Shown one piece after another: positions 1-64,000 of a stretch of 64,000 nt of DNA; the first letter of the stretch is position 1; each line of letters begins with the position of its first letter. The position numbers and the translations under genes were made by a program. The notes beneath the pieces were generated by a model that saw only the letters and a list, made by a program, of their open reading frames with translations, did no database searches and was not told the DNA's origin. The stretch is taken from IMG/VR virus record IMGVR_UViG_3300029286_000011. One strand, written 5' to 3'. This stretch comes from a virus (taxonomy: Duplodnaviria; Caudoviricetes).

Positions 1-1235
1 GCTTTGACTTTATGTTCTTCATCGCCAATGCCAGAGAAAGAATAGCCACCGGTATCTGTGTATCTATCTCCTTGCGGATCTTCAGGTAGCCTGAGTTGCT
101 TAGCTATGGGTATCAGCGCACGCTTTGTAATCGAGATACTGTGCGCGCTGGTAAGCGAATACGACCCATCAAGGCCCACGCTCTCTCGAAATAGACCTAT
201 AGGCGTGCTTTCCGTGTCGGAAAACGTCCACGGACCCTTGGCATTAGCCGGCGGGGCCATCAATTCACGCAAATAGCCCTGCCCTAGGTAGCCACGCCAC
301 TCACGCCAGCGGAAGAATGGGCTCTGATCGTCCTCTTTTGGCTCGTACGCAGCCCATATAGCCTGCTTATGTACGTCATCAGCAGACTTTTCGTCGATAG
401 ACCGTTCGTCTTGTTCGAAATACCCTGCGGCTTCCCACGGATACACCGCCGAAGCATAGCAGTTGTAGGCTTCACCACTGTCGTTTCGTACCTGCCACTG
501 ACTGTTTGCAGTGTTCCAGTCCAGGTTGTAGGTCGACAGGCGGGCAAAACGGTCTGCGTAGAACAAAAACAGGCCACAGATCTCGTCGATGCTTAGCTGG
601 ATGTGTGCATCGTCAATGAAAACGCTGCCACCAAGGTCACTAATGCGTCCCCACTCGCCAGCAACAGTGGCATCTAGCGGTCGTGAGTCAGAATAGTCAC
701 GCACACCACAGTTTTTGGACAGCATCGAGAACAGCTGCTTGTACAAGCCACCCTCAGCCACGAGGCATGATCCACCACCCTGGACAATCCAGTCAGGTTG
801 AGACAGATCGCCACACTGCACAAGCCCAGGCACAGCACAAAGTATGATGCCAGTGGTGGACTCAGCGGGTCGATGGACAAGTACGAACTGCCCAGGCCCT
901 AGTGGAGATGTTTCGCGTACTGAGAACGGGTAGAGACCCGTTTCAGAGCCCTTGCTACAGCCTATATCGCCTCCACCGTCAGATAACTGCACTTTGTACC
1001 AGTTGCAGTACGGTATGGCTATGACGATACGGCCCAGACACAGTAAGCCTTGCTTGCCCAGGCTCATCTGGTGCAAGCCAGCAGACTCACGTGTGTTACT
1101 GGCCAAAGTAGCCTGCGAAGCCATCTCAGGGGCCGTAGACGAGTCTATTCGAAGCTCGTTGGCTCTGAGTCTGGCTTGCAGGTTTTGAATTTGGTCAGTT
1201 GTAAGGGCACGCTCAGAAAAAGGAGGCTCGGGCAT
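1..1235 (-). CDS. Long ORF truncated by the window edge (>411 aa); probable baseplate hub/spike-region protein
   Basis: Hand translation from ATG at 1235 (MPEPPFSERALTTDQIQ...) is open to base 1. Absent from the ORF track because it has no stop. Lies directly after the tail tube gene; function is inferred from position. Confidence 0.7.
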   Translation of the reverse strand, partial: MPEPPFSERALTTDQIQNLQARLRANELRIDSSTAPEMASQATLASNTRESAGLHQMSLGKQGLLCLGRIVIAIPYCNWYKVQLSDGGGDIGCSKGSETGLYPFSVRETSPLGPGQFVLVHRPAESTTGIILCAVPGLVQCGDLSQPDWIVQGGGSCLVAEGGLYKQLFSMLSKNCGVRDYSDSRPLDATVAGEWGRISDLGGSVFIDDAHIQLSIDEICGLFLFYADRFARLSTYNLDWNTANSQWQVRNDSGEAYNCYASAVYPWEAAGYFEQDERSIDEKSADDVHKQAIWAAYEPKEDDQSPFFRWREWRGYLGQGYLRELMAPPANAKGPWTFSDTESTPIGLFRESVGLDGSYSLTSAHSISITKRALIPIAKQLRLPEDPQGDRYTDTGGYSFSGIGDEEHKVK

Positions 1236-1335
1236 TAGTAATGGCCTATTGGTATGGGCTCTAGGTCCCTCGGGTGGCAGTCCGCTGTCACCCAAGCCTT
1301 AACCGCGCTGTGGGCCAGTCAGCGCGGCAATGTCA

Positions 1336-1827
1336 TCAGGTGCTGTAAATCAGCGAACTGAACATGAGTCGCAACGACTCATTGATCAACATGTCCGCTG
1401 AAGTAACACCGACGCCGACAGTCGTAATGACGCAGAAGTAGCATTCATACGACACCGTGGACATCGACGTGGTATCACAGCCGCTGGTAAGTTCCATGTG
1501 CACAGTGTTTCCATCCGCAGCGCAGATGTCGCCGTACGTCTGGTAGAAGGCTGCCGTGATGGTCTTCGGGCCGATAACGCGCTCGATAGACACCTCGCCA
1601 GCCGTTCGGCCGCCCACGTAGTATATGCGCGGCTGTCCGACCTCGTAAAGCCTGGTGATCTGCTGTTGATAGCTCAGCTGCAGGCGCTGAACAAGCAGTC
1701 CAACATCGGCACCAAGCTGAATGTCGGCAGACCCGTCGGTAATACGAGGAAACGTCAGTGTGGCCTGCTCTGCAGAGAAAGCACCACCGAACGTATCAGA
1801 GTTGCGATTGAAGACGTCTCTACTCAT
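1336..1827 (-). CDS. Tail tube protein
   Basis: 163 aa, immediately after the sheath, GGAGG SD, beta-rich tube-like pattern (QRLQLSYQQQITRLYEVG...GEVSIERVIG). Confidence 0.75.
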   Translation of the reverse strand: MSRDVFNRNSDTFGGAFSAEQATLTFPRITDGSADIQLGADVGLLVQRLQLSYQQQITRLYEVGQPRIYYVGGRTAGEVSIERVIGPKTITAAFYQTYGDICAADGNTVHMELTSGCDTTSMSTVSYECYFCVITTVGVGVTSADMLINESLRLMFSSLIYST

Positions 1828-1848
1828 TTTTTGCCTCCGTGCTGGGTT

Positions 1849-1876
1849 GAGATGTAATTAGCGCTAATTACATCTC
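1849..1876. repeat. Perfect 28-bp palindrome GAGATGTAATTAGCGCTAATTACATCTC (copy 1 of 5)
   Basis: Read directly; lies between the sheath stop and the tube SD. Confidence 0.95.
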
Positions 1877-1883
1877 GTCCCGG

Positions 1884-4685
1884 TTAGCCGACAACCAAGT
1901 GCGATTCGATATTGTTCAAGGCATGCGGCAGTGACAGCGTAGTGTCGATCACGATACGGTTGGCCAGCGTGCTGTGCCGACGGATATCGTCAATCGTGCC
2001 TTCGATAAGCTGCGCACCAAGATGTCGGACGTAATTACGTCCAGTCAACACCTTGAACGCGGCCTTGAGCTCGCTGCGTATCTTGGTGATCAGCGAGTCG
2101 GAAACATTCGAGATACCGACGTACGGATTGTACACTTCGTCCAAGAAGTACGAGATGGAGTCCAAGTTACGGGTGATGGACTCTTCTCGCTCGTTGTCGT
2201 CGTCCGTACTGCCGGTAGTGACAGCATGTCGCGTGTAGACCGCGCCACTACGCGGATTGGCAGTCACAAGCCACACACCGTTTCCAGCCATCGAGTTCAA
2301 CTGCGTGTAACTGAACGCAGTCGTACGCGACATGTCGTCGAATCCAGCCAACGAGACACGCGTCATCGGTTGGTGCGGCAAGATACCGCCGGACTGTGCG
2401 GACAAGGCCGCGCACAAATGGTATCCGGCAAACGTGTAACCGCTGCCACCAACAGAATCAGGCCACACAGCGCGGACACGGCGAGTGCTGAATCCGTGCT
2501 GCAGAGGAATCTCGATAGCCCGCTGCGTGTTGTTAAGTGAGCGCCAAATCTCAATCTTCTGCGGCGTGTTCACTGCAACGGTATTGCCGGAATACAGACG
2601 AATGGTGTCCTCGTTGATGACGGCATCAACAATGAACTCCGTGTAGCTGACGTTGTCCCAGCCGTCCGTCGTATACAGGTAACGGACCACATCGCCGGCA
2701 GTGACGTTATTGGCAACAAAGTTACCGTTGCCCGCAGGCACTTCCAGCCACGTGTATTGCGTGCTGGTTGTGTACGGGTCATCACTGAGCTTGGCCAAGA
2801 CCTCTTCGCCATCCTCAGAGGTGGCAGTGCTGACCACAGCCTTCTCAGCCACATCGTCCAGATTGATCCACAACACGCGCCAGCGGGCGTATTCAGGAGT
2901 GGACATTGTGGCCACGTGAGCGGCAAACAAGCCCCACACGGTGGCGTTACGGGTCAGAGGGACGAGGCCATACAGCCTGTCTTCTCCACCGATCACGTCC
3001 AGCGCCTGAGCCCAGCTGTCGACATCGGACGGGTCACTGACAGCCGTGAAATAGACCGGCACGCCGTTGTTGTTCTGCAGGCCCATGTACAAGGCCCACT
3101 TCAACTCGTTGTCAGGGTGAGTAGCGCCGGAAACAGCGGTGTCCAGATCTTCAGGATCTGCCACGTTGTACACAGCGTCCACCAGATCGGCCAGCCATGC
3201 ACGATACTCCACAAACAGCTGACCGTAGCCCTTGCTGGACTCAGAGATGACGTCCAAGGCCATAGCCGTTCCGCCATCCGTCCAGGTCTCGTCGTAAGCC
3301 ACGAGAGAGTCGTTGACGGTAAGCTGCGTCGCAGACTGCTCCCAATTGACCAGAGGGGCAAATCCAGTTCGTTGTTCACCGATCTGGATGTCCTTCATGA
3401 TGTACAACGACAGATCAAGTTCGACTGCCGTGCCAGAGCTGGCAATTGCGCTGGGCAGGTTATGCCCGAGCACCAGGGTCCTGTAGGCCCCATTGCTTTC
3501 AGCTGTGGCTTCGATGGAATAGCGGTCACCCTTGCGCAGACCAGCTTGGCTGAACGCAACGGTGATGCCCTTCGTTCCAACAACAACAGCAGAACCAGCC
3601 GCCGTGACATTGGTCGGACCACTGATATCAACACCACGGTCGGTGGTGACAGTAATCTGCGGAACATCGACCCACAGGCCACCCTTCGTGACTTCGATGA
3701 TGTAAGTCACGTCTTGCGTACCTGTGTAGTTTCCACCCGACGTAGCCACAGGTGCCGTCCAGGCTTGTCCAACGACAACTTCCCACTCCTGGCCGACAAC
3801 AAAGTCTGAAGGCGACACGCCATCGACGTCAGCCGACAACGAGCACTCTTCACTGCCGGTGTTGTCCCAGGTGACGGTGACACCACGGTCACCAATCGTT
3901 GTCGGAACACCAAAGGCCGACGGAGTAACGTCGGAGTCATTGTCACGGCCAGACAGCGAGGTCACGCGAAGCTTGGCAGTCGTGGCGTCACCATCAATCG
4001 AGCCTTCAATGACACGAATCGTGTAAGTCTCGTTGATGTCGCCATCGGCAAGACCATCGTAAGCTGCCGAAGACGTAGCCGTAACGGTGACACAGTTCTC
4101 TGCGCCATCTTCCTGGGTGGTAGCGGCAACAGGGGCAGACTGCGTGCTAACATTACTGGCGTCTGCAACTGCAGAGCCGATAACATCGGCAACAGTCTCG
4201 GCCACAAAGTCCTTGACGTACGTCCACAGCTCGTAATCGACATCGGCAACCACGGCACGAACCTTGACGATATCGCCAGGCGTGACATCGCGGTCGTAGA
4301 AGTCGGCAGAACGAGGATAGGACACGCCATTCGACTTGAAGCTCAGCGTCGGGCTGGTGATACGGCTGGCTCGCGACGGCACGGATTCAATGGTATCGCC
4401 GCCACCGATGGTGTCGGTGAAGTAGCGCAGCAAGGCATTGTCCATGTACAGCTTGGTATAGGCCGCATCAATCACACCGCCGGCAGGGCGGTTAGGCCAA
4501 GCGTAATCCGTATCGGTCAACGGATCGTAGTAGCCAAGATAACCCTCTTGCTTCTCATCACTCTCAGCATAGCGAACGAGCTTGGCATGCCCGCCCGTGT
4601 AGTGTGCGGGTAGTTCCGGCGTGGTCGCCGAGACAGACTTGTTGAAGTCCTGGTAAATCAGATTGCCGGGGACGATGTACGCCAT
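1884..4685 (-). CDS. Contractile tail sheath protein (933 aa)
   Basis: Size, position before the tube gene, and a sheath-type C-terminal domain (NGVWLV...VYTRHAVTT...REESITRNLDSISY...IDDIRRHSTLANRIVID). Confidence 0.9.
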   Translation of the reverse strand: MAYIVPGNLIYQDFNKSVSATTPELPAHYTGGHAKLVRYAESDEKQEGYLGYYDPLTDTDYAWPNRPAGGVIDAAYTKLYMDNALLRYFTDTIGGGDTIESVPSRASRITSPTLSFKSNGVSYPRSADFYDRDVTPGDIVKVRAVVADVDYELWTYVKDFVAETVADVIGSAVADASNVSTQSAPVAATTQEDGAENCVTVTATSSAAYDGLADGDINETYTIRVIEGSIDGDATTAKLRVTSLSGRDNDSDVTPSAFGVPTTIGDRGVTVTWDNTGSEECSLSADVDGVSPSDFVVGQEWEVVVGQAWTAPVATSGGNYTGTQDVTYIIEVTKGGLWVDVPQITVTTDRGVDISGPTNVTAAGSAVVVGTKGITVAFSQAGLRKGDRYSIEATAESNGAYRTLVLGHNLPSAIASSGTAVELDLSLYIMKDIQIGEQRTGFAPLVNWEQSATQLTVNDSLVAYDETWTDGGTAMALDVISESSKGYGQLFVEYRAWLADLVDAVYNVADPEDLDTAVSGATHPDNELKWALYMGLQNNNGVPVYFTAVSDPSDVDSWAQALDVIGGEDRLYGLVPLTRNATVWGLFAAHVATMSTPEYARWRVLWINLDDVAEKAVVSTATSEDGEEVLAKLSDDPYTTSTQYTWLEVPAGNGNFVANNVTAGDVVRYLYTTDGWDNVSYTEFIVDAVINEDTIRLYSGNTVAVNTPQKIEIWRSLNNTQRAIEIPLQHGFSTRRVRAVWPDSVGGSGYTFAGYHLCAALSAQSGGILPHQPMTRVSLAGFDDMSRTTAFSYTQLNSMAGNGVWLVTANPRSGAVYTRHAVTTGSTDDDNEREESITRNLDSISYFLDEVYNPYVGISNVSDSLITKIRSELKAAFKVLTGRNYVRHLGAQLIEGTIDDIRRHSTLANRIVIDTTLSLPHALNNIESHLVVG

Positions 4686-4718
4686 GGATTGTGCCTCCGT
4701 GCGACAGGCAGAAAGGTT

Positions 4719-5345
4719 TTAAGGATTCAGCAGTACGTTGAGCGAGACGCGCTTCAGGCGAGGTGCCTGCTGTCTAAGTGACCAGCGCTCTGAGAACGCA
4801 TAGCCTACATTGACAGGAACAACAAAGTTTTCAGTAGACTCCTCGAGTTTAGCTACGGCTCCAACCTCAAGTACTGCGAACCGGTATAGACCAAGTTCTT
4901 TGCTGATCTGCTGGCCAAATTCGTGAATTTGTCGACTGACTTCCGTTGCCAGTAGGTCAGCCTGCGATCCTGTGCCGCCTATGCAAAACAACGAATGGCT
5001 ACCAATCCAAAACGTCTCGAAATGGGTGAAGCCAAACTTGTCCGAGGCAGGTCCTTGGCGCTTATCCCCAATACCAACACGGTGATTGGTGTAAGCGTTA
5101 CGTTTGATTAAAACCGCTGGACGCTTGCCAGTCGTGGCAGGATTCCAGCGCCAAACACTCTCTATCAGTATATTTGTTCGCTCACCGTCACGCCATACAA
5201 GGTGACGTAGGTCTGGGTTCTCTATAAGGTCTTCGGCGGCAAAATGCCTGGTAAGTTCGTCTCTGAAGCAGCCAGTTAGCGTCTGTGCCGCTGAGTACAG
5301 CGAACAGATGGAACTAAGGGTAATTGGATCAAAGTCAGTGCTCAT
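4719..5345 (-). CDS. Putative tail completion/terminator protein
   Basis: 208 aa between neck genes and sheath; positional inference. Confidence 0.55.
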   Translation of the reverse strand: MSTDFDPITLSSICSLYSAAQTLTGCFRDELTRHFAAEDLIENPDLRHLVWRDGERTNILIESVWRWNPATTGKRPAVLIKRNAYTNHRVGIGDKRQGPASDKFGFTHFETFWIGSHSLFCIGGTGSQADLLATEVSRQIHEFGQQISKELGLYRFAVLEVGAVAKLEESTENFVVPVNVGYAFSERWSLRQQAPRLKRVSLNVLLNP

Positions 5346-5353
5346 GGCTAATC

Positions 5354-5506
5354 CTACAGGCCCAGTAGACGCCGGATACGCTTATGATTTGGCTCATAGT
5401 CCGTGACACTAAGCGTTCGGATCATCTGCCGTTCCTTCGGCTTATCTTTACGCTCAGGCTTTTGCACAGGGGCGCCTGAACCCTTTTTGGGTGGAATATA
5501 GGGCAT
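5354..5506 (-). CDS. Small basic hypothetical protein (50 aa, MPYIPPKKG...RIRRLLGL)
   Basis: Hand translated; fills the gap between adjacent genes; below the ORF-track cutoff. Confidence 0.5.
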   Translation of the reverse strand: MPYIPPKKGSGAPVQKPERKDKPKERQMIRTLSVTDYEPNHKRIRRLLGL

Positions 5507-5507
5507 A

Positions 5508-6347
5508 CTAGGTCCTATCTATTGCCAGACCGTAGATGGTGTGACTGAACGGGGCGTGTCGAAGCTCAGCCTCAACAATAACCGGTACACCGCGATACTC
5601 GGCAACATGCTTGATGCTCTGTATGAACCAGCGCATGTCCGATTCGTCCTGCACCCACACGTCCTCTGTATCTAATTGCGGTACGGACAGAAACTTACCG
5701 GAGATGACGATGTTGTTTGTTGTAGCTGTGGGCTCCTGCACCTGCTCTCTACGCACTTTCTGGGACAGCTCGGCCCATATGCAAGGTGTGGCTGCAAAGT
5801 AGCCGCCCTCGAAGCCTGTTCCAAAACACAGCGGACAGTCTGGGTTAAGGTTCTCGCCAGTTTGGTAGTCTATATGGCCGGCAGAACATGCAGCACCGTA
5901 TAGCTTACGTTTGAGCAGATAGCCACGACAACCGGCATGAGTAGCCTGATAGCGAACACGCCACTGGCGCTGAATCTCACGCACTAGCCTGTTGTCACGA
6001 ACATCTAGACCACCGTAGCAAGAGGCAGGCTGTGAGTAGTACGTGCCAAGGCTGGTTACAAGCTTAACACGATAGTGTGTCCACTGTGTTTGGCCAAAAA
6101 CTCGTTGCGTGTCATCGACAAGATAGAAAGTGTCTTGGGCCGTTGCGCCCACATTTGTCCAATCATCGGCAGTAGACGTGCCTGTACGGCCAATCTGTAA
6201 TTGGAACGTATGAGGGGCCGGGTCATGAAACGTAGGGACCAATGCCCATTCAACGACAGTGCCGCCCTGTATGACCACAGATACGCGTACATACTGGAAC
6301 ACTGCCTCGCAGACATTTCCGCAAGACGCTGTGCAGGATTCAGGCAT
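5508..6347 (-). CDS. Head-closure/neck protein with Zn-binding motif (start revised from 6413 to 6347)
   Basis: CPLCFGTGFEGGYF motif; position; the 6413 extension runs through a terminator. Confidence 0.6.
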   Translation of the reverse strand: MPESCTASCGNVCEAVFQYVRVSVVIQGGTVVEWALVPTFHDPAPHTFQLQIGRTGTSTADDWTNVGATAQDTFYLVDDTQRVFGQTQWTHYRVKLVTSLGTYYSQPASCYGGLDVRDNRLVREIQRQWRVRYQATHAGCRGYLLKRKLYGAACSAGHIDYQTGENLNPDCPLCFGTGFEGGYFAATPCIWAELSQKVRREQVQEPTATTNNIVISGKFLSVPQLDTEDVWVQDESDMRWFIQSIKHVAEYRGVPVIVEAELRHAPFSHTIYGLAIDRT

Positions 6348-6366
6348 ATTGCGACCTGTGATAGCT

Positions 6367-6403
6367 AAAAGAAACGACAGGGGCCGAAGGCACCCCTGTC
6401 GTT
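6367..6403 (-). terminator. Intrinsic terminator
   Basis: Stem AACGACAGGGG/CCCCTGTCGTT followed on the minus strand by TCTTTT then AGCTATCA. Confidence 0.8.
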
Positions 6404-6426
6404 CATTGTACATCTACCTACGGCCC

Positions 6427-6711
6427 TCAGCGAGGGCTAGCGACGCCAACGAGCGTCCGCGTTGCATAACTGGGCTCCGCCGGGAGCCTGTCAACTTTCG
6501 GCAACACACGTGGCAACACACGAAACCTGCACCTGTCTTGGGCGATCACCCTACAGACAGCCAGGCTGTTCATGTGTCGACACCGTTCACAAAAGTTCAG
6601 TCGCCCGACGCGACTGCGCAAGATCCGGATCGGTTCCCCACAAACACCACATGTGTCTGCGAAGAACTGAGAGTCATGACCAACCCTACGCGGAACTTGA
6701 CTGACGATCAT
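6427..6711 (-). CDS. Small Zn-finger protein (CGVC...CERC); start revised to 6711
   Basis: AAAGGA SD before GTG-ATG; two CxxC pairs. Confidence 0.55.
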   Translation of the reverse strand: MIVSQVPRRVGHDSQFFADTCGVCGEPIRILRSRVGRLNFCERCRHMNSLAVCRVIAQDRCRFRVLPRVLPKVDRLPAEPSYATRTLVGVASPR

Positions 6712-6792
6712 CACGGTTTCCTTTACATCCCTGAGAAACAAAAAACGCCAAGACAAACAGCTTGGCGTATCCTACCGACGCTAATCACGCAA

Positions 6793-7281
6793 CTATCTAC
6801 CGTTTGGGGTTGTGGAGTACCTCAGTCCACCTCCATTTCCAAAGACATTGGTGCTTCCAAACGGATTTGGCACTGTATAAGTGCCGCCGCTGGTCGTCTG
6901 ACCGCCAAACGAATTTGGCGTTGTCCGGCCTTGGTACATACCGGAGCTACTATGGAAATTCTGACCCCCAGAGAAGTTGGGAGTGCTGCTGCCCTGGTAC
7001 ATTCCAGAGCTGCCATAGAAGTTTTGCCCGCCGGAGGAGTTGGGCGTGCTGCGACCTTGGTACATTCCTGAACTTCCGTAGAAGTTCTGGCCCCCGGCCG
7101 AGTTGGTTGTTGTCTGGCCCTGGTACATCCCAGAACTTCCGTAGAAGTTCTGCCCGAAGGACCCACTGTTTCCGAACGCGCTTTGCTGCCCGTTCGCCGT
7201 CGGCAGCAGGACCGTGACCGCAGCCACAACTAATGCAAAGATCGCCAACACACACACCATTCTCAAAACAGAGCCAACCAT
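6793..7281 (-). CDS. Secreted/membrane-anchored protein with 21-aa G/S/N/Y repeats; start revised to 7281
   Basis: GGAGG SD; hydrophobic signal-like N-terminus (VLAIFALVVAAVTVLL); repeats GGQNFYGSSGMYQGxxTxNxx. Confidence 0.75.
   Translation of the reverse strand: MVGSVLRMVCVLAIFALVVAAVTVLLPTANGQQSAFGNSGSFGQNFYGSSGMYQGQTTTNSAGGQNFYGSSGMYQGRSTPNSSGGQNFYGSSGMYQGSSTPNFSGGQNFHSSSGMYQGRTTPNSFGGQTTSGGTYTVPNPFGSTNVFGNGGGLRYSTTPNGR
6899..7157 (-). repeat. About 4 coding tandem repeats of 63 bp
   Basis: Four near-identical GQNF(Y/H)(G/S)SSGMYQG units 21 aa apart. Confidence 0.85.
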
Positions 7282-7340
7282 GACAAACCCTCCTGAGTTA
7301 AAGAAATAGTGGCCCACCAAAACTAAGCACTACCTATAGG

Positions 7341-7362
7341 ATTATGCCACGGTAAGCCACAA
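7341..7362 (-). promoter_or_regulatory. Putative promoter TTGTGGCT-N6-GGCATAAT
   Basis: Extended -10-like TGGCATAAT; same 22-nt layout recurs at 57985-58006. Confidence 0.5.
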
Positions 7363-7370
7363 TCTTTTAC

Positions 7371-8282
7371 TCAGGCATAGCCAGATCCAAGAGATCCTCG
7401 GAATAGCTTGGCATTAAGCTCGACCTTTTTGTAGCGAACAAAGTCGTGCCATTCTGACTTGAGGGCAGAGGCCAGCTGAATATACTCTCCGTTCTTGTCC
7501 TTGTCATTGATGACAACACCGGAGGCACTGGCACCAAGCTTATTGCGCATATAGTGGTGTACGGCAATCATCAGAAGCTCAGCAACAATGGCCTTAAGCC
7601 AATGTTCTCTGAACGGAAAGTTCTTGCAGTTGTAACGGGCAATCGGCGGGGGCTCTTCATTCCAATATCGAATAGGTCCTAGAATAGCCGACACGATCTC
7701 GTTGTCATCGAACTCAACGTCTTGCAGAAGATCGTTCTCAACACCTGTGTCCCGCATCCGTATACGAATCTCTGACAATGACGGCGGTCCTACTCGTTGT
7801 TGAATATCACCGAAGAGTGACTCTTCAATCGACAGCAAACCACTGTTCAAGACAACAATATCACCGGCAGCATTCTTGACGGCCACATTGACCCTATAAA
7901 TACCAGCGATGTCGTAGATGGCCCTAGGTATGGCAAAACTGATCTGTCCGGAAGAAGCAGCTGAGAACTCACCAGTTGCAGCGATTATGCGACCACCTGC
8001 GCAATCGGCAATTCGCACATCAACACTTGCCGTATCGGCATCTTCCGATTCGCTAATAGAATCGGACACTGTAATCAAGCTAGACAGATCGACAGGTGCA
8101 CCGCTCTTGTCACGTACTAGCCAGGTAACAGTGCTAGCTACGCCTTTATCACCAAGGACAACGGGCCGTTTTGTGTTGATAGGGCAGCCTTCGTGCGTTG
8201 GCACATTAGGCTGTATCGTAGACGACAGCGGAAGACCTGCATCATCAGACGGCTGCGTTACCTGTGTACCTGTGACGGGCAT
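7371..8282 (-). CDS. Head-tail adaptor/neck protein
   Basis: C-terminal half (FDDNEIVSAILGPIRYWNEEPPPIARY...FPFREHWL) resembles myovirus neck proteins; position. Confidence 0.55.
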   Translation of the reverse strand: MPVTGTQVTQPSDDAGLPLSSTIQPNVPTHEGCPINTKRPVVLGDKGVASTVTWLVRDKSGAPVDLSSLITVSDSISESEDADTASVDVRIADCAGGRIIAATGEFSAASSGQISFAIPRAIYDIAGIYRVNVAVKNAAGDIVVLNSGLLSIEESLFGDIQQRVGPPSLSEIRIRMRDTGVENDLLQDVEFDDNEIVSAILGPIRYWNEEPPPIARYNCKNFPFREHWLKAIVAELLMIAVHHYMRNKLGASASGVVINDKDKNGEYIQLASALKSEWHDFVRYKKVELNAKLFRGSLGSGYA

Positions 8283-8291
8283 GCTGTGTTC

Positions 8292-10412
8292 CTAGCTGAC
8301 AGTGAGTGACTTGTAATCAGGCCCGTAATAACCCTGTTTGAAATACAGCAGGACATAGTTGCCTGGATCAAGCATCATGGGCGTTACCCATCGACCAAGC
8401 AGGGTTGTAACGCTGCGCGCGACGGCGTATGCCGCTGTTCGATTTCCAGCTTCCCAGTCGGACTGTGTAAATGCCCATATTGTCGCGTTATCAATTCCAG
8501 CGCCATTAGCAGCGGCATAAGCCAATGCGTCATCGCTGCCATAGTTGTGATCAACAGATACAGCATCATCGCTGGAAGTATCTACAACAATCGTATCAGT
8601 CTTGGCCTGAATGTCTTCCAGGTACTTGTCGATACTGCCGTCTGCCGAGGTGGTGCCTGTGGCTGCAAGCTGTAGGGCGTTACGGAAGTCCTGAGGATCA
8701 AATGACACAGAGACAGAGCTAATTGCCTCTGGCAAAGTTGTGCCTGTGTCTTCGCTGATCTGCGCTAGCAACGAGCCCTCAGCCTCCATAGCTGTTTTCA
8801 CATCTGAGGCTGAATGAGTAGAAAATCCAGCGGCAGTTACCCAGTGTATGTCGCCATAAGCTGCCAGCGCAGTTATTGCTGCATCCATCTCAGCCTTGGT
8901 TGGTCCGGCATAAGTGCTAAATGCCGCAGTCAGGTCGTTAGTTGTCAGTGTGCTGGTGCCTATGGTGGGCGGATTAGATACGTCTGCAGCCCAATTTAGC
9001 GTTGCTGGCGATTTGGCAACTGCCGCGCCGGCAGCGTGTCGACTTGTTATCGTCGTATCCAAGTATCCGGCCTTGGTGTTTGTCCATACAGCTGTACTGA
9101 GCGCTGTAGACGCCAGGGCCAGCGGGCTAACCGCTGAATCCAACTCGGCCTTCGTAGGCGGGCGGTAGGCCGTAATCGCGGCGGCGCAGGCGGCTTGCGT
9201 TTCGGCCTGGTTCAACCCGCTTTCGACGGCCGTTTCCAATTGCACAAGTACCGGCTGCGCGGAGTAGGTTGCCGTCTTAACTAATGCGACGATGAGACTC
9301 TTAGCGCCGGCTATAGCTGCGATAGTAGGATGCAGGCTGATTGAGTACGCGCCAGGGTGATTGGTATGCTCGATTTCAGTAATGCGACACCGCGAGTTGT
9401 CCACTGATGCGTTGTATTGGACGGCTGCGCCGACAACGAGCGTGTCATTGGTTGTGGCATACGTCCATGAATCGCCGGTTTCTGGGCACAGAATGTGTAT
9501 TTCAGCGTTAGCGTCAAGAGCGCTGGCACCTGTCTGCTCCTCGCTGAATGCAAATGATCCTTCACCCTGAATCATGGTCACGGTCATTAGTGGTTGTGGC
9601 ATACCAGCTAGCGCCCCCGTGAATTCCACCAACACATCGGATTGATCCATTGAGCAAGACACATCTCCAACGCCGATGTTTGGCAGCGCCTCTAAGGCTA
9701 TTTGCATCGACGCACTGTCACGGCCATAAAGCGAAACGGTAGTCTCGCCGTCAAAAGTGACCGTAAATTCCTGCGGTTCGCCAGGGTCGGATACCTCGTA
9801 AAGTCGCTGGATGGCATTGGCTTGCACGCCGGTCATCAGCGTCGTGGCGTCCCCGGCCGGATCGACCACAAACAACGGCACCATCGGCTCCGTCTCACCG
9901 TGCGGCATCACAATCGTGATCATGTCGCCTGTCGGTCTAGCTACGGAACTCGCCGCCAAGACCGCGTCTAGTTGGGTGTCCAGATCATCGTCGGCCATGC
10001 CCAACGCCGTGCGGATGTCGGCGGAACTGAGCGTCGATGCAGCGGCATCGAACCAATCGACCTGCCATGAGGCGTTGGTGTCGCTGGCGTTGCTGCTCAG
10101 GACTTGGATCGTGTAATCGGTGGCCGTAGCCGAACCGCCGGCCAGGTAGTACGGGCCGAGGTGCAACGTCACGCCCGTATCGGTCGCAACATCCTTCGCC
10201 ACCGCGAACTGATCGAGCGTTCGGCTGTCGGTCGTGTTGCGGATCTTGACCGTGATCGTCGCCGCCGTGTTGGTCAGTCCGGTCAGCATGACCTTCGCCG
10301 CCACCCGCAGCGTCGTGGCTGCACTGACCGTTAGTTTGGCTGTTGCCAGGGACTGCAACGTGGTCACGTTCAACGCGCTGCCGGTCGTGCTCTGTAGTGC
10401 TGTTACTGCCAT
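8292..10412 (-). CDS. Ala/Thr-rich accessory virion protein (706 aa), apparently mosaic
   Basis: Long ORF in the LamG module; structural-protein composition. Confidence 0.55.
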   Translation of the reverse strand: MAVTALQSTTGSALNVTTLQSLATAKLTVSAATTLRVAAKVMLTGLTNTAATITVKIRNTTDSRTLDQFAVAKDVATDTGVTLHLGPYYLAGGSATATDYTIQVLSSNASDTNASWQVDWFDAAASTLSSADIRTALGMADDDLDTQLDAVLAASSVARPTGDMITIVMPHGETEPMVPLFVVDPAGDATTLMTGVQANAIQRLYEVSDPGEPQEFTVTFDGETTVSLYGRDSASMQIALEALPNIGVGDVSCSMDQSDVLVEFTGALAGMPQPLMTVTMIQGEGSFAFSEEQTGASALDANAEIHILCPETGDSWTYATTNDTLVVGAAVQYNASVDNSRCRITEIEHTNHPGAYSISLHPTIAAIAGAKSLIVALVKTATYSAQPVLVQLETAVESGLNQAETQAACAAAITAYRPPTKAELDSAVSPLALASTALSTAVWTNTKAGYLDTTITSRHAAGAAVAKSPATLNWAADVSNPPTIGTSTLTTNDLTAAFSTYAGPTKAEMDAAITALAAYGDIHWVTAAGFSTHSASDVKTAMEAEGSLLAQISEDTGTTLPEAISSVSVSFDPQDFRNALQLAATGTTSADGSIDKYLEDIQAKTDTIVVDTSSDDAVSVDHNYGSDDALAYAAANGAGIDNATIWAFTQSDWEAGNRTAAYAVARSVTTLLGRWVTPMMLDPGNYVLLYFKQGYYGPDYKSLTVS

Positions 10413-10418
10413 GCTGGC

Positions 10419-10754
10419 TTACTCCTGGCTCGGCTGCGGTTCGGGCTCGACGGCCTCGGGCTGTTCTGGCATCGGCGGGAACTGATACGGGCTGTTCGCC
10501 TCCCAGAACGCTTGCGTACTGTCGAACGTCGCGGACAGTGCGGCGGCCACTTCGACCGGCAGCGCAGCCAGGATGTTGGCCTTGCCGTGCGCCTTGCAGC
10601 GATCGGAAATCATGGAACACTGATAGGCCATCTCGCTCCAGGTCCGTTCGATACCCTGGAGGATGTCGGCCACCGCCGTTGCGATCTCGCTGGTCGTCTG
10701 CGCCTGCCGCGCGAACTCGACGAGCACCGCCGCGGGTTTGGCTTCTTCGGGCAT
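10419..10754 (-). CDS. Hypothetical protein (111 aa)
   Basis: GAGG SD; abuts both neighbours. Confidence 0.6.
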   Translation of the reverse strand: MPEEAKPAAVLVEFARQAQTTSEIATAVADILQGIERTWSEMAYQCSMISDRCKAHGKANILAALPVEVAAALSATFDSTQAFWEANSPYQFPPMPEQPEAVEPEPQPSQE

Positions 10755-10755
10755 G

Positions 10756-11517
10756 TTAGCACCTCGTATGGGCTAGGCCGTTTTTTCCGGCCAGGTAGTG
10801 GTATTGGATGCGGGCCGCGGCCAGGGCGTAGGTGTAGAGGGCCACGCCGAAGATCCGGCCATCGTAATAGGACGTGGCCCCGGCGCCATTGGCCGCAGCG
10901 CCGATTTTCAGCGGACACGTCGCGTTGTAGATCGCGGCGATCGCACCAGCAGCAACCTTCGCGGGCGTTTGCAATACACCATTCACATAGAGCGCGAGGG
11001 TCGTACCGTTCCACGTAAACGCAACGTGGCTCCACTCGCCAACCGTCAGGCTGGCGGTGCTGTTGTACCGCTTGACGTTACTCCCGTAGAGCCCATCAGC
11101 GGAAATGGTCACTTGAAGTTTCGGCGGATTCGACGTCTCGACCTGCATCAGCCAGGACCGCTGATTGATGCTTGAATCGTATTGTCCGCAGATCGACCGA
11201 TTGAAGGTGCTGCCCTGCCTCACCCAGGCTTCCACGGTCATCGCCGAGGATACAGCGATCGCGGCGGAATCGGCGATCGAGACGCATTGGCTCGACCCGT
11301 TGAACGTCGGTGCGCCGGAAGCACTACGGTTGATCGGTCCCGGCATGACGCCCAGAGTTGGCGAACCCACATATGTGCCAGCATTGTTGGTCCCGCGCGC
11401 GGCCAGCATCAGATCCGCAGCCGCTATTCCACTGACCTCGTCGAGCATCCATGCAGCGACCGGCAGACCGCCGTAGGCGGCCTCGCTCAAGATCACGTTG
11501 CGGTAGTCTAGATACAT
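10756..11517 (-). CDS. LamG/concanavalin-A-like lectin domain protein
   Basis: MTVEAWV...GEWSHVAFTWNGTTLALYVNG...LKIG...YYDGRIFGVALY motifs. Confidence 0.85.
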   Translation of the reverse strand: MYLDYRNVILSEAAYGGLPVAAWMLDEVSGIAAADLMLAARGTNNAGTYVGSPTLGVMPGPINRSASGAPTFNGSSQCVSIADSAAIAVSSAMTVEAWVRQGSTFNRSICGQYDSSINQRSWLMQVETSNPPKLQVTISADGLYGSNVKRYNSTASLTVGEWSHVAFTWNGTTLALYVNGVLQTPAKVAAGAIAAIYNATCPLKIGAAANGAGATSYYDGRIFGVALYTYALAAARIQYHYLAGKNGLAHTRC

Positions 11518-11574
11518 CTGCTGCCTCGTTGTGACGCTATCTCAACACATTATAAGCAATAACCCCTGATAGCT

Positions 11575-11602
11575 AAAGAAAAGGCCATGCGACTGCATGG
11601 CC
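11575..11602 (-). terminator. Intrinsic terminator
   Basis: GGCCATGC-AGTC-GCATGGCC followed by TTTTCTTT then AGCTATCA. Confidence 0.85.
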
Positions 11603-11703
11603 CCTTCTACACTTGTGACTCATCCATGAGACTAGCCTCCATGCTAAAACAAATGACGTACAGGTAGGACAGGAGCGTATTAGGTTCCGTACGCCTAGTC
11701 TCC
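11575..11703 (-). ncRNA. Candidate ~130-nt structured small RNA with a 6-codon micro-ORF
   Basis: TGGCATAAT at 11709-11717, internal inverted repeats, terminator at the end; see findings. Confidence 0.4.
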
Positions 11704-11718
11704 TACCTATTATGCCAC

Positions 11719-11979
11719 CTAAACGGTCTGCCGTTCAGGGGCCGTCGTGTGACCGTACTGCTCCAGCAGCGCGGTCAGCGCCTGTCGCGACGCAAGCTGC
11801 AGGCTCCGAGTCTCCTCGAAGACCTCCGGCTCGCTCATCGCCAGATCGGCCAGCTCGTCGATGTTGATGACAAGCTGAGTGACCTTCACGACGACGTCGT
11901 TCGGGACGTCGTCACAAAGTGCCACCTGCCAGTGCCTATGATCGGCGTCTGGCATTTCGCAGTAAACGTCGAGTAGCAT
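11719..11979 (-). CDS. Hypothetical protein (start revised to 11979)
   Basis: AGGAG SD and ACTAGCC leader motif. Confidence 0.65.
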   Translation of the reverse strand: MLLDVYCEMPDADHRHWQVALCDDVPNDVVVKVTQLVINIDELADLAMSEPEVFEETRSLQLASRQALTALLEQYGHTTAPERQTV

Positions 11980-12101
11980 CGTGTTTTCTCCTATTACGAG
12001 GCTAGTTATGCGACACGAAAACGCTGCGTCCCCCATATTCTTTCGGAGGACGCAGCGTATTGGAAGAGAATTTCGCCAGAAAAGTACACAATCTGACGAA
12101 A

Positions 12102-12572
12102 TTATTCTTTGCCAGCTGCCGATTTGGCCCGCTTTGTGATCACGGACCACGCAAAATTGGACAATGCTTTTCCTATGTGCCAGCAAACGAATACCGACAC
12201 CAGTAAGGCACCTAGAGTGCATAGCGAATCGTCACGATTCGAGCCCTCGTTACGCACTACGGCTCGCGTACGAAGGCCGTCCTCCTCTGTTAGAGCCTTG
12301 ACGCTAGAGAAGCGTCCGTTCAGCTCTTGGTTGTTGCTGCTGACGTCAGTAGACAAGTTGTCTAACTTGGCCGATAGGGTGACCAGTCGAGCATCTAGCC
12401 CGCTCATGCGGGCTGCCAAAACGTTGGCCTCATCGCTGATCTTGCCCATCAGCACGTTCTGACCGGACACGACTTGCCCGGTTGTGCGGCCAATGTAGCT
12501 TGCCAGCAGCACAGAGAACAACGCAACAACAACGAGAATTACGGTGGTGTGAATAGCGGACTTGTCATTCAT
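12102..12572 (-). CDS. TM-coiled-coil-TM membrane protein (paralog 3)
   Basis: Hydrophobic N- and C-terminal helices with a heptad-like middle. Confidence 0.75.
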   Translation of the reverse strand: MNDKSAIHTTVILVVVALFSVLLASYIGRTTGQVVSGQNVLMGKISDEANVLAARMSGLDARLVTLSAKLDNLSTDVSSNNQELNGRFSSVKALTEEDGLRTRAVVRNEGSNRDDSLCTLGALLVSVFVCWHIGKALSNFAWSVITKRAKSAAGKE

Positions 12573-12608
12573 CTTGAATCCCCTTGGCTAGTTAGGGCTA
12601 GAGCAAAC

Positions 12609-13184
12609 TCACGAACGTACGGTCAGCTTCTTAATAAGCTGCCATATCTTACGCGACAAGAACTTTAGTGCGTGCCAGCTAACTAGCACGCCGATAAGCA
12701 CGGCAACAGTGAACCATGGAATCTCTTCCGTGCAGGTAACGACATGGTATCTCAGATTGCTTATCGAATCCTTCTGAGACACCAGTCGGTCCAGAATCCG
12801 GTAGTCATGCTCATGAGCCTCCTTCGAAAGAGTCTCGACCGATTTCTGCAGCTGCATGATCATGTCGACCGGAGGTCGTTGATCACGGAGAAGCTTTTTC
12901 ATCTCCTCGTGATCCTCGGCGTATACGCGCGCCGAGTTCTTCAGAAGGTTCTCTAATGCCGTCAACCGGCCTAGGACACTGTACACCTCGTCCAGCACTT
13001 TTTGATTATCGCTGGTAGGTGCTTTGACCGTGTCCGACGGCGCAAACACAGCCGGTGTGATGCAGTCCACGGCGCGATGTTCGCTCTGCTTGAGCCTTTC
13101 AGGCTCACTAGGTGCCAGGGCGTAAAAGCCCACGGCCACCAGTGCCATGACCAACACGACGAACAAGATCTTTTGAGTCTTCAT
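12609..13184 (-). CDS. TM-coiled-coil-TM membrane protein (paralog 2; start revised to 13184)
   Basis: AAGGA SD; same architecture. Confidence 0.75.
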   Translation of the reverse strand: MKTQKILFVVLVMALVAVGFYALAPSEPERLKQSEHRAVDCITPAVFAPSDTVKAPTSDNQKVLDEVYSVLGRLTALENLLKNSARVYAEDHEEMKKLLRDQRPPVDMIMQLQKSVETLSKEAHEHDYRILDRLVSQKDSISNLRYHVVTCTEEIPWFTVAVLIGVLVSWHALKFLSRKIWQLIKKLTVRS

Positions 13185-13226
13185 GAAACATTCCTTTTGG
13201 CTAGTGACGTGATGACAAAACATACG

Positions 13227-13616
13227 TTACGCTGATTGCTTTGCTGCCAACTCTGCTCGTGCCGCCTTCCAGGCACGAATTATGTTGCGTATGCACAGGT
13301 ATACGCCCATAGCAGATAGTATCAACACGGCCGTATTCCATGTCGATTCCTGTACGATCGTGCGTGTATACACATGATCCGATGTCGCCTCCTTAGAGGC
13401 ATTGGATTGTATCTCGCGCCACTTGGCGGCTGTGCTGTGTGTATCTGCCTGCAGCGTTGTAAGCTGCATTCGCACCTCGTTGATGACCTTGTCTCGCTGA
13501 CGTTCAGCGGACATGATCGAATTCAGTGTACTGGTGTTCGACGACACCAACAGCAGTGTACACAAACTCATGGAGACAGTTGCCGTCATGCAGACGGACA
13601 TGTATTTGCTAATCAT
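13227..13616 (-). CDS. TM-coiled-coil-TM membrane protein (paralog 1)
   Basis: AGGAG SD; same architecture. Confidence 0.75.
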   Translation of the reverse strand: MISKYMSVCMTATVSMSLCTLLLVSSNTSTLNSIMSAERQRDKVINEVRMQLTTLQADTHSTAAKWREIQSNASKEATSDHVYTRTIVQESTWNTAVLILSAMGVYLCIRNIIRAWKAARAELAAKQSA

Positions 13617-13649
13617 GACATCTCCTAAGGCTAGTTAGGTGGTGAAAAA

Positions 13650-13772
13650 CTACTGGCTGAGGGACAGCAGGGCCTGCGCCCCGCAGTAAACCGTCCCGGC
13701 CAGAATCAGAAGCTTGACCACCGACATGGCGATCACAGACACCACGCTATCTACGTGAGCTGACTTACGCAT
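13650..13772 (-). CDS. 40-aa hydrophobic peptide (MRKSAHVDSVVSVIAMSVVKLLILAGTVYCGAQALLSLSQ)
   Basis: Hand translated; TAAGGAG SD. Confidence 0.6.
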   Translation of the reverse strand: MRKSAHVDSVVSVIAMSVVKLLILAGTVYCGAQALLSLSQ

Positions 13773-13774
13773 GT

Positions 13775-14764
13775 TTACTCCTTAAAGAGGGCGGGTAGTA
13801 ACTGAACGGCTAGCTCCCGGCTGAGATGCAGCCGGAAGGGTTCGTTGCTGATGATCCCATGTTGAGGGCCGCGCCCAGGGATCTCAGCGACAGTTTCACG
13901 CAGGTCGATACCGTCGTGTAGGGCGGTGAATATGACCTGCTTGGTAGACAGTCGGGATGCAATTGCACCCTTTGTGCTGATGACGACCAGCACATCTGCA
14001 TTCAGGTCGACAGCCGTGGCCTGTAGAATGTGGCTGTCGAACTTGTCGCTGACGTTGGATACGTCCAGCACGGCCCATCGGCGGTCGTACACCGTCGAGA
14101 TGCGCATGCTGTCCAACACGTCTAACGTGTCCCGCACCACAACGTCGTGGTTCAGCGCCATGACATTCAGACGCTTCTCAGCTTCGCGGCCAACCAACAT
14201 GTCCACAAACAGCTGGTAGGCTTCCTGATGGCCGCGCGCATCTTCGCGCTGCAATACGGCCGTCGACCTAACGAATAGCTGGCCGATATCTGAGAAGAGA
14301 TGCAGCTTGGCCGCATAAGACGGCCCGTCCAGCCGCATCGCATCCTCAACCAAATCGACGTAGGTGAGGCCTACGGCGCGCAGTGCTGCAAACAGTCCAT
14401 CGCCGTCGGCGTGAGCGATGATCACATCTTTGTCGCCGATGCAGCCGATATCGATCAGCTGGGCACAGGCTAGAGCGTTCTTACGGGTGACACACAACGC
14501 GTCTACTAACGGCCGTGCCCGTATTAGCTCGTATACGTCATCGTACAACTCGCTGCCGGTATCTGGTTTGTGATGGTCACGTACCATCACCTTGTGCTTC
14601 ATCGCTAGGTCTGAAATCAGATCATGGCACACCACTGGCGACAGATCGGCTATCAGAACCTTGGAGGCACCCTGGCAGCATCGGATCAGTACCGACGATA
14701 TCTGTTCGATTTCAGACGGCTGGACGAACATCGCCAGCGTCTTACGAAGCATTAACGAAAACAT
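13775..14764 (-). CDS. DHH-like phosphoesterase with permuted motif order
   Basis: VLIAD, VRDHH, then HADGDG. Confidence 0.55.
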   Translation of the reverse strand: MFSLMLRKTLAMFVQPSEIEQISSVLIRCCQGASKVLIADLSPVVCHDLISDLAMKHKVMVRDHHKPDTGSELYDDVYELIRARPLVDALCVTRKNALACAQLIDIGCIGDKDVIIAHADGDGLFAALRAVGLTYVDLVEDAMRLDGPSYAAKLHLFSDIGQLFVRSTAVLQREDARGHQEAYQLFVDMLVGREAEKRLNVMALNHDVVVRDTLDVLDSMRISTVYDRRWAVLDVSNVSDKFDSHILQATAVDLNADVLVVISTKGAIASRLSTKQVIFTALHDGIDLRETVAEIPGRGPQHGIISNEPFRLHLSRELAVQLLPALFKE

Positions 14765-14795
14765 GAAAAACTCCTAGGCTAGTGTTGCGATACAT

Positions 14796-14836
14796 AAAAA
14801 AGAAAGACCGACCGGCGTTTGCCAAGTCGGTCTTTC
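14796..14836 (-). terminator. Intrinsic terminator
   Basis: GAAAGACCGAC/GTCGGTCTTTC stem followed by TTTTTT. Confidence 0.8.
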
Positions 14837-14857
14837 CGTGGCGACCTCTGAGTCGGC

Positions 14858-15691
14858 CTACAAGTCGGAATACTTATAGTCGGCTAAGAACGCCAACGCC
14901 GCCTCGCGGCGTTGCGTAGTCGGTTCGTACAGGAACCGGTGCGCCGGACTATCCGACGAAGTATTATGGTTCGACCAGAACGTCCTCAGGTCGAATCCAG
15001 ACTCGGCCATAATGGCTATGTAGTCGTCTAGCCACAAGCCTGCACGCCAGCAGGCTAGCGCATGTGACGATACGCCGTCGCCGGTGTAAATGGCCGGCAT
15101 CATGATGCCTCCATCTTGCTGACGAATAGCCAGCAAAGGGAAGGCCGAAAACGACGTCATGGCCGTCAGAAGAATCTGACAGAGCCCGGCTGCTGGCAAT
15201 GTTGTAGACGCCGGCAGCTGCGCTCCAATGGCCCACAGATCGTTCTGAAGACGGGCCATTGGGTTGTCCTCGAACTTGACCTCGTCGGTTTCCGGGTCAA
15301 GTAGCATGGCATGGCCGTCCGTGACCACCGCATGTACCTGATTGCCAATCAGGCACACCTGTCGCTCTTCCGCCGTCATGGCAGCCAGCTTGGCCATCAG
15401 CTGCTCATGATCATCGAGCCTGTCATGCGACGGCACGGACCCCGTAAGGTCCGTCAGCGGAATGTCCAGACAGGACCAGTTGTTCTGATCCATTGTACGG
15501 ACAACGTCCAGTGAACGACTGCGCATGACAGCCCTGGACAAAGCTGTCAGCGCTTTTGGCAGCATGGTCCTTGGCGCTTGCTGCTGGCTTCTTTCCAAGC
15601 CAACGAGCTTCTCCACCAGCACCGGCATATTGACGATGCTGATGTTCCAGGGCCACCCAAACGGGCGTTCCTTCGCAAGCTTCATACTCAT
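14858..15691 (-). CDS. Hypothetical protein (277 aa)
   Basis: ORF with AAAGGA SD and ACTAGCC leader. Confidence 0.7.
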   Translation of the reverse strand: MSMKLAKERPFGWPWNISIVNMPVLVEKLVGLERSQQQAPRTMLPKALTALSRAVMRSRSLDVVRTMDQNNWSCLDIPLTDLTGSVPSHDRLDDHEQLMAKLAAMTAEERQVCLIGNQVHAVVTDGHAMLLDPETDEVKFEDNPMARLQNDLWAIGAQLPASTTLPAAGLCQILLTAMTSFSAFPLLAIRQQDGGIMMPAIYTGDGVSSHALACWRAGLWLDDYIAIMAESGFDLRTFWSNHNTSSDSPAHRFLYEPTTQRREAALAFLADYKYSDL

Positions 15692-15715
15692 TCCTTTACA
15701 CTAGTGAGGGCTAGT

Positions 15716-16010
15716 AAAAATGGCCTCCGGACGGATCACTAGCCTAATCCGCCGGAGGCCCCACACCACAAAACTCAATAATAGCGCCCTGTTCTGGCTC
15801 CTATGGCCAGCACTCAGGGTCTGTTACCACGGAGTAAAACTGCAAGTTAAGAACGAAGCTAACACACTGGATACCTGTAGGGCAGGCCGGTCAACCGCAA
15901 GCGGTCCACATTTATCGGCGTTCGTTGCCCTAACAGGCTCCAGTGCCAGCGGCAGGAGCCACCGCCGTTGCGACCCCTGTGTAACTTTTTTGCCGAATTA
16001 CACAGAGGTA
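15716..16010 (-). ncRNA. Candidate ~290-nt multi-hairpin non-coding RNA ending in a terminator-like hairpin
   Basis: Five consecutive stems: 15722-15760, 15787-15819, 15874-15937, 15936-15960, 15977-16005. Confidence 0.5.
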
Positions 16011-16022
16011 AGCGCTCCTGAA

Positions 16023-16319
16023 CTACACTCCGTCGTTCCACCAGGCCTGCTGGCTCGGTAGCCACGTGGCCTCCTCGCGCCACGTCCGTCCACCGTTGAC
16101 GTTATCACCGCCCCTGGCCACAAAGTGCGCCGACTTTGACGGGTCGATCACGCGAACAAGGTCCGGACCCGAAACGAATCCGTTGTCGCGGACTCCTTCG
16201 GTGACGCAGTTGATGCAGCAGAACACTTGACCCCAGCAGGCACCGCTGCCGAAGTAGGAGCGGCCGTAGATGTGCCCTAACTCCCGCGTCAGGACTACCT
16301 CTTGTACGTTCGTTGACAT
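16023..16319 (-). CDS. Hypothetical protein (start revised to 16319)
   Basis: AAAGGA SD and ACTAGCC leader. Confidence 0.65.
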   Translation of the reverse strand: MSTNVQEVVLTRELGHIYGRSYFGSGACWGQVFCCINCVTEGVRDNGFVSGPDLVRVIDPSKSAHFVARGGDNVNGGRTWREEATWLPSQQAWWNDGV

Positions 16320-16588
16320 CGCAAAATTCCTTTGGCTAGTGACTATAAACACAAAACAGACCGAAAGGTCTGATAATTGGCGCCTGCCGCAAGTAGGGAG
16401 ACCTACGGCAGGTTCGTTGCACAGGTACCGTAGCAGGCCTGGAGTTATCCAAGCCTCCACAGCGTAAAAGCAACGAAGGACTGCAATGCCGGACTGCAGT
16501 CATAAGATGGCAGCGACCTCAGAACTATGTCCGGTCGCCGCGTATTAAGGCGGTACTAAGCTAAAGTCGATATGCCAAGGAGATTGGA

Positions 16589-16614
16589 AGATGTAATTAG
16601 CGCTAATTACATCT
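16589..16614. repeat. Perfect 26-bp palindrome AGATGTAATTAGCGCTAATTACATCT (copy 2)
   Basis: Read directly; intergenic. Confidence 0.95.
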
Positions 16615-16691
16615 CTGATCCGTGGCAGCGACGATAGCTAGTTAGCGCCTCCAATATAGTATGACGCGTTTTGGGCCTTTATTTACCAATG

Positions 16692-16739
16692 AAAAAAGCC
16701 GGCAGGTGCCTCATGCACCCACCGGCTTTGCCAACCTTC
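16692..16739 (-). terminator. Intrinsic terminator closing the capsid operon
   Basis: AAAGCCGG...CCGGCTTT stem followed by T-tract. Confidence 0.75.
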
Positions 16740-16747
16740 CGTGGTTG

Positions 16748-17101
16748 TCAGACGCGGTATTCCATCTCCGAATCGGTCAGGCTCGTAAGCCAGCACGGTG
16801 CGGCGACAGCCAGCGTGTTGTTATTCAGCACGAGCATCTGGGACTGATCCAGAGTAGCATCGTACAGAATAGGAGCAGGAGTCGACACAAGCTCAAGCCA
16901 CCCAGCTTCGAGGGCCTCGAAGAACTTCTGCACGCCACGGGCGCCGAAGATCCGACCAATGGTATCGACGACATGGCCGCTAATCGAGACTTCCTCGTTG
17001 TTGTCCAGCTCAGCCCCGTGGGGCGGCACAATGCTAATCTTGCGCTTCGAGCCGGCAACATTGCGAATGGTGGACACCAAACAGCTGATATCAACAGCCA
17101 T
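16748..17101 (-). CDS. Hypothetical virion-associated protein (117 aa)
   Basis: GGAGG SD; in the capsid operon. Confidence 0.65.
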   Translation of the reverse strand: MAVDISCLVSTIRNVAGSKRKISIVPPHGAELDNNEEVSISGHVVDTIGRIFGARGVQKFFEALEAGWLELVSTPAPILYDATLDQSQMLVLNNNTLAVAAPCWLTSLTDSEMEYRV

Positions 17102-17166
17102 GGTTTTCCTCCGTGATCATCCACACTTGCTAACAGCCTCGCGGCCGTTCGAAAAAGCTGGCAATG

Positions 17167-17646
17167 TTACTGGCCAGCCGCCAAAAGTTCTTCCTGCGCA
17201 GTCTTGAGCAACAGTGCCGAATTGTAGATGGTCGGGTTCTGGGCGAGTTCCCAGGCAGCGGCCATCGCAGCATCCGTACGATTGGTCTCGTTAGCGCTCT
17301 TGATAGCGCCCGACACAGGGCTGTCTTGCAGCACATTGTGCAGAGCTTGCTCGGCCACGGCGAACGGGTCAGCCTGGGCCGGCGCTGTCTCAGCAGTCTT
17401 GGTCGCCAGCATCAACGTGGCGGCAGTATTCATCATGCGCTGAACCTGCTCCTCGTTCTCCGGCTGGTACCCTCGACTGGCGAGTTTGGAAAAGAAGACG
17501 CGCTTGTGCACACCTTCCATGACGTTATGGAAAGCCACTTTGATAAGCTCTTCGCTATTCGGAGCTTCCTTCGGAGTGACTTCCGTATTGCTGTTCGCAG
17601 TCGACATGAGTTTCTCCGCAGTCGATAGCACAACGAGATCCGCCAA
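17167..17646 (-). CDS. Hypothetical head-associated protein
   Basis: Follows the MCP; contains KTA and KSA motifs. Confidence 0.65.
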   Translation of the reverse strand: MADLVVLSTAEKLMSTANSNTEVTPKEAPNSEELIKVAFHNVMEGVHKRVFFSKLASRGYQPENEEQVQRMMNTAATLMLATKTAETAPAQADPFAVAEQALHNVLQDSPVSGAIKSANETNRTDAAMAAAWELAQNPTIYNSALLLKTAQEELLAAGQ

Positions 17647-17688
17647 GGCTGATTTACATCAGCCAAGGCGGACTCGCGAGGGGTGTCA

Positions 17689-18636
17689 TCAGATGAACTC
17701 GGCTCGGGCCACGGCGTTGGTATTGCCGATGGTGCAGCCGTTCTCTTCGTACGCAAAGAACTCAATCATGAAGGCTTTGCGCTCGATGAACATCGTGACC
17801 GGTTCCAACTCAAAATGCTTGCCAAGGAACTTCGGGTCGGCAAACAGGTAGATGTTGTTCGTCTCGACGATGTCCTTCTTGATCGTGACGATCCAGTCGA
17901 TGCCCATGAAACGCTGCAGCGACCAACCATCACGCATCACATCCATCGACAAGTCGCCGCCCATTTCGTCTCGGCGGAACTTACCAACTTCCTTGATGGT
18001 CAGCATATTGCAGACCGCCAACTTGGTCTCAAGGCAGCTGGGCGTCGAAGGCAGAATCTTCAGCATGTCCCAGAGGCTGTCGCGGTTGATCCCGCCGCCG
18101 ATCTGTTCGTACTGAGCCACACCGGACGTGGGCAAAATGACACCAGGGCCAACAATAGCGTTGTTGACGGCCCGGAACCATTTGGCGTCCTCTTCCGCCA
18201 ACATGTCCTTGATAGCATTATCAGAGAACACCTGGCGAATATCCATGACCCAAGTACGCAACTCGGACACGTCCTTGGTGAAGCGGGTCGTCATGATCCG
18301 CTCGAAACCAACGGGGTAGCGAGGTCCCTTGATGTACATGTTGCTGGGCAACATGGCGAAAGGAACGCTGACAGCCGCCGGAGAATCCGGTTCCTTGTCG
18401 ATGATCTTGATCGGCTTGTCGTCTTCGATCATGCGGTCAAGGTCGTCGGTGATAGTCACCGGCGGGAGAATCTTTCGGAGGACGCCATCTTCACGCATCT
18501 TGTAACGCGTGTAGTCGTTGGCGGCATCCACAGCTTCTTTGCGCTGTTGCCAATCGGTAGAACCGAGCTTTTCGCAAAGCACCCGGTTGACCACCTTCGG
18601 GTCCAGGCCTTCTTCCAAAAGGGCGCTCATATGCAC
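17689..18636 (-). CDS. Major capsid protein (probable start 18630)
   Basis: 315 aa, strong codon bias, protease-scaffold-decoration-MCP gene order, and REDG..RKILPP / FTKDVSELRT motifs typical of large-phage MCPs. Confidence 0.85.
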   Translation of the reverse strand: MHMSALLEEGLDPKVVNRVLCEKLGSTDWQQRKEAVDAANDYTRYKMREDGVLRKILPPVTITDDLDRMIEDDKPIKIIDKEPDSPAAVSVPFAMLPSNMYIKGPRYPVGFERIMTTRFTKDVSELRTWVMDIRQVFSDNAIKDMLAEEDAKWFRAVNNAIVGPGVILPTSGVAQYEQIGGGINRDSLWDMLKILPSTPSCLETKLAVCNMLTIKEVGKFRRDEMGGDLSMDVMRDGWSLQRFMGIDWIVTIKKDIVETNNIYLFADPKFLGKHFELEPVTMFIERKAFMIEFFAYEENGCTIGNTNAVARAEFI

Positions 18637-18675
18637 CTCCGTGTTAGCTAAGTTTCAGTGGTGTCCGTACCAATA

Positions 18676-19266
18676 TCAGCTTTCGAGACCGCTGACGCTA
18701 GTCGTCAGCTTCGGCAGCCAGACAGGCCAGAAGGCCAGGACATTGCGACGGAAAGTGTTCGCACGAACGGCGCGGCTGACCACACCGCAAATCGGCTTCT
18801 CGTAAGCAGCGGCCCTGGTAATACGGCCACCAGTAGCGGCATCCGTGTTGCTAGCAACGGCCGTGAGGCAGTCACCAGGAGCATAGGTGTCGCCAAGAGA
18901 CGACTCGGGTTCGAACTCCGTGGTCTCCAGCTCCATGGCCGCAGCGGCGGCAAAGCCACCGATGTTGCCAGAGGGCGTGGCCGCCACGTAGACGTCGGCC
19001 TCGGTGGCCGGATCGCCGCCACCGACGGTGACGTCGTTGTCGGTCGAGGTCTGGAAGAGGAAGATCGCCATGTGACCAGCCTGCACAACGTCAGGCAGCC
19101 CCATCTCGTAGTCCCCGTCCGCATTCAAGTGAGCCACGCGACCGCCCCACACTTGGTCGATGGTCACAACAGACGCAAGCTTCGCCACGAAGTCCACCGC
19201 TTGCTGGCTCGGCCAGCCCTTCAGCGGGTTCAGACCGTGGACAGTCATTTGGGTAGGAGTCTTCAT
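18676..19266 (-). CDS. Putative capsid decoration/cement protein
   Basis: 196 aa immediately before the MCP; positional inference. Confidence 0.6.
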   Translation of the reverse strand: MKTPTQMTVHGLNPLKGWPSQQAVDFVAKLASVVTIDQVWGGRVAHLNADGDYEMGLPDVVQAGHMAIFLFQTSTDNDVTVGGGDPATEADVYVAATPSGNIGGFAAAAAMELETTEFEPESSLGDTYAPGDCLTAVASNTDAATGGRITRAAAYEKPICGVVSRAVRANTFRRNVLAFWPVWLPKLTTSVSGLES

Positions 19267-19309
19267 ACTGCTGTTCCTCCGTGAAAAGAAATCGTCGGTG
19301 GACGAAAGG

Positions 19310-19756
19310 TCAGCTCGTCAGACCAAGCTTAGACAGGAAAGCTTGATCAGCCGCGCTGGGAGCTCCACGCTCACCGATGTAGTTAGGGTTGGTTCGACCA
19401 ACAGCTGAGGCGCTCTTTTCGGGAACGCCACGGCCCTGCTGAAGCATGGCCACTTTTTGCTGCAGCTCAGTAATCTGAGCGGCGTGTGCCGTACGTTCGG
19501 CTGCCAACTTTTGGCAAATACGGCGAATGACACGTAGCGTCCCAGGATGCTGGTTCAGGGTCTCTTCGGCCAGCTTCGATTCCTTCTCAGGGTCGAACAA
19601 CTGCACGGAGACCATCGCCTTGAGCGCCTCAGGGATGGCCGAGGTAACTTCCGCAGCTTGCTTCTCTTGTTGAGCAACAAGGTCCGAAGCCGCAGCAGCA
19701 ATCTTTCCCGTAGTCTCGACATAGCCGAGCACTTGGGTAGTCAATGCTTTATCCAT
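19310..19756 (-). CDS. Head assembly-region coiled-coil protein
   Basis: 148 aa; EKQAA and EKSAS motifs. Confidence 0.65.
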   Translation of the reverse strand: MDKALTTQVLGYVETTGKIAAAASDLVAQQEKQAAEVTSAIPEALKAMVSVQLFDPEKESKLAEETLNQHPGTLRVIRRICQKLAAERTAHAAQITELQQKVAMLQQGRGVPEKSASAVGRTNPNYIGERGAPSAADQAFLSKLGLTS

Positions 19757-19779
19757 GGAATCCTCCGCAATATCGATGC

Positions 19780-21027
19780 TTACTTACCGCACAGGTCAGT
19801 AATAGACTTGAGAATGGCCTGAAACTGTTGAGCCTGTGCCGCATTCTTCGGTTGCCACTTGGGCTTAGCCGAAGCCTGCTTGTTGGCCATTTGAACGAGT
19901 TTGGCAGCTGCCTTGGCCTGAACCGCAGCAGGATCAACGTTGGCCTGCGACAAGGCTTCCTGCAGCATTGCAAGCAGATCGGCTTGCTGACCTTCACCGC
20001 CGGCCATGCCGGCAAGAGCAGCGTCGCCACCTACGTCGCCCATCGGGGGCATTCCCTCAGGGCCTGCGCCCATCGGAGGCTCTCCCATCGGAGGAGCGCC
20101 ACCACCGCCGGCCCCGCCAGCGCCCTGCAGAAGCTGCAGCAGGAGCTCAGGAGGGATCTCGTCGCCGCCACCGGCCATTCCCGCAGGAGCAGCGCCTGGC
20201 ATGTCGCCCATCGGGGCTTCCGCCGCAGGATCTTCCGTCATCGAAGGCTCAGACGACTCGGTCTCTTCCTTCGGAGGCTTCGGATCCTCTTCTTCGGAGT
20301 CTTCACACTCCTCGGCCTGCTTCTGCGCTTGTGCGAAAAAAGCATCGTAGTAGTCTGCCAGCTTGGTAGCAGCTTCGTCGGCTATCAAGATGGTGTCGCG
20401 CAGAGACGTGACAACACCAGCCACTTCGGCTTGCTTGTCATTGGCCGCAGCACCAACAACGGCTTGAGCCAAGGCGGCACCGGCCTGAGAAGCAGCCTTG
20501 GAAGGCTGAGCCGGCTTCTGAGCTTCCTTGTTCGAGGAGTCAAACGCCACAGCCAGCTTCGCAAGGATGCTTGTCCCCTGCGCATTGGCCTGATTGATAA
20601 GCGTTCGAAGCTCAGCAAACTTCTTCCCGTCTAACGAACTGTTGTCGGTACGGGCGGGGTGGCTGGATCCGGGATCGTCCTTCTCGGATTTGGCCGAGGA
20701 GGTTTCGTTGCTCGGATCTTCGCCAGTGGCCGCAACGGTAGCTCCGATATTCATCTGGAACTGATCCTGCGTACCAGGCGTGTTTTCCTTGGCGTTGTTG
20801 ACGCCAATGGGTTGATCATCCTTGTTGTCCTTTTCGTTCTCCGAAGAACGAGCACCTTCTTGCGCAGGTGCAGTTCCATCATCGACGTTCTTGGACGGAT
20901 GGGTCGTAGCGCCGCCAATGTTAGCGGGCTCACTGTTTGCCGAAGCCGACTTCTCCGGATTAACTTGCTGCAGCAAAGCAGCAATGCTGTTCCGAAGACT
21001 GGCTTGCTTATTGAACAAAGTAGTCAT
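19780..21027 (-). CDS. Putative scaffold protein
   Basis: Acidic, low-complexity, between protease and MCP; four KQA motifs. Confidence 0.6.
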   Translation of the reverse strand: MTTLFNKQASLRNSIAALLQQVNPEKSASANSEPANIGGATTHPSKNVDDGTAPAQEGARSSENEKDNKDDQPIGVNNAKENTPGTQDQFQMNIGATVAATGEDPSNETSSAKSEKDDPGSSHPARTDNSSLDGKKFAELRTLINQANAQGTSILAKLAVAFDSSNKEAQKPAQPSKAASQAGAALAQAVVGAAANDKQAEVAGVVTSLRDTILIADEAATKLADYYDAFFAQAQKQAEECEDSEEEDPKPPKEETESSEPSMTEDPAAEAPMGDMPGAAPAGMAGGGDEIPPELLLQLLQGAGGAGGGGAPPMGEPPMGAGPEGMPPMGDVGGDAALAGMAGGEGQQADLLAMLQEALSQANVDPAAVQAKAAAKLVQMANKQASAKPKWQPKNAAQAQQFQAILKSITDLCGK

Positions 21028-21072
21028 CCTTGAAATCTCCGTAGGATGATGAATGTGCTGTCTCGCAAAGTG

Positions 21073-22596
21073 TTACGCGACAACCTTATTTTGCAGGACT
21101 ACACATTCAAGTGTCAACGGTAATAGTTCTTCGGGCGTAGCCATACTGGCCAGGGCAGACAACTGATACAGGGCATACTGCTCTGCAATCTTCTGCGCCA
21201 ACTCTCCACATGCCCCTGATTTGATCAACGTACTTTTGGAGCGCAAACGTGTTTCTGCGTCCTTATACAAGGCAGCTCGTTGCGCACGATCTACGATTGA
21301 AGACAGCTCAAGCGAATGATCTCGGGTGAACTTATCAGCCCAGCTGCGCCGTTGTGCTGAGACCGGACCAACAGTAACGGCAAACGCACTTGAGGCAATC
21401 TTCGTGTAAACCACTGGATCCGAAGCCAGTCGGCCAAAAACACCAGGCAGTTCGTCTTCCGACAGCGATAAAAGCTGTGCTGTCTTTTCACGGTTATCTC
21501 CGGTTAACAACCGGACAAAATCGCGGAACGGCAAAAGTACTCTCCGGCTAGCCATGGCTGCTAGCTTCAAGTTTACCTCACCGGTATCCAGCGGTCCCAA
21601 TTCTCGAATCTCTATCGGGCGCTGCTTACTCTCAGCTAGACCCAGGGCAAGAGCCTTGTGTCGTTCCGTCGTGTTTCCTTCCATAGCCGTCTCAAGCTGC
21701 GCCAGTTTGTGCAGCAAGACAGCCTGCTTCTGCGATGCCTTCTGATCGTTAAGGCGCAGTATTGTTCCGTAGCCGTTCTGATTGGCGTATATCTCGGCCA
21801 GTTCGGCACCACCGATAACATGACCAGCGCTGGCTGCCTTTGTCATGTAGTCGGCTTTAGCACCCCAGGCACTAGGATCGGCAGGACGCCCGACCTTGGA
21901 TATATCGAACCATCCGGGATTGGGATTGTCCACAAATTGCTGCAGACCGTCCCATGCCAATTTGGTGAGTCCGTCACGGCAGCCAAACATACGTCGGCCA
22001 GTTTCCGGACTGATGCACGTATCTTCAGTGCAGTACTCACTTCGATTGGCTGCCTTGTTATGGCAGTTTTGGCAGACATCGTAGTCGATTGTAGTGGCCA
22101 TGCTCCACGGCAGGGCGTCACCACGGTTCAAGGCATGCAGGTCGTCGTCAGGCATCACAAGACCGCCGTTACGTTCGGCAGCTTCCTTGGTGCCATTGCC
22201 GACAACTAGCAGCTCAATCCTGCGCATTGGCTCGTTGTATGCGGATGCAGCAACCTTGCCATAGCTCTTGTCAGGATCTTTGTTTTTGTGATTTCGGTAG
22301 TAACGGGCCTTAGTAACAAAGCGACCATGATGCTCACGGCAATCAGCTTCCTTGAAGCCATCGCCATTGCGATTAGATCCAAAGCCCTCGGTGGCACAGA
22401 CAGCGATCAAATGTATAGGAATGTCGCCACGGGCAATCTTGACGTTCTCAAGTGCCTTCGTCAGGGCATGATCAGCGCGCTTTAAGAATACGGCGCGGTC
22501 ATGATTGGCAAGGCCACCGCTGGCCATCTTTACCAGTTGAGCGGGTTCTTCCGTCAACCTATCCCATGAGCCTACGCCTACAATTTTGTGCATCAT
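21073..22596 (-). CDS. Prohead (capsid maturation) protease
   Basis: SNRNGDGF, YRNHKNKDP..YGKV, RRIELLV and WSMATTIDYDVCQNCHNKA, matching large-phage maturation protease motifs. Confidence 0.75.
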   Translation of the reverse strand: MMHKIVGVGSWDRLTEEPAQLVKMASGGLANHDRAVFLKRADHALTKALENVKIARGDIPIHLIAVCATEGFGSNRNGDGFKEADCREHHGRFVTKARYYRNHKNKDPDKSYGKVAASAYNEPMRRIELLVVGNGTKEAAERNGGLVMPDDDLHALNRGDALPWSMATTIDYDVCQNCHNKAANRSEYCTEDTCISPETGRRMFGCRDGLTKLAWDGLQQFVDNPNPGWFDISKVGRPADPSAWGAKADYMTKAASAGHVIGGAELAEIYANQNGYGTILRLNDQKASQKQAVLLHKLAQLETAMEGNTTERHKALALGLAESKQRPIEIRELGPLDTGEVNLKLAAMASRRVLLPFRDFVRLLTGDNREKTAQLLSLSEDELPGVFGRLASDPVVYTKIASSAFAVTVGPVSAQRRSWADKFTRDHSLELSSIVDRAQRAALYKDAETRLRSKSTLIKSGACGELAQKIAEQYALYQLSALASMATPEELLPLTLECVVLQNKVVA

Positions 22597-23846
22597 TTCG
22601 GTTGTACCTTATCCTTAAATCGCTGCGCAAAATTAGACGAACCGCCCCATATCGCCGGCAAAACGAGACCAAGCAAGCTGGGCAATTTCTTTACCATGCC
22701 GGCACGCCCGACCCTAGACAGGCCACGTACCTGGGAATTCGAAAGGGTCGGCATATATTTGTTGGGCAGTGAGGGATCGTGCTGATCGGCCACGGCAGAC
22801 AGCTGCGCCCTTAGTCGCGTAAACCACGAGGCATTCGTTAGTTCTTGCTTGAGCAATGCCTGAGCTTCGGTTGCCAGTCGTTGTTCTTCTACTAGCGACT
22901 TGATCCTATCATTAACGTGCTTCACGTTATCAGAGACAGTCTTACCCATACTGTGATAATCTGCCAAGATCTTAGGATCATTCACTTTGGCATCTTGCAG
23001 CTTCTTTATCAGGCCGTTGGTGTCCTTGTGCAGGGTCGAAAAAAGGCCTTCGTTTGTACTTGCTGCCGCTAGATCACTGGCAATTTCGGCAGACGACCGC
23101 AGGGGTATGCCTTCTGTAGGGTTAAACACGTCGAAACGATGTGTAGGCTGTGTTAACCAAGACTTGCCAAATTCAAAAGGCTTTTCGGCAGTACCTGTTA
23201 TAACATTTGAAATATTACTTGGGTTGAATCTGCGAATCATCTCGGCCAAACCAAACAAGCCTGCACCGATTGGCATTTTTCTAGCCACATCGCCCACCAA
23301 CGTAGGCTGTGCTTGTGCTGCCTCCTGGCTACGTCTAGTCAGCTCGTCAACCGCTGGATTGCCTGTGGTGGCATTTGGAGCCGCAGCAGGTGCAGCCGGT
23401 GTTACAGGTGCTGCTGGAGCTGCCGGGCCGCTAGAGGCAGCAGGAGCCGATGCTGACTCCTCAAGCTTCCTCTTGATAACCTCGTTCCAGTCCTTGCCTG
23501 TAGGCGTGCCAGGAAGCCCTTGGTAGGCCTTATACGCCAAACCAGCGCCACCACCAAGCAATCCACCGGACAGCGCCCCAGTCAGCATGGACTTGGGCAT
23601 ATTACGTTCTTCCTCGTCGCCCGCCAGGCCGGTGAGTCCACCAAGCAACGCCCCGCCACCAGCGCCCAGCAAAGCGCCGGCAATAGGCGTATGGTTTGTG
23701 GCAAACTCTTTGAGCTGTTCTATAGCATCAGCCTGCTTCTCTGCCCGTAAGGCTTGGGCCGTAGATGCAATAGCCGCCAACTTGCGTGCCGCGTCTTGAA
23801 CGCTGCCTTCAAACAAAGATTGAATCATCGTGCAGTACCTCGGCAC
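22593..23846 (-). CDS. Glycine-zipper protein, putative internal head/ejection protein
   Basis: GALLGAGGGALLGGLTG and GALSGGLLGGGAG following EKQAD. Confidence 0.65.
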   Translation of the reverse strand: MPRYCTMIQSLFEGSVQDAARKLAAIASTAQALRAEKQADAIEQLKEFATNHTPIAGALLGAGGGALLGGLTGLAGDEEERNMPKSMLTGALSGGLLGGGAGLAYKAYQGLPGTPTGKDWNEVIKRKLEESASAPAASSGPAAPAAPVTPAAPAAAPNATTGNPAVDELTRRSQEAAQAQPTLVGDVARKMPIGAGLFGLAEMIRRFNPSNISNVITGTAEKPFEFGKSWLTQPTHRFDVFNPTEGIPLRSSAEIASDLAAASTNEGLFSTLHKDTNGLIKKLQDAKVNDPKILADYHSMGKTVSDNVKHVNDRIKSLVEEQRLATEAQALLKQELTNASWFTRLRAQLSAVADQHDPSLPNKYMPTLSNSQVRGLSRVGRAGMVKKLPSLLGLVLPAIWGGSSNFAQRFKDKVQPK

Positions 23847-25206
23847 CCTTGGTTCTATCTAGCCCGATGGCTTCCGTCTGCCGCATCGTTTTCTCGATGT
23901 TGGCAATCTGCTCAGCCTCAAACGGCGCGACAGCGCCTTGTGTCAGCCGCTGACGTAACAAAGGTCGCATAATAGCTGGCTGGCTCGATACGTGCTGGCC
24001 CAGCTGAGCGATCTCGTTGTAGGCCGACAACACTTCATCAGGCTCGTGGCTGCTGATAACTTCATCGTTGTCCAGAAAGTCCTGCAACATGGCTCGCGCA
24101 TAGATCTGGCGTATCTCATTCTGATCGCCAGGAGTCGCAAGCTCGTCTGCAATAGACGAAGACATTTCACCAGGAGTCTTATCAGCGCCAGTCTGTCGGC
24201 CCCAGTTAGCTACGCCCGCCGTCATACCGCCCATCAGAGCCGGAAAAAAGTTCGCTTCTTTCATCGTCGAAGAGTCCTGAAAGACAGACGAGCATATCTC
24301 GGCGTGTGATGGGCTCAACACAAAAGGGCGCAATTCGTCCTCCGCTACGTTGAACATAGCCATCTTGCAGTGTCGCTTTTCGGCTTCGGCCTTGTTGACG
24401 GCCTGGGCGCACTTGATCACATTGTGAATCAAGTTGTACGGCTCTTGTGTTTCAGCCACAGCAGTCAGCCTTGGCTTGAATGCAGCCTTACGCAACTCAA
24501 GATATTCGTTGCTCGCGTAGGCAATATCCATAGCTAGCTTGGCTGGAGGGCCAAACAACTGACAGGCATAGTATTCAACTTCCGGTGTCTGAAGCCGGGC
24601 TATAGACGACTTTCGGAAGTAGTCATTCATCTCTTTTACCGACTCTCGGAAGTTATCGGTAAACCTGGCGGCAACAGAGCTCGCGTATTCGTAAGCCTGC
24701 TTGGCCTTCGTAATGGCCTTCATCGGCTGCTTCTTTGCCGCCGGCTTCTTATTGGCGCAGGCTGCTTCCTTCTCAGTAAGCAACGACGGCAGCTTGGTTG
24801 ACCATACGCCTGTTGAAGACTCAGGCCACGGATCAGGCGGTCGATCATACTCATCGGACACAGACAGAGCCGGCTCAGCTGAGGCGATCTTTTCCGGGTA
24901 CAGTCTGGCCATGATGTTCTCGATACGAGCAATCGGGAACTCGGCCAATTTCTCAAGAACACCGGTGTTCTGTTCACGCTGATACGCAGACCGGCCGACG
25001 TTGAAGGATCGAACAAGCAGTGGAATGTACGTGGAAGGTAGCCTGTGATCGGTGGCCACCTTAACAATGGCGTCATCAGGCGACACACCGTCGTCTGTGA
25101 TAGACGCCATGCATTCTCGCACAGCTCCAACTAGCCGATCTTCAGCGGCCTTATCAAAGGGGGCAACCGCCATGTCACGCTCCTTGCTTAACGAATATCT
25201 CGGCAC
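23809..25206 (-). CDS. Hypothetical head-cluster protein
   Basis: 465 aa; several KxA motifs. Confidence 0.7.
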   Translation of the reverse strand: MPRYSLSKERDMAVAPFDKAAEDRLVGAVRECMASITDDGVSPDDAIVKVATDHRLPSTYIPLLVRSFNVGRSAYQREQNTGVLEKLAEFPIARIENIMARLYPEKIASAEPALSVSDEYDRPPDPWPESSTGVWSTKLPSLLTEKEAACANKKPAAKKQPMKAITKAKQAYEYASSVAARFTDNFRESVKEMNDYFRKSSIARLQTPEVEYYACQLFGPPAKLAMDIAYASNEYLELRKAAFKPRLTAVAETQEPYNLIHNVIKCAQAVNKAEAEKRHCKMAMFNVAEDELRPFVLSPSHAEICSSVFQDSSTMKEANFFPALMGGMTAGVANWGRQTGADKTPGEMSSSIADELATPGDQNEIRQIYARAMLQDFLDNDEVISSHEPDEVLSAYNEIAQLGQHVSSQPAIMRPLLRQRLTQGAVAPFEAEQIANIEKTMRQTEAIGLDRTKGAEVLHDDSIFV

Positions 25207-26125
25207 CGGGCATCGGCTCTAGCGTAATAGTCTGATCATTACTGATCAGCAGCGTTTCTTCGGCCCGCAACTCAGCAGCCGTTTCGGCAAATGGCTGCAG
25301 CGACTTGATCTGATTCTTCAGCGCTTCCTGACCGATCAACCACGGCAATGTGGTTAGGGACGCATGAACATTGGCACCCAGGTTCTGCCGTTGTGTATCG
25401 ACGTGACCAATACGATCATCATAGGCCTGTTTGAGCCGCGCTGTAATGTCAAACAACTGCATCACATTCAGACGGTTCACCTGAAACACACGGGCGGCTA
25501 TAGTCGATTTCCTAAGGAGGTAACGTTCCCAACAACGAAACATCCAGTCGTGGACCTGATGCTGCGTTGTTGGGAGTCCTTCGTGTGTGCCGGCAAAAAT
25601 GATTGCGTCGAGTACAACAGGCCCGCCAAAATAGCCAAACAGCTTATACAGCATTCCAGCGTAAGCGACGTCACTTTCAGTCGGCGCTTGGTGAATGGCA
25701 AAGTCACGAAGCACCGTGGTGAAGATGTAGTCTTTGAACGGCAGCCTGTCTCTAACATTGAAATATAGCTTCTCATACCAGTCCACGGAGGCTAGCGGCA
25801 GGCCGCTGTAGCTGTAAATTGAGTAATCATCCTGACCAGCCAAGATACGGGCCTGTAACACCTCACGCTTCAGCACATCCGGCCCAAAATGCATGTTGTA
25901 TGCTAGGGCTATCGGAATGAAGCGACCCAGTACAGCGTCCTGTGCCTCAGCCGTAGCTGCGTCCCTGTACTGCTTGAGGAATCGGTTGTATTGCCGTATA
26001 GAATCGTCGTCGCCACGGCGAGAAGGATTACCACGAGGCGAACGCTCTACCAGCTGGGCAACACGCTGATGCCGCCAGGAAGGGTTGCGAAACGGGTTCA
26101 GTTGTTGGAATTCTGAAGTGAGCAT
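25175..26125 (-). CDS. Hypothetical protein (316 aa)
   Basis: Long ORF in the operon; function unknown. Confidence 0.7.
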   Translation of the reverse strand: MLTSEFQQLNPFRNPSWRHQRVAQLVERSPRGNPSRRGDDDSIRQYNRFLKQYRDAATAEAQDAVLGRFIPIALAYNMHFGPDVLKREVLQARILAGQDDYSIYSYSGLPLASVDWYEKLYFNVRDRLPFKDYIFTTVLRDFAIHQAPTESDVAYAGMLYKLFGYFGGPVVLDAIIFAGTHEGLPTTQHQVHDWMFRCWERYLLRKSTIAARVFQVNRLNVMQLFDITARLKQAYDDRIGHVDTQRQNLGANVHASLTTLPWLIGQEALKNQIKSLQPFAETAAELRAEETLLISNDQTITLEPMPGAEIFVKQGA

Positions 26126-26152
26126 AGATGTAATTAGCGCTAATTAAATCTA
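26125..26152. repeat. 28-bp palindrome with one mismatch (copy 3)
   Basis: TAGATGTAATTAGCGCTAATTAAATCTA; spans one gene's stop codon and abuts the next ATG. Confidence 0.9.
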
Positions 26153-26581
26153 CATGCCAGATTCGGTAAGAATCGTGTATCCGATGTGGAATGTAGCGGC
26201 GCTAACAGACTCCAATTCGATGTAAAGGGCTCCGGTCTGCCGAATGGTTACCGGACTTCGTTCGTCCATGTTCTCGTAGGCCCTGTCCAGCCCAAGGTCG
26301 GTGACGACCGTAGCTCCAGCGGCGGCAACGCCGTTATGCACAACGTGCACGTCAGGGTGGTGCAGGCTGATGAGGTCATCCGGATTGTCACTATCTTCAG
26401 AAATAGACGAACAGGCGTCTTCTCTGTCGAAAATAGAGAACGTGAAACCCTCGGCCGTACCGTCAATCTGCTTAATAATGAAGCGGTTGATGACACCGCG
26501 AATCGGTGCGCGAACAGCGAAGCACGATTTGATACCGGCCTCTACCTCCACGCTTGTTACGTAGCTGATGGGCAGACCCAT
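26150..26581 (-). CDS. Hypothetical protein (143 aa)
   Basis: ORF with SD in the operon. Confidence 0.65.
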   Translation of the reverse strand: MGLPISYVTSVEVEAGIKSCFAVRAPIRGVINRFIIKQIDGTAEGFTFSIFDREDACSSISEDSDNPDDLISLHHPDVHVVHNGVAAAGATVVTDLGLDRAYENMDERSPVTIRQTGALYIELESVSAATFHIGYTILTESGM

Positions 26582-26592
26582 GTGTCACCTTT

Positions 26593-29106
26593 CTATATCG
26601 AAGCAACGTCTTCAAGACTGGGTGCGGTCATCGAGCTGCCTAGCAGCGGCGATGCGTCCTTCTCTTGCAGATAAAGCGTGGTATCGCCAAGCGATTCGAA
26701 CGAGTTGCGCAAGGTATCTTCCAGCTCAGGCAGGTCTGCCTTGCCGTACTGATCCATGAACTCTTCGTTGTGCCAGTAGAACATGAAAAGGATACGGCCA
26801 AGCCTGTCCAACGCCTTGAGCAAGTCAGGGATGAACTTTTTGACCAACGAATCCTTATGCACAGCCTTTACAAGGCCGGAGATCATGGACGTATCCATAA
26901 CCTCTTTCTGGCCGGTCTGCGCTGCCTGCATAGCAGACTGCATAGCATACGGATCAGGTAGAGCTTCGGGGCTCTGGTCGTATACCGACGGATCTGTATT
27001 TCCGGCTGAGAAGGCATCTACCGGCAGCAATTCCTGCTGTGGCATGATCGACGGCGCATAGTTGCTGGCCTGACTTACGTCGTACACCGGCGCAGGAAAG
27101 GACGGGGCAACCATGCCAGGGTCTTGGGCGTACTTGATGAAGACCGTTGCAGACAGGCCATGAATGGCGGCCTTTTCTGCCTTGGCCATCAGCGCCCGTG
27201 CAGCCTTCTCACGCAAGCCGTGACGCCAGATCAGGTCAAACAACGTGGCTTTCTTCGTCTTGCGCACGCTGTCGTTAATGACGGCCTCAGAGCCCAGAAC
27301 GCTTACCCTGAGCATCGGGAAAAGAGACTTGGCAGCATCTTTGATAAGTGTGCTGCTTCCAAGCTCAAATCCAGATTTGTACTGCAGCTTCAGTTCAATG
27401 TCGGGCAAACCAGACAAGATGAACGGCGCATTCTTACTCTCCCACGAGCTGCCGTATGGACCTGACATCGAAGTGCCCGGTTCATGGTCTGCGCCAGACT
27501 TGGAGATGCGCAGAACCTTGGAGTCCTCTGGGACATACAACGTGTCTCCTAGAACCCTGAAGGACGACCCGCGATGCTCGTTGAATATAACGTGCTTACG
27601 GCCATAGGAGCATTCACCCACCGGGTAAGAACTGTCCATGGATTTGGGCGTCCATGACGGTTGAGGCTCGCCATAGTCCTGCCAATCAACAACGCATGTA
27701 TTGCCGTTCGGCTTGTCGTCGATACGGAACGGACAAGTAGCGTCACCATTCTTGGTTACGACTATATATCTGTGGTCGTAGCCTGCCGTGAGCTCGGCAG
27801 ACGACAGACCTTCGTACCATTTGCCAAAGTCCTTGTCGTCGTCCTTGGCAGCTTCTCCGGTGCGCACGAAAATGTTGTTACGGTGCGTGTTCTTCCAATC
27901 GCGTGGATCCAGCTGGACAACAACAGACAAAGGCTTGTGTCCGCCGGCAGCCATTGGCTGGGAGGCAACAAAGCAGCGCTTGAAGACGCCAGGCTGCATC
28001 AACACGTCGTACAATCCGGTCTTATCCGGGTTTGTAAGCTGTATCGGACTGGTGGTTTCGTAGGCGGTGGAAACTTCGTCAGCCGCACGCTTGTCCTGAA
28101 CGATATAGCCGTTGCGTACGATACGCTCACGGTCTGCATCGTTCAACCATTGCGGGCAGTAGTCTAGCGTTGACGAATCGTACGTCAGAATGCGCAGCTT
28201 AGTCTCGGCACTCTTCTGTCCGAAAATGCCTTCCAGCTCGTCGCTGTCAGGCAGATCGCCAAATACGCTATCATCGGCGGCAGACTTGTTATCGACGGCG
28301 TTAAGCAGCGTCTCCAGCGCTGTTTTAATGAGGTCAGGGCCGTAATGCGTGTCAAGCATATGCTTGACAGCTGGGTACTTTTTGTAGGCCGCATATGCCA
28401 GCTTGCAGAACTCAATGTCCTGAGCCAACACACACGGCAACGACAGCCGGTCATCCAAACCGGCATACTTAGCAAGTTTCCACGGGTCATCGACGGTCAG
28501 GCTGCCGTACACAGGCAGGAAGTCCAAAGACCAATCGCGGAAATGCTTCGGAAGTTCTTCTGAGAACTTACCAAACGGCGGCGTCGAAAGACGAGTGAGG
28601 TCCGGTTGGCGAACGCCAAGCTGCTGCGCAGACCTTGAATCGCCTTCACCAAGAATGTGCGGACGCTGCGCCAGAATGTAATTGATCCAGTTTTCCTTCA
28701 GCGGCACGAACTGGTCTTTGCCCTTGAGATACAACAGCTCGTGGCCCTTCATGTCGCCATTCATGAACATGACAGGCGCATAGGCCCACTGCTCACCGAT
28801 CTTGAATCCGAAGATACCAACAGCCTTGGTGGAATCTTCGTTACGATCAACAAGCTGGAAGCCTATAAGGAAGTCAAGCAGACGAGGGGCCTTATCACGA
28901 ATGTGCGTATAGGCCAGGCTTGCAAAGGCCTGCTCGAATGACTGTTCCTGATCTCCACCAAGCGATGCCGCCTTGGCCAGACCTGCGGCCACTGCGACTA
29001 ATGTCTCACGTTGACGCTTAGCTTCCGCAGCGAGCTTCACGTTACGAAAACGATAAGATAGCTGTCGGTTGAAAGCAGGGGCAACCATGGCGTCGTCCGT
29101 GAACAA
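26593..29106 (-). CDS. Large hypothetical head-cluster protein (837 aa)
   Basis: Long ORF with many KxA motifs (KLAA, KAAS, KSAA, KSAE, KYAQ); start uncertain. Confidence 0.75.
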   Translation of the reverse strand: MFTDDAMVAPAFNRQLSYRFRNVKLAAEAKRQRETLVAVAAGLAKAASLGGDQEQSFEQAFASLAYTHIRDKAPRLLDFLIGFQLVDRNEDSTKAVGIFGFKIGEQWAYAPVMFMNGDMKGHELLYLKGKDQFVPLKENWINYILAQRPHILGEGDSRSAQQLGVRQPDLTRLSTPPFGKFSEELPKHFRDWSLDFLPVYGSLTVDDPWKLAKYAGLDDRLSLPCVLAQDIEFCKLAYAAYKKYPAVKHMLDTHYGPDLIKTALETLLNAVDNKSAADDSVFGDLPDSDELEGIFGQKSAETKLRILTYDSSTLDYCPQWLNDADRERIVRNGYIVQDKRAADEVSTAYETTSPIQLTNPDKTGLYDVLMQPGVFKRCFVASQPMAAGGHKPLSVVVQLDPRDWKNTHRNNIFVRTGEAAKDDDKDFGKWYEGLSSAELTAGYDHRYIVVTKNGDATCPFRIDDKPNGNTCVVDWQDYGEPQPSWTPKSMDSSYPVGECSYGRKHVIFNEHRGSSFRVLGDTLYVPEDSKVLRISKSGADHEPGTSMSGPYGSSWESKNAPFILSGLPDIELKLQYKSGFELGSSTLIKDAAKSLFPMLRVSVLGSEAVINDSVRKTKKATLFDLIWRHGLREKAARALMAKAEKAAIHGLSATVFIKYAQDPGMVAPSFPAPVYDVSQASNYAPSIMPQQELLPVDAFSAGNTDPSVYDQSPEALPDPYAMQSAMQAAQTGQKEVMDTSMISGLVKAVHKDSLVKKFIPDLLKALDRLGRILFMFYWHNEEFMDQYGKADLPELEDTLRNSFESLGDTTLYLQEKDASPLLGSSMTAPSLEDVASI

Positions 29107-29236
29107 AGGTGATGAAACGTCCGTGCTGTATTGCGCAGTGTACAGTTTACGGCTTCAGTTGTTCTGCAAGTGCTGTCCCGATCATGACTACGGAACAGCC
29201 CCTTACTAAAATTCTATTCGCTTTTCGACGAAGCTG

Positions 29237-32200
29237 CTACCCAATTCGGCCGATGGGCTTCGGCGCCTCGGGCAACTTTGGCTTAGCAGCAACCTGTGTA
29301 GCAGGCGCCGTAGTAGGTGCAGACATAGGCTTCGGTGCAGCAGGAGCCACCCAACCTTGTGGGGCTGTCTGGGCAAATCTGGCCTGAAAATCTGTATCCG
29401 GATTGGCCTTCAGAAACTCCTGCGTAGGCATATGTTGCTGCAACTTGTTGTCGTAATACCAGCTATCGTCTGGAGCTGTGTTGTAGAAACCTTGCAGCGC
29501 TTCTCGTGAATATGGTGTTCCACGCTGCTGTTGCACATGCTGTAACTGTGCTTGCCCTTGCTGCACGCCCCTAGCTGCCCCAACGGCATTTCCAACCTCT
29601 TTGCTAGCTGCGTACGCCTCTCCAGGCAAATTGATCAAGGAGCGTATGGGCTTCATATTGGCGTTTATCGCTGCGCCTGCGTAGCTGAGCAAACCATTAG
29701 TTGGATCCTTGAAACCTAGAATAGTATTGTCTGGTGTCACATCATTCATAAACTTCTTGTGATCGCTCCAGCCAAATCCTGTTTCTCTCTTGCCGCCGAG
29801 CATCTCCGGTAACAAACCAACACCGTCGACAAGTTCCAACGCACCATTTATAGGCGTAGCCCATAAACTAGCCGTGCCACCAATTCTTTTAGCAGCGGCT
29901 TGTCCAAGTAAGCCCATGCCAGTTGAGGCTGCCGCCGATGGAGCAACAGCCGCAGTCACAGGCAGAATGTAATCAGTGAAGCCCGGCTTAGGCGGTGGCA
30001 CAGTAGGAGGCGGCACAGGAGCAACGGATTGCTCAGCTGGCGACTGTGGTGCATCGGACTGCTCGTTTATAGGTTGCCTTGGTTGCACAGGTTGTGGCTG
30101 CGCAGGTGCGGGCTGAGGCTGTACGGGGGCTGGCTGTGCCACTGGCTGAGCAGCAGGTTGTGCGGGTGCCGGCGGCTGTACAGGTGCTGCAGGTTGCGTA
30201 GTGTCAGGTGTTAACGGCTCTGTCGGCGTAGCCGGATTACCGCTAAACAGCATATCTTGAGCTGCAGACGGGTTCATCATGGCCATGAATAGCATCTGGC
30301 CTAGTGGTCCCATCTTCTCTAGCAAAGGCAACAGCATCGGCATAATGCCGGCCATTGAGAAGCCCTGGCCGTCATTTTGTTCCGGCATCAACTCTGCAGC
30401 AGTCTTTGGTGCAGCCAGTTCCGCAGGTGTGTAATCTCTTGGCGTTCGTACCTTGCCCTTGCCGATTTGACCTGTGGCCAGCGCAGGTACAAAGCTAGTG
30501 CCCATAGGATCGCTGATAGCACCTCGTTGCGCACCCTCAAGTACGCTGCCCTTCAGACCGCTGCCAAACATGCGTGTAAGCCAGTCTGGATCATGCTGCA
30601 AATTAGCCATGCCGCGAATCATCTCTGGTTCAAACGGCGGCGGATCGGCATGAACGTCGATGTTCTCCACGCCAAACTTCTTCAGCTGTTTGACAACACT
30701 TGGTCGTATCTTGGTGCCAATCGAATAATGCAGATATGGGCGTTCTAGATACTTACCAACTGCTCGTGCGGTTGGCAAACTATCGTAGCCATCTCGTGGC
30801 CGATACTTCTTCTCAACAACGTCATAAGGCACAACGTCATCAGGAGCCAAGTCGTCGAGTTCGTCAGTCAGTCTGACGTGATTTATGAGACCCTTGGCCA
30901 ACAGCTCTATGTTTCGACGATGCCCGCCGATACGGGCATTGGCATAGGCCTTCCTGAAGGCATCAAGAAAGTAACGTCTGCCTTCACCAACACCTTTATG
31001 CTCTGTAATGACAGCTGGGTTGGGCTCACCCTCGCTAAGCATGTCACCGGCTTCTATGTTATCGCCAGGCTTAACGACAGGTTCGAAGCCTTCGCCTACA
31101 TAGTGCTTGGTGCCATCGACGGATATGTACTTACCACCGGCTGGTGCAGGGTCGATGGACTCAACATGACCATCAACAGTGGCATGTACAGCGCCGCCTT
31201 TGAAGGTCTTAGGAACCTGCACAAGCTGATTGATCCAATCAAAACCGGAGATAGCTGCAGAGCCACCAGCACCAGCTACACCGCCCGTATGCTTGCTCGA
31301 ATTAGACACAATCAGACCATTGGCAAGTACGAAAAGGTGATCTTCGTGTGCCACTTCTAGGTCATGTGTATACTGATGACCGATAGCAATCTGCTCTTTC
31401 CTGTACAGTCTGTTACGCGACGCAGTAGGTCTAGGTCTCCATGTGGCCAAACAAGCTACCAGCGTGTGTCTCTTAACACCGTACAACGGGATATTAGCGG
31501 CAAACTTTAGCAGGCTGTCACGAAATGTGATTACGAAGCTGTAAAGAACGTGCTTTCGCTTATCCGCCCCGCTAGGTTTTGGTATAGAGGCATATATGCC
31601 AAAACGCCATTCCAGCAGCTCTTTGACCTGCTCTACAAGTCTTAGTGATGTTGATCCGAATGAGATATGTACGGCCCCTCCTTTTGCTTTATTTTGCTCG
31701 GATACGTACACAGACCCATCTGTCACCATCAGTCCGGCTATCAGCTCTGCCACAGACGCATTGTTCCAGCTGTAAGCCTCGTGAGGTATGATCTTTTCGT
31801 AGGCATATTTACCTGCCATTCCGTACCGCACCAGCATTTGCATTGCTGGATTTCTATACGATCCGTTAAATCGACCAGTTGTGGCATCCTGAGCTGTACG
31901 TGCTTGGTCAATCTGACTTACTCGATAATAGCCTCGCTGACCGGCCAATAGGGTAGTCTTCAAGTTCAGCGCGGATAGGCGTGGCGCTATATCGGTAATT
32001 AACATCGGATCAAAACACGACAAGTGAAAACCGTTCACACTGTTCGTGTAGCATCCATCACCTAATCCTAGCCCCATCAAAAGCGCAAATGGTTCTTCTC
32101 TTAGTCCGGCCGCTGTGAATCCGGCAGGCCGCAAACCAGCAAAACGACCCTTGCCGGCCTTCTGGCCTACTGGATAAATACCTTCAATTGTGTCTGTAGC

Positions 32201-34651
32201 ACTGAACGGATATGTACTCAATGACGCCAGTATCTTGTGGTCTAACGTGGATTCAAGGGTGATTCGCTGCCTGGCTAGACCAACTTGAAACGCCGTCTGA
32301 TGACAATTTCGCAGGCCGTTGTCAAAGCAACGCAACACCTGGACAGGGAAGGTATTTCCGTGACGGTCAGCGCCTAGTACCCAGTCGCCTGGACGTATCT
32401 GCTCGATTGGTCTGACACTCCAGTCGGCCATACGTACCAACGTACCACGCACAAGACAAATTTGTGCCTGGGTAAGCGGTTCAGACAACGCCTGTGATGC
32501 CGTTAATGCTGGATTCTCACCGATATTAGGCAGTCTTCCGAATTCACGGATGCCTACGTCACGCGCATAAACGCTGCCATCACCAGGCCCATTAACCATT
32601 GGGCTGCGCACAAGGATGTCGTCTATGCCTTTGTGACGAAGATCAGCCAGTATCTTGGGCGTCAGGATGGTGTTGCGAGGATAACCGCCGGCAGGTGCAG
32701 ACAACAATGCACCTTCGTTATCACCATCGTCTGTGCGTGACGGCAATCCAACCAACGTTTCTGGATCTTTATCTGCGTCTAGTGACGTGACGATAGCTCG
32801 GTGAACAATCTGACTGAGCTGCTTAGACAAGAACCCAGCGTCCCTAGTGGAATTGGAGACTATGAGCCCATTGGCCAGAACAAACAAATGATCAGGGCAG
32901 GCAACTTCAAGATCAAACGTTTCACAAAGGCCCATTGATTGCTTGTCAATGATCTTAAATCCGTATTGATCCCCATCAGCACGGCGCGACTGGTATAGCC
33001 TGGCTTTCTGAAGTCTCCGGGCCTTCACACCAAACAATGGAACACGCGCAGCAAAACGACTAACTGACAAAGGGTGATTGATCGTCAGTCGCCACTGGTC
33101 GTGTGTTGCGTTAGGTCCGCATTTCTCCACAGGAACGAAGTTTAAGGACGACGTCCATATTCCAAGCCGCAGCTCCAACAGACGCTGCACGCCTAGAAGT
33201 AACTGCTTGGACGTCGATCGAATGTAGATCGAACAGCCATTTTTTCTAGTTTCGACACCGCCGTCAGTCAAAAAGATACCAGCCAGTAAATTGCCAATGG
33301 CTGCATCGTCCCAGCCCCACACCGCACCTGGCAACGTCTTTTCATGGGCATAATACTCGCCAAGACATTCTCGCAGCCAACGCTTTGACGGGTTCAAATG
33401 TCCTTTGGCAAAACAATTACGGTTGTTCTTCCGAATGACAACTCGTTTCGTCTTATCTATCTCAACTAACGCGGCGCTGTAACTACCGACCATGGGCTGG
33501 AAGCGCAAGTTGAATACGCCGATACGCTGATTTATTAGCTGTAACAACTCATCATCTGCACAAGACAACGTGTAGCAACCGTGACATTTTGGCGTCATAC
33601 ATCCGTCACCTAGCATCAGCCCGGCCAGCAACGCATGCGGCTCGGGTCGGCCTATTCCGGCAGCTCCTTGAGCTGGATAGGCCGAGAATGTATTTTTGCG
33701 AGGGTTCTTTTGTACGCGTGCCCGCCACATAGGCAACGCTGTTGGTTCGTATACGGATCTGTGGGCATAGGTTGAACCTGGCCTGCCATCCTTGATCTGA
33801 GCCAGTACCTTGTGGTCTTCGGTTGCACCTAGCTCTCGAATGGAATCATCCTGTCGACAGCCGCCCTTCCTAAATCGATAGCGAAAACACTCTCGATGCC
33901 CATTAGCGTATACAGCGGTTACCTGCACCGGGAACATATTGCCACATGTATCGGCGCCCATCACCCAATCACCAACACGAATCTTCTTTATAGGCTTCTC
34001 ACTGTAGTCAGCCATCAGCACAAGCGTGCCGCCAACTAGACACATTTTGAGATCGATTAGGCCCTTCCTAGTACCATACGATCCAGCCCAGTATTCGGCG
34101 GGTGAATAACCCTGCGAATAACTGTGTCTGATGGGCACTGGAATGACACGGTCACGATGATCGGTAAACAGCAACTCGCTACCACGCAACGCAGCCAATC
34201 CAAAAGCATTACCACGAGAACCAGATCGGATTTGTCGGGCCAACGGGTTGTCTTCTTGCAGGCTTTCTTCGAGCACATCTTTAGACATGCGCTCGCCAAT
34301 CTTGCCTGTCATCTTGACCAGCTGCTTGTCGCGCTCGTCGTCACTCAGGCTGTCATCGCTAAGAATTCGAGTAAGTCCGTCAAGCAACGTTTTCTTATGC
34401 TGCGTGGCTACCTTAGCCTCTGTCAGATGCCGTAGACCAAATGAATCGCCGCCAGAGCTAAACGATATGTGCTTGCCGATCTGCAACAGACGATGGGATA
34501 TATCCCTGTACTTCTCTGGATATTTCTGTGCAATCGTGCGCAGCAGTTTGCTCATTGCAGCCTTATCAATGACAGCGTTATAGTCCCGTAGCTCTTCAGG
34601 GAGCACGGAGTTCACCATCAACGAGCCTATCGTCGTCTGCAACCTGGCCAT
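29237..34651 (-). CDS. rpoC: Phage RNA polymerase beta' C-terminal subunit with 2 inteins and a ~390-aa C-terminal extension
   Basis: GSRG..ALRG; bridge helix YWAGSYGTRKGLID..STRDAGFLSKQL; trigger loop ASQALSEPLTQ..SKHTGG; RRNIELL. Confidence 0.9.
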   Translation of the reverse strand: MARLQTTIGSLMVNSVLPEELRDYNAVIDKAAMSKLLRTIAQKYPEKYRDISHRLLQIGKHISFSSGGDSFGLRHLTEAKVATQHKKTLLDGLTRILSDDSLSDDERDKQLVKMTGKIGERMSKDVLEESLQEDNPLARQIRSGSRGNAFGLAALRGSELLFTDHRDRVIPVPIRHSYSQGYSPAEYWAGSYGTRKGLIDLKMCLVGGTLVLMADYSEKPIKKIRVGDWVMGADTCGNMFPVQVTAVYANGHRECFRYRFRKGGCRQDDSIRELGATEDHKVLAQIKDGRPGSTYAHRSVYEPTALPMWRARVQKNPRKNTFSAYPAQGAAGIGRPEPHALLAGLMLGDGCMTPKCHGCYTLSCADDELLQLINQRIGVFNLRFQPMVGSYSAALVEIDKTKRVVIRKNNRNCFAKGHLNPSKRWLRECLGEYYAHEKTLPGAVWGWDDAAIGNLLAGIFLTDGGVETRKNGCSIYIRSTSKQLLLGVQRLLELRLGIWTSSLNFVPVEKCGPNATHDQWRLTINHPLSVSRFAARVPLFGVKARRLQKARLYQSRRADGDQYGFKIIDKQSMGLCETFDLEVACPDHLFVLANGLIVSNSTRDAGFLSKQLSQIVHRAIVTSLDADKDPETLVGLPSRTDDGDNEGALLSAPAGGYPRNTILTPKILADLRHKGIDDILVRSPMVNGPGDGSVYARDVGIREFGRLPNIGENPALTASQALSEPLTQAQICLVRGTLVRMADWSVRPIEQIRPGDWVLGADRHGNTFPVQVLRCFDNGLRNCHQTAFQVGLARQRITLESTLDHKILASLSTYPFSATDTIEGIYPVGQKAGKGRFAGLRPAGFTAAGLREEPFALLMGLGLGDGCYTNSVNGFHLSCFDPMLITDIAPRLSALNLKTTLLAGQRGYYRVSQIDQARTAQDATTGRFNGSYRNPAMQMLVRYGMAGKYAYEKIIPHEAYSWNNASVAELIAGLMVTDGSVYVSEQNKAKGGAVHISFGSTSLRLVEQVKELLEWRFGIYASIPKPSGADKRKHVLYSFVITFRDSLLKFAANIPLYGVKRHTLVACLATWRPRPTASRNRLYRKEQIAIGHQYTHDLEVAHEDHLFVLANGLIVSNSSKHTGGVAGAGGSAAISGFDWINQLVQVPKTFKGGAVHATVDGHVESIDPAPAGGKYISVDGTKHYVGEGFEPVVKPGDNIEAGDMLSEGEPNPAVITEHKGVGEGRRYFLDAFRKAYANARIGGHRRNIELLAKGLINHVRLTDELDDLAPDDVVPYDVVEKKYRPRDGYDSLPTARAVGKYLERPYLHYSIGTKIRPSVVKQLKKFGVENIDVHADPPPFEPEMIRGMANLQHDPDWLTRMFGSGLKGSVLEGAQRGAISDPMGTSFVPALATGQIGKGKVRTPRDYTPAELAAPKTAAELMPEQNDGQGFSMAGIMPMLLPLLEKMGPLGQMLFMAMMNPSAAQDMLFSGNPATPTEPLTPDTTQPAAPVQPPAPAQPAAQPVAQPAPVQPQPAPAQPQPVQPRQPINEQSDAPQSPAEQSVAPVPPPTVPPPKPGFTDYILPVTAAVAPSAAASTGMGLLGQAAAKRIGGTASLWATPINGALELVDGVGLLPEMLGGKRETGFGWSDHKKFMNDVTPDNTILGFKDPTNGLLSYAGAAINANMKPIRSLINLPGEAYAASKEVGNAVGAARGVQQGQAQLQHVQQQRGTPYSREALQGFYNTAPDDSWYYDNKLQQHMPTQEFLKANPDTDFQARFAQTAPQGWVAPAAPKPMSAPTTAPATQVAAKPKLPEAPKPIGRIG
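31301..32458 (-). mobile_element. Intein B (386 aa) with LAGLIDADG endonuclease, in the trigger loop
   Basis: QI|CLVRGT ... GLIVSN|S; motifs LMGLGLGDG and IAGLMVTDG. Confidence 0.9.
32852..34042 (-). mobile_element. Intein A (397 aa) with LAGLIDADG endonuclease, in the bridge helix
   Basis: KM|CLVGGT ... GLIVSN|S; motifs LAGLMLGDG and LAGIFLTDG. Confidence 0.9.
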
Positions 34652-34652
34652 C

Positions 34653-34946
34653 TTACTTCCTGTGTGTGCGTAGGCAGAATTCCACTCGTGCCAACTCGTA
34701 GTCTGTAAGACTGGCTTCTATGAATGCTTGCTCTTCTTTTGTCACAGGGCCTACGACAACCTTTTCGTTCTGTCGTAAGCTTTCACGGATCGTGGCTACA
34801 TCGTTTACCAATTCGGCAACATTCAAGCTTGTAGCAACCTCGGTGACTTGCCCAGGCGCAGGCACAATACTAGCGTTGAGCCAACGCGCATAACGGCTAG
34901 CCCGCTGCGTTGTTTCTACGTCTTGCGAAGGTAGATGATTCATCAC
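34653..34946 (-). CDS. Hypothetical protein (97 aa)
   Basis: ORF between the RNAP genes. Confidence 0.55.
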   Translation of the reverse strand: MMNHLPSQDVETTQRASRYARWLNASIVPAPGQVTEVATSLNVAELVNDVATIRESLRQNEKVVVGPVTKEEQAFIEASLTDYELARVEFCLRTHRK

Positions 34947-35203
34947 AACACCTTGGGCAGATCTTCAGCGGGTCTTAGCTTGTTTGTAACGTCATCGACT
35001 ATGACAAACTTGTTGAACCCTAGCCGGTCCAGAACACGATTGAAGTCTTCATCAGTAGCTCTGGATATGAAGACTTCACCGTCTACAAGTTCACAGGCCA
35101 CGGCCAGAGGCACGCCTGCGTTATCTTCCAACACGACCATTCTCATGCCGTCACGTAGTAACGGCGACTTATCGCCCAGGCCTCTAAGCGCCTTTAGCCG
35201 CAC
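34943..35203 (-). CDS. Hypothetical protein (86 aa)
   Basis: ORF between the RNAP genes. Confidence 0.6.
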   Translation of the reverse strand: MRLKALRGLGDKSPLLRDGMRMVVLEDNAGVPLAVACELVDGEVFISRATDEDFNRVLDRLGFNKFVIVDDVTNKLRPAEDLPKVL

Positions 35204-35966
35204 GATTGGCCTCCTCGATGATTCGAGCCAATGCAGCTGCCTTGTCGGAGATACCTAGTGCGGTATTGCCGATGGACTGTCCAGGACTCCTGACACGAGC
35301 TATGGCCAATTTACTTGCACCCTGTTTTCCTGCCATGGCCAACTCCGGTGAAGCCGGTTGTATAGCCTCGATAGGTTTGATCGCCGATTCGGCCTGTGCA
35401 CTCTCCCCGCCACCACCGGAGTCTCCTCCGGACGCATCTTCAGCACCAGCCTCGCGATCTTCAGGTCGCAGCAACATATCAGGAGGAACCTGCAAGCCCA
35501 TTGTGTTGAAGATCGTCACCATCATCTTCTTGAGCTGATAGATTTCCTCGCCAGGATCAATCTTGGTAGGCTTCTTAGCCCCAGACGCTCCGTCCGAGCC
35601 CTTAGCGCCACCAGCCCCACCCATGGCTTCCTGTATGATCTGGCGAACACGTTCCTCAGTAAGGCCCGCAGCAGCCCCTGCAGGGGCACCAGACGGCGCT
35701 GGAGGCATTCCACCCATGGAAGGGTCCATCGGGGCGCCAGCAGCCATTGCCGGGTCCATAGGAGGCATTCCGCCCATCATAGACGGGTCCATCGGCGGCA
35801 TCCCGCCCATCATGGCTGGGTCCATAGGCATTCCTGGAGGTGCTCCACCGGCCATAGCCGGATCGGCAGGCATTCCACCAGCGGCCATGGCAGGATCAAC
35901 AAATGCCGCTTTGTTATGCAGCTCTTTGACCAGTGTCAGCAGCGCCGGGTTGAAGATTGTGTTCAT
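35184..35966 (-). CDS. Met/Pro/Gly low-complexity protein
   Basis: Repeated (P)MDP(A/S)M(M)GGMP units after NKAAF. Confidence 0.75.
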   Translation of the reverse strand: MNTIFNPALLTLVKELHNKAAFVDPAMAAGGMPADPAMAGGAPPGMPMDPAMMGGMPPMDPSMMGGMPPMDPAMAAGAPMDPSMGGMPPAPSGAPAGAAAGLTEERVRQIIQEAMGGAGGAKGSDGASGAKKPTKIDPGEEIYQLKKMMVTIFNTMGLQVPPDMLLRPEDREAGAEDASGGDSGGGGESAQAESAIKPIEAIQPASPELAMAGKQGASKLAIARVRSPGQSIGNTALGISDKAAALARIIEEANRAAKGA

Positions 35967-36048
35967 GCGTTGAATCCCTGTAACTAATTAAGGTAGGACA
36001 GCCTGTAGTATAGCTCGTATAACCATCGCTAACTACGTCGGCACAGCA

Positions 36049-39000
36049 TCACTGGTCTATCTCAACTACAGCATTAGCAGGCAGATCGCCACGTAGGTAG
36101 GCTGCGATTGCGTCCTGTTGCGACCGCATGTAATGCACTCTGGACTTACCCTTGGCTCGGCTAGTGCCTGCATACAGGCCACCTAGAAATTCAGTTGTGG
36201 GTGCGTGTACGGGCGTCTTGAAATCTGCAGGGCTTAGCAAATTACGGCTGGGCAACATGCGTTCAACAGCGTCTCGCTTCGCCTCTTCTGACACCGGCAC
36301 ATGAAACTGCATGGCGTCACCGTCGAAGTCAGCATTGAAGCCTTTGACGATGAGCGGACTAATCTGCATCGTTTTACCTTTAGTCAGCTGTGGCCAGAAT
36401 GCCATGATGCCAAAGCGATGCAGCACCGGTGCGCGATTTATGATGACAGGCCGATTAGCCATTTCGGCCAGCATTTCTTTCTTGGCCGTGGGCGTTCGTT
36501 CCTTGGCCTGTCGTGCAGCTTCTACAATGTTAAGCCCCTTGCGGTGCAACCTACGCACAATGAAGTTCTTATAGATGTCCCAAGCTCGATCCTCAGGGAT
36601 GGCTACTTGATCCATATCCAAGTCAGGATTTGGACTAATGACAGCGCGACCTACAAGATCCACGGTGGTGCTTATGAGTCGGCGCTGTACAGTGTTGCCC
36701 GAGAAGAACGGTTTGCCGTTCCTCCGTACATAGACAATGCCATTAGGCACACTGACACAGTGAACCTGCCCAACATAATTCACAACCTTGTGACTTTTCT
36801 TACCTTCAGCAACGACAAACTTGCTGTCGGAAAGATTTATTCGGCAAAGTGGCTGACAGACCTCGTCTCGCGCCGGCATCCAACGAAGACGAGCAGTCAC
36901 ACCCAGCTTGCACGCGATTTCCTGTATATCGCCGGCAAGAGCCTCGCTGATCGTATGCGCATTCTGATGACGGGACAACAACTGGCCACAATTCTTGTGC
37001 GTTACGCCTCCACCGTTTTGCCTTGGACTGTATCGTCGCGTTCCATCTCCGTCGAGATAAGCAAGAAAGAACGCTTTCAAAAAAGGTGCATCCCAGTCAC
37101 GAATCTTAGCTGACAACTTTTTGGTTTTTGAGCCAGTTCGAACATTCGTTGTCAGCCACTTCGCCAGGTCTTTCGACCGGATTGACCATTGCCACACCCA
37201 AGTCTTGCCCTTACTACTTGCACGAAAGTATTTACCAACAGAAAACTTGATGCCAAGCGATTGTACAAGTCGAGCTATTTCCTTGCACTTCACCTCATGC
37301 TTGACTGCTTGACACAGTTGTATGCAGTCACGTTTACGATCGCCTAGCCAACCCTCTGCTGCCCACCAGCCGACAAATGCCGCAAAGTCTTGTAGCCTGC
37401 ATGATTTGCTCAAGAAACTAGGACGACGACGATGACCACGCCACGTCGAGGCAGCTGTACGAAACCATTTGCGGTTGCCGTTGGCGGCAGTCATATACGC
37501 ACGCTCAATTTGCCAGCCAGCCTCCATGTCATCGGCGCTATCCACATCTCCGCGACGATAACGTATCCAATTACGGTGATTAGGCGTTACGACAGAATCC
37601 AAGCCGCGAGAGGTACCAAACCAGAACAACTCACCATCATAGTCCCAGTGGAATACTCCTTTCGTCATCTGCCATTCAAACGCGCCTGTGTCCGGGTTCA
37701 ATGTTCCTACCTGGGTATCGTCAGTAAGCTCCGGGAATTTCACCCAGCCGTCTTTTGTCAAAATTTCTGTATCGTCGTCATAGCAGCCAAACTTTGGACT
37801 TGAGCCAAACACACGGGACAATATGCCCTTCACTCGTTTCTGTTGCAGCTTGGGGTGAACAGGGTCGCCAAGACCTGTGATAGCCTTGAACGTGTTGTAC
37901 ACAGCTAACCGCTCATCACCGACGTCTGACACTTTGCCTTGAAGCTCTTTCAGATTATCAACAGCGTCGAAGGCATCTTTGTACAAATAGTTGACGTCTG
38001 ACACAAGCGGTAGATTGGAGTCCTGCATCACACTGATCGGACGAAACATAGGCGGCAAAACAGGTATCTTGGATATCATCCAATCACCTGGATGTATGCC
38101 GAGCTCCTTGGCCGACTTCAAATATCCGAGTTTACGGATCGCTGTGTCTCTAGCAGTCTTCTTGCTGCCGTGTATCTGCGCTCGTGCTAACTCAATCTCG
38201 TGATCCAGATTGAGCTTCTGCAATGCCGTCTGAATAGCCTTAGGTCCCTTGCCAGTCGGCAACGAGTCCTTACCAGCCAAAACATCAAGGAACTTTTGTT
38301 CCGTGAGTCCGAGAATACGGCGTATTGGCTCCTCCATCACTGGCGAAGGCATTACCTCAGGCAACCGTATAAAAGACCAACGATTGCCGTCAGTACCACC
38401 TGTCAACGACGGGTCAAACAAACCGCCAGGAACCGGCTTTAGCGCACCTTCACGATCAAGCTGCATAGTCTTGGCCGTCTTCAACTCACGGGTGCCGGCC
38501 ATTACGTCTACATCTTTATCGGTCAGAGCCATTAGCTGCAGCTTAGACCCTGTGGGCACAACATTGATTCCAGCGCCCTTCAGCTCACTGACAAACTTTT
38601 GCCACACCATCGGCACCTTAGTAGCCGTGGGTGTGTGACCTTGCATGAGCTTGAGCCAGAAGTCTTCGTTACGTTGTCCACGAATCTGCATAGCGTCTTG
38701 CAGCACACCAACAGACCCGTGGCTCAACAGAGCACTGGTGTCCATGAGACTGATCCGCTTACTTCCAGTCTCCCCTCCTTTAGAGGGACTGCCTTCAGAT
38801 GTGTAGCCGCCAGTGCCTCGACCTTGGCTCTTAGACTCTGCAGTATGTGCAAGCTTCATGATGAAGCGATTGCCAACAAGCACGTCCTTGATCTTACGCC
38901 CCGTCTCAGGGTCGATGATGTCTTCGGTATCCTTCATACCGTGCTTGGCCAACTCGTCCATCGCGTACTTGACCATGTCCTGGTCTGTTTCAAAATCGAT

Positions 39001-42000
39001 GGGCTTATATGGCTTGCCGGTTATGGCAGCTATCTTGCCTAGCGCAGCCTCTACAACCTGCGCTGGATTTCCACGTGTAATCACGCCCAGAGGATTAGCC
39101 AACACTTCCAGCGGTCGTCCCTGGCTGTCATGCGGCATTTTCTCATCAGGGATGATTCCGGAGATTATGCCCTTATCGCCATATCTGCCACTGTTACCAC
39201 ACCATACTGGTTTGCCATTACGTCTAACATACAGTACATGATTTTTAGGCAGGCTCACACAGTACACCTGCCCATTAAAATGAACCCATTGCTCCTTCTG
39301 TCCTAACTGCTTACTACAATGGCCGTGATTGATCTCAGGCTGGTTTTTGCTGCGATAAATTGACACCCAATAGCGTTTGCGGAACCTGTATCGACGACCC
39401 TTTATGACACCAATTCTACTAGGTTGAAAATCAATATTGGCACTCATACCTAGATGCAAGGCTAATCGTTGAACATCATCTGCCAGTCGTCGAGACGTGG
39501 TGTGATACGCATGTGATGTACCTGTGCAAGAACCATCACCCCACATAAGCCAATCGTACAGTACTTGAAGCGTAGCCCTATCCCAGTTGAAAACGCTTAA
39601 TGGGATAAACTTTTGCCAACACTTACCAAACTGACGTAGATGCTGATACCACTGCAGACTGTAAACGCGAATCTTAGTCTTTCGGCTGTGTTCGCTAAAT
39701 TTGACACCCATCTGGCGTAACGCACATAGCAGATGTTTGCGACCTGGTTGTTTAATTTGCGTGATATCGAAGCCACAACCATGCCGGCCAGAATTGAATG
39801 TATTGCCTTCAGACAGGAACGCGCCGAGAACAGCTGCGTAAGTCTTCACTGGTACCTTCAATGCCGGGATGACCCTTTTACCGCGACCGCTCTGACCTGC
39901 TTTAACAGTTACAGCCGCTAGCGTCACGAATTTAGGACTACGCCCGATCCATTCGCCGTCACGCTTCAACCGATATCGCTTACCGTACAGATGTCTAGCT
40001 TCAATTAACGAATAATGCTTACTGTTTCTCGGTTGTGCGTAAAGACTGTGATTGTCAGTGACACACAAACTGACCTGCGTTGTTTCCAAGGAGTACATAG
40101 GCCCGGTGTACGAAAACTGCTGTATTGCCGCCGGTAACAAATACTCTATCTGATTATCGGCTGTAAGTGACGCACAGCGATCACGCGGGGTTATCGACGA
40201 AATCAATTTCCACCCTGTGGCTGTTAGGCACTCCGTATCAGGGCTGTAGCACAGCTTGTCCCCGACTTCGGTGCTAGCTATCGATTTGACAACTACAGTG
40301 ACACCCTTGTCGTTTCGTACGACGTCAGTCACCTCGCCAGGAGAATGGTGGTTCCACAACACACTGGCGTCAGTGAAAGACTTGGCACCCTTCTTATGCA
40401 CACGACCATAACTCGGCGTGCGCTCTTGTGCCGCAACTATCAGCGGGTCATCTTCGCTGACGATAGAGCCGGGTCGAACAATGCCGTCGTCATCCAGTTG
40501 GCCAAGTTGCTTGCGGTCGAACTTCGTTGCAAACAACGAGACAAATGCCTTCTTCCCGACCTTATGAGAATCGCTGGGCTCAAACTTGTGTTGATACATA
40601 TGTTCGCTGTCGAGACGCTTGGCAAAGCTCTCTGACACAACATAAGCATCTTCGAAGTTCAATCCACCGAATGGTACGTAGGCAATACGGGCGTTCTTAC
40701 CTAACGCCAAAGCACCTGTCTTGTCCGTGGAATTTGTACGTACTAGCAAATCACCCGGCTTGAATACATCACCAGGCTTAACCGTGGCAAACTGGTGATG
40801 ATAGCTCTTACGATTGTTCGGATAATTGTTGTACAGCGGGAAGGTCTGCTTATTGCCATCTTCGTACTGCACTGTCAGTGCGTCAGCTGTGGCGTCTAGC
40901 ACACGACCAGCTTTGTCAGAGAATACCGTACCGAGCTTACGAGCATACTCTTCCTCGTAGCTAGCGCCCGGCTTATCCGGCATACCTGACTGAACCCACG
41001 GAGCCTCAGGATCAACAAGATTGAGGGCCTGCGTAATGAACCTGGAGCCCATGACAGTGCGCTGGCCCTTAACCATGCTCTTGAGCGGCACTAGATTGCC
41101 TAATGGCGACATGGCTTGTTCGAAATGCGGTACGACATAGTCGACATCGCTCTTCTTCACCCACTGCATACGCCCGTTACGCATGGCAACGACGCGAGGC
41201 AGCTGCGTGTTCATCTCACCTGGAAATGCTATCGTGGAGTTGGCAATGTCTTGTGGCGATCTGTAGACCTGTTTGCCAGTCTTGATGTCGACGAATGGTG
41301 AGTACAGCTTGCCGCCAGGGCCTTTGCGCGAAGCTCGTGCAAAGTACACATCCACACCGCTACGATAAGACTCAGGAGTACGCAGCGGATCGACAAAGTT
41401 CAGATGCGACGGCTGCACCGTTCGGGCATCTTCTGGCACAGCGTCCATGCTGGACAGACCACCCTCACCCATACGAGTAAGCTTCCATAGCTTATCGTAT
41501 ATCTCGGCGGAATTAACTTCTTCCAGGTTCTGACCAAGACCAGAGTTCAGCAGCGCTGATTCAAGCTGCTTTCCCAAGGCATTAGCAGGAATAGCCGACA
41601 AGCCATTCTTGAATGTGGCCCTGTACAGCAGCTTTCTACGCATACCGCCGTAGTCTTTGGCAAGACGCTCAGCAAAGATGTCTTCAGGAGAATGCACAGT
41701 CTGGAAGGCTAGATGATCACGGTCATCCACTTCCTGCTTACCTTGTGAGATAGCAAGCAGTTTCTTCGTAGTATCCAAAATGGCCGGCAATGTCAGTCGA
41801 TCATACGGCTTTCCGAGCGTAGCTTTTGTGACCTCAGGATCAAGCCGCATGTCTGATAGCGACTTGGCTAGCATCTCACGACGCATGTTGTCGTCGGCAT
41901 CAGCTGGAACCCTAGACACAAAACGCTGTACCAGTTTGTGAAGCGCTACCGTCTTATCCGCACCGCTGTTGGCAGCGAGAATATCAGGGCCCCACGCTTC

Positions 42001-42642
42001 ATTAAGCATCTTGTCGTCGGCACCCATGGCCCGTAGCAACGGAATCATGGGAATCTTGGCCTGTCCTACGCGGGCGTAAAAGACACCCTTGGCAGGATCA
42101 AGAAAGTAACGATGTGCACGACCTTCACCCGGCAACACGTTAACGTGTGCTTCTATCTCGTTGTTCTCTTTGACACGAGTGAATATACCGGGTCGCAACC
42201 GAAGCTGGCTGGTAAGCGTGTACTCGTTACCACGGAAGATGAATGTGCCTCGTTGTGTCATGTGAGGCACACGAGCTATAGTCATCTTTCGTTGTTCGAC
42301 AACTTGATTGTCGGCGGCATTGATGAGTCGCCACGTTCCTCGCAAACGCCTATCCAACGTACCGTTGGTAAGTACGGCCTTCTTCTCTTCAGCCGGCGTA
42401 CGTTCCTCGGGGTCAGCGTAATGTACGTCAGCCAGCTGCAAGCTGTAGCGATTGTTAGACAGCGGCTTGAGCTTCTGTGCCGCATCCAAGACATTGGCAT
42501 AAATGCCACGCCGTGTCTGCGCAGGATTACCAAACTCAGCCAGCGTAGTCTCATCAGGCTCTACAAATGCCGGTGGAGCAATCGGCGGCAATTCGTCGGC
42601 CTGCTTGTCGCACAGAAAAGCATCGTCACTGAAGACACTCAT
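36049..42642 (-). CDS. rpoBC: Phage RNA polymerase beta fused to beta' N-half (catalytic NADFDGD), with 2 inteins
   Basis: GTFIFRGNEY..SQL; GDKL/SGRYGDKG; NPLGVITR; GLFDP; PVLPPMFRP; GRAVI; NRAPVLHR; NADFDGD. Confidence 0.92.
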   Translation of the reverse strand: MSVFSDDAFLCDKQADELPPIAPPAFVEPDETTLAEFGNPAQTRRGIYANVLDAAQKLKPLSNNRYSLQLADVHYADPEERTPAEEKKAVLTNGTLDRRLRGTWRLINAADNQVVEQRKMTIARVPHMTQRGTFIFRGNEYTLTSQLRLRPGIFTRVKENNEIEAHVNVLPGEGRAHRYFLDPAKGVFYARVGQAKIPMIPLLRAMGADDKMLNEAWGPDILAANSGADKTVALHKLVQRFVSRVPADADDNMRREMLAKSLSDMRLDPEVTKATLGKPYDRLTLPAILDTTKKLLAISQGKQEVDDRDHLAFQTVHSPEDIFAERLAKDYGGMRRKLLYRATFKNGLSAIPANALGKQLESALLNSGLGQNLEEVNSAEIYDKLWKLTRMGEGGLSSMDAVPEDARTVQPSHLNFVDPLRTPESYRSGVDVYFARASRKGPGGKLYSPFVDIKTGKQVYRSPQDIANSTIAFPGEMNTQLPRVVAMRNGRMQWVKKSDVDYVVPHFEQAMSPLGNLVPLKSMVKGQRTVMGSRFITQALNLVDPEAPWVQSGMPDKPGASYEEEYARKLGTVFSDKAGRVLDATADALTVQYEDGNKQTFPLYNNYPNNRKSYHHQFATVKPGDVFKPGDLLVRTNSTDKTGALALGKNARIAYVPFGGLNFEDAYVVSESFAKRLDSEHMYQHKFEPSDSHKVGKKAFVSLFATKFDRKQLGQLDDDGIVRPGSIVSEDDPLIVAAQERTPSYGRVHKKGAKSFTDASVLWNHHSPGEVTDVVRNDKGVTVVVKSIASTEVGDKLCYSPDTECLTATGWKLISSITPRDRCASLTADNQIEYLLPAAIQQFSYTGPMYSLETTQVSLCVTDNHSLYAQPRNSKHYSLIEARHLYGKRYRLKRDGEWIGRSPKFVTLAAVTVKAGQSGRGKRVIPALKVPVKTYAAVLGAFLSEGNTFNSGRHGCGFDITQIKQPGRKHLLCALRQMGVKFSEHSRKTKIRVYSLQWYQHLRQFGKCWQKFIPLSVFNWDRATLQVLYDWLMWGDGSCTGTSHAYHTTSRRLADDVQRLALHLGMSANIDFQPSRIGVIKGRRYRFRKRYWVSIYRSKNQPEINHGHCSKQLGQKEQWVHFNGQVYCVSLPKNHVLYVRRNGKPVWCGNSGRYGDKGIISGIIPDEKMPHDSQGRPLEVLANPLGVITRGNPAQVVEAALGKIAAITGKPYKPIDFETDQDMVKYAMDELAKHGMKDTEDIIDPETGRKIKDVLVGNRFIMKLAHTAESKSQGRGTGGYTSEGSPSKGGETGSKRISLMDTSALLSHGSVGVLQDAMQIRGQRNEDFWLKLMQGHTPTATKVPMVWQKFVSELKGAGINVVPTGSKLQLMALTDKDVDVMAGTRELKTAKTMQLDREGALKPVPGGLFDPSLTGGTDGNRWSFIRLPEVMPSPVMEEPIRRILGLTEQKFLDVLAGKDSLPTGKGPKAIQTALQKLNLDHEIELARAQIHGSKKTARDTAIRKLGYLKSAKELGIHPGDWMISKIPVLPPMFRPISVMQDSNLPLVSDVNYLYKDAFDAVDNLKELQGKVSDVGDERLAVYNTFKAITGLGDPVHPKLQQKRVKGILSRVFGSSPKFGCYDDDTEILTKDGWVKFPELTDDTQVGTLNPDTGAFEWQMTKGVFHWDYDGELFWFGTSRGLDSVVTPNHRNWIRYRRGDVDSADDMEAGWQIERAYMTAANGNRKWFRTAASTWRGHRRRPSFLSKSCRLQDFAAFVGWWAAEGWLGDRKRDCIQLCQAVKHEVKCKEIARLVQSLGIKFSVGKYFRASSKGKTWVWQWSIRSKDLAKWLTTNVRTGSKTKKLSAKIRDWDAPFLKAFFLAYLDGDGTRRYSPRQNGGGVTHKNCGQLLSRHQNAHTISEALAGDIQEIACKLGVTARLRWMPARDEVCQPLCRINLSDSKFVVAEGKKSHKVVNYVGQVHCVSVPNGIVYVRRNGKPFFSGNTVQRRLISTTVDLVGRAVISPNPDLDMDQVAIPEDRAWDIYKNFIVRRLHRKGLNIVEAARQAKERTPTAKKEMLAEMANRPVIINRAPVLHRFGIMAFWPQLTKGKTMQISPLIVKGFNADFDGDAMQFHVPVSEEAKRDAVERMLPSRNLLSPADFKTPVHAPTTEFLGGLYAGTSRAKGKSRVHYMRSQQDAIAAYLRGDLPANAVVEIDQ
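36694..37785 (-). mobile_element. Intein D (364 aa) with LAGLIDADG endonuclease, in the beta' N-half
   Basis: FG|CYDDDT ... KPFFSGN|T; motifs VGWWAAEG and AYLDGDG. Confidence 0.9.
39193..40251 (-). mobile_element. Intein C (353 aa) with LAGLIDADG endonuclease, in the beta GDK(L)|SGR motif
   Basis: KL|CYSPDT ... KPVWCGN|S; motifs LGAFLSEG and LMWGDG. Confidence 0.9.
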
Positions 42643-42644
42643 TG

Positions 42645-43466
42645 TCAGACATCCTGGGCTGTAACGTCTTCATCACTGTTATCGACGTCAACCGGACGGG
42701 CGAACACAGGCACCGGACGGATTTGCGCCTGTGCATTCTCATACTTCTTGACAGCCTTGCGCAGTAGCTCGCTGGGGCTACGCTTTTTGGTGACGTCGTA
42801 CATCATTTTGGCTACGACGAGTGCAGGAAGCATGGCCACAGAGCCGTACATACCTGCAGCCTGTCCAAGTGTGTGCCCCCAGGAGGACGCCTGCTTCTCA
42901 TTGCTACTGATCAGATCGAACAAGTCTTCCAGAGCCGTGGACAACTCAGCAGTTTTGCCAGGCACTCCACGCAAGGTGCGTTCGTAGTCCTGCTCAGCAT
43001 CGGTTAGATCTGTTTGCAGATCGGCTTTATGCCGCTTGCCTAACAACCAATCGATCAGTTTCCAACCGCCATATGTGGCTGCCGTGGTACCGCCGATCAT
43101 TGCCGGTGCGGCCCAAGGAATACCGCTTGTATCCTCGGCGTAATGTCCGGCAAACCATTTCTTGAGAGGGTCGGTAAACGTATCAGGCGTCGGCACGGGG
43201 TTGGCCCGTTTCTGTAGCGGCTTTCGCTTAACAGGAATGTCCATGACTATAGGCTTTGGAACCTTGAGGCTTGGCGGCGAGATGTTACTGTGAGCCATGT
43301 TGTACAGCCCCAGCAAACCTCGTGAGCCGGCACCAACGCCAAGACCCATCGTCATAAGTGCCGCCAGCTGCTTGAAGGCTGTATTACGCAGCATCTCAGC
43401 GTTTGCTGACTGCAATACTTCGCTAGGCACTTTGCTAAGGTCCAATCCGTCTGCTTCGTTAGCCAT
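42645..43466 (-). CDS. Putative internal head/ejection protein with hydrophobic Gly-rich helices
   Basis: MGLGVGAGSRGLLG; KRAN, KTAE and KQAS motifs. Confidence 0.65.
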   Translation of the reverse strand: MANEADGLDLSKVPSEVLQSANAEMLRNTAFKQLAALMTMGLGVGAGSRGLLGLYNMAHSNISPPSLKVPKPIVMDIPVKRKPLQKRANPVPTPDTFTDPLKKWFAGHYAEDTSGIPWAAPAMIGGTTAATYGGWKLIDWLLGKRHKADLQTDLTDAEQDYERTLRGVPGKTAELSTALEDLFDLISSNEKQASSWGHTLGQAAGMYGSVAMLPALVVAKMMYDVTKKRSPSELLRKAVKKYENAQAQIRPVPVFARPVDVDNSDEDVTAQDV

Positions 43467-43860
43467 GTTTCGCTCCTGTTGTCGCCGGATTCAATTCTGG
43501 TGGTAAACGATGTTTGGCCAATTCTCGTTGAGGTACAGACCACACAACGTAAACCAGTATCGTCACACTACCATCCGGCCGTTTGACCCACTTTTCCTGC
43601 ATCCTGTAGATCACGTACCACTGATTCACAGAACGGTCTACGATTTCACGCAACTTATCACGCTGCGCAGGGTCGCCCATGTCGAAGATATCGATATCTG
43701 CATCATGGACTACCTCCGTGTACTTTTGGTATTCGTCGTCACGCAGTAGAACTGGTGCGCCCCTAAACGGCAGACCATCAACAGCCGTTCTACCAAAATG
43801 CAAAGGTCCTCTTTCATTGTCCGACGAAGTGTTCTTGTCACGATACTTGAGAAATGACAT
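43459..43860 (-). CDS. Hypothetical protein (133 aa)
   Basis: Overlapping-gene operon. Confidence 0.65.
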   Translation of the reverse strand: MSFLKYRDKNTSSDNERGPLHFGRTAVDGLPFRGAPVLLRDDEYQKYTEVVHDADIDIFDMGDPAQRDKLREIVDRSVNQWYVIYRMQEKWVKRPDGSVTILVYVVWSVPQRELAKHRLPPELNPATTGAKHG

Positions 43861-44795
43861 CAGGTAACTGTCCGGCCACGCTGTGGCGTTGTTTGTTTAC
43901 GCTGCTGTGCCTGTCTCCGTTGGCTCGCTTGTGCAGCTGCAATTCGAAGTTCTTCGATCCGTCGTCGAACACGGACGTCTTCCAAATCTTCGTCGCCAAG
44001 ATTCGTAAACTTGGCCAAGCCATAACCGCCAAGAGCACCAGCGCTTAACGGGGCGGCAAAAGCACTCACCAAACCCAAGGAGCCAAGCGTCTTGATTGCC
44101 GATGAAGACAAGTCTAGGCCAGTGCCAATAACCTTGTCTGCAGTGCCCTTTAGAAAGTCGTAGCCGGGTATCCATTCGGATATGTCAGCCTGCTTATTCA
44201 CGCGCTGCTGTTCGGCCGATTCCTTTTCCTTGAGGTACTTGGAGTTGACCACCCAAGGTAGCGCAGCGTTAACAGTGGCCATATCAACTAGCGCCGGCAT
44301 ATTGCGACGGATATTGGGGTGATGTAGAAAGTCGGCACCCCGCGCACCCTCGGGCAAGTACGTCATGGCATCTTCCAATCGATTGTTCCAGTGATTGGAA
44401 AGATAGCGACCCAGCAAACCTCCGCCAACACCGCCTACTCCAGCGCCGATGCCAGTGCCCAGGCCAGGATTATCCACCGCATAGCCTGACCCGGAGCCGA
44501 TGAGCCCGCCCCCCAAGGCCCCTATCAGGCTCCCCAGCACGGTGTCGATGTTGGGATTACGCATGTACTGCGCAATTGGCGCCGCAGAGCTGGTTCGTGG
44601 GAACCACTGTGACTTGCCAGCATCAATGTCACGACGATCACGCTCGGTGAGTTCGCGAGGAGCAGCCTGCTTTTCCAAGCTTACTTGCCCCAGGAGCAGT
44701 GCGTGCTTGACGTATGCGGTTGTCTCGTCGATAGTCATGCCGAGACTAGCGCAATGCGCAAGCATGGCTACTTTGAATGCTTCCTTGTCGGTCAT
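43860..44795 (-). CDS. Glycine-zipper protein
   Basis: LGSLIGALGGGLIG and GLGTGIGAGVGGVGGGLLG; EKQAA and NKQAD. Confidence 0.7.
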   Translation of the reverse strand: MTDKEAFKVAMLAHCASLGMTIDETTAYVKHALLLGQVSLEKQAAPRELTERDRRDIDAGKSQWFPRTSSAAPIAQYMRNPNIDTVLGSLIGALGGGLIGSGSGYAVDNPGLGTGIGAGVGGVGGGLLGRYLSNHWNNRLEDAMTYLPEGARGADFLHHPNIRRNMPALVDMATVNAALPWVVNSKYLKEKESAEQQRVNKQADISEWIPGYDFLKGTADKVIGTGLDLSSSAIKTLGSLGLVSAFAAPLSAGALGGYGLAKFTNLGDEDLEDVRVRRRIEELRIAAAQASQRRQAQQRKQTTPQRGRTVT

Positions 44796-44805
44796 CGCTG
44801 GCTCC

Positions 44806-45237
44806 TTACCAACTACGCACTAGTTCATCAAAATGTGTTGTGTCTACGATATGGACACCGGACGAACCTTGGGCCTGTCGAACACGATGTCGTGCAGCAC
44901 GATTGGCATGAGAGACAATAGCGTCGAACTCCTGCGACTGTTCTCGTGCATTACGGATAACAAGCTCCATGTCACAGACGAACTGCTGGAGCTTCATGCG
45001 CTCATTGGCGTAACCGCCGTCAGAGCTGTTAGTCACCATTTCGCTCAAAGCGATAGCACGCTTGGCGGCATCCTGCCAGAACATAGAGCCATACTTGCCC
45101 TTGCCCTCGTCAAAATAACAAACGACACCACCCTCAGCCCAGAACGTCATCGGCTTGCCCGCACCCCACAACGGGTACAGCTTAGCCATTGTTCCACTAG
45201 CCAATACGCGTGTAGGACGATACATCGATTGAGCCAT
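44806..45237 (-). CDS. Hypothetical protein (143 aa)
   Basis: ORF in the operon. Confidence 0.6.
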   Translation of the reverse strand: MAQSMYRPTRVLASGTMAKLYPLWGAGKPMTFWAEGGVVCYFDEGKGKYGSMFWQDAAKRAIALSEMVTNSSDGGYANERMKLQQFVCDMELVIRNAREQSQEFDAIVSHANRAARHRVRQAQGSSGVHIVDTTHFDELVRSW

Positions 45238-45249
45238 AACATGTTCCCC

Positions 45250-45774
45250 TCAAAAATATTCCCTAAGAAGTCCGTGCCGTCCTGTGGCGGCTGCAGTGGG
45301 TGGCATGTCAACCGGCGTAGGCTGAAATTGAATATTCCAGCACCAATCCGGTAGTGTCACACCCTGATCATCCGCCATCTGACGTAGTTGCAAAAGTCTA
45401 TGTGGCGTTAACGGGTTCTGATGCTGCCTAATGTACGTTGTAAGCAGCTCATCTGCAGTAGTCTTTGACAACACATTCTGATGCGACAGCGTAAGTAGCA
45501 GGCTGACTAGAGCGTTAGTCGGTTGCGTTACATACACTTGCTGTGCCGCATCCCAGCGAACAGTGTACGGCCCAAGACGAATAACCTGATCCGGCGACGG
45601 GCCTAACGTTTGTTCAGTGGGTTGTTGTCGAATTAGCGCCGTAGTGATACGCACAGAACGTCTACGCGCCACAGACTCTCCGTTGGTTCTCCCCCACCAA
45701 TCTGAAACCAATTGCCGATAACGCCTATCGGATGATTCCAGTTGCGGTGATATTCCGAAGAGACTGTTATTCAT
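45250..45774 (-). CDS. Hypothetical protein (174 aa)
   Basis: ATGA overlap with the upstream gene. Confidence 0.6.
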   Translation of the reverse strand: MNNSLFGISPQLESSDRRYRQLVSDWWGRTNGESVARRRSVRITTALIRQQPTEQTLGPSPDQVIRLGPYTVRWDAAQQVYVTQPTNALVSLLLTLSHQNVLSKTTADELLTTYIRQHQNPLTPHRLLQLRQMADDQGVTLPDWCWNIQFQPTPVDMPPTAAATGRHGLLREYF

Positions 45775-46907
45775 CGCGTAAACGCCATCGGAGTCAGGGC
45801 ATTTATAACGCCAGCCACAACGCCCGTGGTCTTCAGTATGTCCTGTGCTTTCTGCGGTAGTCCGAATATTGATCCTAGCGCTTTACCAAATAGAGCACCG
45901 GCTACATAGCCAGTACCCATGCCAGCCGTCAAACGACCTAGGTCGCCCATTGTCACCATTGACGACCGCTGAGGGTCTTGCTCCCTGGATTCGGCTAAGA
46001 ATGCCGCTGTATCCACTAAGGACATAGCTGCATTTCTCGTTGCCGGATTAACAGCGAACGCTACGTTAGGATCATAATACAATGTATCACGAAGCGCGGG
46101 AACCGGGATAGGCGGTGGAAACATGCCACCGGCCCCTGTATCGTCATTGTCCCAGGCAGCGGCCTTAGTATCTGGAAGATCTTCTTCAAACTCCCAGGTA
46201 GGATCAATTCTTGCCGGTTTGTCAGGAACGATGGGCCAGCCGGATGTAAGCGGCTTATTGTGCTTGCTGTTCACCCAGCCCCACACAGCGCCAGGAGCGG
46301 CACCAGTCAGTCCACCCAGAACAGCGCCTGTGGCGGCTAGTCGCTTCTTATTCCAGCCAGGGAGAACGGAGCCCATCAAATAGCCGCCGCCATAGCCTAG
46401 ACCGGCACCAAGCAAACCTGACGTTAGCATGGCTGTCAGAGGACTTGGATCGCCTGGTACGAAGTCAGCGATACGACCCGGCAGATGATTGGTAAGCTGC
46501 CCTAGCGTGTTGACAAACGTGCTGTACGCCGTTTTTTCGCTGAGGGCTATGTTGATGGCCGGTCGCAGATGGATCTGAAAACTATCCTGCGGAAGCGAAG
46601 AACTATCGCCGTGGATAGTAAGGACATCGGTCAGTCCATGATCTTCAGCCAGCTTGTACAGCACATTGTGCCACTTTGCCTGCACATCAACAGGCATGTC
46701 GACGTGGTGCAGCAGAAGTGCTTCCTTTTCGGGACTTACCGATACCGACCTGTAACCAGCAACGTCTAAGTCGGCTACATCCTGCTGCAGCTGCTCGGCC
46801 AGCTTATTGTATTGACGCCAGTTCTCCTCGGCGGCTTTTACAATACCCTGTGCGGCCTCGTATTCAGACAGACCCTGACACAGGTAGAACAAGTTTGCGT
46901 AGTTCAT
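45771..46907 (-). CDS. Glycine-zipper protein
   Basis: SGLLGAGLGYGGGY and GAVLGGLTGAAPG; KAAE, KTAY and KAAA. Confidence 0.7.
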   Translation of the reverse strand: MNYANLFYLCQGLSEYEAAQGIVKAAEENWRQYNKLAEQLQQDVADLDVAGYRSVSVSPEKEALLLHHVDMPVDVQAKWHNVLYKLAEDHGLTDVLTIHGDSSSLPQDSFQIHLRPAINIALSEKTAYSTFVNTLGQLTNHLPGRIADFVPGDPSPLTAMLTSGLLGAGLGYGGGYLMGSVLPGWNKKRLAATGAVLGGLTGAAPGAVWGWVNSKHNKPLTSGWPIVPDKPARIDPTWEFEEDLPDTKAAAWDNDDTGAGGMFPPPIPVPALRDTLYYDPNVAFAVNPATRNAAMSLVDTAAFLAESREQDPQRSSMVTMGDLGRLTAGMGTGYVAGALFGKALGSIFGLPQKAQDILKTTGVVAGVINALTPMAFTR

Positions 46908-47616
46908 CGCTGTCTAGTCCTTTGTGATAGCTACGGGTATTACGGCCCACCAACGGATCCCACAAAGAACCAAAGTCGATCAGCCAAGCTTTGTTTTTCC
47001 AGGCTGGGTACAGTCTGTGCAAAATGATTTCAGCTGGCATCGATGCCGACAACGACACAACCACAGGGCCGTCGAGGCTGTTGAGCTTGTCAGCTATATC
47101 CATTGTCAGTGACGACAGCGCTAGGTAGCAATCCCTGACCGGCACCTCGATAAAAGCTGCATAGCCAAAATACCTGTCGATATCTCGTAAGTAAGCCGGT
47201 CCAACCATGATCACAGGCAGCTGACGTAAGGCAGATATCAGAGGCAGCAATCGATTGTGGCCGCTTGCATGATGAAATATGTCGGCCTTGCACCAAGCCG
47301 TCGGTAAGTTATGCGTGGTCGTAATCTGACTGATCCATTCACCACACAATCGAAGAGCAAGGTTCTGCATACCGAGCAAATAGTCATACTCGTCGCGCGA
47401 CTGTCCGCAGTCCTTCAGAACATCTAGCAAGTCACGACCCATGTCGGGGAAATGCTGATGCTTATCGCAATTGCGAGACGGAGCACTACCCGGCGTTAGG
47501 TACTTCCTTACAGCCGCCCACTCACCGTCACCCCATCGAGAAAACGAGAAAGGCTGTTTTTCATTGAGCTTATCGACCAACGATTGATAGGTTACGTCTT
47601 CAGTAATGGCAAGCAT
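46864..47616 (-). CDS. GT-D-fold-like glycosyltransferase
   Basis: PFSFSRWGDGEW signature; VIMVGP and IDFGSLWD. Confidence 0.6.
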   Translation of the reverse strand: MLAITEDVTYQSLVDKLNEKQPFSFSRWGDGEWAAVRKYLTPGSAPSRNCDKHQHFPDMGRDLLDVLKDCGQSRDEYDYLLGMQNLALRLCGEWISQITTTHNLPTAWCKADIFHHASGHNRLLPLISALRQLPVIMVGPAYLRDIDRYFGYAAFIEVPVRDCYLALSSLTMDIADKLNSLDGPVVVSLSASMPAEIILHRLYPAWKNKAWLIDFGSLWDPLVGRNTRSYHKGLDSDELRKLVLPVSGSV

Positions 47617-47692
47617 GTTTTTTCCTTTTGAACAGTAAGCTGCCCGCTCTGTCGAGAAAAACAGACAAAGGTCGCTCTGTGTGTTTCACAGA

Positions 47693-50497
47693 TTAGCCTT
47701 CGTGAAAAGCAATTAGGGCGGGGGCACGTAAGGCCCCTGACGGTAGTTGCTGCTGGGCTCTTACCTTGGCAACTCGACCAAGATACAGATCAGAGGCATT
47801 GAACAGATCCTTACGAAGATCGTCAGAAATGCCTGTGCCAACCTCGCCAACTTCCGGCCCGTCAGGTGTGAGTGAGTATCCGAACCCACCCGCACCGACG
47901 TTAGTGTACTTGCCCTTGCCTGGGAATATTCGTTTTACGTAGACATCATGGTCTTCCGTAAACTTGCTTTTCATCGGCTTGCCTGTGGGCGGATGTATGA
48001 CAACACCCTCACTGGTCAGCGGATGCTTACCAGCTCTGATGGTTTCCCACAGGGCCTTAGCTGACTCAGCATCTGTAGCCTCATCGGCCACATGAAATTG
48101 CTCAGGCAGATGCTTGGCGACATCACGTAGCATCTGCATTCGCTCGCTGTAAGGCACATCATCAGGGTGAATAGGACGGCTTCCCAGCTGCTGCACATCG
48201 TACAGCATGCTACGAAGCTTGATGTTCCTTTCCTTCTGTGCTTTCAATGAATTAGCAAGTGTGGCATTCAGAATACCACCTAACTCTTGGGGCGGGATGA
48301 CACTATCTCTCTCAACGCCGTCTCCACTGTGTACGGCAGCTTGATCAGCAGCCCCATCGCCAGCTGGCGAAGCTCCGATTCGCTGAGCGAGGCTATCACC
48401 GCCTGTTCCTTCAGCCTCAGCGTTGGACGACACTGCCCGTTCTTGCAATTTCCGCAAGCCATATAACTCCCCCTTCAAAATAGACCCAACCAATTCTTTA
48501 GGTATGTTCAGGCCCTGATGCTTTTTACCAAACATCCGTTCGGTATGAACAATTGGACGGCCAGTGGTCTTGCTGGTTCTGTACGACAGAACTTCCACAC
48601 CATCCCGCACCAGTCTGATAAGAGAAGACGCACCATCTAGCTTAGGCTGGACACTACTGCCCGGCTGCAGCTTATCAAGCACGTCGTTCATCTGCTCTGC
48701 CGGTATACGCTTGTAGTGCACCTTCTCGTACGGCAGCGGCTGCTTTGGCGTTGTATTCAGTAGCAGCCAGTCTTTCTCACGGCCACGCCCTGTGCGTATC
48801 ATTGTGAAACGCTCAGGATAGCGTTCGTCAGCTGTACTGAAGTCGAGACGACCCGGCTGCACACCTGTGAGCAGTATCTGTCCCTTGCGCTGCGTCTTTA
48901 CAGTGCCAGCGCCGTAGCCTTTTAAGGTGCCTTGGAAGTCTTTGTAGCCGTGGGCGTGTAAGGGCTGCTGTACGGCAAGATGCTTAGCGCCAGGAGCCGG
49001 TAGACCCTTTCTAGCGGCCCAGCTGTACAGACCCAGCGAAGGGCCGCCTATGCGTATATCCGAGTGCAGGCCAGCTCTCTGTGCGGCATGCTCTTGAACT
49101 ACGAAGTCAAACAGCTCACCAGGGGTAAGCTTTGACAGGTCACCAAAATTAGCCCTGTCAGGAATACCCATACCAGGAGCGGCAGTCTTCAGCCAGCTTG
49201 CGGCCTTTTCATCTAAGCCAATCTCGTCACCGTATAGAGTGACACCGTACAGCTCGCAACCAATTTTGGCTGAAAATTCGCTGTCGTCAGACTCAAAGAT
49301 GTAATTAGCGCTAATTACATCTTCTGCCTCTTTTGAGTCAGGCCATGGTTCGCCACATCGATTGCAACAGTCATCATCACCACGTTCCAAGAATGCATCG
49401 CAGTTCGGGCAGCATTCATCAGCAGCCTGTTTACCTAGCAGATGTCGAGCCATCTGCAGGACCTGCTCCTGGTCCGCAAGCGTATAGCCTCTGTTTTTGT
49501 AGGACGCTAGCGCACGTCTGTTAATCTGCCACAACTTTGGTAACGATAGTAACTCAGGTAGGGGCGCACGCAATCCCATAGCGATATTACGTCGCACAGC
49601 GCGCAAAGCCGACAACGATGGCCACGTATTAAGCAACATCGAGTTATCAGCTGGCACATCGTGCAACCCGCTATTCGAAAAGCCACTAACGACGACAGGC
49701 TGTGTTTGCTGAGCAAGCCATTGCTGATACTTGCTTGCAACACTTTTTTCAAACTCCTCTTCCTGGCCTGGTGCCCAGTTATAGTCGGTCAAATTGGCAC
49801 CTGCCGGAATACCCATGTCGCGCATCACTTCGCCTGAGAAGTCGTCCAGGTCTTTAGCTACAACACCCTGATGCTCGTCTGCGATCCGATTTAACGTTGT
49901 GGTCTTGCCGGCACCGGAGGCACCTGCGATACGAAGTATGGGTTTTTCAGCTGCGGCCTTACTGACTTCGTTCTCGTTCAATACGTTGGCTTTTCGTATG
50001 CCAATCGTGCAATGGAATTCAAACTCGCCGTCGTGTGGTTTGCTGGACAGTCCGTAAGACCGGCGCAACTGCTGCAGCTCAGGACTCTTTACCTCGATAA
50101 ACCATACCCTAGACACGCCTGACCATCCGTGCGGAACAACAGTCTTAACACGGCCTAGCGTGTATCGAAAGCTTCCACCACGTTCTGTGAGCTTATCGGG
50201 TCCACCGATCTTCTCGATGTCAGCCTTGGAGAATACGGATATGTGTGCTGTGAGCTTGCCGTTGTCATCAACAGGCAATTCGACGCCCGGTTCATCCAAG
50301 GCATCGAAGCATCCGCGCACAATGGCGTTTGGCACGGCTAGAAGGCCCCAACCAGACTGACTGACATACAGTCTTCCGGCCAAGGCATGCGCTGCCACAG
50401 GCTTAGCGGCCTCCTTCACGACACTGGCCACTATATCCTGATAAACCTGCTGCGAAATCTGCGGATAGACTAGACTCACAGCGCGCCTCTCAGTCAT
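47693..50497 (-). CDS. Multi-domain end-repair protein: 2H phosphoesterase + P-loop kinase + Zn ribbon + LigD 3'-phosphoesterase + ATP-dependent DNA ligase with OB domain
   Basis: HISV/HCTI; GASGAGKTT; CPNC/CNRC; FVVQEH..HSDIRI..SWA..YGAGTV; QPKLDG, GELY, LYDV, EGVVI, KSK; VGTG...LRAP. Confidence 0.85.
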   Translation of the reverse strand: MTERRAVSLVYPQISQQVYQDIVASVVKEAAKPVAAHALAGRLYVSQSGWGLLAVPNAIVRGCFDALDEPGVELPVDDNGKLTAHISVFSKADIEKIGGPDKLTERGGSFRYTLGRVKTVVPHGWSGVSRVWFIEVKSPELQQLRRSYGLSSKPHDGEFEFHCTIGIRKANVLNENEVSKAAAEKPILRIAGASGAGKTTTLNRIADEHQGVVAKDLDDFSGEVMRDMGIPAGANLTDYNWAPGQEEEFEKSVASKYQQWLAQQTQPVVVSGFSNSGLHDVPADNSMLLNTWPSLSALRAVRRNIAMGLRAPLPELLSLPKLWQINRRALASYKNRGYTLADQEQVLQMARHLLGKQAADECCPNCDAFLERGDDDCCNRCGEPWPDSKEAEDVISANYIFESDDSEFSAKIGCELYGVTLYGDEIGLDEKAASWLKTAAPGMGIPDRANFGDLSKLTPGELFDFVVQEHAAQRAGLHSDIRIGGPSLGLYSWAARKGLPAPGAKHLAVQQPLHAHGYKDFQGTLKGYGAGTVKTQRKGQILLTGVQPGRLDFSTADERYPERFTMIRTGRGREKDWLLLNTTPKQPLPYEKVHYKRIPAEQMNDVLDKLQPGSSVQPKLDGASSLIRLVRDGVEVLSYRTSKTTGRPIVHTERMFGKKHQGLNIPKELVGSILKGELYGLRKLQERAVSSNAEAEGTGGDSLAQRIGASPAGDGAADQAAVHSGDGVERDSVIPPQELGGILNATLANSLKAQKERNIKLRSMLYDVQQLGSRPIHPDDVPYSERMQMLRDVAKHLPEQFHVADEATDAESAKALWETIRAGKHPLTSEGVVIHPPTGKPMKSKFTEDHDVYVKRIFPGKGKYTNVGAGGFGYSLTPDGPEVGEVGTGISDDLRKDLFNASDLYLGRVAKVRAQQQLPSGALRAPALIAFHEG
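49296..49323. repeat. Perfect 28-bp palindrome inside the CDS (copy 4), encoding DVISANYI
   Basis: AAGATGTAATTAGCGCTAATTACATCTT. Confidence 0.95.
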
Positions 50498-51098
50498 TCA
50501 GGCTTAATCGCGATAATGCGCGCTGCTGAGAACTACTCGGAGGCGCAGGATTTATAGGATGGCTGTGGCTATCGCCAGGCTGCACAGGCATGGAATCAAT
50601 AACCGGTGCAGGTAACGGCGCAGGCTTGGCGGCATCTGATCTGTAAAAGAAGGCAACAGAGTACCAACCAGTGCCATCGCGTATGGCCCGTACTGTTGCA
50701 TCGATACCAACTAACTCACCACTCTTAGTCCTAGCCGTACATGTAATGTGTTTGACCTTCTTGTATGAATCCATATCTTGCACACGTTCGATGGCTTGTC
50801 GATGCTTACAAGCCACATTCGGATCCATCATGAAGTCAGGTGCAGATCCAATAACTTCCTTAGCTGACCAGCCAAATAGATCTTCTGCGCCTTTATTCCA
50901 TTCGACGATCAACCCATCAGGATCAAGCATCGCGAATGGATATGTGCTGTCGTACAGCATCTGAAAGTATGCTGACGATCTAGTCTGCGCAGATGTGACT
51001 ATGAACTGTTGCGTAACGCCGTAGGCGATCAATATGCAACATAGCAGCCACGAGATCACGGAAGACACTATTACCCCGTAACTACGTGCCCTAGTCAT
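50490..51098 (-). CDS. Membrane-anchored PAS-domain protein without an output domain (start revised to 51098)
   Basis: TM helix, then FAMLDPDGLIVEWNKGAEDLFGWSAKEVIG...TKSGELVGIDATV. Confidence 0.8.
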   Translation of the reverse strand: MTRARSYGVIVSSVISWLLCCILIAYGVTQQFIVTSAQTRSSAYFQMLYDSTYPFAMLDPDGLIVEWNKGAEDLFGWSAKEVIGSAPDFMMDPNVACKHRQAIERVQDMDSYKKVKHITCTARTKSGELVGIDATVRAIRDGTGWYSVAFFYRSDAAKPAPLPAPVIDSMPVQPGDSHSHPINPAPPSSSQQRALSRLSLND

Positions 51099-51441
51099 CG
51101 GCATCCTCCTTGACTTTTTTACGTTTCCATCCGCCTCGCGGCGCAATGCTTATGTCTATTCCACCGTTCTGAATGACACTGAGCACAAAGTCTAGTATCG
51201 GTGTACCGCCCAGGCTAAGCAATAGTAACAGCCCGAGCAGTAATTGAACATTGGACGTAAGGTATTCCCGCCCAACAAGCCCGCAAGCCAACCCTGATAA
51301 GCCTGAGTTCAGTAACACGCTAACCAGTGTGCGGATAGAGAGCGACCTTTTAGATCGCAAAACAGAAGCTAACCCGGCAAAAGCAGTGACACCGAATATT
51401 AAGGCTAGTAGTTGGAACTGTGTCAGCGATTCCAGCTGCAT
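51091..51441 (-). CDS. Holin-like 3-TM membrane protein
   Basis: 116 aa, three hydrophobic helices and a basic C-terminal tail; GGAGG SD. Confidence 0.45.
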   Translation of the reverse strand: MQLESLTQFQLLALIFGVTAFAGLASVLRSKRSLSIRTLVSVLLNSGLSGLACGLVGREYLTSNVQLLLGLLLLLSLGGTPILDFVLSVIQNGGIDISIAPRGGWKRKKVKEDADD

Positions 51442-51621
51442 AGTGGCCTCCCTGCGGCTGACACATGGCGGCGCCGGTGCAGCTTACATGGTGTTTCGAT
51501 TGGCGTCGCTACGTGTGGTGTGGTCAGGCACAGCGCAGTTTTGTAGCACTAGCAGGGGATGCTGCGTCCTGTCACTTTTAATATAGCACCAACATGTGTA
51601 GTGGTCTATTCGGGTGTCCCC

Positions 51622-52554
51622 TCAGTCCATCTCGACAGTTGCCGTGTTGTCATCAGGCTGCATGGTGCCAGCTAGCCACTTTCGCAAGCCGGCTGTCCAA
51701 GAGCCGATAGCCGGGCCGTGTAGCGACGTATATCGTTCCGTGTTCAGCGCCGTGTAGCGTGGTATGGGATGCTTGCTATGGAAGGCATTTGCCGACTGTC
51801 GTTGTAGCTTGTTAGAGCAGCCGAGATGCCTTGCCATCATGTCGGCCACAGCATACCAACAGCACAGCTCCTCACCAGCAATATGATATATGCCGGGGTC
51901 AATAGCGCTGCCCTGATCAACAAACCACAGCAGCGCATTGACGAAGTGCGGGATAAACGTGAGACTTGTAACCACGTCGTCAAATACCGTGACAGTCGGT
52001 TGTGCCGTCGACTTCAAGGCCGTGTACAACAGGCGAACTGAATTCAGCCTGTATTGTTCGGAGAGTCCGAAGAGAGTTGACGTACGTATGATGTAGTATG
52101 GTGCGTCGTGTGCGTCACGCATTCGGCGTAACAGTGTGTGCTCTGCCATCGCCTTGCTTATGCCGAAGGCATCGACAGGCCCCACAGGATCAGCTTCCCA
52201 GTAAGGAACCTTGCGGCGTAGATCCAATCCAAAAACATGGCTCGTCGACATCTGGTAAAAGGGGATGTCCCGACGAGCCGCAACGTACGCTAGATTGTCC
52301 ACAGCAACTACATTTGTCTCCCACGCATCATTGGTCATCACTTGGTCTGTCGGCGGTGTCAGCAATCCAGCGCAGTTGATGATTGCATCTGGTCTTACTG
52401 CAGCCACCCAACGCCTTACTCGCGTCAAATCTCTGATGTCCAACGCTTCCCGTGTCTTTGGTATGGCCTGTTCACCTAGAGAAAGAACAAGTGCCTGACC
52501 TAACTGTCCCGCTGCTCCGAGAACCAAATATCGTCCACGAGTACCGGCTGTCAT
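51622..52554 (-). CDS. rmlD: RmlD-like (dTDP-4-dehydrorhamnose reductase family) SDR; catalytic Tyr replaced by Phe
   Basis: GAAGQLG, INCAG, STSHVF, FGISKAMAE, GIYH, LNTER. Confidence 0.8.
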   Translation of the reverse strand: MTAGTRGRYLVLGAAGQLGQALVLSLGEQAIPKTREALDIRDLTRVRRWVAAVRPDAIINCAGLLTPPTDQVMTNDAWETNVVAVDNLAYVAARRDIPFYQMSTSHVFGLDLRRKVPYWEADPVGPVDAFGISKAMAEHTLLRRMRDAHDAPYYIIRTSTLFGLSEQYRLNSVRLLYTALKSTAQPTVTVFDDVVTSLTFIPHFVNALLWFVDQGSAIDPGIYHIAGEELCCWYAVADMMARHLGCSNKLQRQSANAFHSKHPIPRYTALNTERYTSLHGPAIGSWTAGLRKWLAGTMQPDDNTATVEMD

Positions 52555-52732
52555 AAACTATCTCCAAATAGGTACTTACAGCCGCATCCATGCCTTTTGT
52601 GCTGCCCTGCAGAGCTAAATGCTCTGAATACTATACCAGCTTGGGGCCTGCTATCAAGTGGAACAAGCAGAGCCAATAGGCGTATATATGAAAAGTTGAT
52701 AATTTGCGTAGGCTGCTGAATCTCTGATAGCT

Positions 52733-52767
52733 AAAAAAGAGGGGCACTGGCTTTCGCCAGCCCCCTC
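52733..52767 (-). terminator. Intrinsic terminator after csrA
   Basis: GC stem with GAAA tetraloop, then TTTTTT and AGCTATCAG. Confidence 0.85.
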
Positions 52768-52791
52768 AACACGTAACAACTCAGCCGTACG

Positions 52792-52971
52792 TCATTGGAC
52801 GTCGGCCTCAGGCGCTACGTTGATCGCCTGCAATTCTTCCCGAAGGATACGCACGTCGTTGGGCGCTGAAATCCCTAGACGCACCTTCCCTCCTTGCACG
52901 CTCACCACCTTGATGACGATGTTGTCACCAATCAGAATCCCTTCATTAGCTCCGCGTGTCAGCACCAGCAT
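52792..52971 (-). CDS. csrA: Carbon storage regulator CsrA/RsmA (59 aa)
   Basis: Hand translation MLVLTRGANEGILIGDNIVIKVVSVQGGKVRLGISAPNDVRILREEL; TAAGGAGG SD; missed by the ORF track. Confidence 0.92.
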   Translation of the reverse strand: MLVLTRGANEGILIGDNIVIKVVSVQGGKVRLGISAPNDVRILREELQAINVAPEADVQ

Positions 52972-52981
52972 TTTCGCCTCC

Positions 52982-53287
52982 TTACGTTATGGCTGTTTCG
53001 GGATACAGCCAGTTTCCAGTTAACCAGGCTCGTTCGAACTCAATCGCTTGTGCATAGCGCACGAACGGTCGCCCGGCTTCGTCCCGCTGAGTCACGGGAC
53101 CTCCAACGGTTCTCAAGTCCACTTCCCACAACGCACCAGTGTCAGAGTTCAACACTGGCATGATCAGAGTTCGTAGCGCGACCACGTCAACCCGCTGTTC
53201 AGGTTGTATGGCGCGCGACAACAAATCAGAAAGGCCATCGTCATAGATGGCCCGAATACCCTGCGGCGTGATGACTAGCTTGGCCAC
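52982..53287 (-). CDS. Hypothetical protein of the AAA/DUF3150-like module
   Basis: MAKLVITPQGIRAIYDD; position. Confidence 0.65.
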   Translation of the reverse strand: MAKLVITPQGIRAIYDDGLSDLLSRAIQPEQRVDVVALRTLIMPVLNSDTGALWEVDLRTVGGPVTQRDEAGRPFVRYAQAIEFERAWLTGNWLYPETAIT

Positions 53288-53682
53288 TAGCCGCCGTAGC
53301 TCATCTTCGTCTGGTTATAGTCGCTCTTCCACTGCCAGTTGTCCTTAACGTAGCAGCGGAATTGGTCATCATCGAGCTCGATGATTTCATTGCAGGCCAT
53401 CTTCAACATGTCGATTGCCTCTTCGTACTCTCGGGCGTAGCACTGTGGCGTACGAATGCTGAAGTACGTCGTCGGCGGCCAGTGAGAACCGGCGCGCAAT
53501 GATTGATCGTCATGATCCAAGATCTTCTGCATTTCGTCGTGACGTTGCATAAACGCCGCCTGGGCTGCCTTGGCGTATTTCTGCAACGTTTCTTCGAAGT
53601 CGGCAATATGCTTTGCCAGGTTGGCCTGCACAATCGCCAACAGATCGTCCTTCTTAACCTGAATCACTAAGTCGCTGCGCAT
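53287..53682 (-). CDS. Hypothetical helical protein (131 aa)
   Basis: GGAGG SD; coupled to neighbours. Confidence 0.7.
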   Translation of the reverse strand: MRSDLVIQVKKDDLLAIVQANLAKHIADFEETLQKYAKAAQAAFMQRHDEMQKILDHDDQSLRAGSHWPPTTYFSIRTPQCYAREYEEAIDMLKMACNEIIELDDDQFRCYVKDNWQWKSDYNQTKMSYGG

Positions 53683-54944
53683 GTCACCTCCTGCATGTAC
53701 TCACGAAGGATTTGCCGTTTTACCGCCGGACGCGGCACGGCCAGAACTGCCAAGTTGTCGATCAACTGCTGTGCACCTGAGAGTGTCCGGTGTCTCAGTG
53801 AATCCTCGTCACGTAGTCGCTGCGCCAGATCCATATCCGGCCCAACAACTTGTTCAATGGCGTCATAAGCCTCTGCCAATTCACCCTGACCAAGACCGAC
53901 GGCGTCTAACAGCTCGCGGCCCTCGCGAATAACATCATGGATGTTACTCACCACGGTGTCACGAAACACCTTGGGCTTATCATCCTGCAGAACCCGAGTT
54001 GCGTACTCTTCAGATGACAGACGAACAGTCGAACGTGTGCCATCGCTATTAACCACTGTCAGGTAGCGATAGCGACTTGTTCTTCGCTCATGTACCACCT
54101 CGAACTGGCCGTCCAGCAATTTCCTAGCCGATAGACGTTCAGCCAAATGGCCTAGATGCTCGGCTAATGTGCGAGCAATCCGTTGCTCCTCGTGCTGCAC
54201 TACCATCTCTAATCGACGCTTCTGCTCTTCCAGCTGCCGTTTGGCTGTGGCTGGATCCAGACGCATTAGATAGCTGGGTACATCGGCGGTGCTGCCGTAC
54301 GTCCATGTAATGGCAGCTCGTTCGACCGGATCGAACATGTAGTCAGCCTCTTTGTAGAGACGTGACCCTAATGTTTTGCGCCGTTCTGTTCGTATCGCTG
54401 GCATGACGTCACGCAGCTCGACCAGCGTCCTCTCAAACGGTATGACCAGCGCTGTCATGCCTTCGTCGTACTGCTTGTGTTTGCCCATAGGCAGCAGTCG
54501 TCGACCTGCCTCTGGATACCATAGTGTCATACCCAGATGAAATGCCTGAATAGCCGACCGTGCGGCCATGACAGATGCGATCTTCGGGTGCTTTGAGTCG
54601 AGCAGCTGCTTCGCAAAGATTATCGACTCAGCAGATGCGTCGAAAAGCTTTGCGACCTGCGCACGCTGTGCTGCCGTGACTTGGCGCTGGCCGGGCAAGA
54701 AGCTGCGAGACAGCTTGACTGTCTCATACTGCTGTGACAACCGCTCAGCAGTGATCTGAATTCGCGCCTGATCGAACTTAAGCTCTAGCTGTTCCTTAGC
54801 TGGTTTCTTTTTGCTGCGGCTCTTAACCGGCACGGGCCCGCCTCCTATGTGACCCAAGTACTTCATTGAGATGAGCTTCATGTCTATCTGCGTAGTACTT
54901 GCCGGAATATTCAGCGGCAAGGCACTGTCCAGAAGCCCACTCAC
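53667..54944 (-). CDS. DUF3150-like protein (start uncertain)
   Basis: KQLLDSKHP...LWYPEAGRRLLP, recalled from DUF3150-like proteins downstream of Ycf46-type AAA ATPases. Confidence 0.55.
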   Translation of the reverse strand: MSGLLDSALPLNIPASTTQIDMKLISMKYLGHIGGGPVPVKSRSKKKPAKEQLELKFDQARIQITAERLSQQYETVKLSRSFLPGQRQVTAAQRAQVAKLFDASAESIIFAKQLLDSKHPKIASVMAARSAIQAFHLGMTLWYPEAGRRLLPMGKHKQYDEGMTALVIPFERTLVELRDVMPAIRTERRKTLGSRLYKEADYMFDPVERAAITWTYGSTADVPSYLMRLDPATAKRQLEEQKRRLEMVVQHEEQRIARTLAEHLGHLAERLSARKLLDGQFEVVHERRTSRYRYLTVVNSDGTRSTVRLSSEEYATRVLQDDKPKVFRDTVVSNIHDVIREGRELLDAVGLGQGELAEAYDAIEQVVGPDMDLAQRLRDEDSLRHRTLSGAQQLIDNLAVLAVPRPAVKRQILREYMQEVTCAAT

Positions 54945-56412
54945 GTAATCGTGTCAGCTGGTCATGGTAACGATCAACGATCCTCGGCTGCATATCACCA
55001 AACTCTGCCACAGATACACCGGTTAACTTGGCTACGTGGCAGCAGTTTTCAATTTCAGCTCCAGTCCACTCTGCGTCATTTGGCAGCTGTATCTTAACTG
55101 CCTCTTCGACAGTCTTGGCATGCTTGTAGTTCATTAGATGCAGATTCCATATCTCCCGCTTCGCGGCAGTGCCAGGAAGATCGAGAAAGAATACTGCGTC
55201 TACACGGCCTGGACGACTAAACTCCACAGGCATAGAAGACATATCGTTGCATGTAGCGATGAAGTAGATATCGCTCTCATGGTCGTTAAGCCACTTCAGT
55301 ATCTCGCCAAACAATCGTGCGGCGACGCCTGAGTCTGTTGACGCAGATGCCTGACCGCCGGCAAGACTTTTCTCGACTTCGTCGCAGAACAATATGGCTG
55401 GTGCCATCTTGTCCGCTATCTGTAACGCTTGTCGTACCTGACGCTCTGTCTGGCCAACAAGCGAGCCCATCATCGCACCAACGTCCAACACCAGTGTAGG
55501 ACGCCCGGTCTCGTTACCAAGCGCCTTAGCGAATAGCGACTTACCGACGCCGGAAAGACCTAACAACAGTAAGCCTTTGGCTTTTCTATCGTCTGTATCC
55601 CTGGGTGTCAGGCACGTCTTGCTAAACTGCTTGAGAAAATTCAAGCCACCAATCTTCGAGAACGATTCCTTGCCCTTATAGACTGACAGACCAGGAACGC
55701 CCTTCTTCAACTCAGCTGCCTTTTCGTCCCACAAAATACCTGGCTGCACCGTGCGTGCTCGTTTTAGCGACAGCGCAATTGCGCCTTCGGCCTGGAAACG
55801 GCTCAGACCGGCCATTGAAGCTAGTGCGGCTTTGGTGACATTGTTGTCCGAAGGCAACTCAGAAGGCTCACAAACAGCCGTCATGATTTCATGCAGCTGT
55901 GCACTGTCTGGCAGCTCATGCTCGATAACGCTGACTATGTCCTTGATCTCAGGCGGTATGGCCAGCACAGCCGACAAAATGATGACGTACTGCCTACGGA
56001 CGGCCTTACCCTCCATTATCTGATGGTAGAGCATCTGATAATGAAGTGGCTGCGGCAGAACGCCATGGGCGTTATGTAGCACCATGATTGCCGGGCGCTC
56101 GTACTTTACGTCCTTCGGATCTGTGCCGCGCACAACGTTCATATCCTGCAACACAGCAATGGCCTGCTGCAGCCTGGTATCAGGCGGTGTTCCTGGTCGA
56201 TTGCCAGCAGGCATAAGCACAGCCTTGCCGTATTTGTCGTCCAGAACACGTGTGCCACGTTCGGCATCCCAGATGCCAAAGAACCATTTGCGGCGAATAC
56301 ACAGCTGCTGGATATCGTCTATGGCTGCAGCTTGTTCGCCTGCATTCGATACAACATAAAGGCCAGTGAAGCCTGTGATGACTCGTTCTTCGATAGAGTC
56401 TTGAAAGGTCAC
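54823..56412 (-). CDS. Ycf46-like AAA+ ATPase
   Basis: Walker A GLSGVGKS, Walker B LFCDEVEK, RPGRVD. Confidence 0.85.
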   Translation of the reverse strand: MTFQDSIEERVITGFTGLYVVSNAGEQAAAIDDIQQLCIRRKWFFGIWDAERGTRVLDDKYGKAVLMPAGNRPGTPPDTRLQQAIAVLQDMNVVRGTDPKDVKYERPAIMVLHNAHGVLPQPLHYQMLYHQIMEGKAVRRQYVIILSAVLAIPPEIKDIVSVIEHELPDSAQLHEIMTAVCEPSELPSDNNVTKAALASMAGLSRFQAEGAIALSLKRARTVQPGILWDEKAAELKKGVPGLSVYKGKESFSKIGGLNFLKQFSKTCLTPRDTDDRKAKGLLLLGLSGVGKSLFAKALGNETGRPTLVLDVGAMMGSLVGQTERQVRQALQIADKMAPAILFCDEVEKSLAGGQASASTDSGVAARLFGEILKWLNDHESDIYFIATCNDMSSMPVEFSRPGRVDAVFFLDLPGTAAKREIWNLHLMNYKHAKTVEEAVKIQLPNDAEWTGAEIENCCHVAKLTGVSVAEFGDMQPRIVDRYHDQLTRLREWASGQCLAAEYSGKYYADRHEAHLNEVLGSHRRRARAG

Positions 56413-56594
56413 TGAACCACCTCTGACGCTATGCCCACGTCAAACTGTTCGGGTTTTGGATCCGACCTGATAATGGTCAATCCAAGTTTGCTGCATATCT
56501 CGCGCAGCTTGTCTTCACAGGCTGGGCCTCGAAAGCCGTCGGTCTCCAGCAACGCACCGTTGGGCGTGATCTTGATCTTGATGCGTTCTGTCAT
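56409..56594 (-). CDS. DUF2997-like small protein
   Basis: IKIKITPNG..ETDGFRGPAC. Confidence 0.7.
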   Translation of the reverse strand: MTERIKIKITPNGALLETDGFRGPACEDKLREICSKLGLTIIRSDPKPEQFDVGIASEVVQ

Positions 56595-56938
56595 GGTGTT
56601 GTCGTTTCCGAAAGTGTCAGCTCCAGTTCAATGGAGCCATCGAGACGAACAACCTGCAGCTGATCAATGGGCCGCAAGCTAAGCTGAGACAAAAGCTCTA
56701 GCTGATACTCCATGGCGAATTGATCAAGATCACGCTGCTGCGTAACGCTGCGACGGCGCTGGAAGTCTGAGTCCAGCTGATTACCAGTGCGCAGATCAAT
56801 AGACATCTGTGTGCCGGAAGGCAACACAACATACGCATACGGGTCGGTACCTGTTACGGTACAACCCAGACGATCACACGTTTTTTGCAAGATATCGCGA
56901 CTGCGTATATCTCGCTTAATCTGTACCACTGTGCTCAT
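56591..56938 (-). CDS. DUF1257-like protein (start revised to 56938)
   Basis: GGAGG SD; DILQKTCDRLG; position in the DUF1257-DUF2997-AAA trio. Confidence 0.6.
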   Translation of the reverse strand: MSTVVQIKRDIRSRDILQKTCDRLGCTVTGTDPYAYVVLPSGTQMSIDLRTGNQLDSDFQRRRSVTQQRDLDQFAMEYQLELLSQLSLRPIDQLQVVRLDGSIELELTLSETTTP

Positions 56939-56954
56939 ACTTCCTCCCATAAAT

Positions 56955-56992
56955 AGACAAACCACCGGCCGTAGTGTTAGTACGGCCGGTGG
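56955..56992 (-). terminator. Probable intrinsic terminator
   Basis: 12-bp stem CCACCGGCCGTA/TACGGCCGGTGG followed by TTTGTCT. Confidence 0.6.
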
Positions 56993-57007
56993 CTATGAAC
57001 GATCAGA

Positions 57008-57391
57008 CTAGCTGCGCAACTGGGCCTCCAGCAACGACACTAGTCCACGCGCCATCGAAAGGATAGTCTGCATCCTTTCGACCTTCTCAATTTGTTGCAC
57101 TCCATCGCGAAGCTTCTTGGCCAGAAGCTCGGCGTTCGATTCTTTTGCCGGCTTCGACCTCTTGACGGCTACCTTGCCGTTCACAGCCTTCTTCAGCTGC
57201 CGAAGCGTTCGCTTGTTGCGACGCAGCTTGTGCCGGGCGCTGTGCACGTCCTTACGCACAATCGCCTTGTGTCCTGCGGTGTGAAGAGAATCCAAGATCT
57301 CATCGATCGAGGCGTCCGGCGCCTGCAACAGAGCGGCCGTGACAATCGCTGCGCGAGACGGTTTCGAACGTACCATTAAACACTCCTTCAC
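57008..57391 (-). CDS. Basic hypothetical protein (127 aa)
   Basis: AAGGAG SD. Confidence 0.65.
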   Translation of the reverse strand: MKECLMVRSKPSRAAIVTAALLQAPDASIDEILDSLHTAGHKAIVRKDVHSARHKLRRNKRTLRQLKKAVNGKVAVKRSKPAKESNAELLAKKLRDGVQQIEKVERMQTILSMARGLVSLLEAQLRS

Positions 57392-57455
57392 GTGAGAAAC
57401 AAAAAGCTAGCATCCTAGCAAAATAATCACAGCACATCATGCGCTGCGAACATAA

Positions 57456-57965
57456 CTACTCACGACCGGTGCGTGGATCAAAATCAATGTCGACCCAGGC
57501 ACCAAACCCACGAGCATCCCACTTCATAAACCGACGCTGTATCTCTTTTGTTTGCGTCTTGTATTGTGAGCGCGGGAACTGCTCTTTGAGCTGGTCGATA
57601 GCGTCGCCTTCCCACAGTACCACCTCTTCGCCACCATTAACCCGCTCTATAAACCTGTAAGCGGGTCGGGCTCCGTGAATGGATAAGTAGGAATGCAACA
57701 GTTTCCGGTCAAAAGACCACTTGAGTGCAAATGGACCTTTGTGACCGTGACCTTGTACGTAGTAGATTAGATCCCCAGGCTTAGGGCGTCTACTAGTGTC
57801 AGAAAGACCAACGTACAAGGCTTGCTCGTGTTCGATAACACAATGGCACCCATGGAAGAACACATCGTCATTATCGTCACGAGCAATAAAGCCAAATGGG
57901 TTCTCGTCCACACGGGAGAAGAACTTTACTACGCCTGGCTTAATGCGCCCCACGAGTTCCTCCAT
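57456..57965 (-). CDS. Cold-shock-domain protein with C-terminal extension
   Basis: GVVKFF...FGFI...DVFFH (RNP1/RNP2). Confidence 0.75.
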   Translation of the reverse strand: MEELVGRIKPGVVKFFSRVDENPFGFIARDDNDDVFFHGCHCVIEHEQALYVGLSDTSRRPKPGDLIYYVQGHGHKGPFALKWSFDRKLLHSYLSIHGARPAYRFIERVNGGEEVVLWEGDAIDQLKEQFPRSQYKTQTKEIQRRFMKWDARGFGAWVDIDFDPRTGRE

Positions 57966-57984
57966 ACCTAAAGGCTACCAAGTA

Positions 57985-58006
57985 ATTATGCCCCTAATAG
58001 CCACAA
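57985..58006 (-). promoter_or_regulatory. Putative promoter TTGTGGCT-N6-GGCATAAT
   Basis: 16 of 22 positions identical to 7341-7362. Confidence 0.5.
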
Positions 58007-58331
58007 GTATTCAATGAGCTAAGGCAACAAGACAACTGCACCAGGACCGTGTCGAGAATAAATCTCAGTCGCGTCAACGACAAACACAGTGATCAATTGT
58101 GAATGTCTGCTGGTTCAGGTCGATCGTTCGCTAAAGGTCCTCCGGAAAGGTGAAAAGCACCCACAGTTGTCCGAAACCGATAAGGAGGCAAAATCCGGCG
58201 GTTTAACACCAGGTCATCCTGGCGTTGGCGCTAACAGTTCGTGTATCAAGGCCTCACTGTTAGCCACGTGTTGCCTATGCTTCGTCAAACATGATCGTCG
58301 TAATCAGAAGCATAGCTCATTGACATAAAGG

Positions 58332-58595
58332 CTATTGAAGAATCACGTTATGGATGTTGTCTGTGTACTGAATGCTGACTTTCATTCCGTGTATTTCATC
58401 TAACCCTAAAACACCGAGTCGCCACAACGTCTGGGCAGTCTCACTGTCGAAGTGCTGGCTACCCAGCAGCAATAGGTTATAAGCCGTGTCGACATACAAC
58501 GTGACATACTCCGGTCGACGACGATGAAGGCTAACAAAACTCTTCTCAGCCTCGACCAAGTCTGTCAAAGCCATACGACCCGCGTCAATAGACAT
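58332..58595 (-). CDS. Hypothetical protein
   Basis: ORF with SD. Confidence 0.55.
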   Translation of the reverse strand: MSIDAGRMALTDLVEAEKSFVSLHRRRPEYVTLYVDTAYNLLLLGSQHFDSETAQTLWRLGVLGLDEIHGMKVSIQYTDNIHNVILQ

Positions 58596-58653
58596 GACTG
58601 ATCTCCGTGATAGTTATACACTTTACCTGGATGGCGACACTGCTACAAGTACA

Positions 58654-59001
58654 TTACCAGTACGGTACGCCAGTCCCATCCAGGGCCCTACGAAGCGCTA
58701 TTCCATGAACCATACGCCACAAAGCAACAACGGCAAGACGAATGTTCAGCGGTCGTTGCTTAAACTCCTCGGGTGTGGTGCCTAGCCACCGAGTGAGTCG
58801 GCAAAAGTCGTCAAGCGACAATAGCCCAATCATGGTGCTTCGTATGAACGCTTTATGCATGCTGCCAAACATGTCAGGAGTCGCATCGGTTCGTTTGGCA
58901 ATAAGTTCAAGTTCAATGTCTAGGCCGTTCATCACGCTGTGTGCGGCCTGCTTTATCGTCTCTTCTACGTCTATTCGTGGTAGCCAGGTAGACATAGTCA
59001 T
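58654..59001 (-). CDS. Hypothetical protein (start revised to 59001)
   Basis: ATGA coupling with the upstream stop. Confidence 0.6.
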   Translation of the reverse strand: MTMSTWLPRIDVEETIKQAAHSVMNGLDIELELIAKRTDATPDMFGSMHKAFIRSTMIGLLSLDDFCRLTRWLGTTPEEFKQRPLNIRLAVVALWRMVHGIALRRALDGTGVPYW

Positions 59002-59519
59002 ACCAACTGTCGAGTTAGTGTGCTGCGTGGGGCAGACGACCTGTGTGCCTGATTTACGAGTGCGGTGATATTTGTCATCATGTTGCCATGATTGCATGCT
59101 GCTGGCAGCTCCTGCGGACCAATAACACTGCAGCCCGCTCGACTATATAGTTGCGCAGCAGTTGTGGCTGCCGCAGATGTGCTCATTATCTCGGGCCAGT
59201 AGTCTAAGTCATTCGCACTTTTGACAAACAATACAAATAGTTGTTGTTCTAGCGTGACCTCGGCTACAGCCTTCAACAAGCTTCTTGGATCAGCATACCA
59301 TGTGGCATTGCTCAGTTGTATACGTACGCCGCCGCCGAGGCAACCAGCAACAGTGCCAAGCGGCTTTCTGAACATGCTGGTTGCCTCGGTGAGAGCAGCT
59401 ACTGTTATCTGCGGAACGTCAGTAGCATTAAGCTGGTAGAACAGCACCTGTGTGTTTAACCTAGGGCAGTCCTCCAGCCTCGCAAGGAAACTACGACGTC
59501 GGCTGAGTGGTGGTTTCAT
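58998..59519 (-). CDS. Hypothetical protein
   Basis: ORF track; start uncertain. Confidence 0.5.
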   Translation of the reverse strand: MKPPLSRRRSFLARLEDCPRLNTQVLFYQLNATDVPQITVAALTEATSMFRKPLGTVAGCLGGGVRIQLSNATWYADPRSLLKAVAEVTLEQQLFVLFVKSANDLDYWPEIMSTSAAATTAAQLYSRAGCSVIGPQELPAACNHGNMMTNITALVNQAHRSSAPRSTLTRQLV

Positions 59520-60207
59520 CAGTTTCTTGCTTCTGCGCTTGCTGCGTAAGCTCAGTCATCCATGAATTCAACGTAGCGTTACTTGCGTCAAGTTCACGCT
59601 TCTTGTGCAGCCGAAACTCGAGATCCGTCATCCACAGATACAACGTGTCTCGAATAACACGTGGAAATTGAGCCAGCCAATCATCCGGCGACTGCGTGCC
59701 AAACAACACAGGTTCAACCTGCAGCGGCTTGGCCCCCAATATGGCCCGCCAGTAGCCTACGTTGTTGTTGTTACGGCCCTTGAGTCGATCTTTCGAATGA
59801 ATCATGGAAACGCCGTAGTAGCGCTGGTCGTTCAACGTGAAGGCCAGCAACAGCCCTGCACGAACATCGCCGCCGAGGTTGTTTACCCCGGCACGTTCGT
59901 TGATCTTGTCATAAAGGAACAGGCGCTTGCTGTGCAACTGAGCAACTCTACGAACGTGCGCCACGGCGTACTTGCAGAATTGCTCGTAGTCAAGCCTTGA
60001 CGAGATTCGACGCAGCACCGAATCGTCTAGTGGACAGGGCTCACAGCCATGCAGCTTGAGATAGTTGTCCCATAGCTCGATCTTCTCTTTGGCAAGGGTT
60101 GTCAGTCCTGCCTCAACGGCCTGCGTGACAAGCAGACGCATGTCGTAAGTCATCGTACGATGACCATACTCCAGCCCGTTTCGCTTCTTACACTTGCGTG
60201 AGGACAC
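59491..60207 (-). CDS. Hypothetical protein
   Basis: ORF track; start uncertain. Confidence 0.6.
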   Translation of the reverse strand: MSSRKCKKRNGLEYGHRTMTYDMRLLVTQAVEAGLTTLAKEKIELWDNYLKLHGCEPCPLDDSVLRRISSRLDYEQFCKYAVAHVRRVAQLHSKRLFLYDKINERAGVNNLGGDVRAGLLLAFTLNDQRYYGVSMIHSKDRLKGRNNNNVGYWRAILGAKPLQVEPVLFGTQSPDDWLAQFPRVIRDTLYLWMTDLEFRLHKKRELDASNATLNSWMTELTQQAQKQETDETTTQPTS

Positions 60208-60685
60208 CGCTATTCTCCTTTTTCCATTGGTCTATCCAGTTGTTCAGAATCTCTTCGAGACGCAACCACGAGCAGCCCTGCCCGGTAATCAGTACGCCAC
60301 CGCCCGAACAACCCTGGGCGATGTTGGCGTTGCATACAGCCCACGTGAATGCCTGGCACTTAAGTGGCCGCCACGTGAACAGAAACAGCTGTATCAGAAG
60401 TGCCACCTGTTCCGGGTTGCCGTCCTTGTCAAAAAGGCGCAGGAAACGCGAGTTACCTTTGCTGTACAGCTGCCACTGGAAGTCCACTATGGGCGACATA
60501 TCGCTATGCATAAGAAAGCGCGGACCAGTCTTAGCCGGCATGATGTCCGTGTCGGCTATGTCTGAGCTGGCGACCTCAACACCGTTGGGCAGTATGGATA
60601 CATCTTCAAGCTGAGACATCAACCAGCGCTCTTCGTCCGTATTGATGTCGTCAATTACTGTGCTGAACTCAACGTACGTTGTCAT
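60188..60685 (-). CDS. Hypothetical protein
   Basis: ORF track; tight packing. Confidence 0.65.
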   Translation of the reverse strand: MTTYVEFSTVIDDINTDEERWLMSQLEDVSILPNGVEVASSDIADTDIMPAKTGPRFLMHSDMSPIVDFQWQLYSKGNSRFLRLFDKDGNPEQVALLIQLFLFTWRPLKCQAFTWAVCNANIAQGCSGGGVLITGQGCSWLRLEEILNNWIDQWKKENSGVLTQV

Positions 60686-60688
60686 GAT

Positions 60689-61300
60689 TTACGACACCCA
60701 GTCTAGATGTTGTTGGATCGTACCCAGTGTAGTGGGGCTGATTGTAGGCCACGGTGCAGCTGTATACTCTACGCAATAAGCCGGTTTGCCGTTGATGCGT
60801 AAGAATGCATCGCTGCCGCTGTCGGCATCTTCTCTGCTGTCCAGCCACACAAGTTGCAGACCTGGAACATTGGACGCTACGAACACGATATTGCCCTCAT
60901 CGCACACTACGATGGCTCGCGGTGGCTGAACAACAACAGGATCTGCGCGCTTATCAATACGGTCGAGATACCGCTTTAGACTAGCTGCTTTTTCATACAG
61001 CTGCGCGGACTCGACTACATCTCTAGTGCCACCACCGCTACATACTTCGATAGTTGTGAGCCAATCAGTAAGTACTGTTCGTAGCTCATTACCGCGCTCG
61101 TCATACACAAGTCTGTCAGACAGCTGTGCAAGCTGCTTGTTACTTGTTGGTCTACACACGGCAAAGTAGCTTGGAAAGTTCTCCACTAGCTCTGCTGGAA
61201 TCGTGTCCTTATCAACAGACTTGTAGTACGTCTGTCGAAGAAGCTGCAAGGCCGACAGGATTGTGGCCAACTCATCGTAGGTAACGGTTACTATCGGCAT
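60689..61300 (-). CDS. Hypothetical protein
   Basis: ORF track; tight packing. Confidence 0.65.
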   Translation of the reverse strand: MPIVTVTYDELATILSALQLLRQTYYKSVDKDTIPAELVENFPSYFAVCRPTSNKQLAQLSDRLVYDERGNELRTVLTDWLTTIEVCSGGGTRDVVESAQLYEKAASLKRYLDRIDKRADPVVVQPPRAIVVCDEGNIVFVASNVPGLQLVWLDSREDADSGSDAFLRINGKPAYCVEYTAAPWPTISPTTLGTIQQHLDWVS

Positions 61301-61307
61301 TTGTTGT

Positions 61308-62366
61308 TTAGTCTATGTCACACACCACGGCAGGTAGTTTCTCTGTGACAACACAGCGGAACAGAGGGATAGCTGCATGATATTCGCCAACTGTCTCTAG
61401 CATGCTGGCCAAGATGCCAACGTGCATTGTCAGTTCGCGTTTCGTATTGTCAGTCACGTATGTGTAGTCGACTTGTGCGATGTGTGGCTCGAACCGACTA
61501 GCCAGTCGAGGCGAGTTTGGCGGCTGCAAGTACAGCTTCGACATCCAGCCTCCGACAACTTGGTCGGAGCCTGAGCCGCATCGCTCCGTGTAGAACATGT
61601 CTCGCCAAAAGCCACTGGCTACAGCCTGGACCTCGGCAGCTTCAGCTATCTCCTGAGCTAACTGTGTCAGAACCATATTGATAGTTTCGACAGACTTCAG
61701 CACAGCCTGATCCAGCTTCTGCACAAGTAACGCTGTTACAGCTTGCCAGGCCAGTGCCAAGCGACCGTAGTCATCGGCCGTACCCAGCACTAGCACTGCA
61801 GGAAAGCCACAGGCACAAAGCATGTAGTCGTAGTATGGCGATACCATGTCCATAAACGACGCGTAGCAAGCCATTCTGGAGGCGTCGTTGGTTGTAGAGA
61901 ATTCCGGTAGAAACAGATCCACACGTGTTGGCACACAATCCGACAGCATCGGGATAAATTCAGCTGGCTGCAGTATCGGGTTCAGTGTGTTGACTACGAG
62001 TGTCTTTTTGTCAGGAGACGTTGTGAACAGGCTGCGAAAGCTCTCAGGATCATTCTTGATCTGAACAGCCAGCTCACACAGCAAGCCCTGCCATATGACA
62101 TCCGGTGTGATGACAGGCACCAGATGCTGCGCCCAGCAGTACTCAAGATAGGCTAGATAGCCTCGATGATGGCCTGTTGCAGTTCCAATGTTGTCGTGAA
62201 TGACAAAGATGCTTTGTGTGGCCTGCCGCGACATGTCGCGGCCGTACGCAGCATCGGACGTCGACTTATACGACACCACCCTGTCCGTGAAGTGTGACAG
62301 AAACCTACTATGATCAGCCTGTGCTACTTCGTTGTATTTGAGGGAAGAATCAAGCGAGATGAGCAT
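61308..62366 (-). CDS. DUF4419-like protein
   Basis: HLVPVITPDVIW..L, FSTT, PYYDY..CGFPAVLVLGTADDY. Confidence 0.7.
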   Translation of the reverse strand: MLISLDSSLKYNEVAQADHSRFLSHFTDRVVSYKSTSDAAYGRDMSRQATQSIFVIHDNIGTATGHHRGYLAYLEYCWAQHLVPVITPDVIWQGLLCELAVQIKNDPESFRSLFTTSPDKKTLVVNTLNPILQPAEFIPMLSDCVPTRVDLFLPEFSTTNDASRMACYASFMDMVSPYYDYMLCACGFPAVLVLGTADDYGRLALAWQAVTALLVQKLDQAVLKSVETINMVLTQLAQEIAEAAEVQAVASGFWRDMFYTERCGSGSDQVVGGWMSKLYLQPPNSPRLASRFEPHIAQVDYTYVTDNTKRELTMHVGILASMLETVGEYHAAIPLFRCVVTEKLPAVVCDID

Positions 62367-62444
62367 ATTGCTGCCTATACGCGATGCGTAATCAGGGAAT
62401 AGCGGTGAACGAACAAAGCTACAAGATGTGCTAGGACGTAACAG

Positions 62445-62468
62445 AAAAAGCCGACCATAGATCGGCTT
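62445..62468 (-). terminator. Intrinsic terminator
   Basis: AAGCCGA/TCGGCTT stem followed by T-tract. Confidence 0.65.
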
Positions 62469-62492
62469 CTACGTCCTTGTCAGAATTGGCTA

Positions 62493-62822
62493 CTAATTGC
62501 CCAGTGCACCCAGGCCACCGCCCAGAAGTGCGCCTGCAGCTGCGCCATAAGCAGAGCCATAGCTGGGGTTCTCAATGAACGGTTCAGCGTAATCGCCTAG
62601 GCCGTGCTTAGCTGCCAACATGGCCAACCACGGGGCAGCCAAATAGCCTGCTGTGCCGCCTATGAGACCGCCTTTAGCAGTACGACGAATCTTTCGATTC
62701 TTTCGTCTCTTCTCGTCAGTATCAGACAACGAAGCAATGGCTTCTTGGATGTCGAAGGCCCGCTTGACGGTGCCCGAGGCTGCACGCTGACCGAGTTCGG
62801 CGGCTGTCATAAGAATACTCAC
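62493..62822 (-). CDS. Small glycine-zipper protein
   Basis: GGLIGGTAG and GAAAGALLGGGLG; VKRAF. Confidence 0.65.
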   Translation of the reverse strand: MSILMTAAELGQRAASGTVKRAFDIQEAIASLSDTDEKRRKNRKIRRTAKGGLIGGTAGYLAAPWLAMLAAKHGLGDYAEPFIENPSYGSAYGAAAGALLGGGLGALGN

Positions 62823-62872
62823 TGAGGTTCTACATCCATCTTAGACGGCTATAGGCCGCCGGTCCATACAGG

Positions 62873-63133
62873 TCAATCAAGACCAGATTCTTCAGCAAGC
62901 CACGGGGGTAGCTTTAGCCCCAGCACAAGCTCGCCCTCTCGAATATCGGTGGCCTCCGTGTCGCCACCATTCTTGTAGCAAATGCCCCTAAGTTGACTTT
63001 TCGGCAACCACGTAAGGTGGTCGGACTCATTGAGCGGATAATTGTCGCTTAGCCCTATAGCCTTGTCTGTCTGACGTGCCAGATAGACTCTGACTTGCAC
63101 CCAGGTAAAATTGGCCTTAGCCACAGTGAACAC
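62873..63133 (-). CDS. Hypothetical protein
   Basis: GAGG SD with GTG start. Confidence 0.55.
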   Translation of the reverse strand: MFTVAKANFTWVQVRVYLARQTDKAIGLSDNYPLNESDHLTWLPKSQLRGICYKNGGDTEATDIREGELVLGLKLPPWLAEESGLD

Positions 63134-63144
63134 CTCGTTGAATT

Positions 63145-63160
63145 TAATTAGCGCTAATTA
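63145..63160. repeat. 16-bp core palindrome TAATTAGCGCTAATTA (copy 5)
   Basis: Read directly; flanks diverged. Confidence 0.9.
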
Positions 63161-63171
63161 CGTTCGCCAAC

Positions 63172-63216
63172 AAAAATGACCATGACAGGTGCTCCGTCCT
63201 TGGCCCGTCATGGTCA
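63172..63216 (-). terminator. Probable terminator after tRNA-Met
   Basis: TGACCATGAC/GTCATGGTCA stem followed by TTTTT. Confidence 0.6.
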
Positions 63217-63250
63217 ACGTATCCGTACTATTTGGCAGGTCGGCTGCAGG

Positions 63251-63323
63251 TGGCCGTGACCGGACTTGAACCGATAACCTTGAGATTATGAATCTCACGA
63301 GCTGCCAATTGCTCCACACGGCG
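63251..63323 (-). tRNA. tRNA-Met(CAT) with initiator-like body
   Basis: Cloverleaf CGCCGTG TG GAGC..GCTC G TGAGA TTCATAA TCTCA AGGTT ATCGG TTCAAGT CCGGT CACGGCC A; no encoded CCA. Confidence 0.9.
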
Positions 63324-63326
63324 ACA

Positions 63327-63608
63327 TCAGGTCCTGTCTATCTTACGATATACAGGGCCCGTATCCTGTTTATACACGTTGCAACGATGATTCTGCAAGC
63401 GCTGCAGCGCCTCATCACGCGACTTCTCGTCGACATACCACTTGTGCAGTCGCCACTTACGAAGCTGCACAAAACAGCTAGCCGGATTGCAGACCTCTAT
63501 GCCGAATGGCTTTAGGCCACTCTTGGCTGCCTTCTTACGCCAGGTCCTGTCATCGTACGTATCAATTGCCTTGCCATCGGCTCGGTGATAGGGACGACTA
63601 CGTGCCAT
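63327..63608 (-). CDS. Basic hypothetical protein between the tRNAs
   Basis: GGAGAG SD. Confidence 0.55.
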   Translation of the reverse strand: MARSRPYHRADGKAIDTYDDRTWRKKAAKSGLKPFGIEVCNPASCFVQLRKWRLHKWYVDEKSRDEALQRLQNHRCNVYKQDTGPVYRKIDRT

Positions 63609-63639
63609 AGCAGCTCTCCAATGGACTATGAAAAGCCAG

Positions 63640-63711
63640 TACTCTGCACGGGGTTCGAACCCGTATGTTCGGCGTTACAGGCCGATGTCCTGCCTATTGA
63701 ACGAGCAGAGT
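63640..63711 (-). tRNA. tRNA with GTA (Tyr) anticodon and short variable loop
   Basis: ACTCTGC TC GTTC AATAGGCA GGAC A TCGGC CTGTAAC GCCGA ACAT ACGGG TTCGAAC CCCGT GCAGAGT A. Confidence 0.85.
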
Positions 63712-63747
63712 TACCATGCGTTACGTTCAGAACACGAACACAGGAGA

Positions 63748-63981
63748 TTACACGACGCGATTGATTCGGTGCTGGAAGGTGATCGTGGCACCCTGCACCG
63801 TGGGACCGCCTTCGCAGGCGGCGATGTCGAACGTGACCTGTGCCCCGTTGCCGTTGAGCACTTCCTTGCCTGCGTGATCAGCGGCCAGCTTCACGAGCGC
63901 CGTCTTGATGTCCGCAGCGTCCAACGTCACCACCACCGTTGCCTTAGCCCTAGTAAACACTCCTTGAAAAAGATGAAACAA
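63748..63981 (-). CDS. Hypothetical protein (start uncertain)
   Basis: ORF track; strong codon bias in the 3' part. Confidence 0.55.
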   Translation of the reverse strand: MFHLFQGVFTRAKATVVVTLDAADIKTALVKLAADHAGKEVLNGNGAQVTFDIAACEGGPTVQGATITFQHRINRVV

Positions 63982-64000
63982 CGGAAACGGGAAAACACAT

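What the first reader, a model, noticed from the sequence alone, without database searches (positions are those of the whole stretch)
47693..50497. All-in-one heal-and-seal polyprotein: 2H phosphoesterase, kinase, LigD 3'-phosphoesterase and ATP-dependent ligase
Seen: four recognisable catalytic modules plus a Zn ribbon in one ORF, each boundary marked by a KxA site, with a ~50-aa low-complexity insert inside the ligase core. Established: sealing damaged ends needs removal of 2',3'-cyclic or 3'-phosphate, 5' phosphorylation and ligation. T4 Pnkp+Rnl1, yeast Trl1 (ligase-kinase-2H CPDase) and LigD (PE+ligase+polymerase) each cover part of this; I do not know this exact four-way fusion. Inference: a virion-packaged kit, possibly cut into separate enzymes in the head, that repairs or circularises the incoming genome or repairs RNA cut by host defence nucleases.
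Basis: partly seen in the sequence, partly recalled or inferred. Interest (0 to 1): 0.85.

Follow-up and report, generated by a model that had tools for sequence, protein, structure and literature searches.

The report
Phage end-repair ligase polyprotein
An uncultured lake-water giant phage encodes one 934-residue protein that joins a DNA-type ligase to three end-cleaning enzymes, with a Lys-x-Ala signature between the parts that looks like a protease cutting code; it is probably a repair kit that is cut apart, and a new variant of known multi-enzyme repair and 'polyvalent' phage proteins.

Summary
Window 47693-50497 (minus strand) is one 934-aa ORF. It contains a 2H-SAK phosphoesterase, a P-loop kinase, a 4-Cys Zn ribbon, a LigD-type 3'-phosphoesterase (PE) and an ATP-dependent DNA-ligase-fold domain. 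All catalytic residues are present.

The PE-ligase half is a conserved ~450-aa core found in about 95 protein clusters and 58 IMG/VR contigs of ~200-kb uncultured phages. It occurs alone or fused to changing partners (2H, kinases, InPase, NUDIX, GNAT, SNF2 helicase, HAD, peptidases). This is the pattern of 'polyvalent' phage proteins. The exact five-part fusion is seen only in this phage.

K-x-A is not enriched by count in this protein (6 vs 5.3 expected), but it flanks modules across the family. Inside the core it is the most depleted of 217 X-x-Y pairs (33 vs 209). Outside the core it is the most enriched. In this genome it marks N-terminal leaders of a head-gene block. I read this as proteolytic processing, probably by the prohead protease. 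Packaging and substrate are inferred, not shown.

An all-in-one heal-and-seal protein is already known in fungi (Swiss Army Knife proteins), so this is a new variant. The scan noted ligase+PE modules in virion-linked proteins of three other genomes (e1-5344458, e1-5381334, e1-5366512).

The parts
47693..50497 (-). Whole ORF, 934 aa (the stop codon is 47693-47695)
   Evidence: relatives at 40-55% identity
50408..50497 (-). N-terminal leader, residues 1-30: a predicted helix (16-26) ending in K28-E-A30
   Evidence: Model. A leader plus K-x-A lies about 8 residues before the 2H domain in 18 of the 23 aligned rows; two of those rows are kinase fragments without a 2H domain.
49982..50386 (-). 2H phosphoesterase domain (2H-SAK), residues 38-172. 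Motifs H85-x-S87 and H162-x-T164.
   Evidence: Pfam PF22547 above cut-off. H85 and H162 are invariant in alignment A1. pLDDT is above 94. Foldseek gives weak 2H-superfamily hits. Atlas gives TM 0.74 to a 2H-SAK cluster.
49952..49960 (-). K180-A-A182 site directly after the 2H domain (S-K-x-A)
   Evidence: K180 is invariant; S179 and A182 are at least 90% conserved. The motif is present in 17 of the 23 aligned rows, two of which are kinase fragments without a 2H domain.
49433..49942 (-). P-loop kinase module, residues 186-355. Walker A G192-x4-G-K198-T; Asp216 and Asp218; lid R299-x3-R303.
   Evidence: 59 relatives. Conserved columns in alignment A4. Pfam AAA_18 32/34, AAA_33 25/34, Zeta_toxin 9/34. 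The fold is not confidently modelled.
49424..49432 (-). K356-Q-A358 site between the kinase and the Zn ribbon
   Evidence: Relatives P0036 and P0022 end their kinase module with K-Q-A.
49334..49423 (-). Zn ribbon, residues 359-388 (C363, C366, C379, C382)
   Evidence: Weak DZR_2 hit. The same ribbon, also flanked by K-x-A, occurs in P0008 and P0006.
49325..49333 (-). K389-E-A391 site after the Zn ribbon
49181..49324 (-). Acidic spacer, residues 392-439, ending in K431-A-A and K437-T-A. It contains the 24-bp palindrome at 49298-49321.
48743..49114 (-). LigD-type 3'-phosphoesterase domain, residues 462-585. Catalytic set H470, H478, D480, R482, H514, Y518.
   Evidence: Pfam PF13298 above cut-off. 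Residue-by-residue alignment to PDB 3n9b. Each catalytic residue is conserved in 82-87 of 87 relatives.
47933..48700 (-). Ligase nucleotidyltransferase domain, residues ~600-855. Motif I K619-x-D-G, R640, E677, E830-G, K843-x-K845.
   Evidence: phrog_114. These residues are invariant or nearly so in 87 sequences. Model pLDDT 91.5. Foldseek matches T4 DNA ligase, archaeal ligases and the LigD ligase domain at E 1e-12 to 1e-9.
48293..48448 (-). Low-complexity, Lys-poor insert in the ligase (about residues 681-736)
   Evidence: Disordered in the model. The site is hypervariable. Inserts at this site have 2.1% Lys against 7.5% in the core as a whole.
47696..47932 (-). Ligase OB domain, residues 856-934
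   Evidence: Weak PF14743 hit. Full-length structural matches to NTase+OB DNA ligases.

Best explanation
The gene encodes a modular 'polyvalent' polyprotein.

Constant part: a LigD-like unit in which a 3'-phosphoesterase is fused to an ATP-dependent ligase of the DNA-ligase fold (NTase+OB). This unit is a core gene of a large group of ~200-kb uncultured phages.

Add-ons in this phage: a 2H cyclic phosphodiesterase, a P-loop kinase of the nucleotide/polynucleotide-kinase class, and a small Zn ribbon.

Processing: each module is bounded by K-x-A(A/S/E/D). I infer that a phage protease cuts there, most likely the prohead protease (candidate gene at 21073-22596). The products would be a ~17-kDa 2H enzyme, a ~19-kDa kinase, a ~3.6-kDa Zn ribbon and a ~54-kDa PE-ligase. 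The PE-ligase stays in one piece because K-x-A is excluded from it.

Chemistry: together the modules supply every step needed to mend a break with 'dirty' ends. The 2H domain opens 2',3'-cyclic phosphate. The PE removes 3'-phosphate or 3'-ribonucleotides. The kinase phosphorylates the 5'-OH. The ligase seals.

Shown here: domain identities, catalytic residues, family distribution and the motif statistics.

Inferred: cleavage, residence in the head and delivery with the DNA, and the substrate. I lean towards broken or RNA-tipped phage DNA at or soon after entry, and possibly also replication nicks, because this is the only ligase detected in the genome.
For: Domains and residues.

Structure: the PE-ligase half folds as one confident unit (pLDDT 91.5, pTM 0.85). 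It matches only DNA ligases among the top 50 PDB hits, and matches LigD-type PE-LIG proteins in AFDB.

Family: 95 clusters and 58 IMG/VR contigs, many of 150-226 kb. Partners vary: 2H-SAK, InPase, SNF2, NUDIX, GNAT, C39 peptidase, His-phosphatase, HD and HAD. InPase, NUDIX and GNAT are signature domains of polyvalent proteins predicted to be packaged (PMC5512222).

K-x-A placement:
- It lies 3-6 residues before the PE start (G-I-P) in 52 of 60 relatives with an N-terminal extension.
- It lies just after the ligase end in 47 of 62 relatives with a C-terminal extension.
- It flanks the 2H domain on both sides.
- It separates modules in unrelated architectures of the same phage group: P0105, P0097, P0098, P0100, P0125, P0126.

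K-x-A avoidance:
- Core: 33 observed vs 209 expected, the lowest of 217 X-x-Y pairs. Outside the core: 379 vs 241, the highest of 198 pairs.
- R-x-A in the same core is at 1.46 times expectation.
- Stand-alone PE-ligases avoid the motif equally (4 vs 20.4).
- Disordered loops inside the core swap Lys for Arg.
- RNA polymerase from the same phages is not depleted (109 vs 100.5).

This genome:
- K-x-A-rich ORFs cluster at 17-29 kb and 44-47 kb of the window.
- 13 of 18 ORFs in 17-51 kb carry K-x-A within residues 4-48, against 15 of 158 elsewhere (p 1.3e-8).
- The 507-aa ORF at 21073-22596 resembles S78/S77 prohead proteases at lead level only. It is present in 24 of 24 genomes that carry the PE-ligase.

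Precedent: in giant phage SPN3US, head-packaged ejection proteins are cut by the prohead protease (PMC10052503 and PMC7411985, abstracts).
Against: - No direct evidence of cleavage or of presence in virions. There is no cultured relative (no tblastn match in 50,697 phage records).
- The candidate protease is not confirmed. Pfam S77 and S78 find nothing in the genome, and a profile search of PDB sequences finds nothing.
- The gene lies ~18 kb from the K-x-A-rich head block. Its immediate neighbours (a PAS protein, an RmlD-like epimerase, a GT-D-like protein) are not structural.
- It is the only ligase detected in this genome and in most complete relatives. That also fits an ordinary replication role.
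- Stand-alone PE-ligases keep R/K-x-A just 4-6 residues from their N-terminus, so part of the motif's conservation could be structural.
- The kinase fold was not modelled confidently, and its substrate is unknown.
Confidence: 0.55

Rival explanations
1. An ordinary cytoplasmic replication and repair ligase that works as one uncut multidomain enzyme. On this reading, K-x-A is only a habit of Ala/Lys-rich helical linkers.
For: It is the sole ligase detected in this genome. It is the only recognisable DNA ligase in roughly 10 of 16 complete related genomes. It is a core gene with conserved position upstream of the RNA polymerase genes. By count alone, K-x-A in this protein is at chance level.
Against: Linker composition cannot explain the 6-fold avoidance of K-x-A inside the folded core while R-x-A is over-represented there. 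It cannot explain the Lys-to-Arg swap in internal disordered loops, or the same motif in N-terminal leaders of a head-gene block. Two complete relatives keep the PE-ligase alongside a NAD-dependent ligase, and four others carry a second ATP-dependent ligase, so it is not simply the replicative ligase everywhere.
Confidence: 0.2
2. A dedicated RNA (tRNA) repair enzyme of the Swiss-Army-Knife or Trl1 kind. It would reverse cuts made by host anticodon nucleases or other ribotoxins, and would act in the cytoplasm.
For: The 2H domain belongs to the 2H-SAK family, named after RNA-repair proteins. 2',3'-cyclic phosphate ends arise only in RNA. The 2H-kinase pairing recurs in three separate architectures: this protein, P0105 and P0094. 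Fungal SAK proteins combine 2H-SAK, an AAA_33 kinase, a phosphatase and an RNA ligase. Trl1 and T4 Pnkp do the same chemistry (PMC7145591, PMC3592404, abstracts).
Against: The sealing domain has the NTase+OB DNA-ligase fold. No RNA ligase appears among its top 50 structural matches. It is welded to a LigD-type PE, a DNA-repair module. Some relatives carry a separate RNA ligase as well. The constant core occurs without 2H or kinase in most relatives.
Confidence: 0.15
3. A cargo train of unrelated enzymes. Only the PE-ligase mends nucleic acid. The 2H domain would destroy host cyclic-nucleotide or 2'-5' oligonucleotide immune signals (as Acb1 does). The kinase would act on a nucleotide or another small molecule. 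The fusion would then serve co-delivery, not a pathway.
For: Partners of the core change freely and include typical signal-degrading domains: NUDIX, InPase, HD, His-phosphatase. Iyer et al. argue that 2H domains of polyvalent proteins act as RNases or oligoadenylate or cyclic-nucleotide phosphodiesterases and say they never saw them linked to RNA ligases (PMC5512222). Acb1 and poxvirus cGAMP phosphodiesterases appear among the weak structural and feature matches. The kinase family's nearest solved relatives by sequence profile are nucleoside and nucleotide kinases.
Against: The best family match is 2H-SAK, not Acb1. 2H and kinase travel together in three architectures, and in P0094 with a HAD phosphatase, which is the classic end-healing trio. 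The kinase has the Asp base and RxxxR lid spacing that I recall from T4 Pnk; this comparison rests on memory and was not tested against a T4 Pnk sequence.
Confidence: 0.25
4. K-x-A is not a cutting site but a lysine modification or tagging site. One candidate is the phage's own ubiquitin-like conjugation cassette; another is capsid cross-linking.
For: The motif is centred on lysine, lies in flexible segments and is avoided in folded domains, as SUMO-type consensus sites are.
Against: An E1 (ThiF) gene is found in only 4 of 16 complete genomes that carry the PE-ligase, while the motif pattern runs across the whole family. The many sites in scaffold-like acidic proteins and in short N-terminal leaders fit scaffold degradation and propeptide removal better.
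Confidence: 0.05

Closest known systems
Bacterial LigD, in particular PE-LIG arrangements as in Pseudomonas LigD (PDB 3n9b PE domain; Mycobacterium LigD ligase domain 6nhx and 1vs0)
   Same: A 3'-phosphoesterase with the same His/His/Asp/Arg/His/Tyr set, placed directly N-terminal to an ATP-dependent NTase+OB ligase.
   Different: There is no polymerase domain and no Ku gene in the genome. Identity to cellular PE-LIG proteins is only ~17-21%. It is phage-encoded, flanked by K-x-A, and fused to changing partners.
[quoted passage not shown] Fungal members of 857-956 aa carry an RNA ligase (PF09414), PTP-SAK, AAA_33 and 2H-SAK.
   Same: One polypeptide with a 2H-SAK phosphoesterase, a P-loop kinase, a 3'-end phosphatase and a ligase.
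   Different: Here the phosphatase is a LigD PE rather than PTP or HAD. The ligase is of the DNA-ligase type rather than PF09414. The protein is viral and apparently built to be cut apart. I could not read the original description.
Polyvalent proteins of phages and conjugative elements (Iyer et al. 2017, PMC5512222)
   Same: Many unrelated enzyme domains sit in one phage polypeptide. The domain repertoire is shared (InPase, NUDIX, GNAT, 2H, helicases, peptidases). That paper also predicts packaging and release of domains by proteolysis.
   Different: That paper reports no ligase or PE module, and states that its 2H domains were never seen with RNA ligases. It proposes embedded peptidase domains as the processing agents, not a short linear motif.
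Fungal and plant tRNA ligase Trl1, and T4 Pnkp with Rnl1/Rnl2
   Same: The same logic: cyclic phosphodiesterase or phosphatase, then 5' kinase, then ligase (PMC7145591 and PMC3592404, abstracts).
   Different: Those seal RNA with Rnl-type ligases that lack an OB domain. Domain order and families differ.
Head-packaged ejection proteins cut by the prohead protease in giant phages SPN3US and phiKZ; the P1 Dar proteins
   Same: Large sets of internal head proteins carry propeptides and are cut at a short motif by the prohead protease, then injected with the DNA (PMC10052503, PMC7411985, PMC5694885; P1 DdrB).
   Different: From memory, the motifs there end in Glu (A/S/G-x-E; T4 uses L/I-x-E). Here the motif is K-x-A. 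No ligase is known among those cargoes.

Membership tests
LigD 3'-phosphoesterase (PF13298) | Profile match above the curated cut-off | tested here: met
   33.1 bits against a cut-off of 31.1; PDB PE chains match at E 2e-9.
LigD 3'-phosphoesterase (PF13298) | Catalytic His, His, Asp, Arg, His, Tyr. The Pseudomonas LigD numbering (H42, H48, D50, R52, H84, Y88) is from memory. | tested here: met
   H470, H478, D480, R482, H514 and Y518 align to 3n9b and are kept in 82-87 of 87 relatives.
LigD 3'-phosphoesterase (PF13298) | Mn-dependent 3'-phosphatase and 3'-ribonuclease activity | not testable with these tools
   Needs an enzyme assay.
ATP-dependent DNA ligase (NTase+OB) | Motif I K-x-D-G and motifs III, IV and V | tested here: met
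   K619, D621, G622, E677, E830, G831 and K843 are invariant in 87 of 87 sequences; K845 is kept in 86 of 87.
ATP-dependent DNA ligase (NTase+OB) | Pfam PF01068 match above cut-off | tested here: inconclusive
   This protein gives no PF01068 hit. Relatives reach 24-38 bits. phrog_114 matches at E 8e-19.
ATP-dependent DNA ligase (NTase+OB) | NTase plus OB fold | tested here: met
   Model pLDDT 91.5. Foldseek matches T4, archaeal, human, LigD, LigE and Chlorella virus DNA ligases at E 3e-12 to 6e-9.
2H phosphoesterase, 2H-SAK family (PF22547) | Profile match and two H-x-T/S motifs | tested here: met
   40.6 bits against a cut-off of 27. H85-x-S and H162-x-T are present, and both His are invariant in A1.
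2H phosphoesterase, 2H-SAK family (PF22547) | 2H fold | tested here: met
   The domain has pLDDT above 94. Foldseek hits to Usb1, CPDase, LigT and Acb1 are weak (E 0.04-0.8). Atlas gives TM 0.74 to a 2H-SAK cluster.
Polynucleotide 5'-kinase (T4 Pnk, Trl1 kinase class) | P-loop, an Asp general base about 20 residues later, and an RxxxR lid | tested here: met
   G-x4-G-K198-T; D216 and D218; R299 and R303, all conserved in A4. The comparison with T4 Pnk residues is from memory.
Polynucleotide 5'-kinase (T4 Pnk, Trl1 kinase class) | Membership of a polynucleotide-kinase family by profile or fold, and polynucleotide substrate | tested here: inconclusive
   Only generic P-loop kinase families match: AAA_18 32/34, AAA_33 25/34. 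The nearest solved sequences are nucleoside and nucleotide kinases. The fold was not modelled.
[quoted passage not shown] | 2H-SAK + P-loop kinase + PTP-SAK or HAD-SAK phosphatase + PF09414 RNA ligase in one chain | tested here: not met
   2H-SAK and a kinase are present. The phosphatase is a LigD PE, and the ligase is of the DNA-ligase type with no PF09414 hit. It works like a SAK protein but is not a member.
Bacterial NHEJ LigD system | Polymerase/primase domain and a Ku partner | tested here: not met
   No polymerase domain in the ORF. No Ku in the genome.
Polyvalent proteins (Iyer et al. 2017) | Several unrelated enzymatic domains in one phage polypeptide, with family-wide domain shuffling from the typical repertoire | tested here: met
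   repertoire as described in PMC5512222.
Polyvalent proteins (Iyer et al. 2017) | Packaged in the virion and delivered to the host | not testable with these tools
   Only indirect evidence: K-x-A statistics and leader motifs shared with the head block.

The most novel reading that the evidence does not exclude
K-x-A is the cutting code of the prohead protease of a large, uncultured group of ~200-kb phages. These phages load their heads with K-x-A-delimited polyproteins. The constant cargo is an active PE-DNA ligase, which is injected with the genome to heal and reseal DNA (or RNA-tipped DNA) broken by host nucleases. This would be an 'injected repair' counter-defence with a new protease specificity. 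In this phage, a promoter-like palindrome inside the gene might additionally allow the PE-ligase to be made alone from Met443 for replication.
Probability: 0.35. Interest if true: 0.8.

Novelty: new variant of a known kind. Interest (0 to 1): 0.62.

Why it matters
If the reading is right, three things follow.

- It adds DNA end-healing and ligation to the list of activities that phages carry into the cell. That is a direct answer to host nucleases, and it differs from inhibitors or DNA modification.
- It gives a simple sequence rule: K-x-A flanks the modules and is avoided inside them. The rule could be used to predict the whole set of head-processed proteins in hundreds of uncultured giant phages. 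It could also be used to define module boundaries in polyvalent proteins, whose processing has so far been attributed to embedded peptidases.
- The compact ~54-kDa PE-ligase and its separate 2H and kinase partners are candidate tools for joining 'dirty' nucleic-acid ends.

Even if packaging proves wrong, the family is a widespread, undescribed LigD-like phage ligase.

Tried and rejected
- tblastn of the protein against 50,697 phage records: no match.
- The NAR 2016 paper that named the Swiss Army Knife proteins could not be opened. The SAK architecture was taken from Pfam names and Atlas clusters instead.
- PF01068, the NAD-ligase family, the RNA-ligase family and Ku in this genome: no hits apart from the target itself through phrog_114.
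- Pfam S77, S78 and Phage_capsid in this genome: no hits. PHROG and Pfam scans of the presumed head block: almost nothing. A profile of the 507-aa candidate protease against PDB sequences: nothing. Its protease identity therefore stays a lead.
- A trypsin-like protease, seen next to the gene in one relative, is present in only 1 of 25 genomes. Rejected as the general processing enzyme.
- Fusion of the family to the candidate protease or to other head-block proteins, suggested by note e1-5344458 for another genome: none among my 95 relatives.
- The C-terminal add-on domains of relatives are not encoded elsewhere in this genome.
- Sigma-70 promoter and terminator scan around and inside the gene: not above shuffled expectation.
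- Literature search for a K-x-A prohead-protease motif: nothing found.
- Expression: no RNA holder listed among public runs.
- Intein in the ligase insert: rejected. The insert is low-complexity and disordered, and lies at a hypervariable loop.

Full report
**What is there**

Window 47693-50497 holds a single 934-codon ORF on the minus strand. It lies in a long run of genes all on that strand in a ~185-210 kb lake-water phage genome. The ORF start overlaps the stop of a PAS-domain gene by 8 nt. Gene callers in the protein collection begin it six codons later.

**Modules**

- **2H domain.** Pfam gives 2H-SAK at residues 80-171 (40.6 bits, cut-off 27). It has both H-x-S/T motifs (H85, H162), and both His are invariant in the 12-sequence alignment A1. 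It is modelled with pLDDT above 94. It gives weak but consistent 2H-superfamily fold matches and an Atlas TM of 0.74 to a 2H-SAK cluster.
- **PE domain.** Pfam gives LigD_N at residues 468-568 (33.1 bits, cut-off 31.1). It aligns to solved LigD PE domains at E 2e-9. The residues H470, H478, D480, R482, H514 and Y518 occupy the catalytic columns. They are kept in 82-87 of 87 relatives.
- **Ligase.** PHROGs gives an ATP-dependent DNA ligase over residues 604-933. The ligase has K619-x-D-G, E677, E830-G and K843-x-K845; all are invariant in 87 of 87 sequences except K845, which is kept in 86 of 87.
- **PE-ligase structure.** The C-terminal half folds as one confident unit (pLDDT 91.5, pTM 0.85). 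All of its top 50 PDB matches are NTase+OB DNA ligases: T4, archaeal, human I/III/IV, Mycobacterium LigD, LigE and Chlorella virus. In AFDB it matches LigD-type PE-LIG proteins.
- **Zn ribbon.** Two CxxC pairs lie at residues 363-382. The same ribbon recurs in P0008 and P0006.
- **Kinase.** Residues ~186-355 give only sub-threshold P-loop hits in this protein. An exhaustive search found 59 relatives, many of them stand-alone proteins of 170-200 aa. The family conserves the Walker A motif, K-D-L-D-D-F (D216, D218) and an R-x3-R lid (R299, R303). It matches AAA_18 in 32 of 34 members and AAA_33 in 25 of 34. It is a P-loop kinase. That it acts on polynucleotide 5'-OH ends is an inference: the fold was not modelled and the nearest solved sequences are nucleoside and nucleotide kinases.
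- **Ligase insert.** The reported low-complexity insert is real: 56 aa, disordered. It sits in a loop where 20 of 87 relatives carry 25-167 extra residues.

**The family**

The C-terminal PE-ligase (~450 aa) is the conserved part. 95 protein clusters match it at 31-59% identity. 58 IMG/VR contigs encode it, many of 150-226 kb and several complete with direct terminal repeats.

The core occurs in three forms.
- It occurs alone, at about 560 aa.
- It occurs with N- or C-terminal partners that change from phage to phage: 2H-SAK (~19 clusters), InPase (~15), SNF2 helicase (~13), other P-loop kinases, NUDIX, GNAT, C39/C70 peptidase, His-phosphatase, HD, HAD and inteins.
- In one relative the PE-ligase stands alone, while a separate 1896-aa protein about 6 kb away carries 2H-SAK, the same kinase module, NUDIX and a His-phosphatase.

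InPase, NUDIX and GNAT fusions are hallmarks of the 'polyvalent proteins' that Iyer et al. predict to be packaged and injected (PMC5512222).

The exact combination 2H + kinase + Zn ribbon + PE + ligase was found only in this phage's own cluster. Its pieces recur elsewhere:
- kinase-PE-ligase: P0022;
- SNF2-kinase-PE-ligase: P0036;
- Zn ribbon-PE-ligase: P0006 and P0008;
- 2H followed by this kinase: P0105.

Gene order is conserved. A PAS gene lies directly upstream in another contig. An RmlD-like epimerase lies upstream in another. The beta-beta' RNA polymerase gene lies within 10 kb downstream in 21 loci.

**The K-x-A signature**

In this protein alone the count is unremarkable: 6 observed against 5.3 expected. 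Comparison across relatives changes the picture.

- *Placement around the core.* K-x-A lies 3-6 residues before the G-I-P start of the PE domain in 52 of 60 relatives with an N-terminal extension. It lies just after the H-E-D-Y-P end of the ligase in 47 of 62 with a C-terminal extension. The surrounding linkers and partners are unrelated.
- *Placement around 2H.* K-x-A follows the 2H domain (invariant K180) and ends a ~15-35-aa helical leader before it.
- *Zn ribbon.* It brackets the ribbon in this protein and in P0008, and follows the ribbon directly in P0006.
- *Other architectures.* It separates modules in unrelated architectures of the same phage group, including tandem kinase repeats.
- *Avoidance in the core.* Over 90 relatives, K-x-A occurs 33 times inside the core against 209 expected. 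That is the lowest ratio of all 217 X-x-Y pairs (the next is 0.34).
- *Enrichment outside the core.* Outside, it is the highest of 198 pairs (379 vs 241).
- *Internal control.* R-x-A in the same core is at 1.46 times expectation.
- *Other modules.* The 2H interior (3 vs 10.8) and the kinase interior (17 vs 34.6) are also depleted.
- *Stand-alone forms.* Stand-alone PE-ligases avoid the motif as strongly as fused ones do.
- *Disordered loops.* Loops inside the ligase hold 2.1% Lys against 7.5% overall, and are richer in Arg.
- *Negative control.* RNA polymerase from the same phages shows no avoidance (109 vs 100.5).

In this genome, K-x-A-rich ORFs cluster at 17-29 kb and 44-47 kb of the window. 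13 of 18 ORFs between 17 and 51 kb carry the motif within residues 4-48, against 15 of 158 elsewhere (p 1.3e-8; the region was chosen after seeing the data).

That block contains an acidic scaffold-like protein and a weak major-head-protein match. It also contains a 507-aa protein that resembles S78/S77 prohead proteases at lead level only. That protein is present in all 24 related genomes tested.

A motif that bounds modules, ends leaders, is frequent in scaffold-like proteins and is purged from folded cargo is what one expects of a head-maturation protease site. This is the situation in T4, phiKZ and SPN3US, where ejection proteins are cut by the prohead protease (PMC10052503, PMC7411985).

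I tested two alternative agents.
- An E1 for the phage's ubiquitin-like system is present in only 4 of 16 complete genomes.
- A trypsin-like protease is present in only 1 of 25.

Neither can explain a family-wide pattern. I found no paper describing a K-x-A specificity.

**How it most likely works**

Shown: the protein contains intact active sites for four chemistries. PE and ligase form one conserved unit that never carries K-x-A between them.

Inferred: the chain is cut at K-x-A into five parts.
- a leader;
- a 2H enzyme;
- a kinase;
- a Zn-ribbon peptide with a spacer;
- a ~54-kDa PE-ligase.

The cutting probably takes place in the prohead, and the parts are probably delivered with the DNA. 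The parts can convert 2',3'-cyclic phosphate, 3'-phosphate or 3'-ribonucleotide, and 5'-OH ends into ligatable ends and seal them.

The DNA-ligase fold and the LigD-type PE point to DNA or RNA-tipped DNA. The 2H-SAK domain and its recurring pairing with a kinase point to RNA-type ends. I cannot decide between these.

This is the only ligase detected in this genome and in most complete relatives. Two complete relatives also have a NAD ligase, four have a second ATP ligase and three have a separate RNA ligase. A replication role is therefore not excluded and may coexist with the delivery role.

No Ku gene is present in this genome, and related genomes end in direct terminal repeats. Neither favours NHEJ-type or cohesive-end circularisation.

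**A detail that may link the two roles**

The phage's dispersed 24-bp palindrome occurs 14 times in the genome. Usually it lies 10-53 nt upstream of a minus-strand start codon. Its only deeply internal copy lies in this gene's spacer, at 49298-49321. The next in-frame start codon is Met443, about 127 nt downstream and directly before G-I-P-D-R. That is where stand-alone PE-ligases of relatives begin. An internal transcript for the PE-ligase alone is possible but untested; no RNA data were available.

**Comparison with what is known**

The core works like LigD and resembles it without the polymerase and without Ku.

The whole protein works like the 'Swiss Army Knife' repair proteins, which in fungi combine 2H-SAK, an AAA_33 kinase, a PTP phosphatase and an RNA ligase. 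It also works like Trl1 or T4 Pnkp plus Rnl. It uses different phosphatase and ligase families, so it is an analogue of these, not a member.

Its shuffling partners place the family among the polyvalent proteins of PMC5512222. That paper reports no ligase or PE modules, states that its 2H domains never accompany RNA ligases, and invokes embedded peptidases rather than a linear motif for processing.

Earlier notes of this scan describe ligase+PE modules in virion-linked proteins of three other genomes. They agree in theme. I did not test them, except to find no protease fusions in my own set.

**Verdict**

It is a new variant of known kinds: a LigD-like phage ligase family of the polyvalent type, with a SAK-like module set. 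The proposed K-x-A processing code is the most original element and the easiest to test.

- Module identities: about 0.9 (kinase substrate apart).
- Cleavage at K-x-A: about 0.6.
- Head packaging: about 0.5.

Noticed in passing
window 49298-49321 (inside the ORF; encodes D-V-I-S-A-N-Y-I): A perfect 24-bp palindrome with core AATTAGCGCTAATT. The core occurs 14 times in the 185-kb genome. Ten copies lie 10-53 nt upstream of a minus-strand start codon. This is the only deeply internal copy. Met443 (ATG at 49169-49171) follows about 127 nt downstream, directly before G-I-P-D-R, where stand-alone PE-ligases of relatives begin. Separate expression of the PE-ligase from an internal start is possible.
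   Followed up: partly
window 21073-22596 (-): A 507-aa protein with 16 K-x-A sites (3.8 expected). It resembles S78/S77 prohead proteases only at lead level (Atlas). It is conserved in 24 of 24 genomes that carry the PE-ligase. H62, H103 and S165 are invariant in 11 aligned sequences. In two relatives the gene is ~880 aa, probably because of an intein. It gives no Pfam or PDB sequence match.
   Followed up: partly
window 17167-29106 (-), 43860-44795 (-), 45771-46907 (-): Block of ORFs strongly enriched in K-x-A (for example 13 vs 4.9, 16 vs 3.8, 13 vs 3.5, 16 vs 5.1, 7 vs 1.8). It includes an acidic low-complexity scaffold-like protein (19780-21027) and glycine-zipper proteins. These are probably head-internal or scaffold proteins that are degraded or trimmed.
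   Followed up: partly
window 36049-42642 (-) and homologues in 21 loci: The fused beta-beta'N RNA polymerase shows no avoidance of K-x-A (13 vs 12.5 here; 109 vs 100.5 across relatives). By this criterion it behaves unlike the PE-ligase, which argues against it being exposed to the same protease.
   Followed up: partly
window 50490-51146 (-): A PAS-domain protein whose stop overlaps the start of the ligase gene. A PAS gene sits in the same position in the 195-kb contig that encodes P0010 (L002 9039-10004).
   Followed up: no
proteins P0097 and P0098 (metagenomic); P0105 (1896 aa): The kinase module occurs as tandem repeats separated by K-x-A. In P0105 it follows a 2H-SAK domain exactly as it does here, but P0105 has NUDIX and His-phosphatase in place of the PE-ligase.
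   Followed up: partly
C-termini of P0020, P0027, P0032, P0051, P0054, P0058, P0065 and others; internal in P0003-P0005, P0010, P0100: A recurring ~60-aa module of unknown function with the pattern S-D-x2-x-Y-x2-K-H...L-R-x-L...P-x2-F-x-D-S...G-[IV]-T-H-x-P-T-G-F-[KR]-[IF]-H-x-P. A second C-terminal ~90-aa module ends in D-P-N...D-R-x-L. Both are often preceded by K-x-A and both are absent from this genome. They might be anchoring or targeting modules.
   Followed up: no
genome 59509-60861 (+), about 42 kb before the window start: A plus-strand 450-aa ORF with 18 K-x-A sites against 3.7 expected, in a genome whose genes are almost all on the minus strand. It may be a real K-x-A-rich gene or a spurious antisense frame.
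   Followed up: no
L002 14998-17893, and the contig encoding P0054: In relatives, the stretch between the PE-ligase gene and the RNA polymerase genes encodes assorted peptidases (M10, S8, C1, trypsin-like). No such peptidase was found in the same stretch here.
   Followed up: partly
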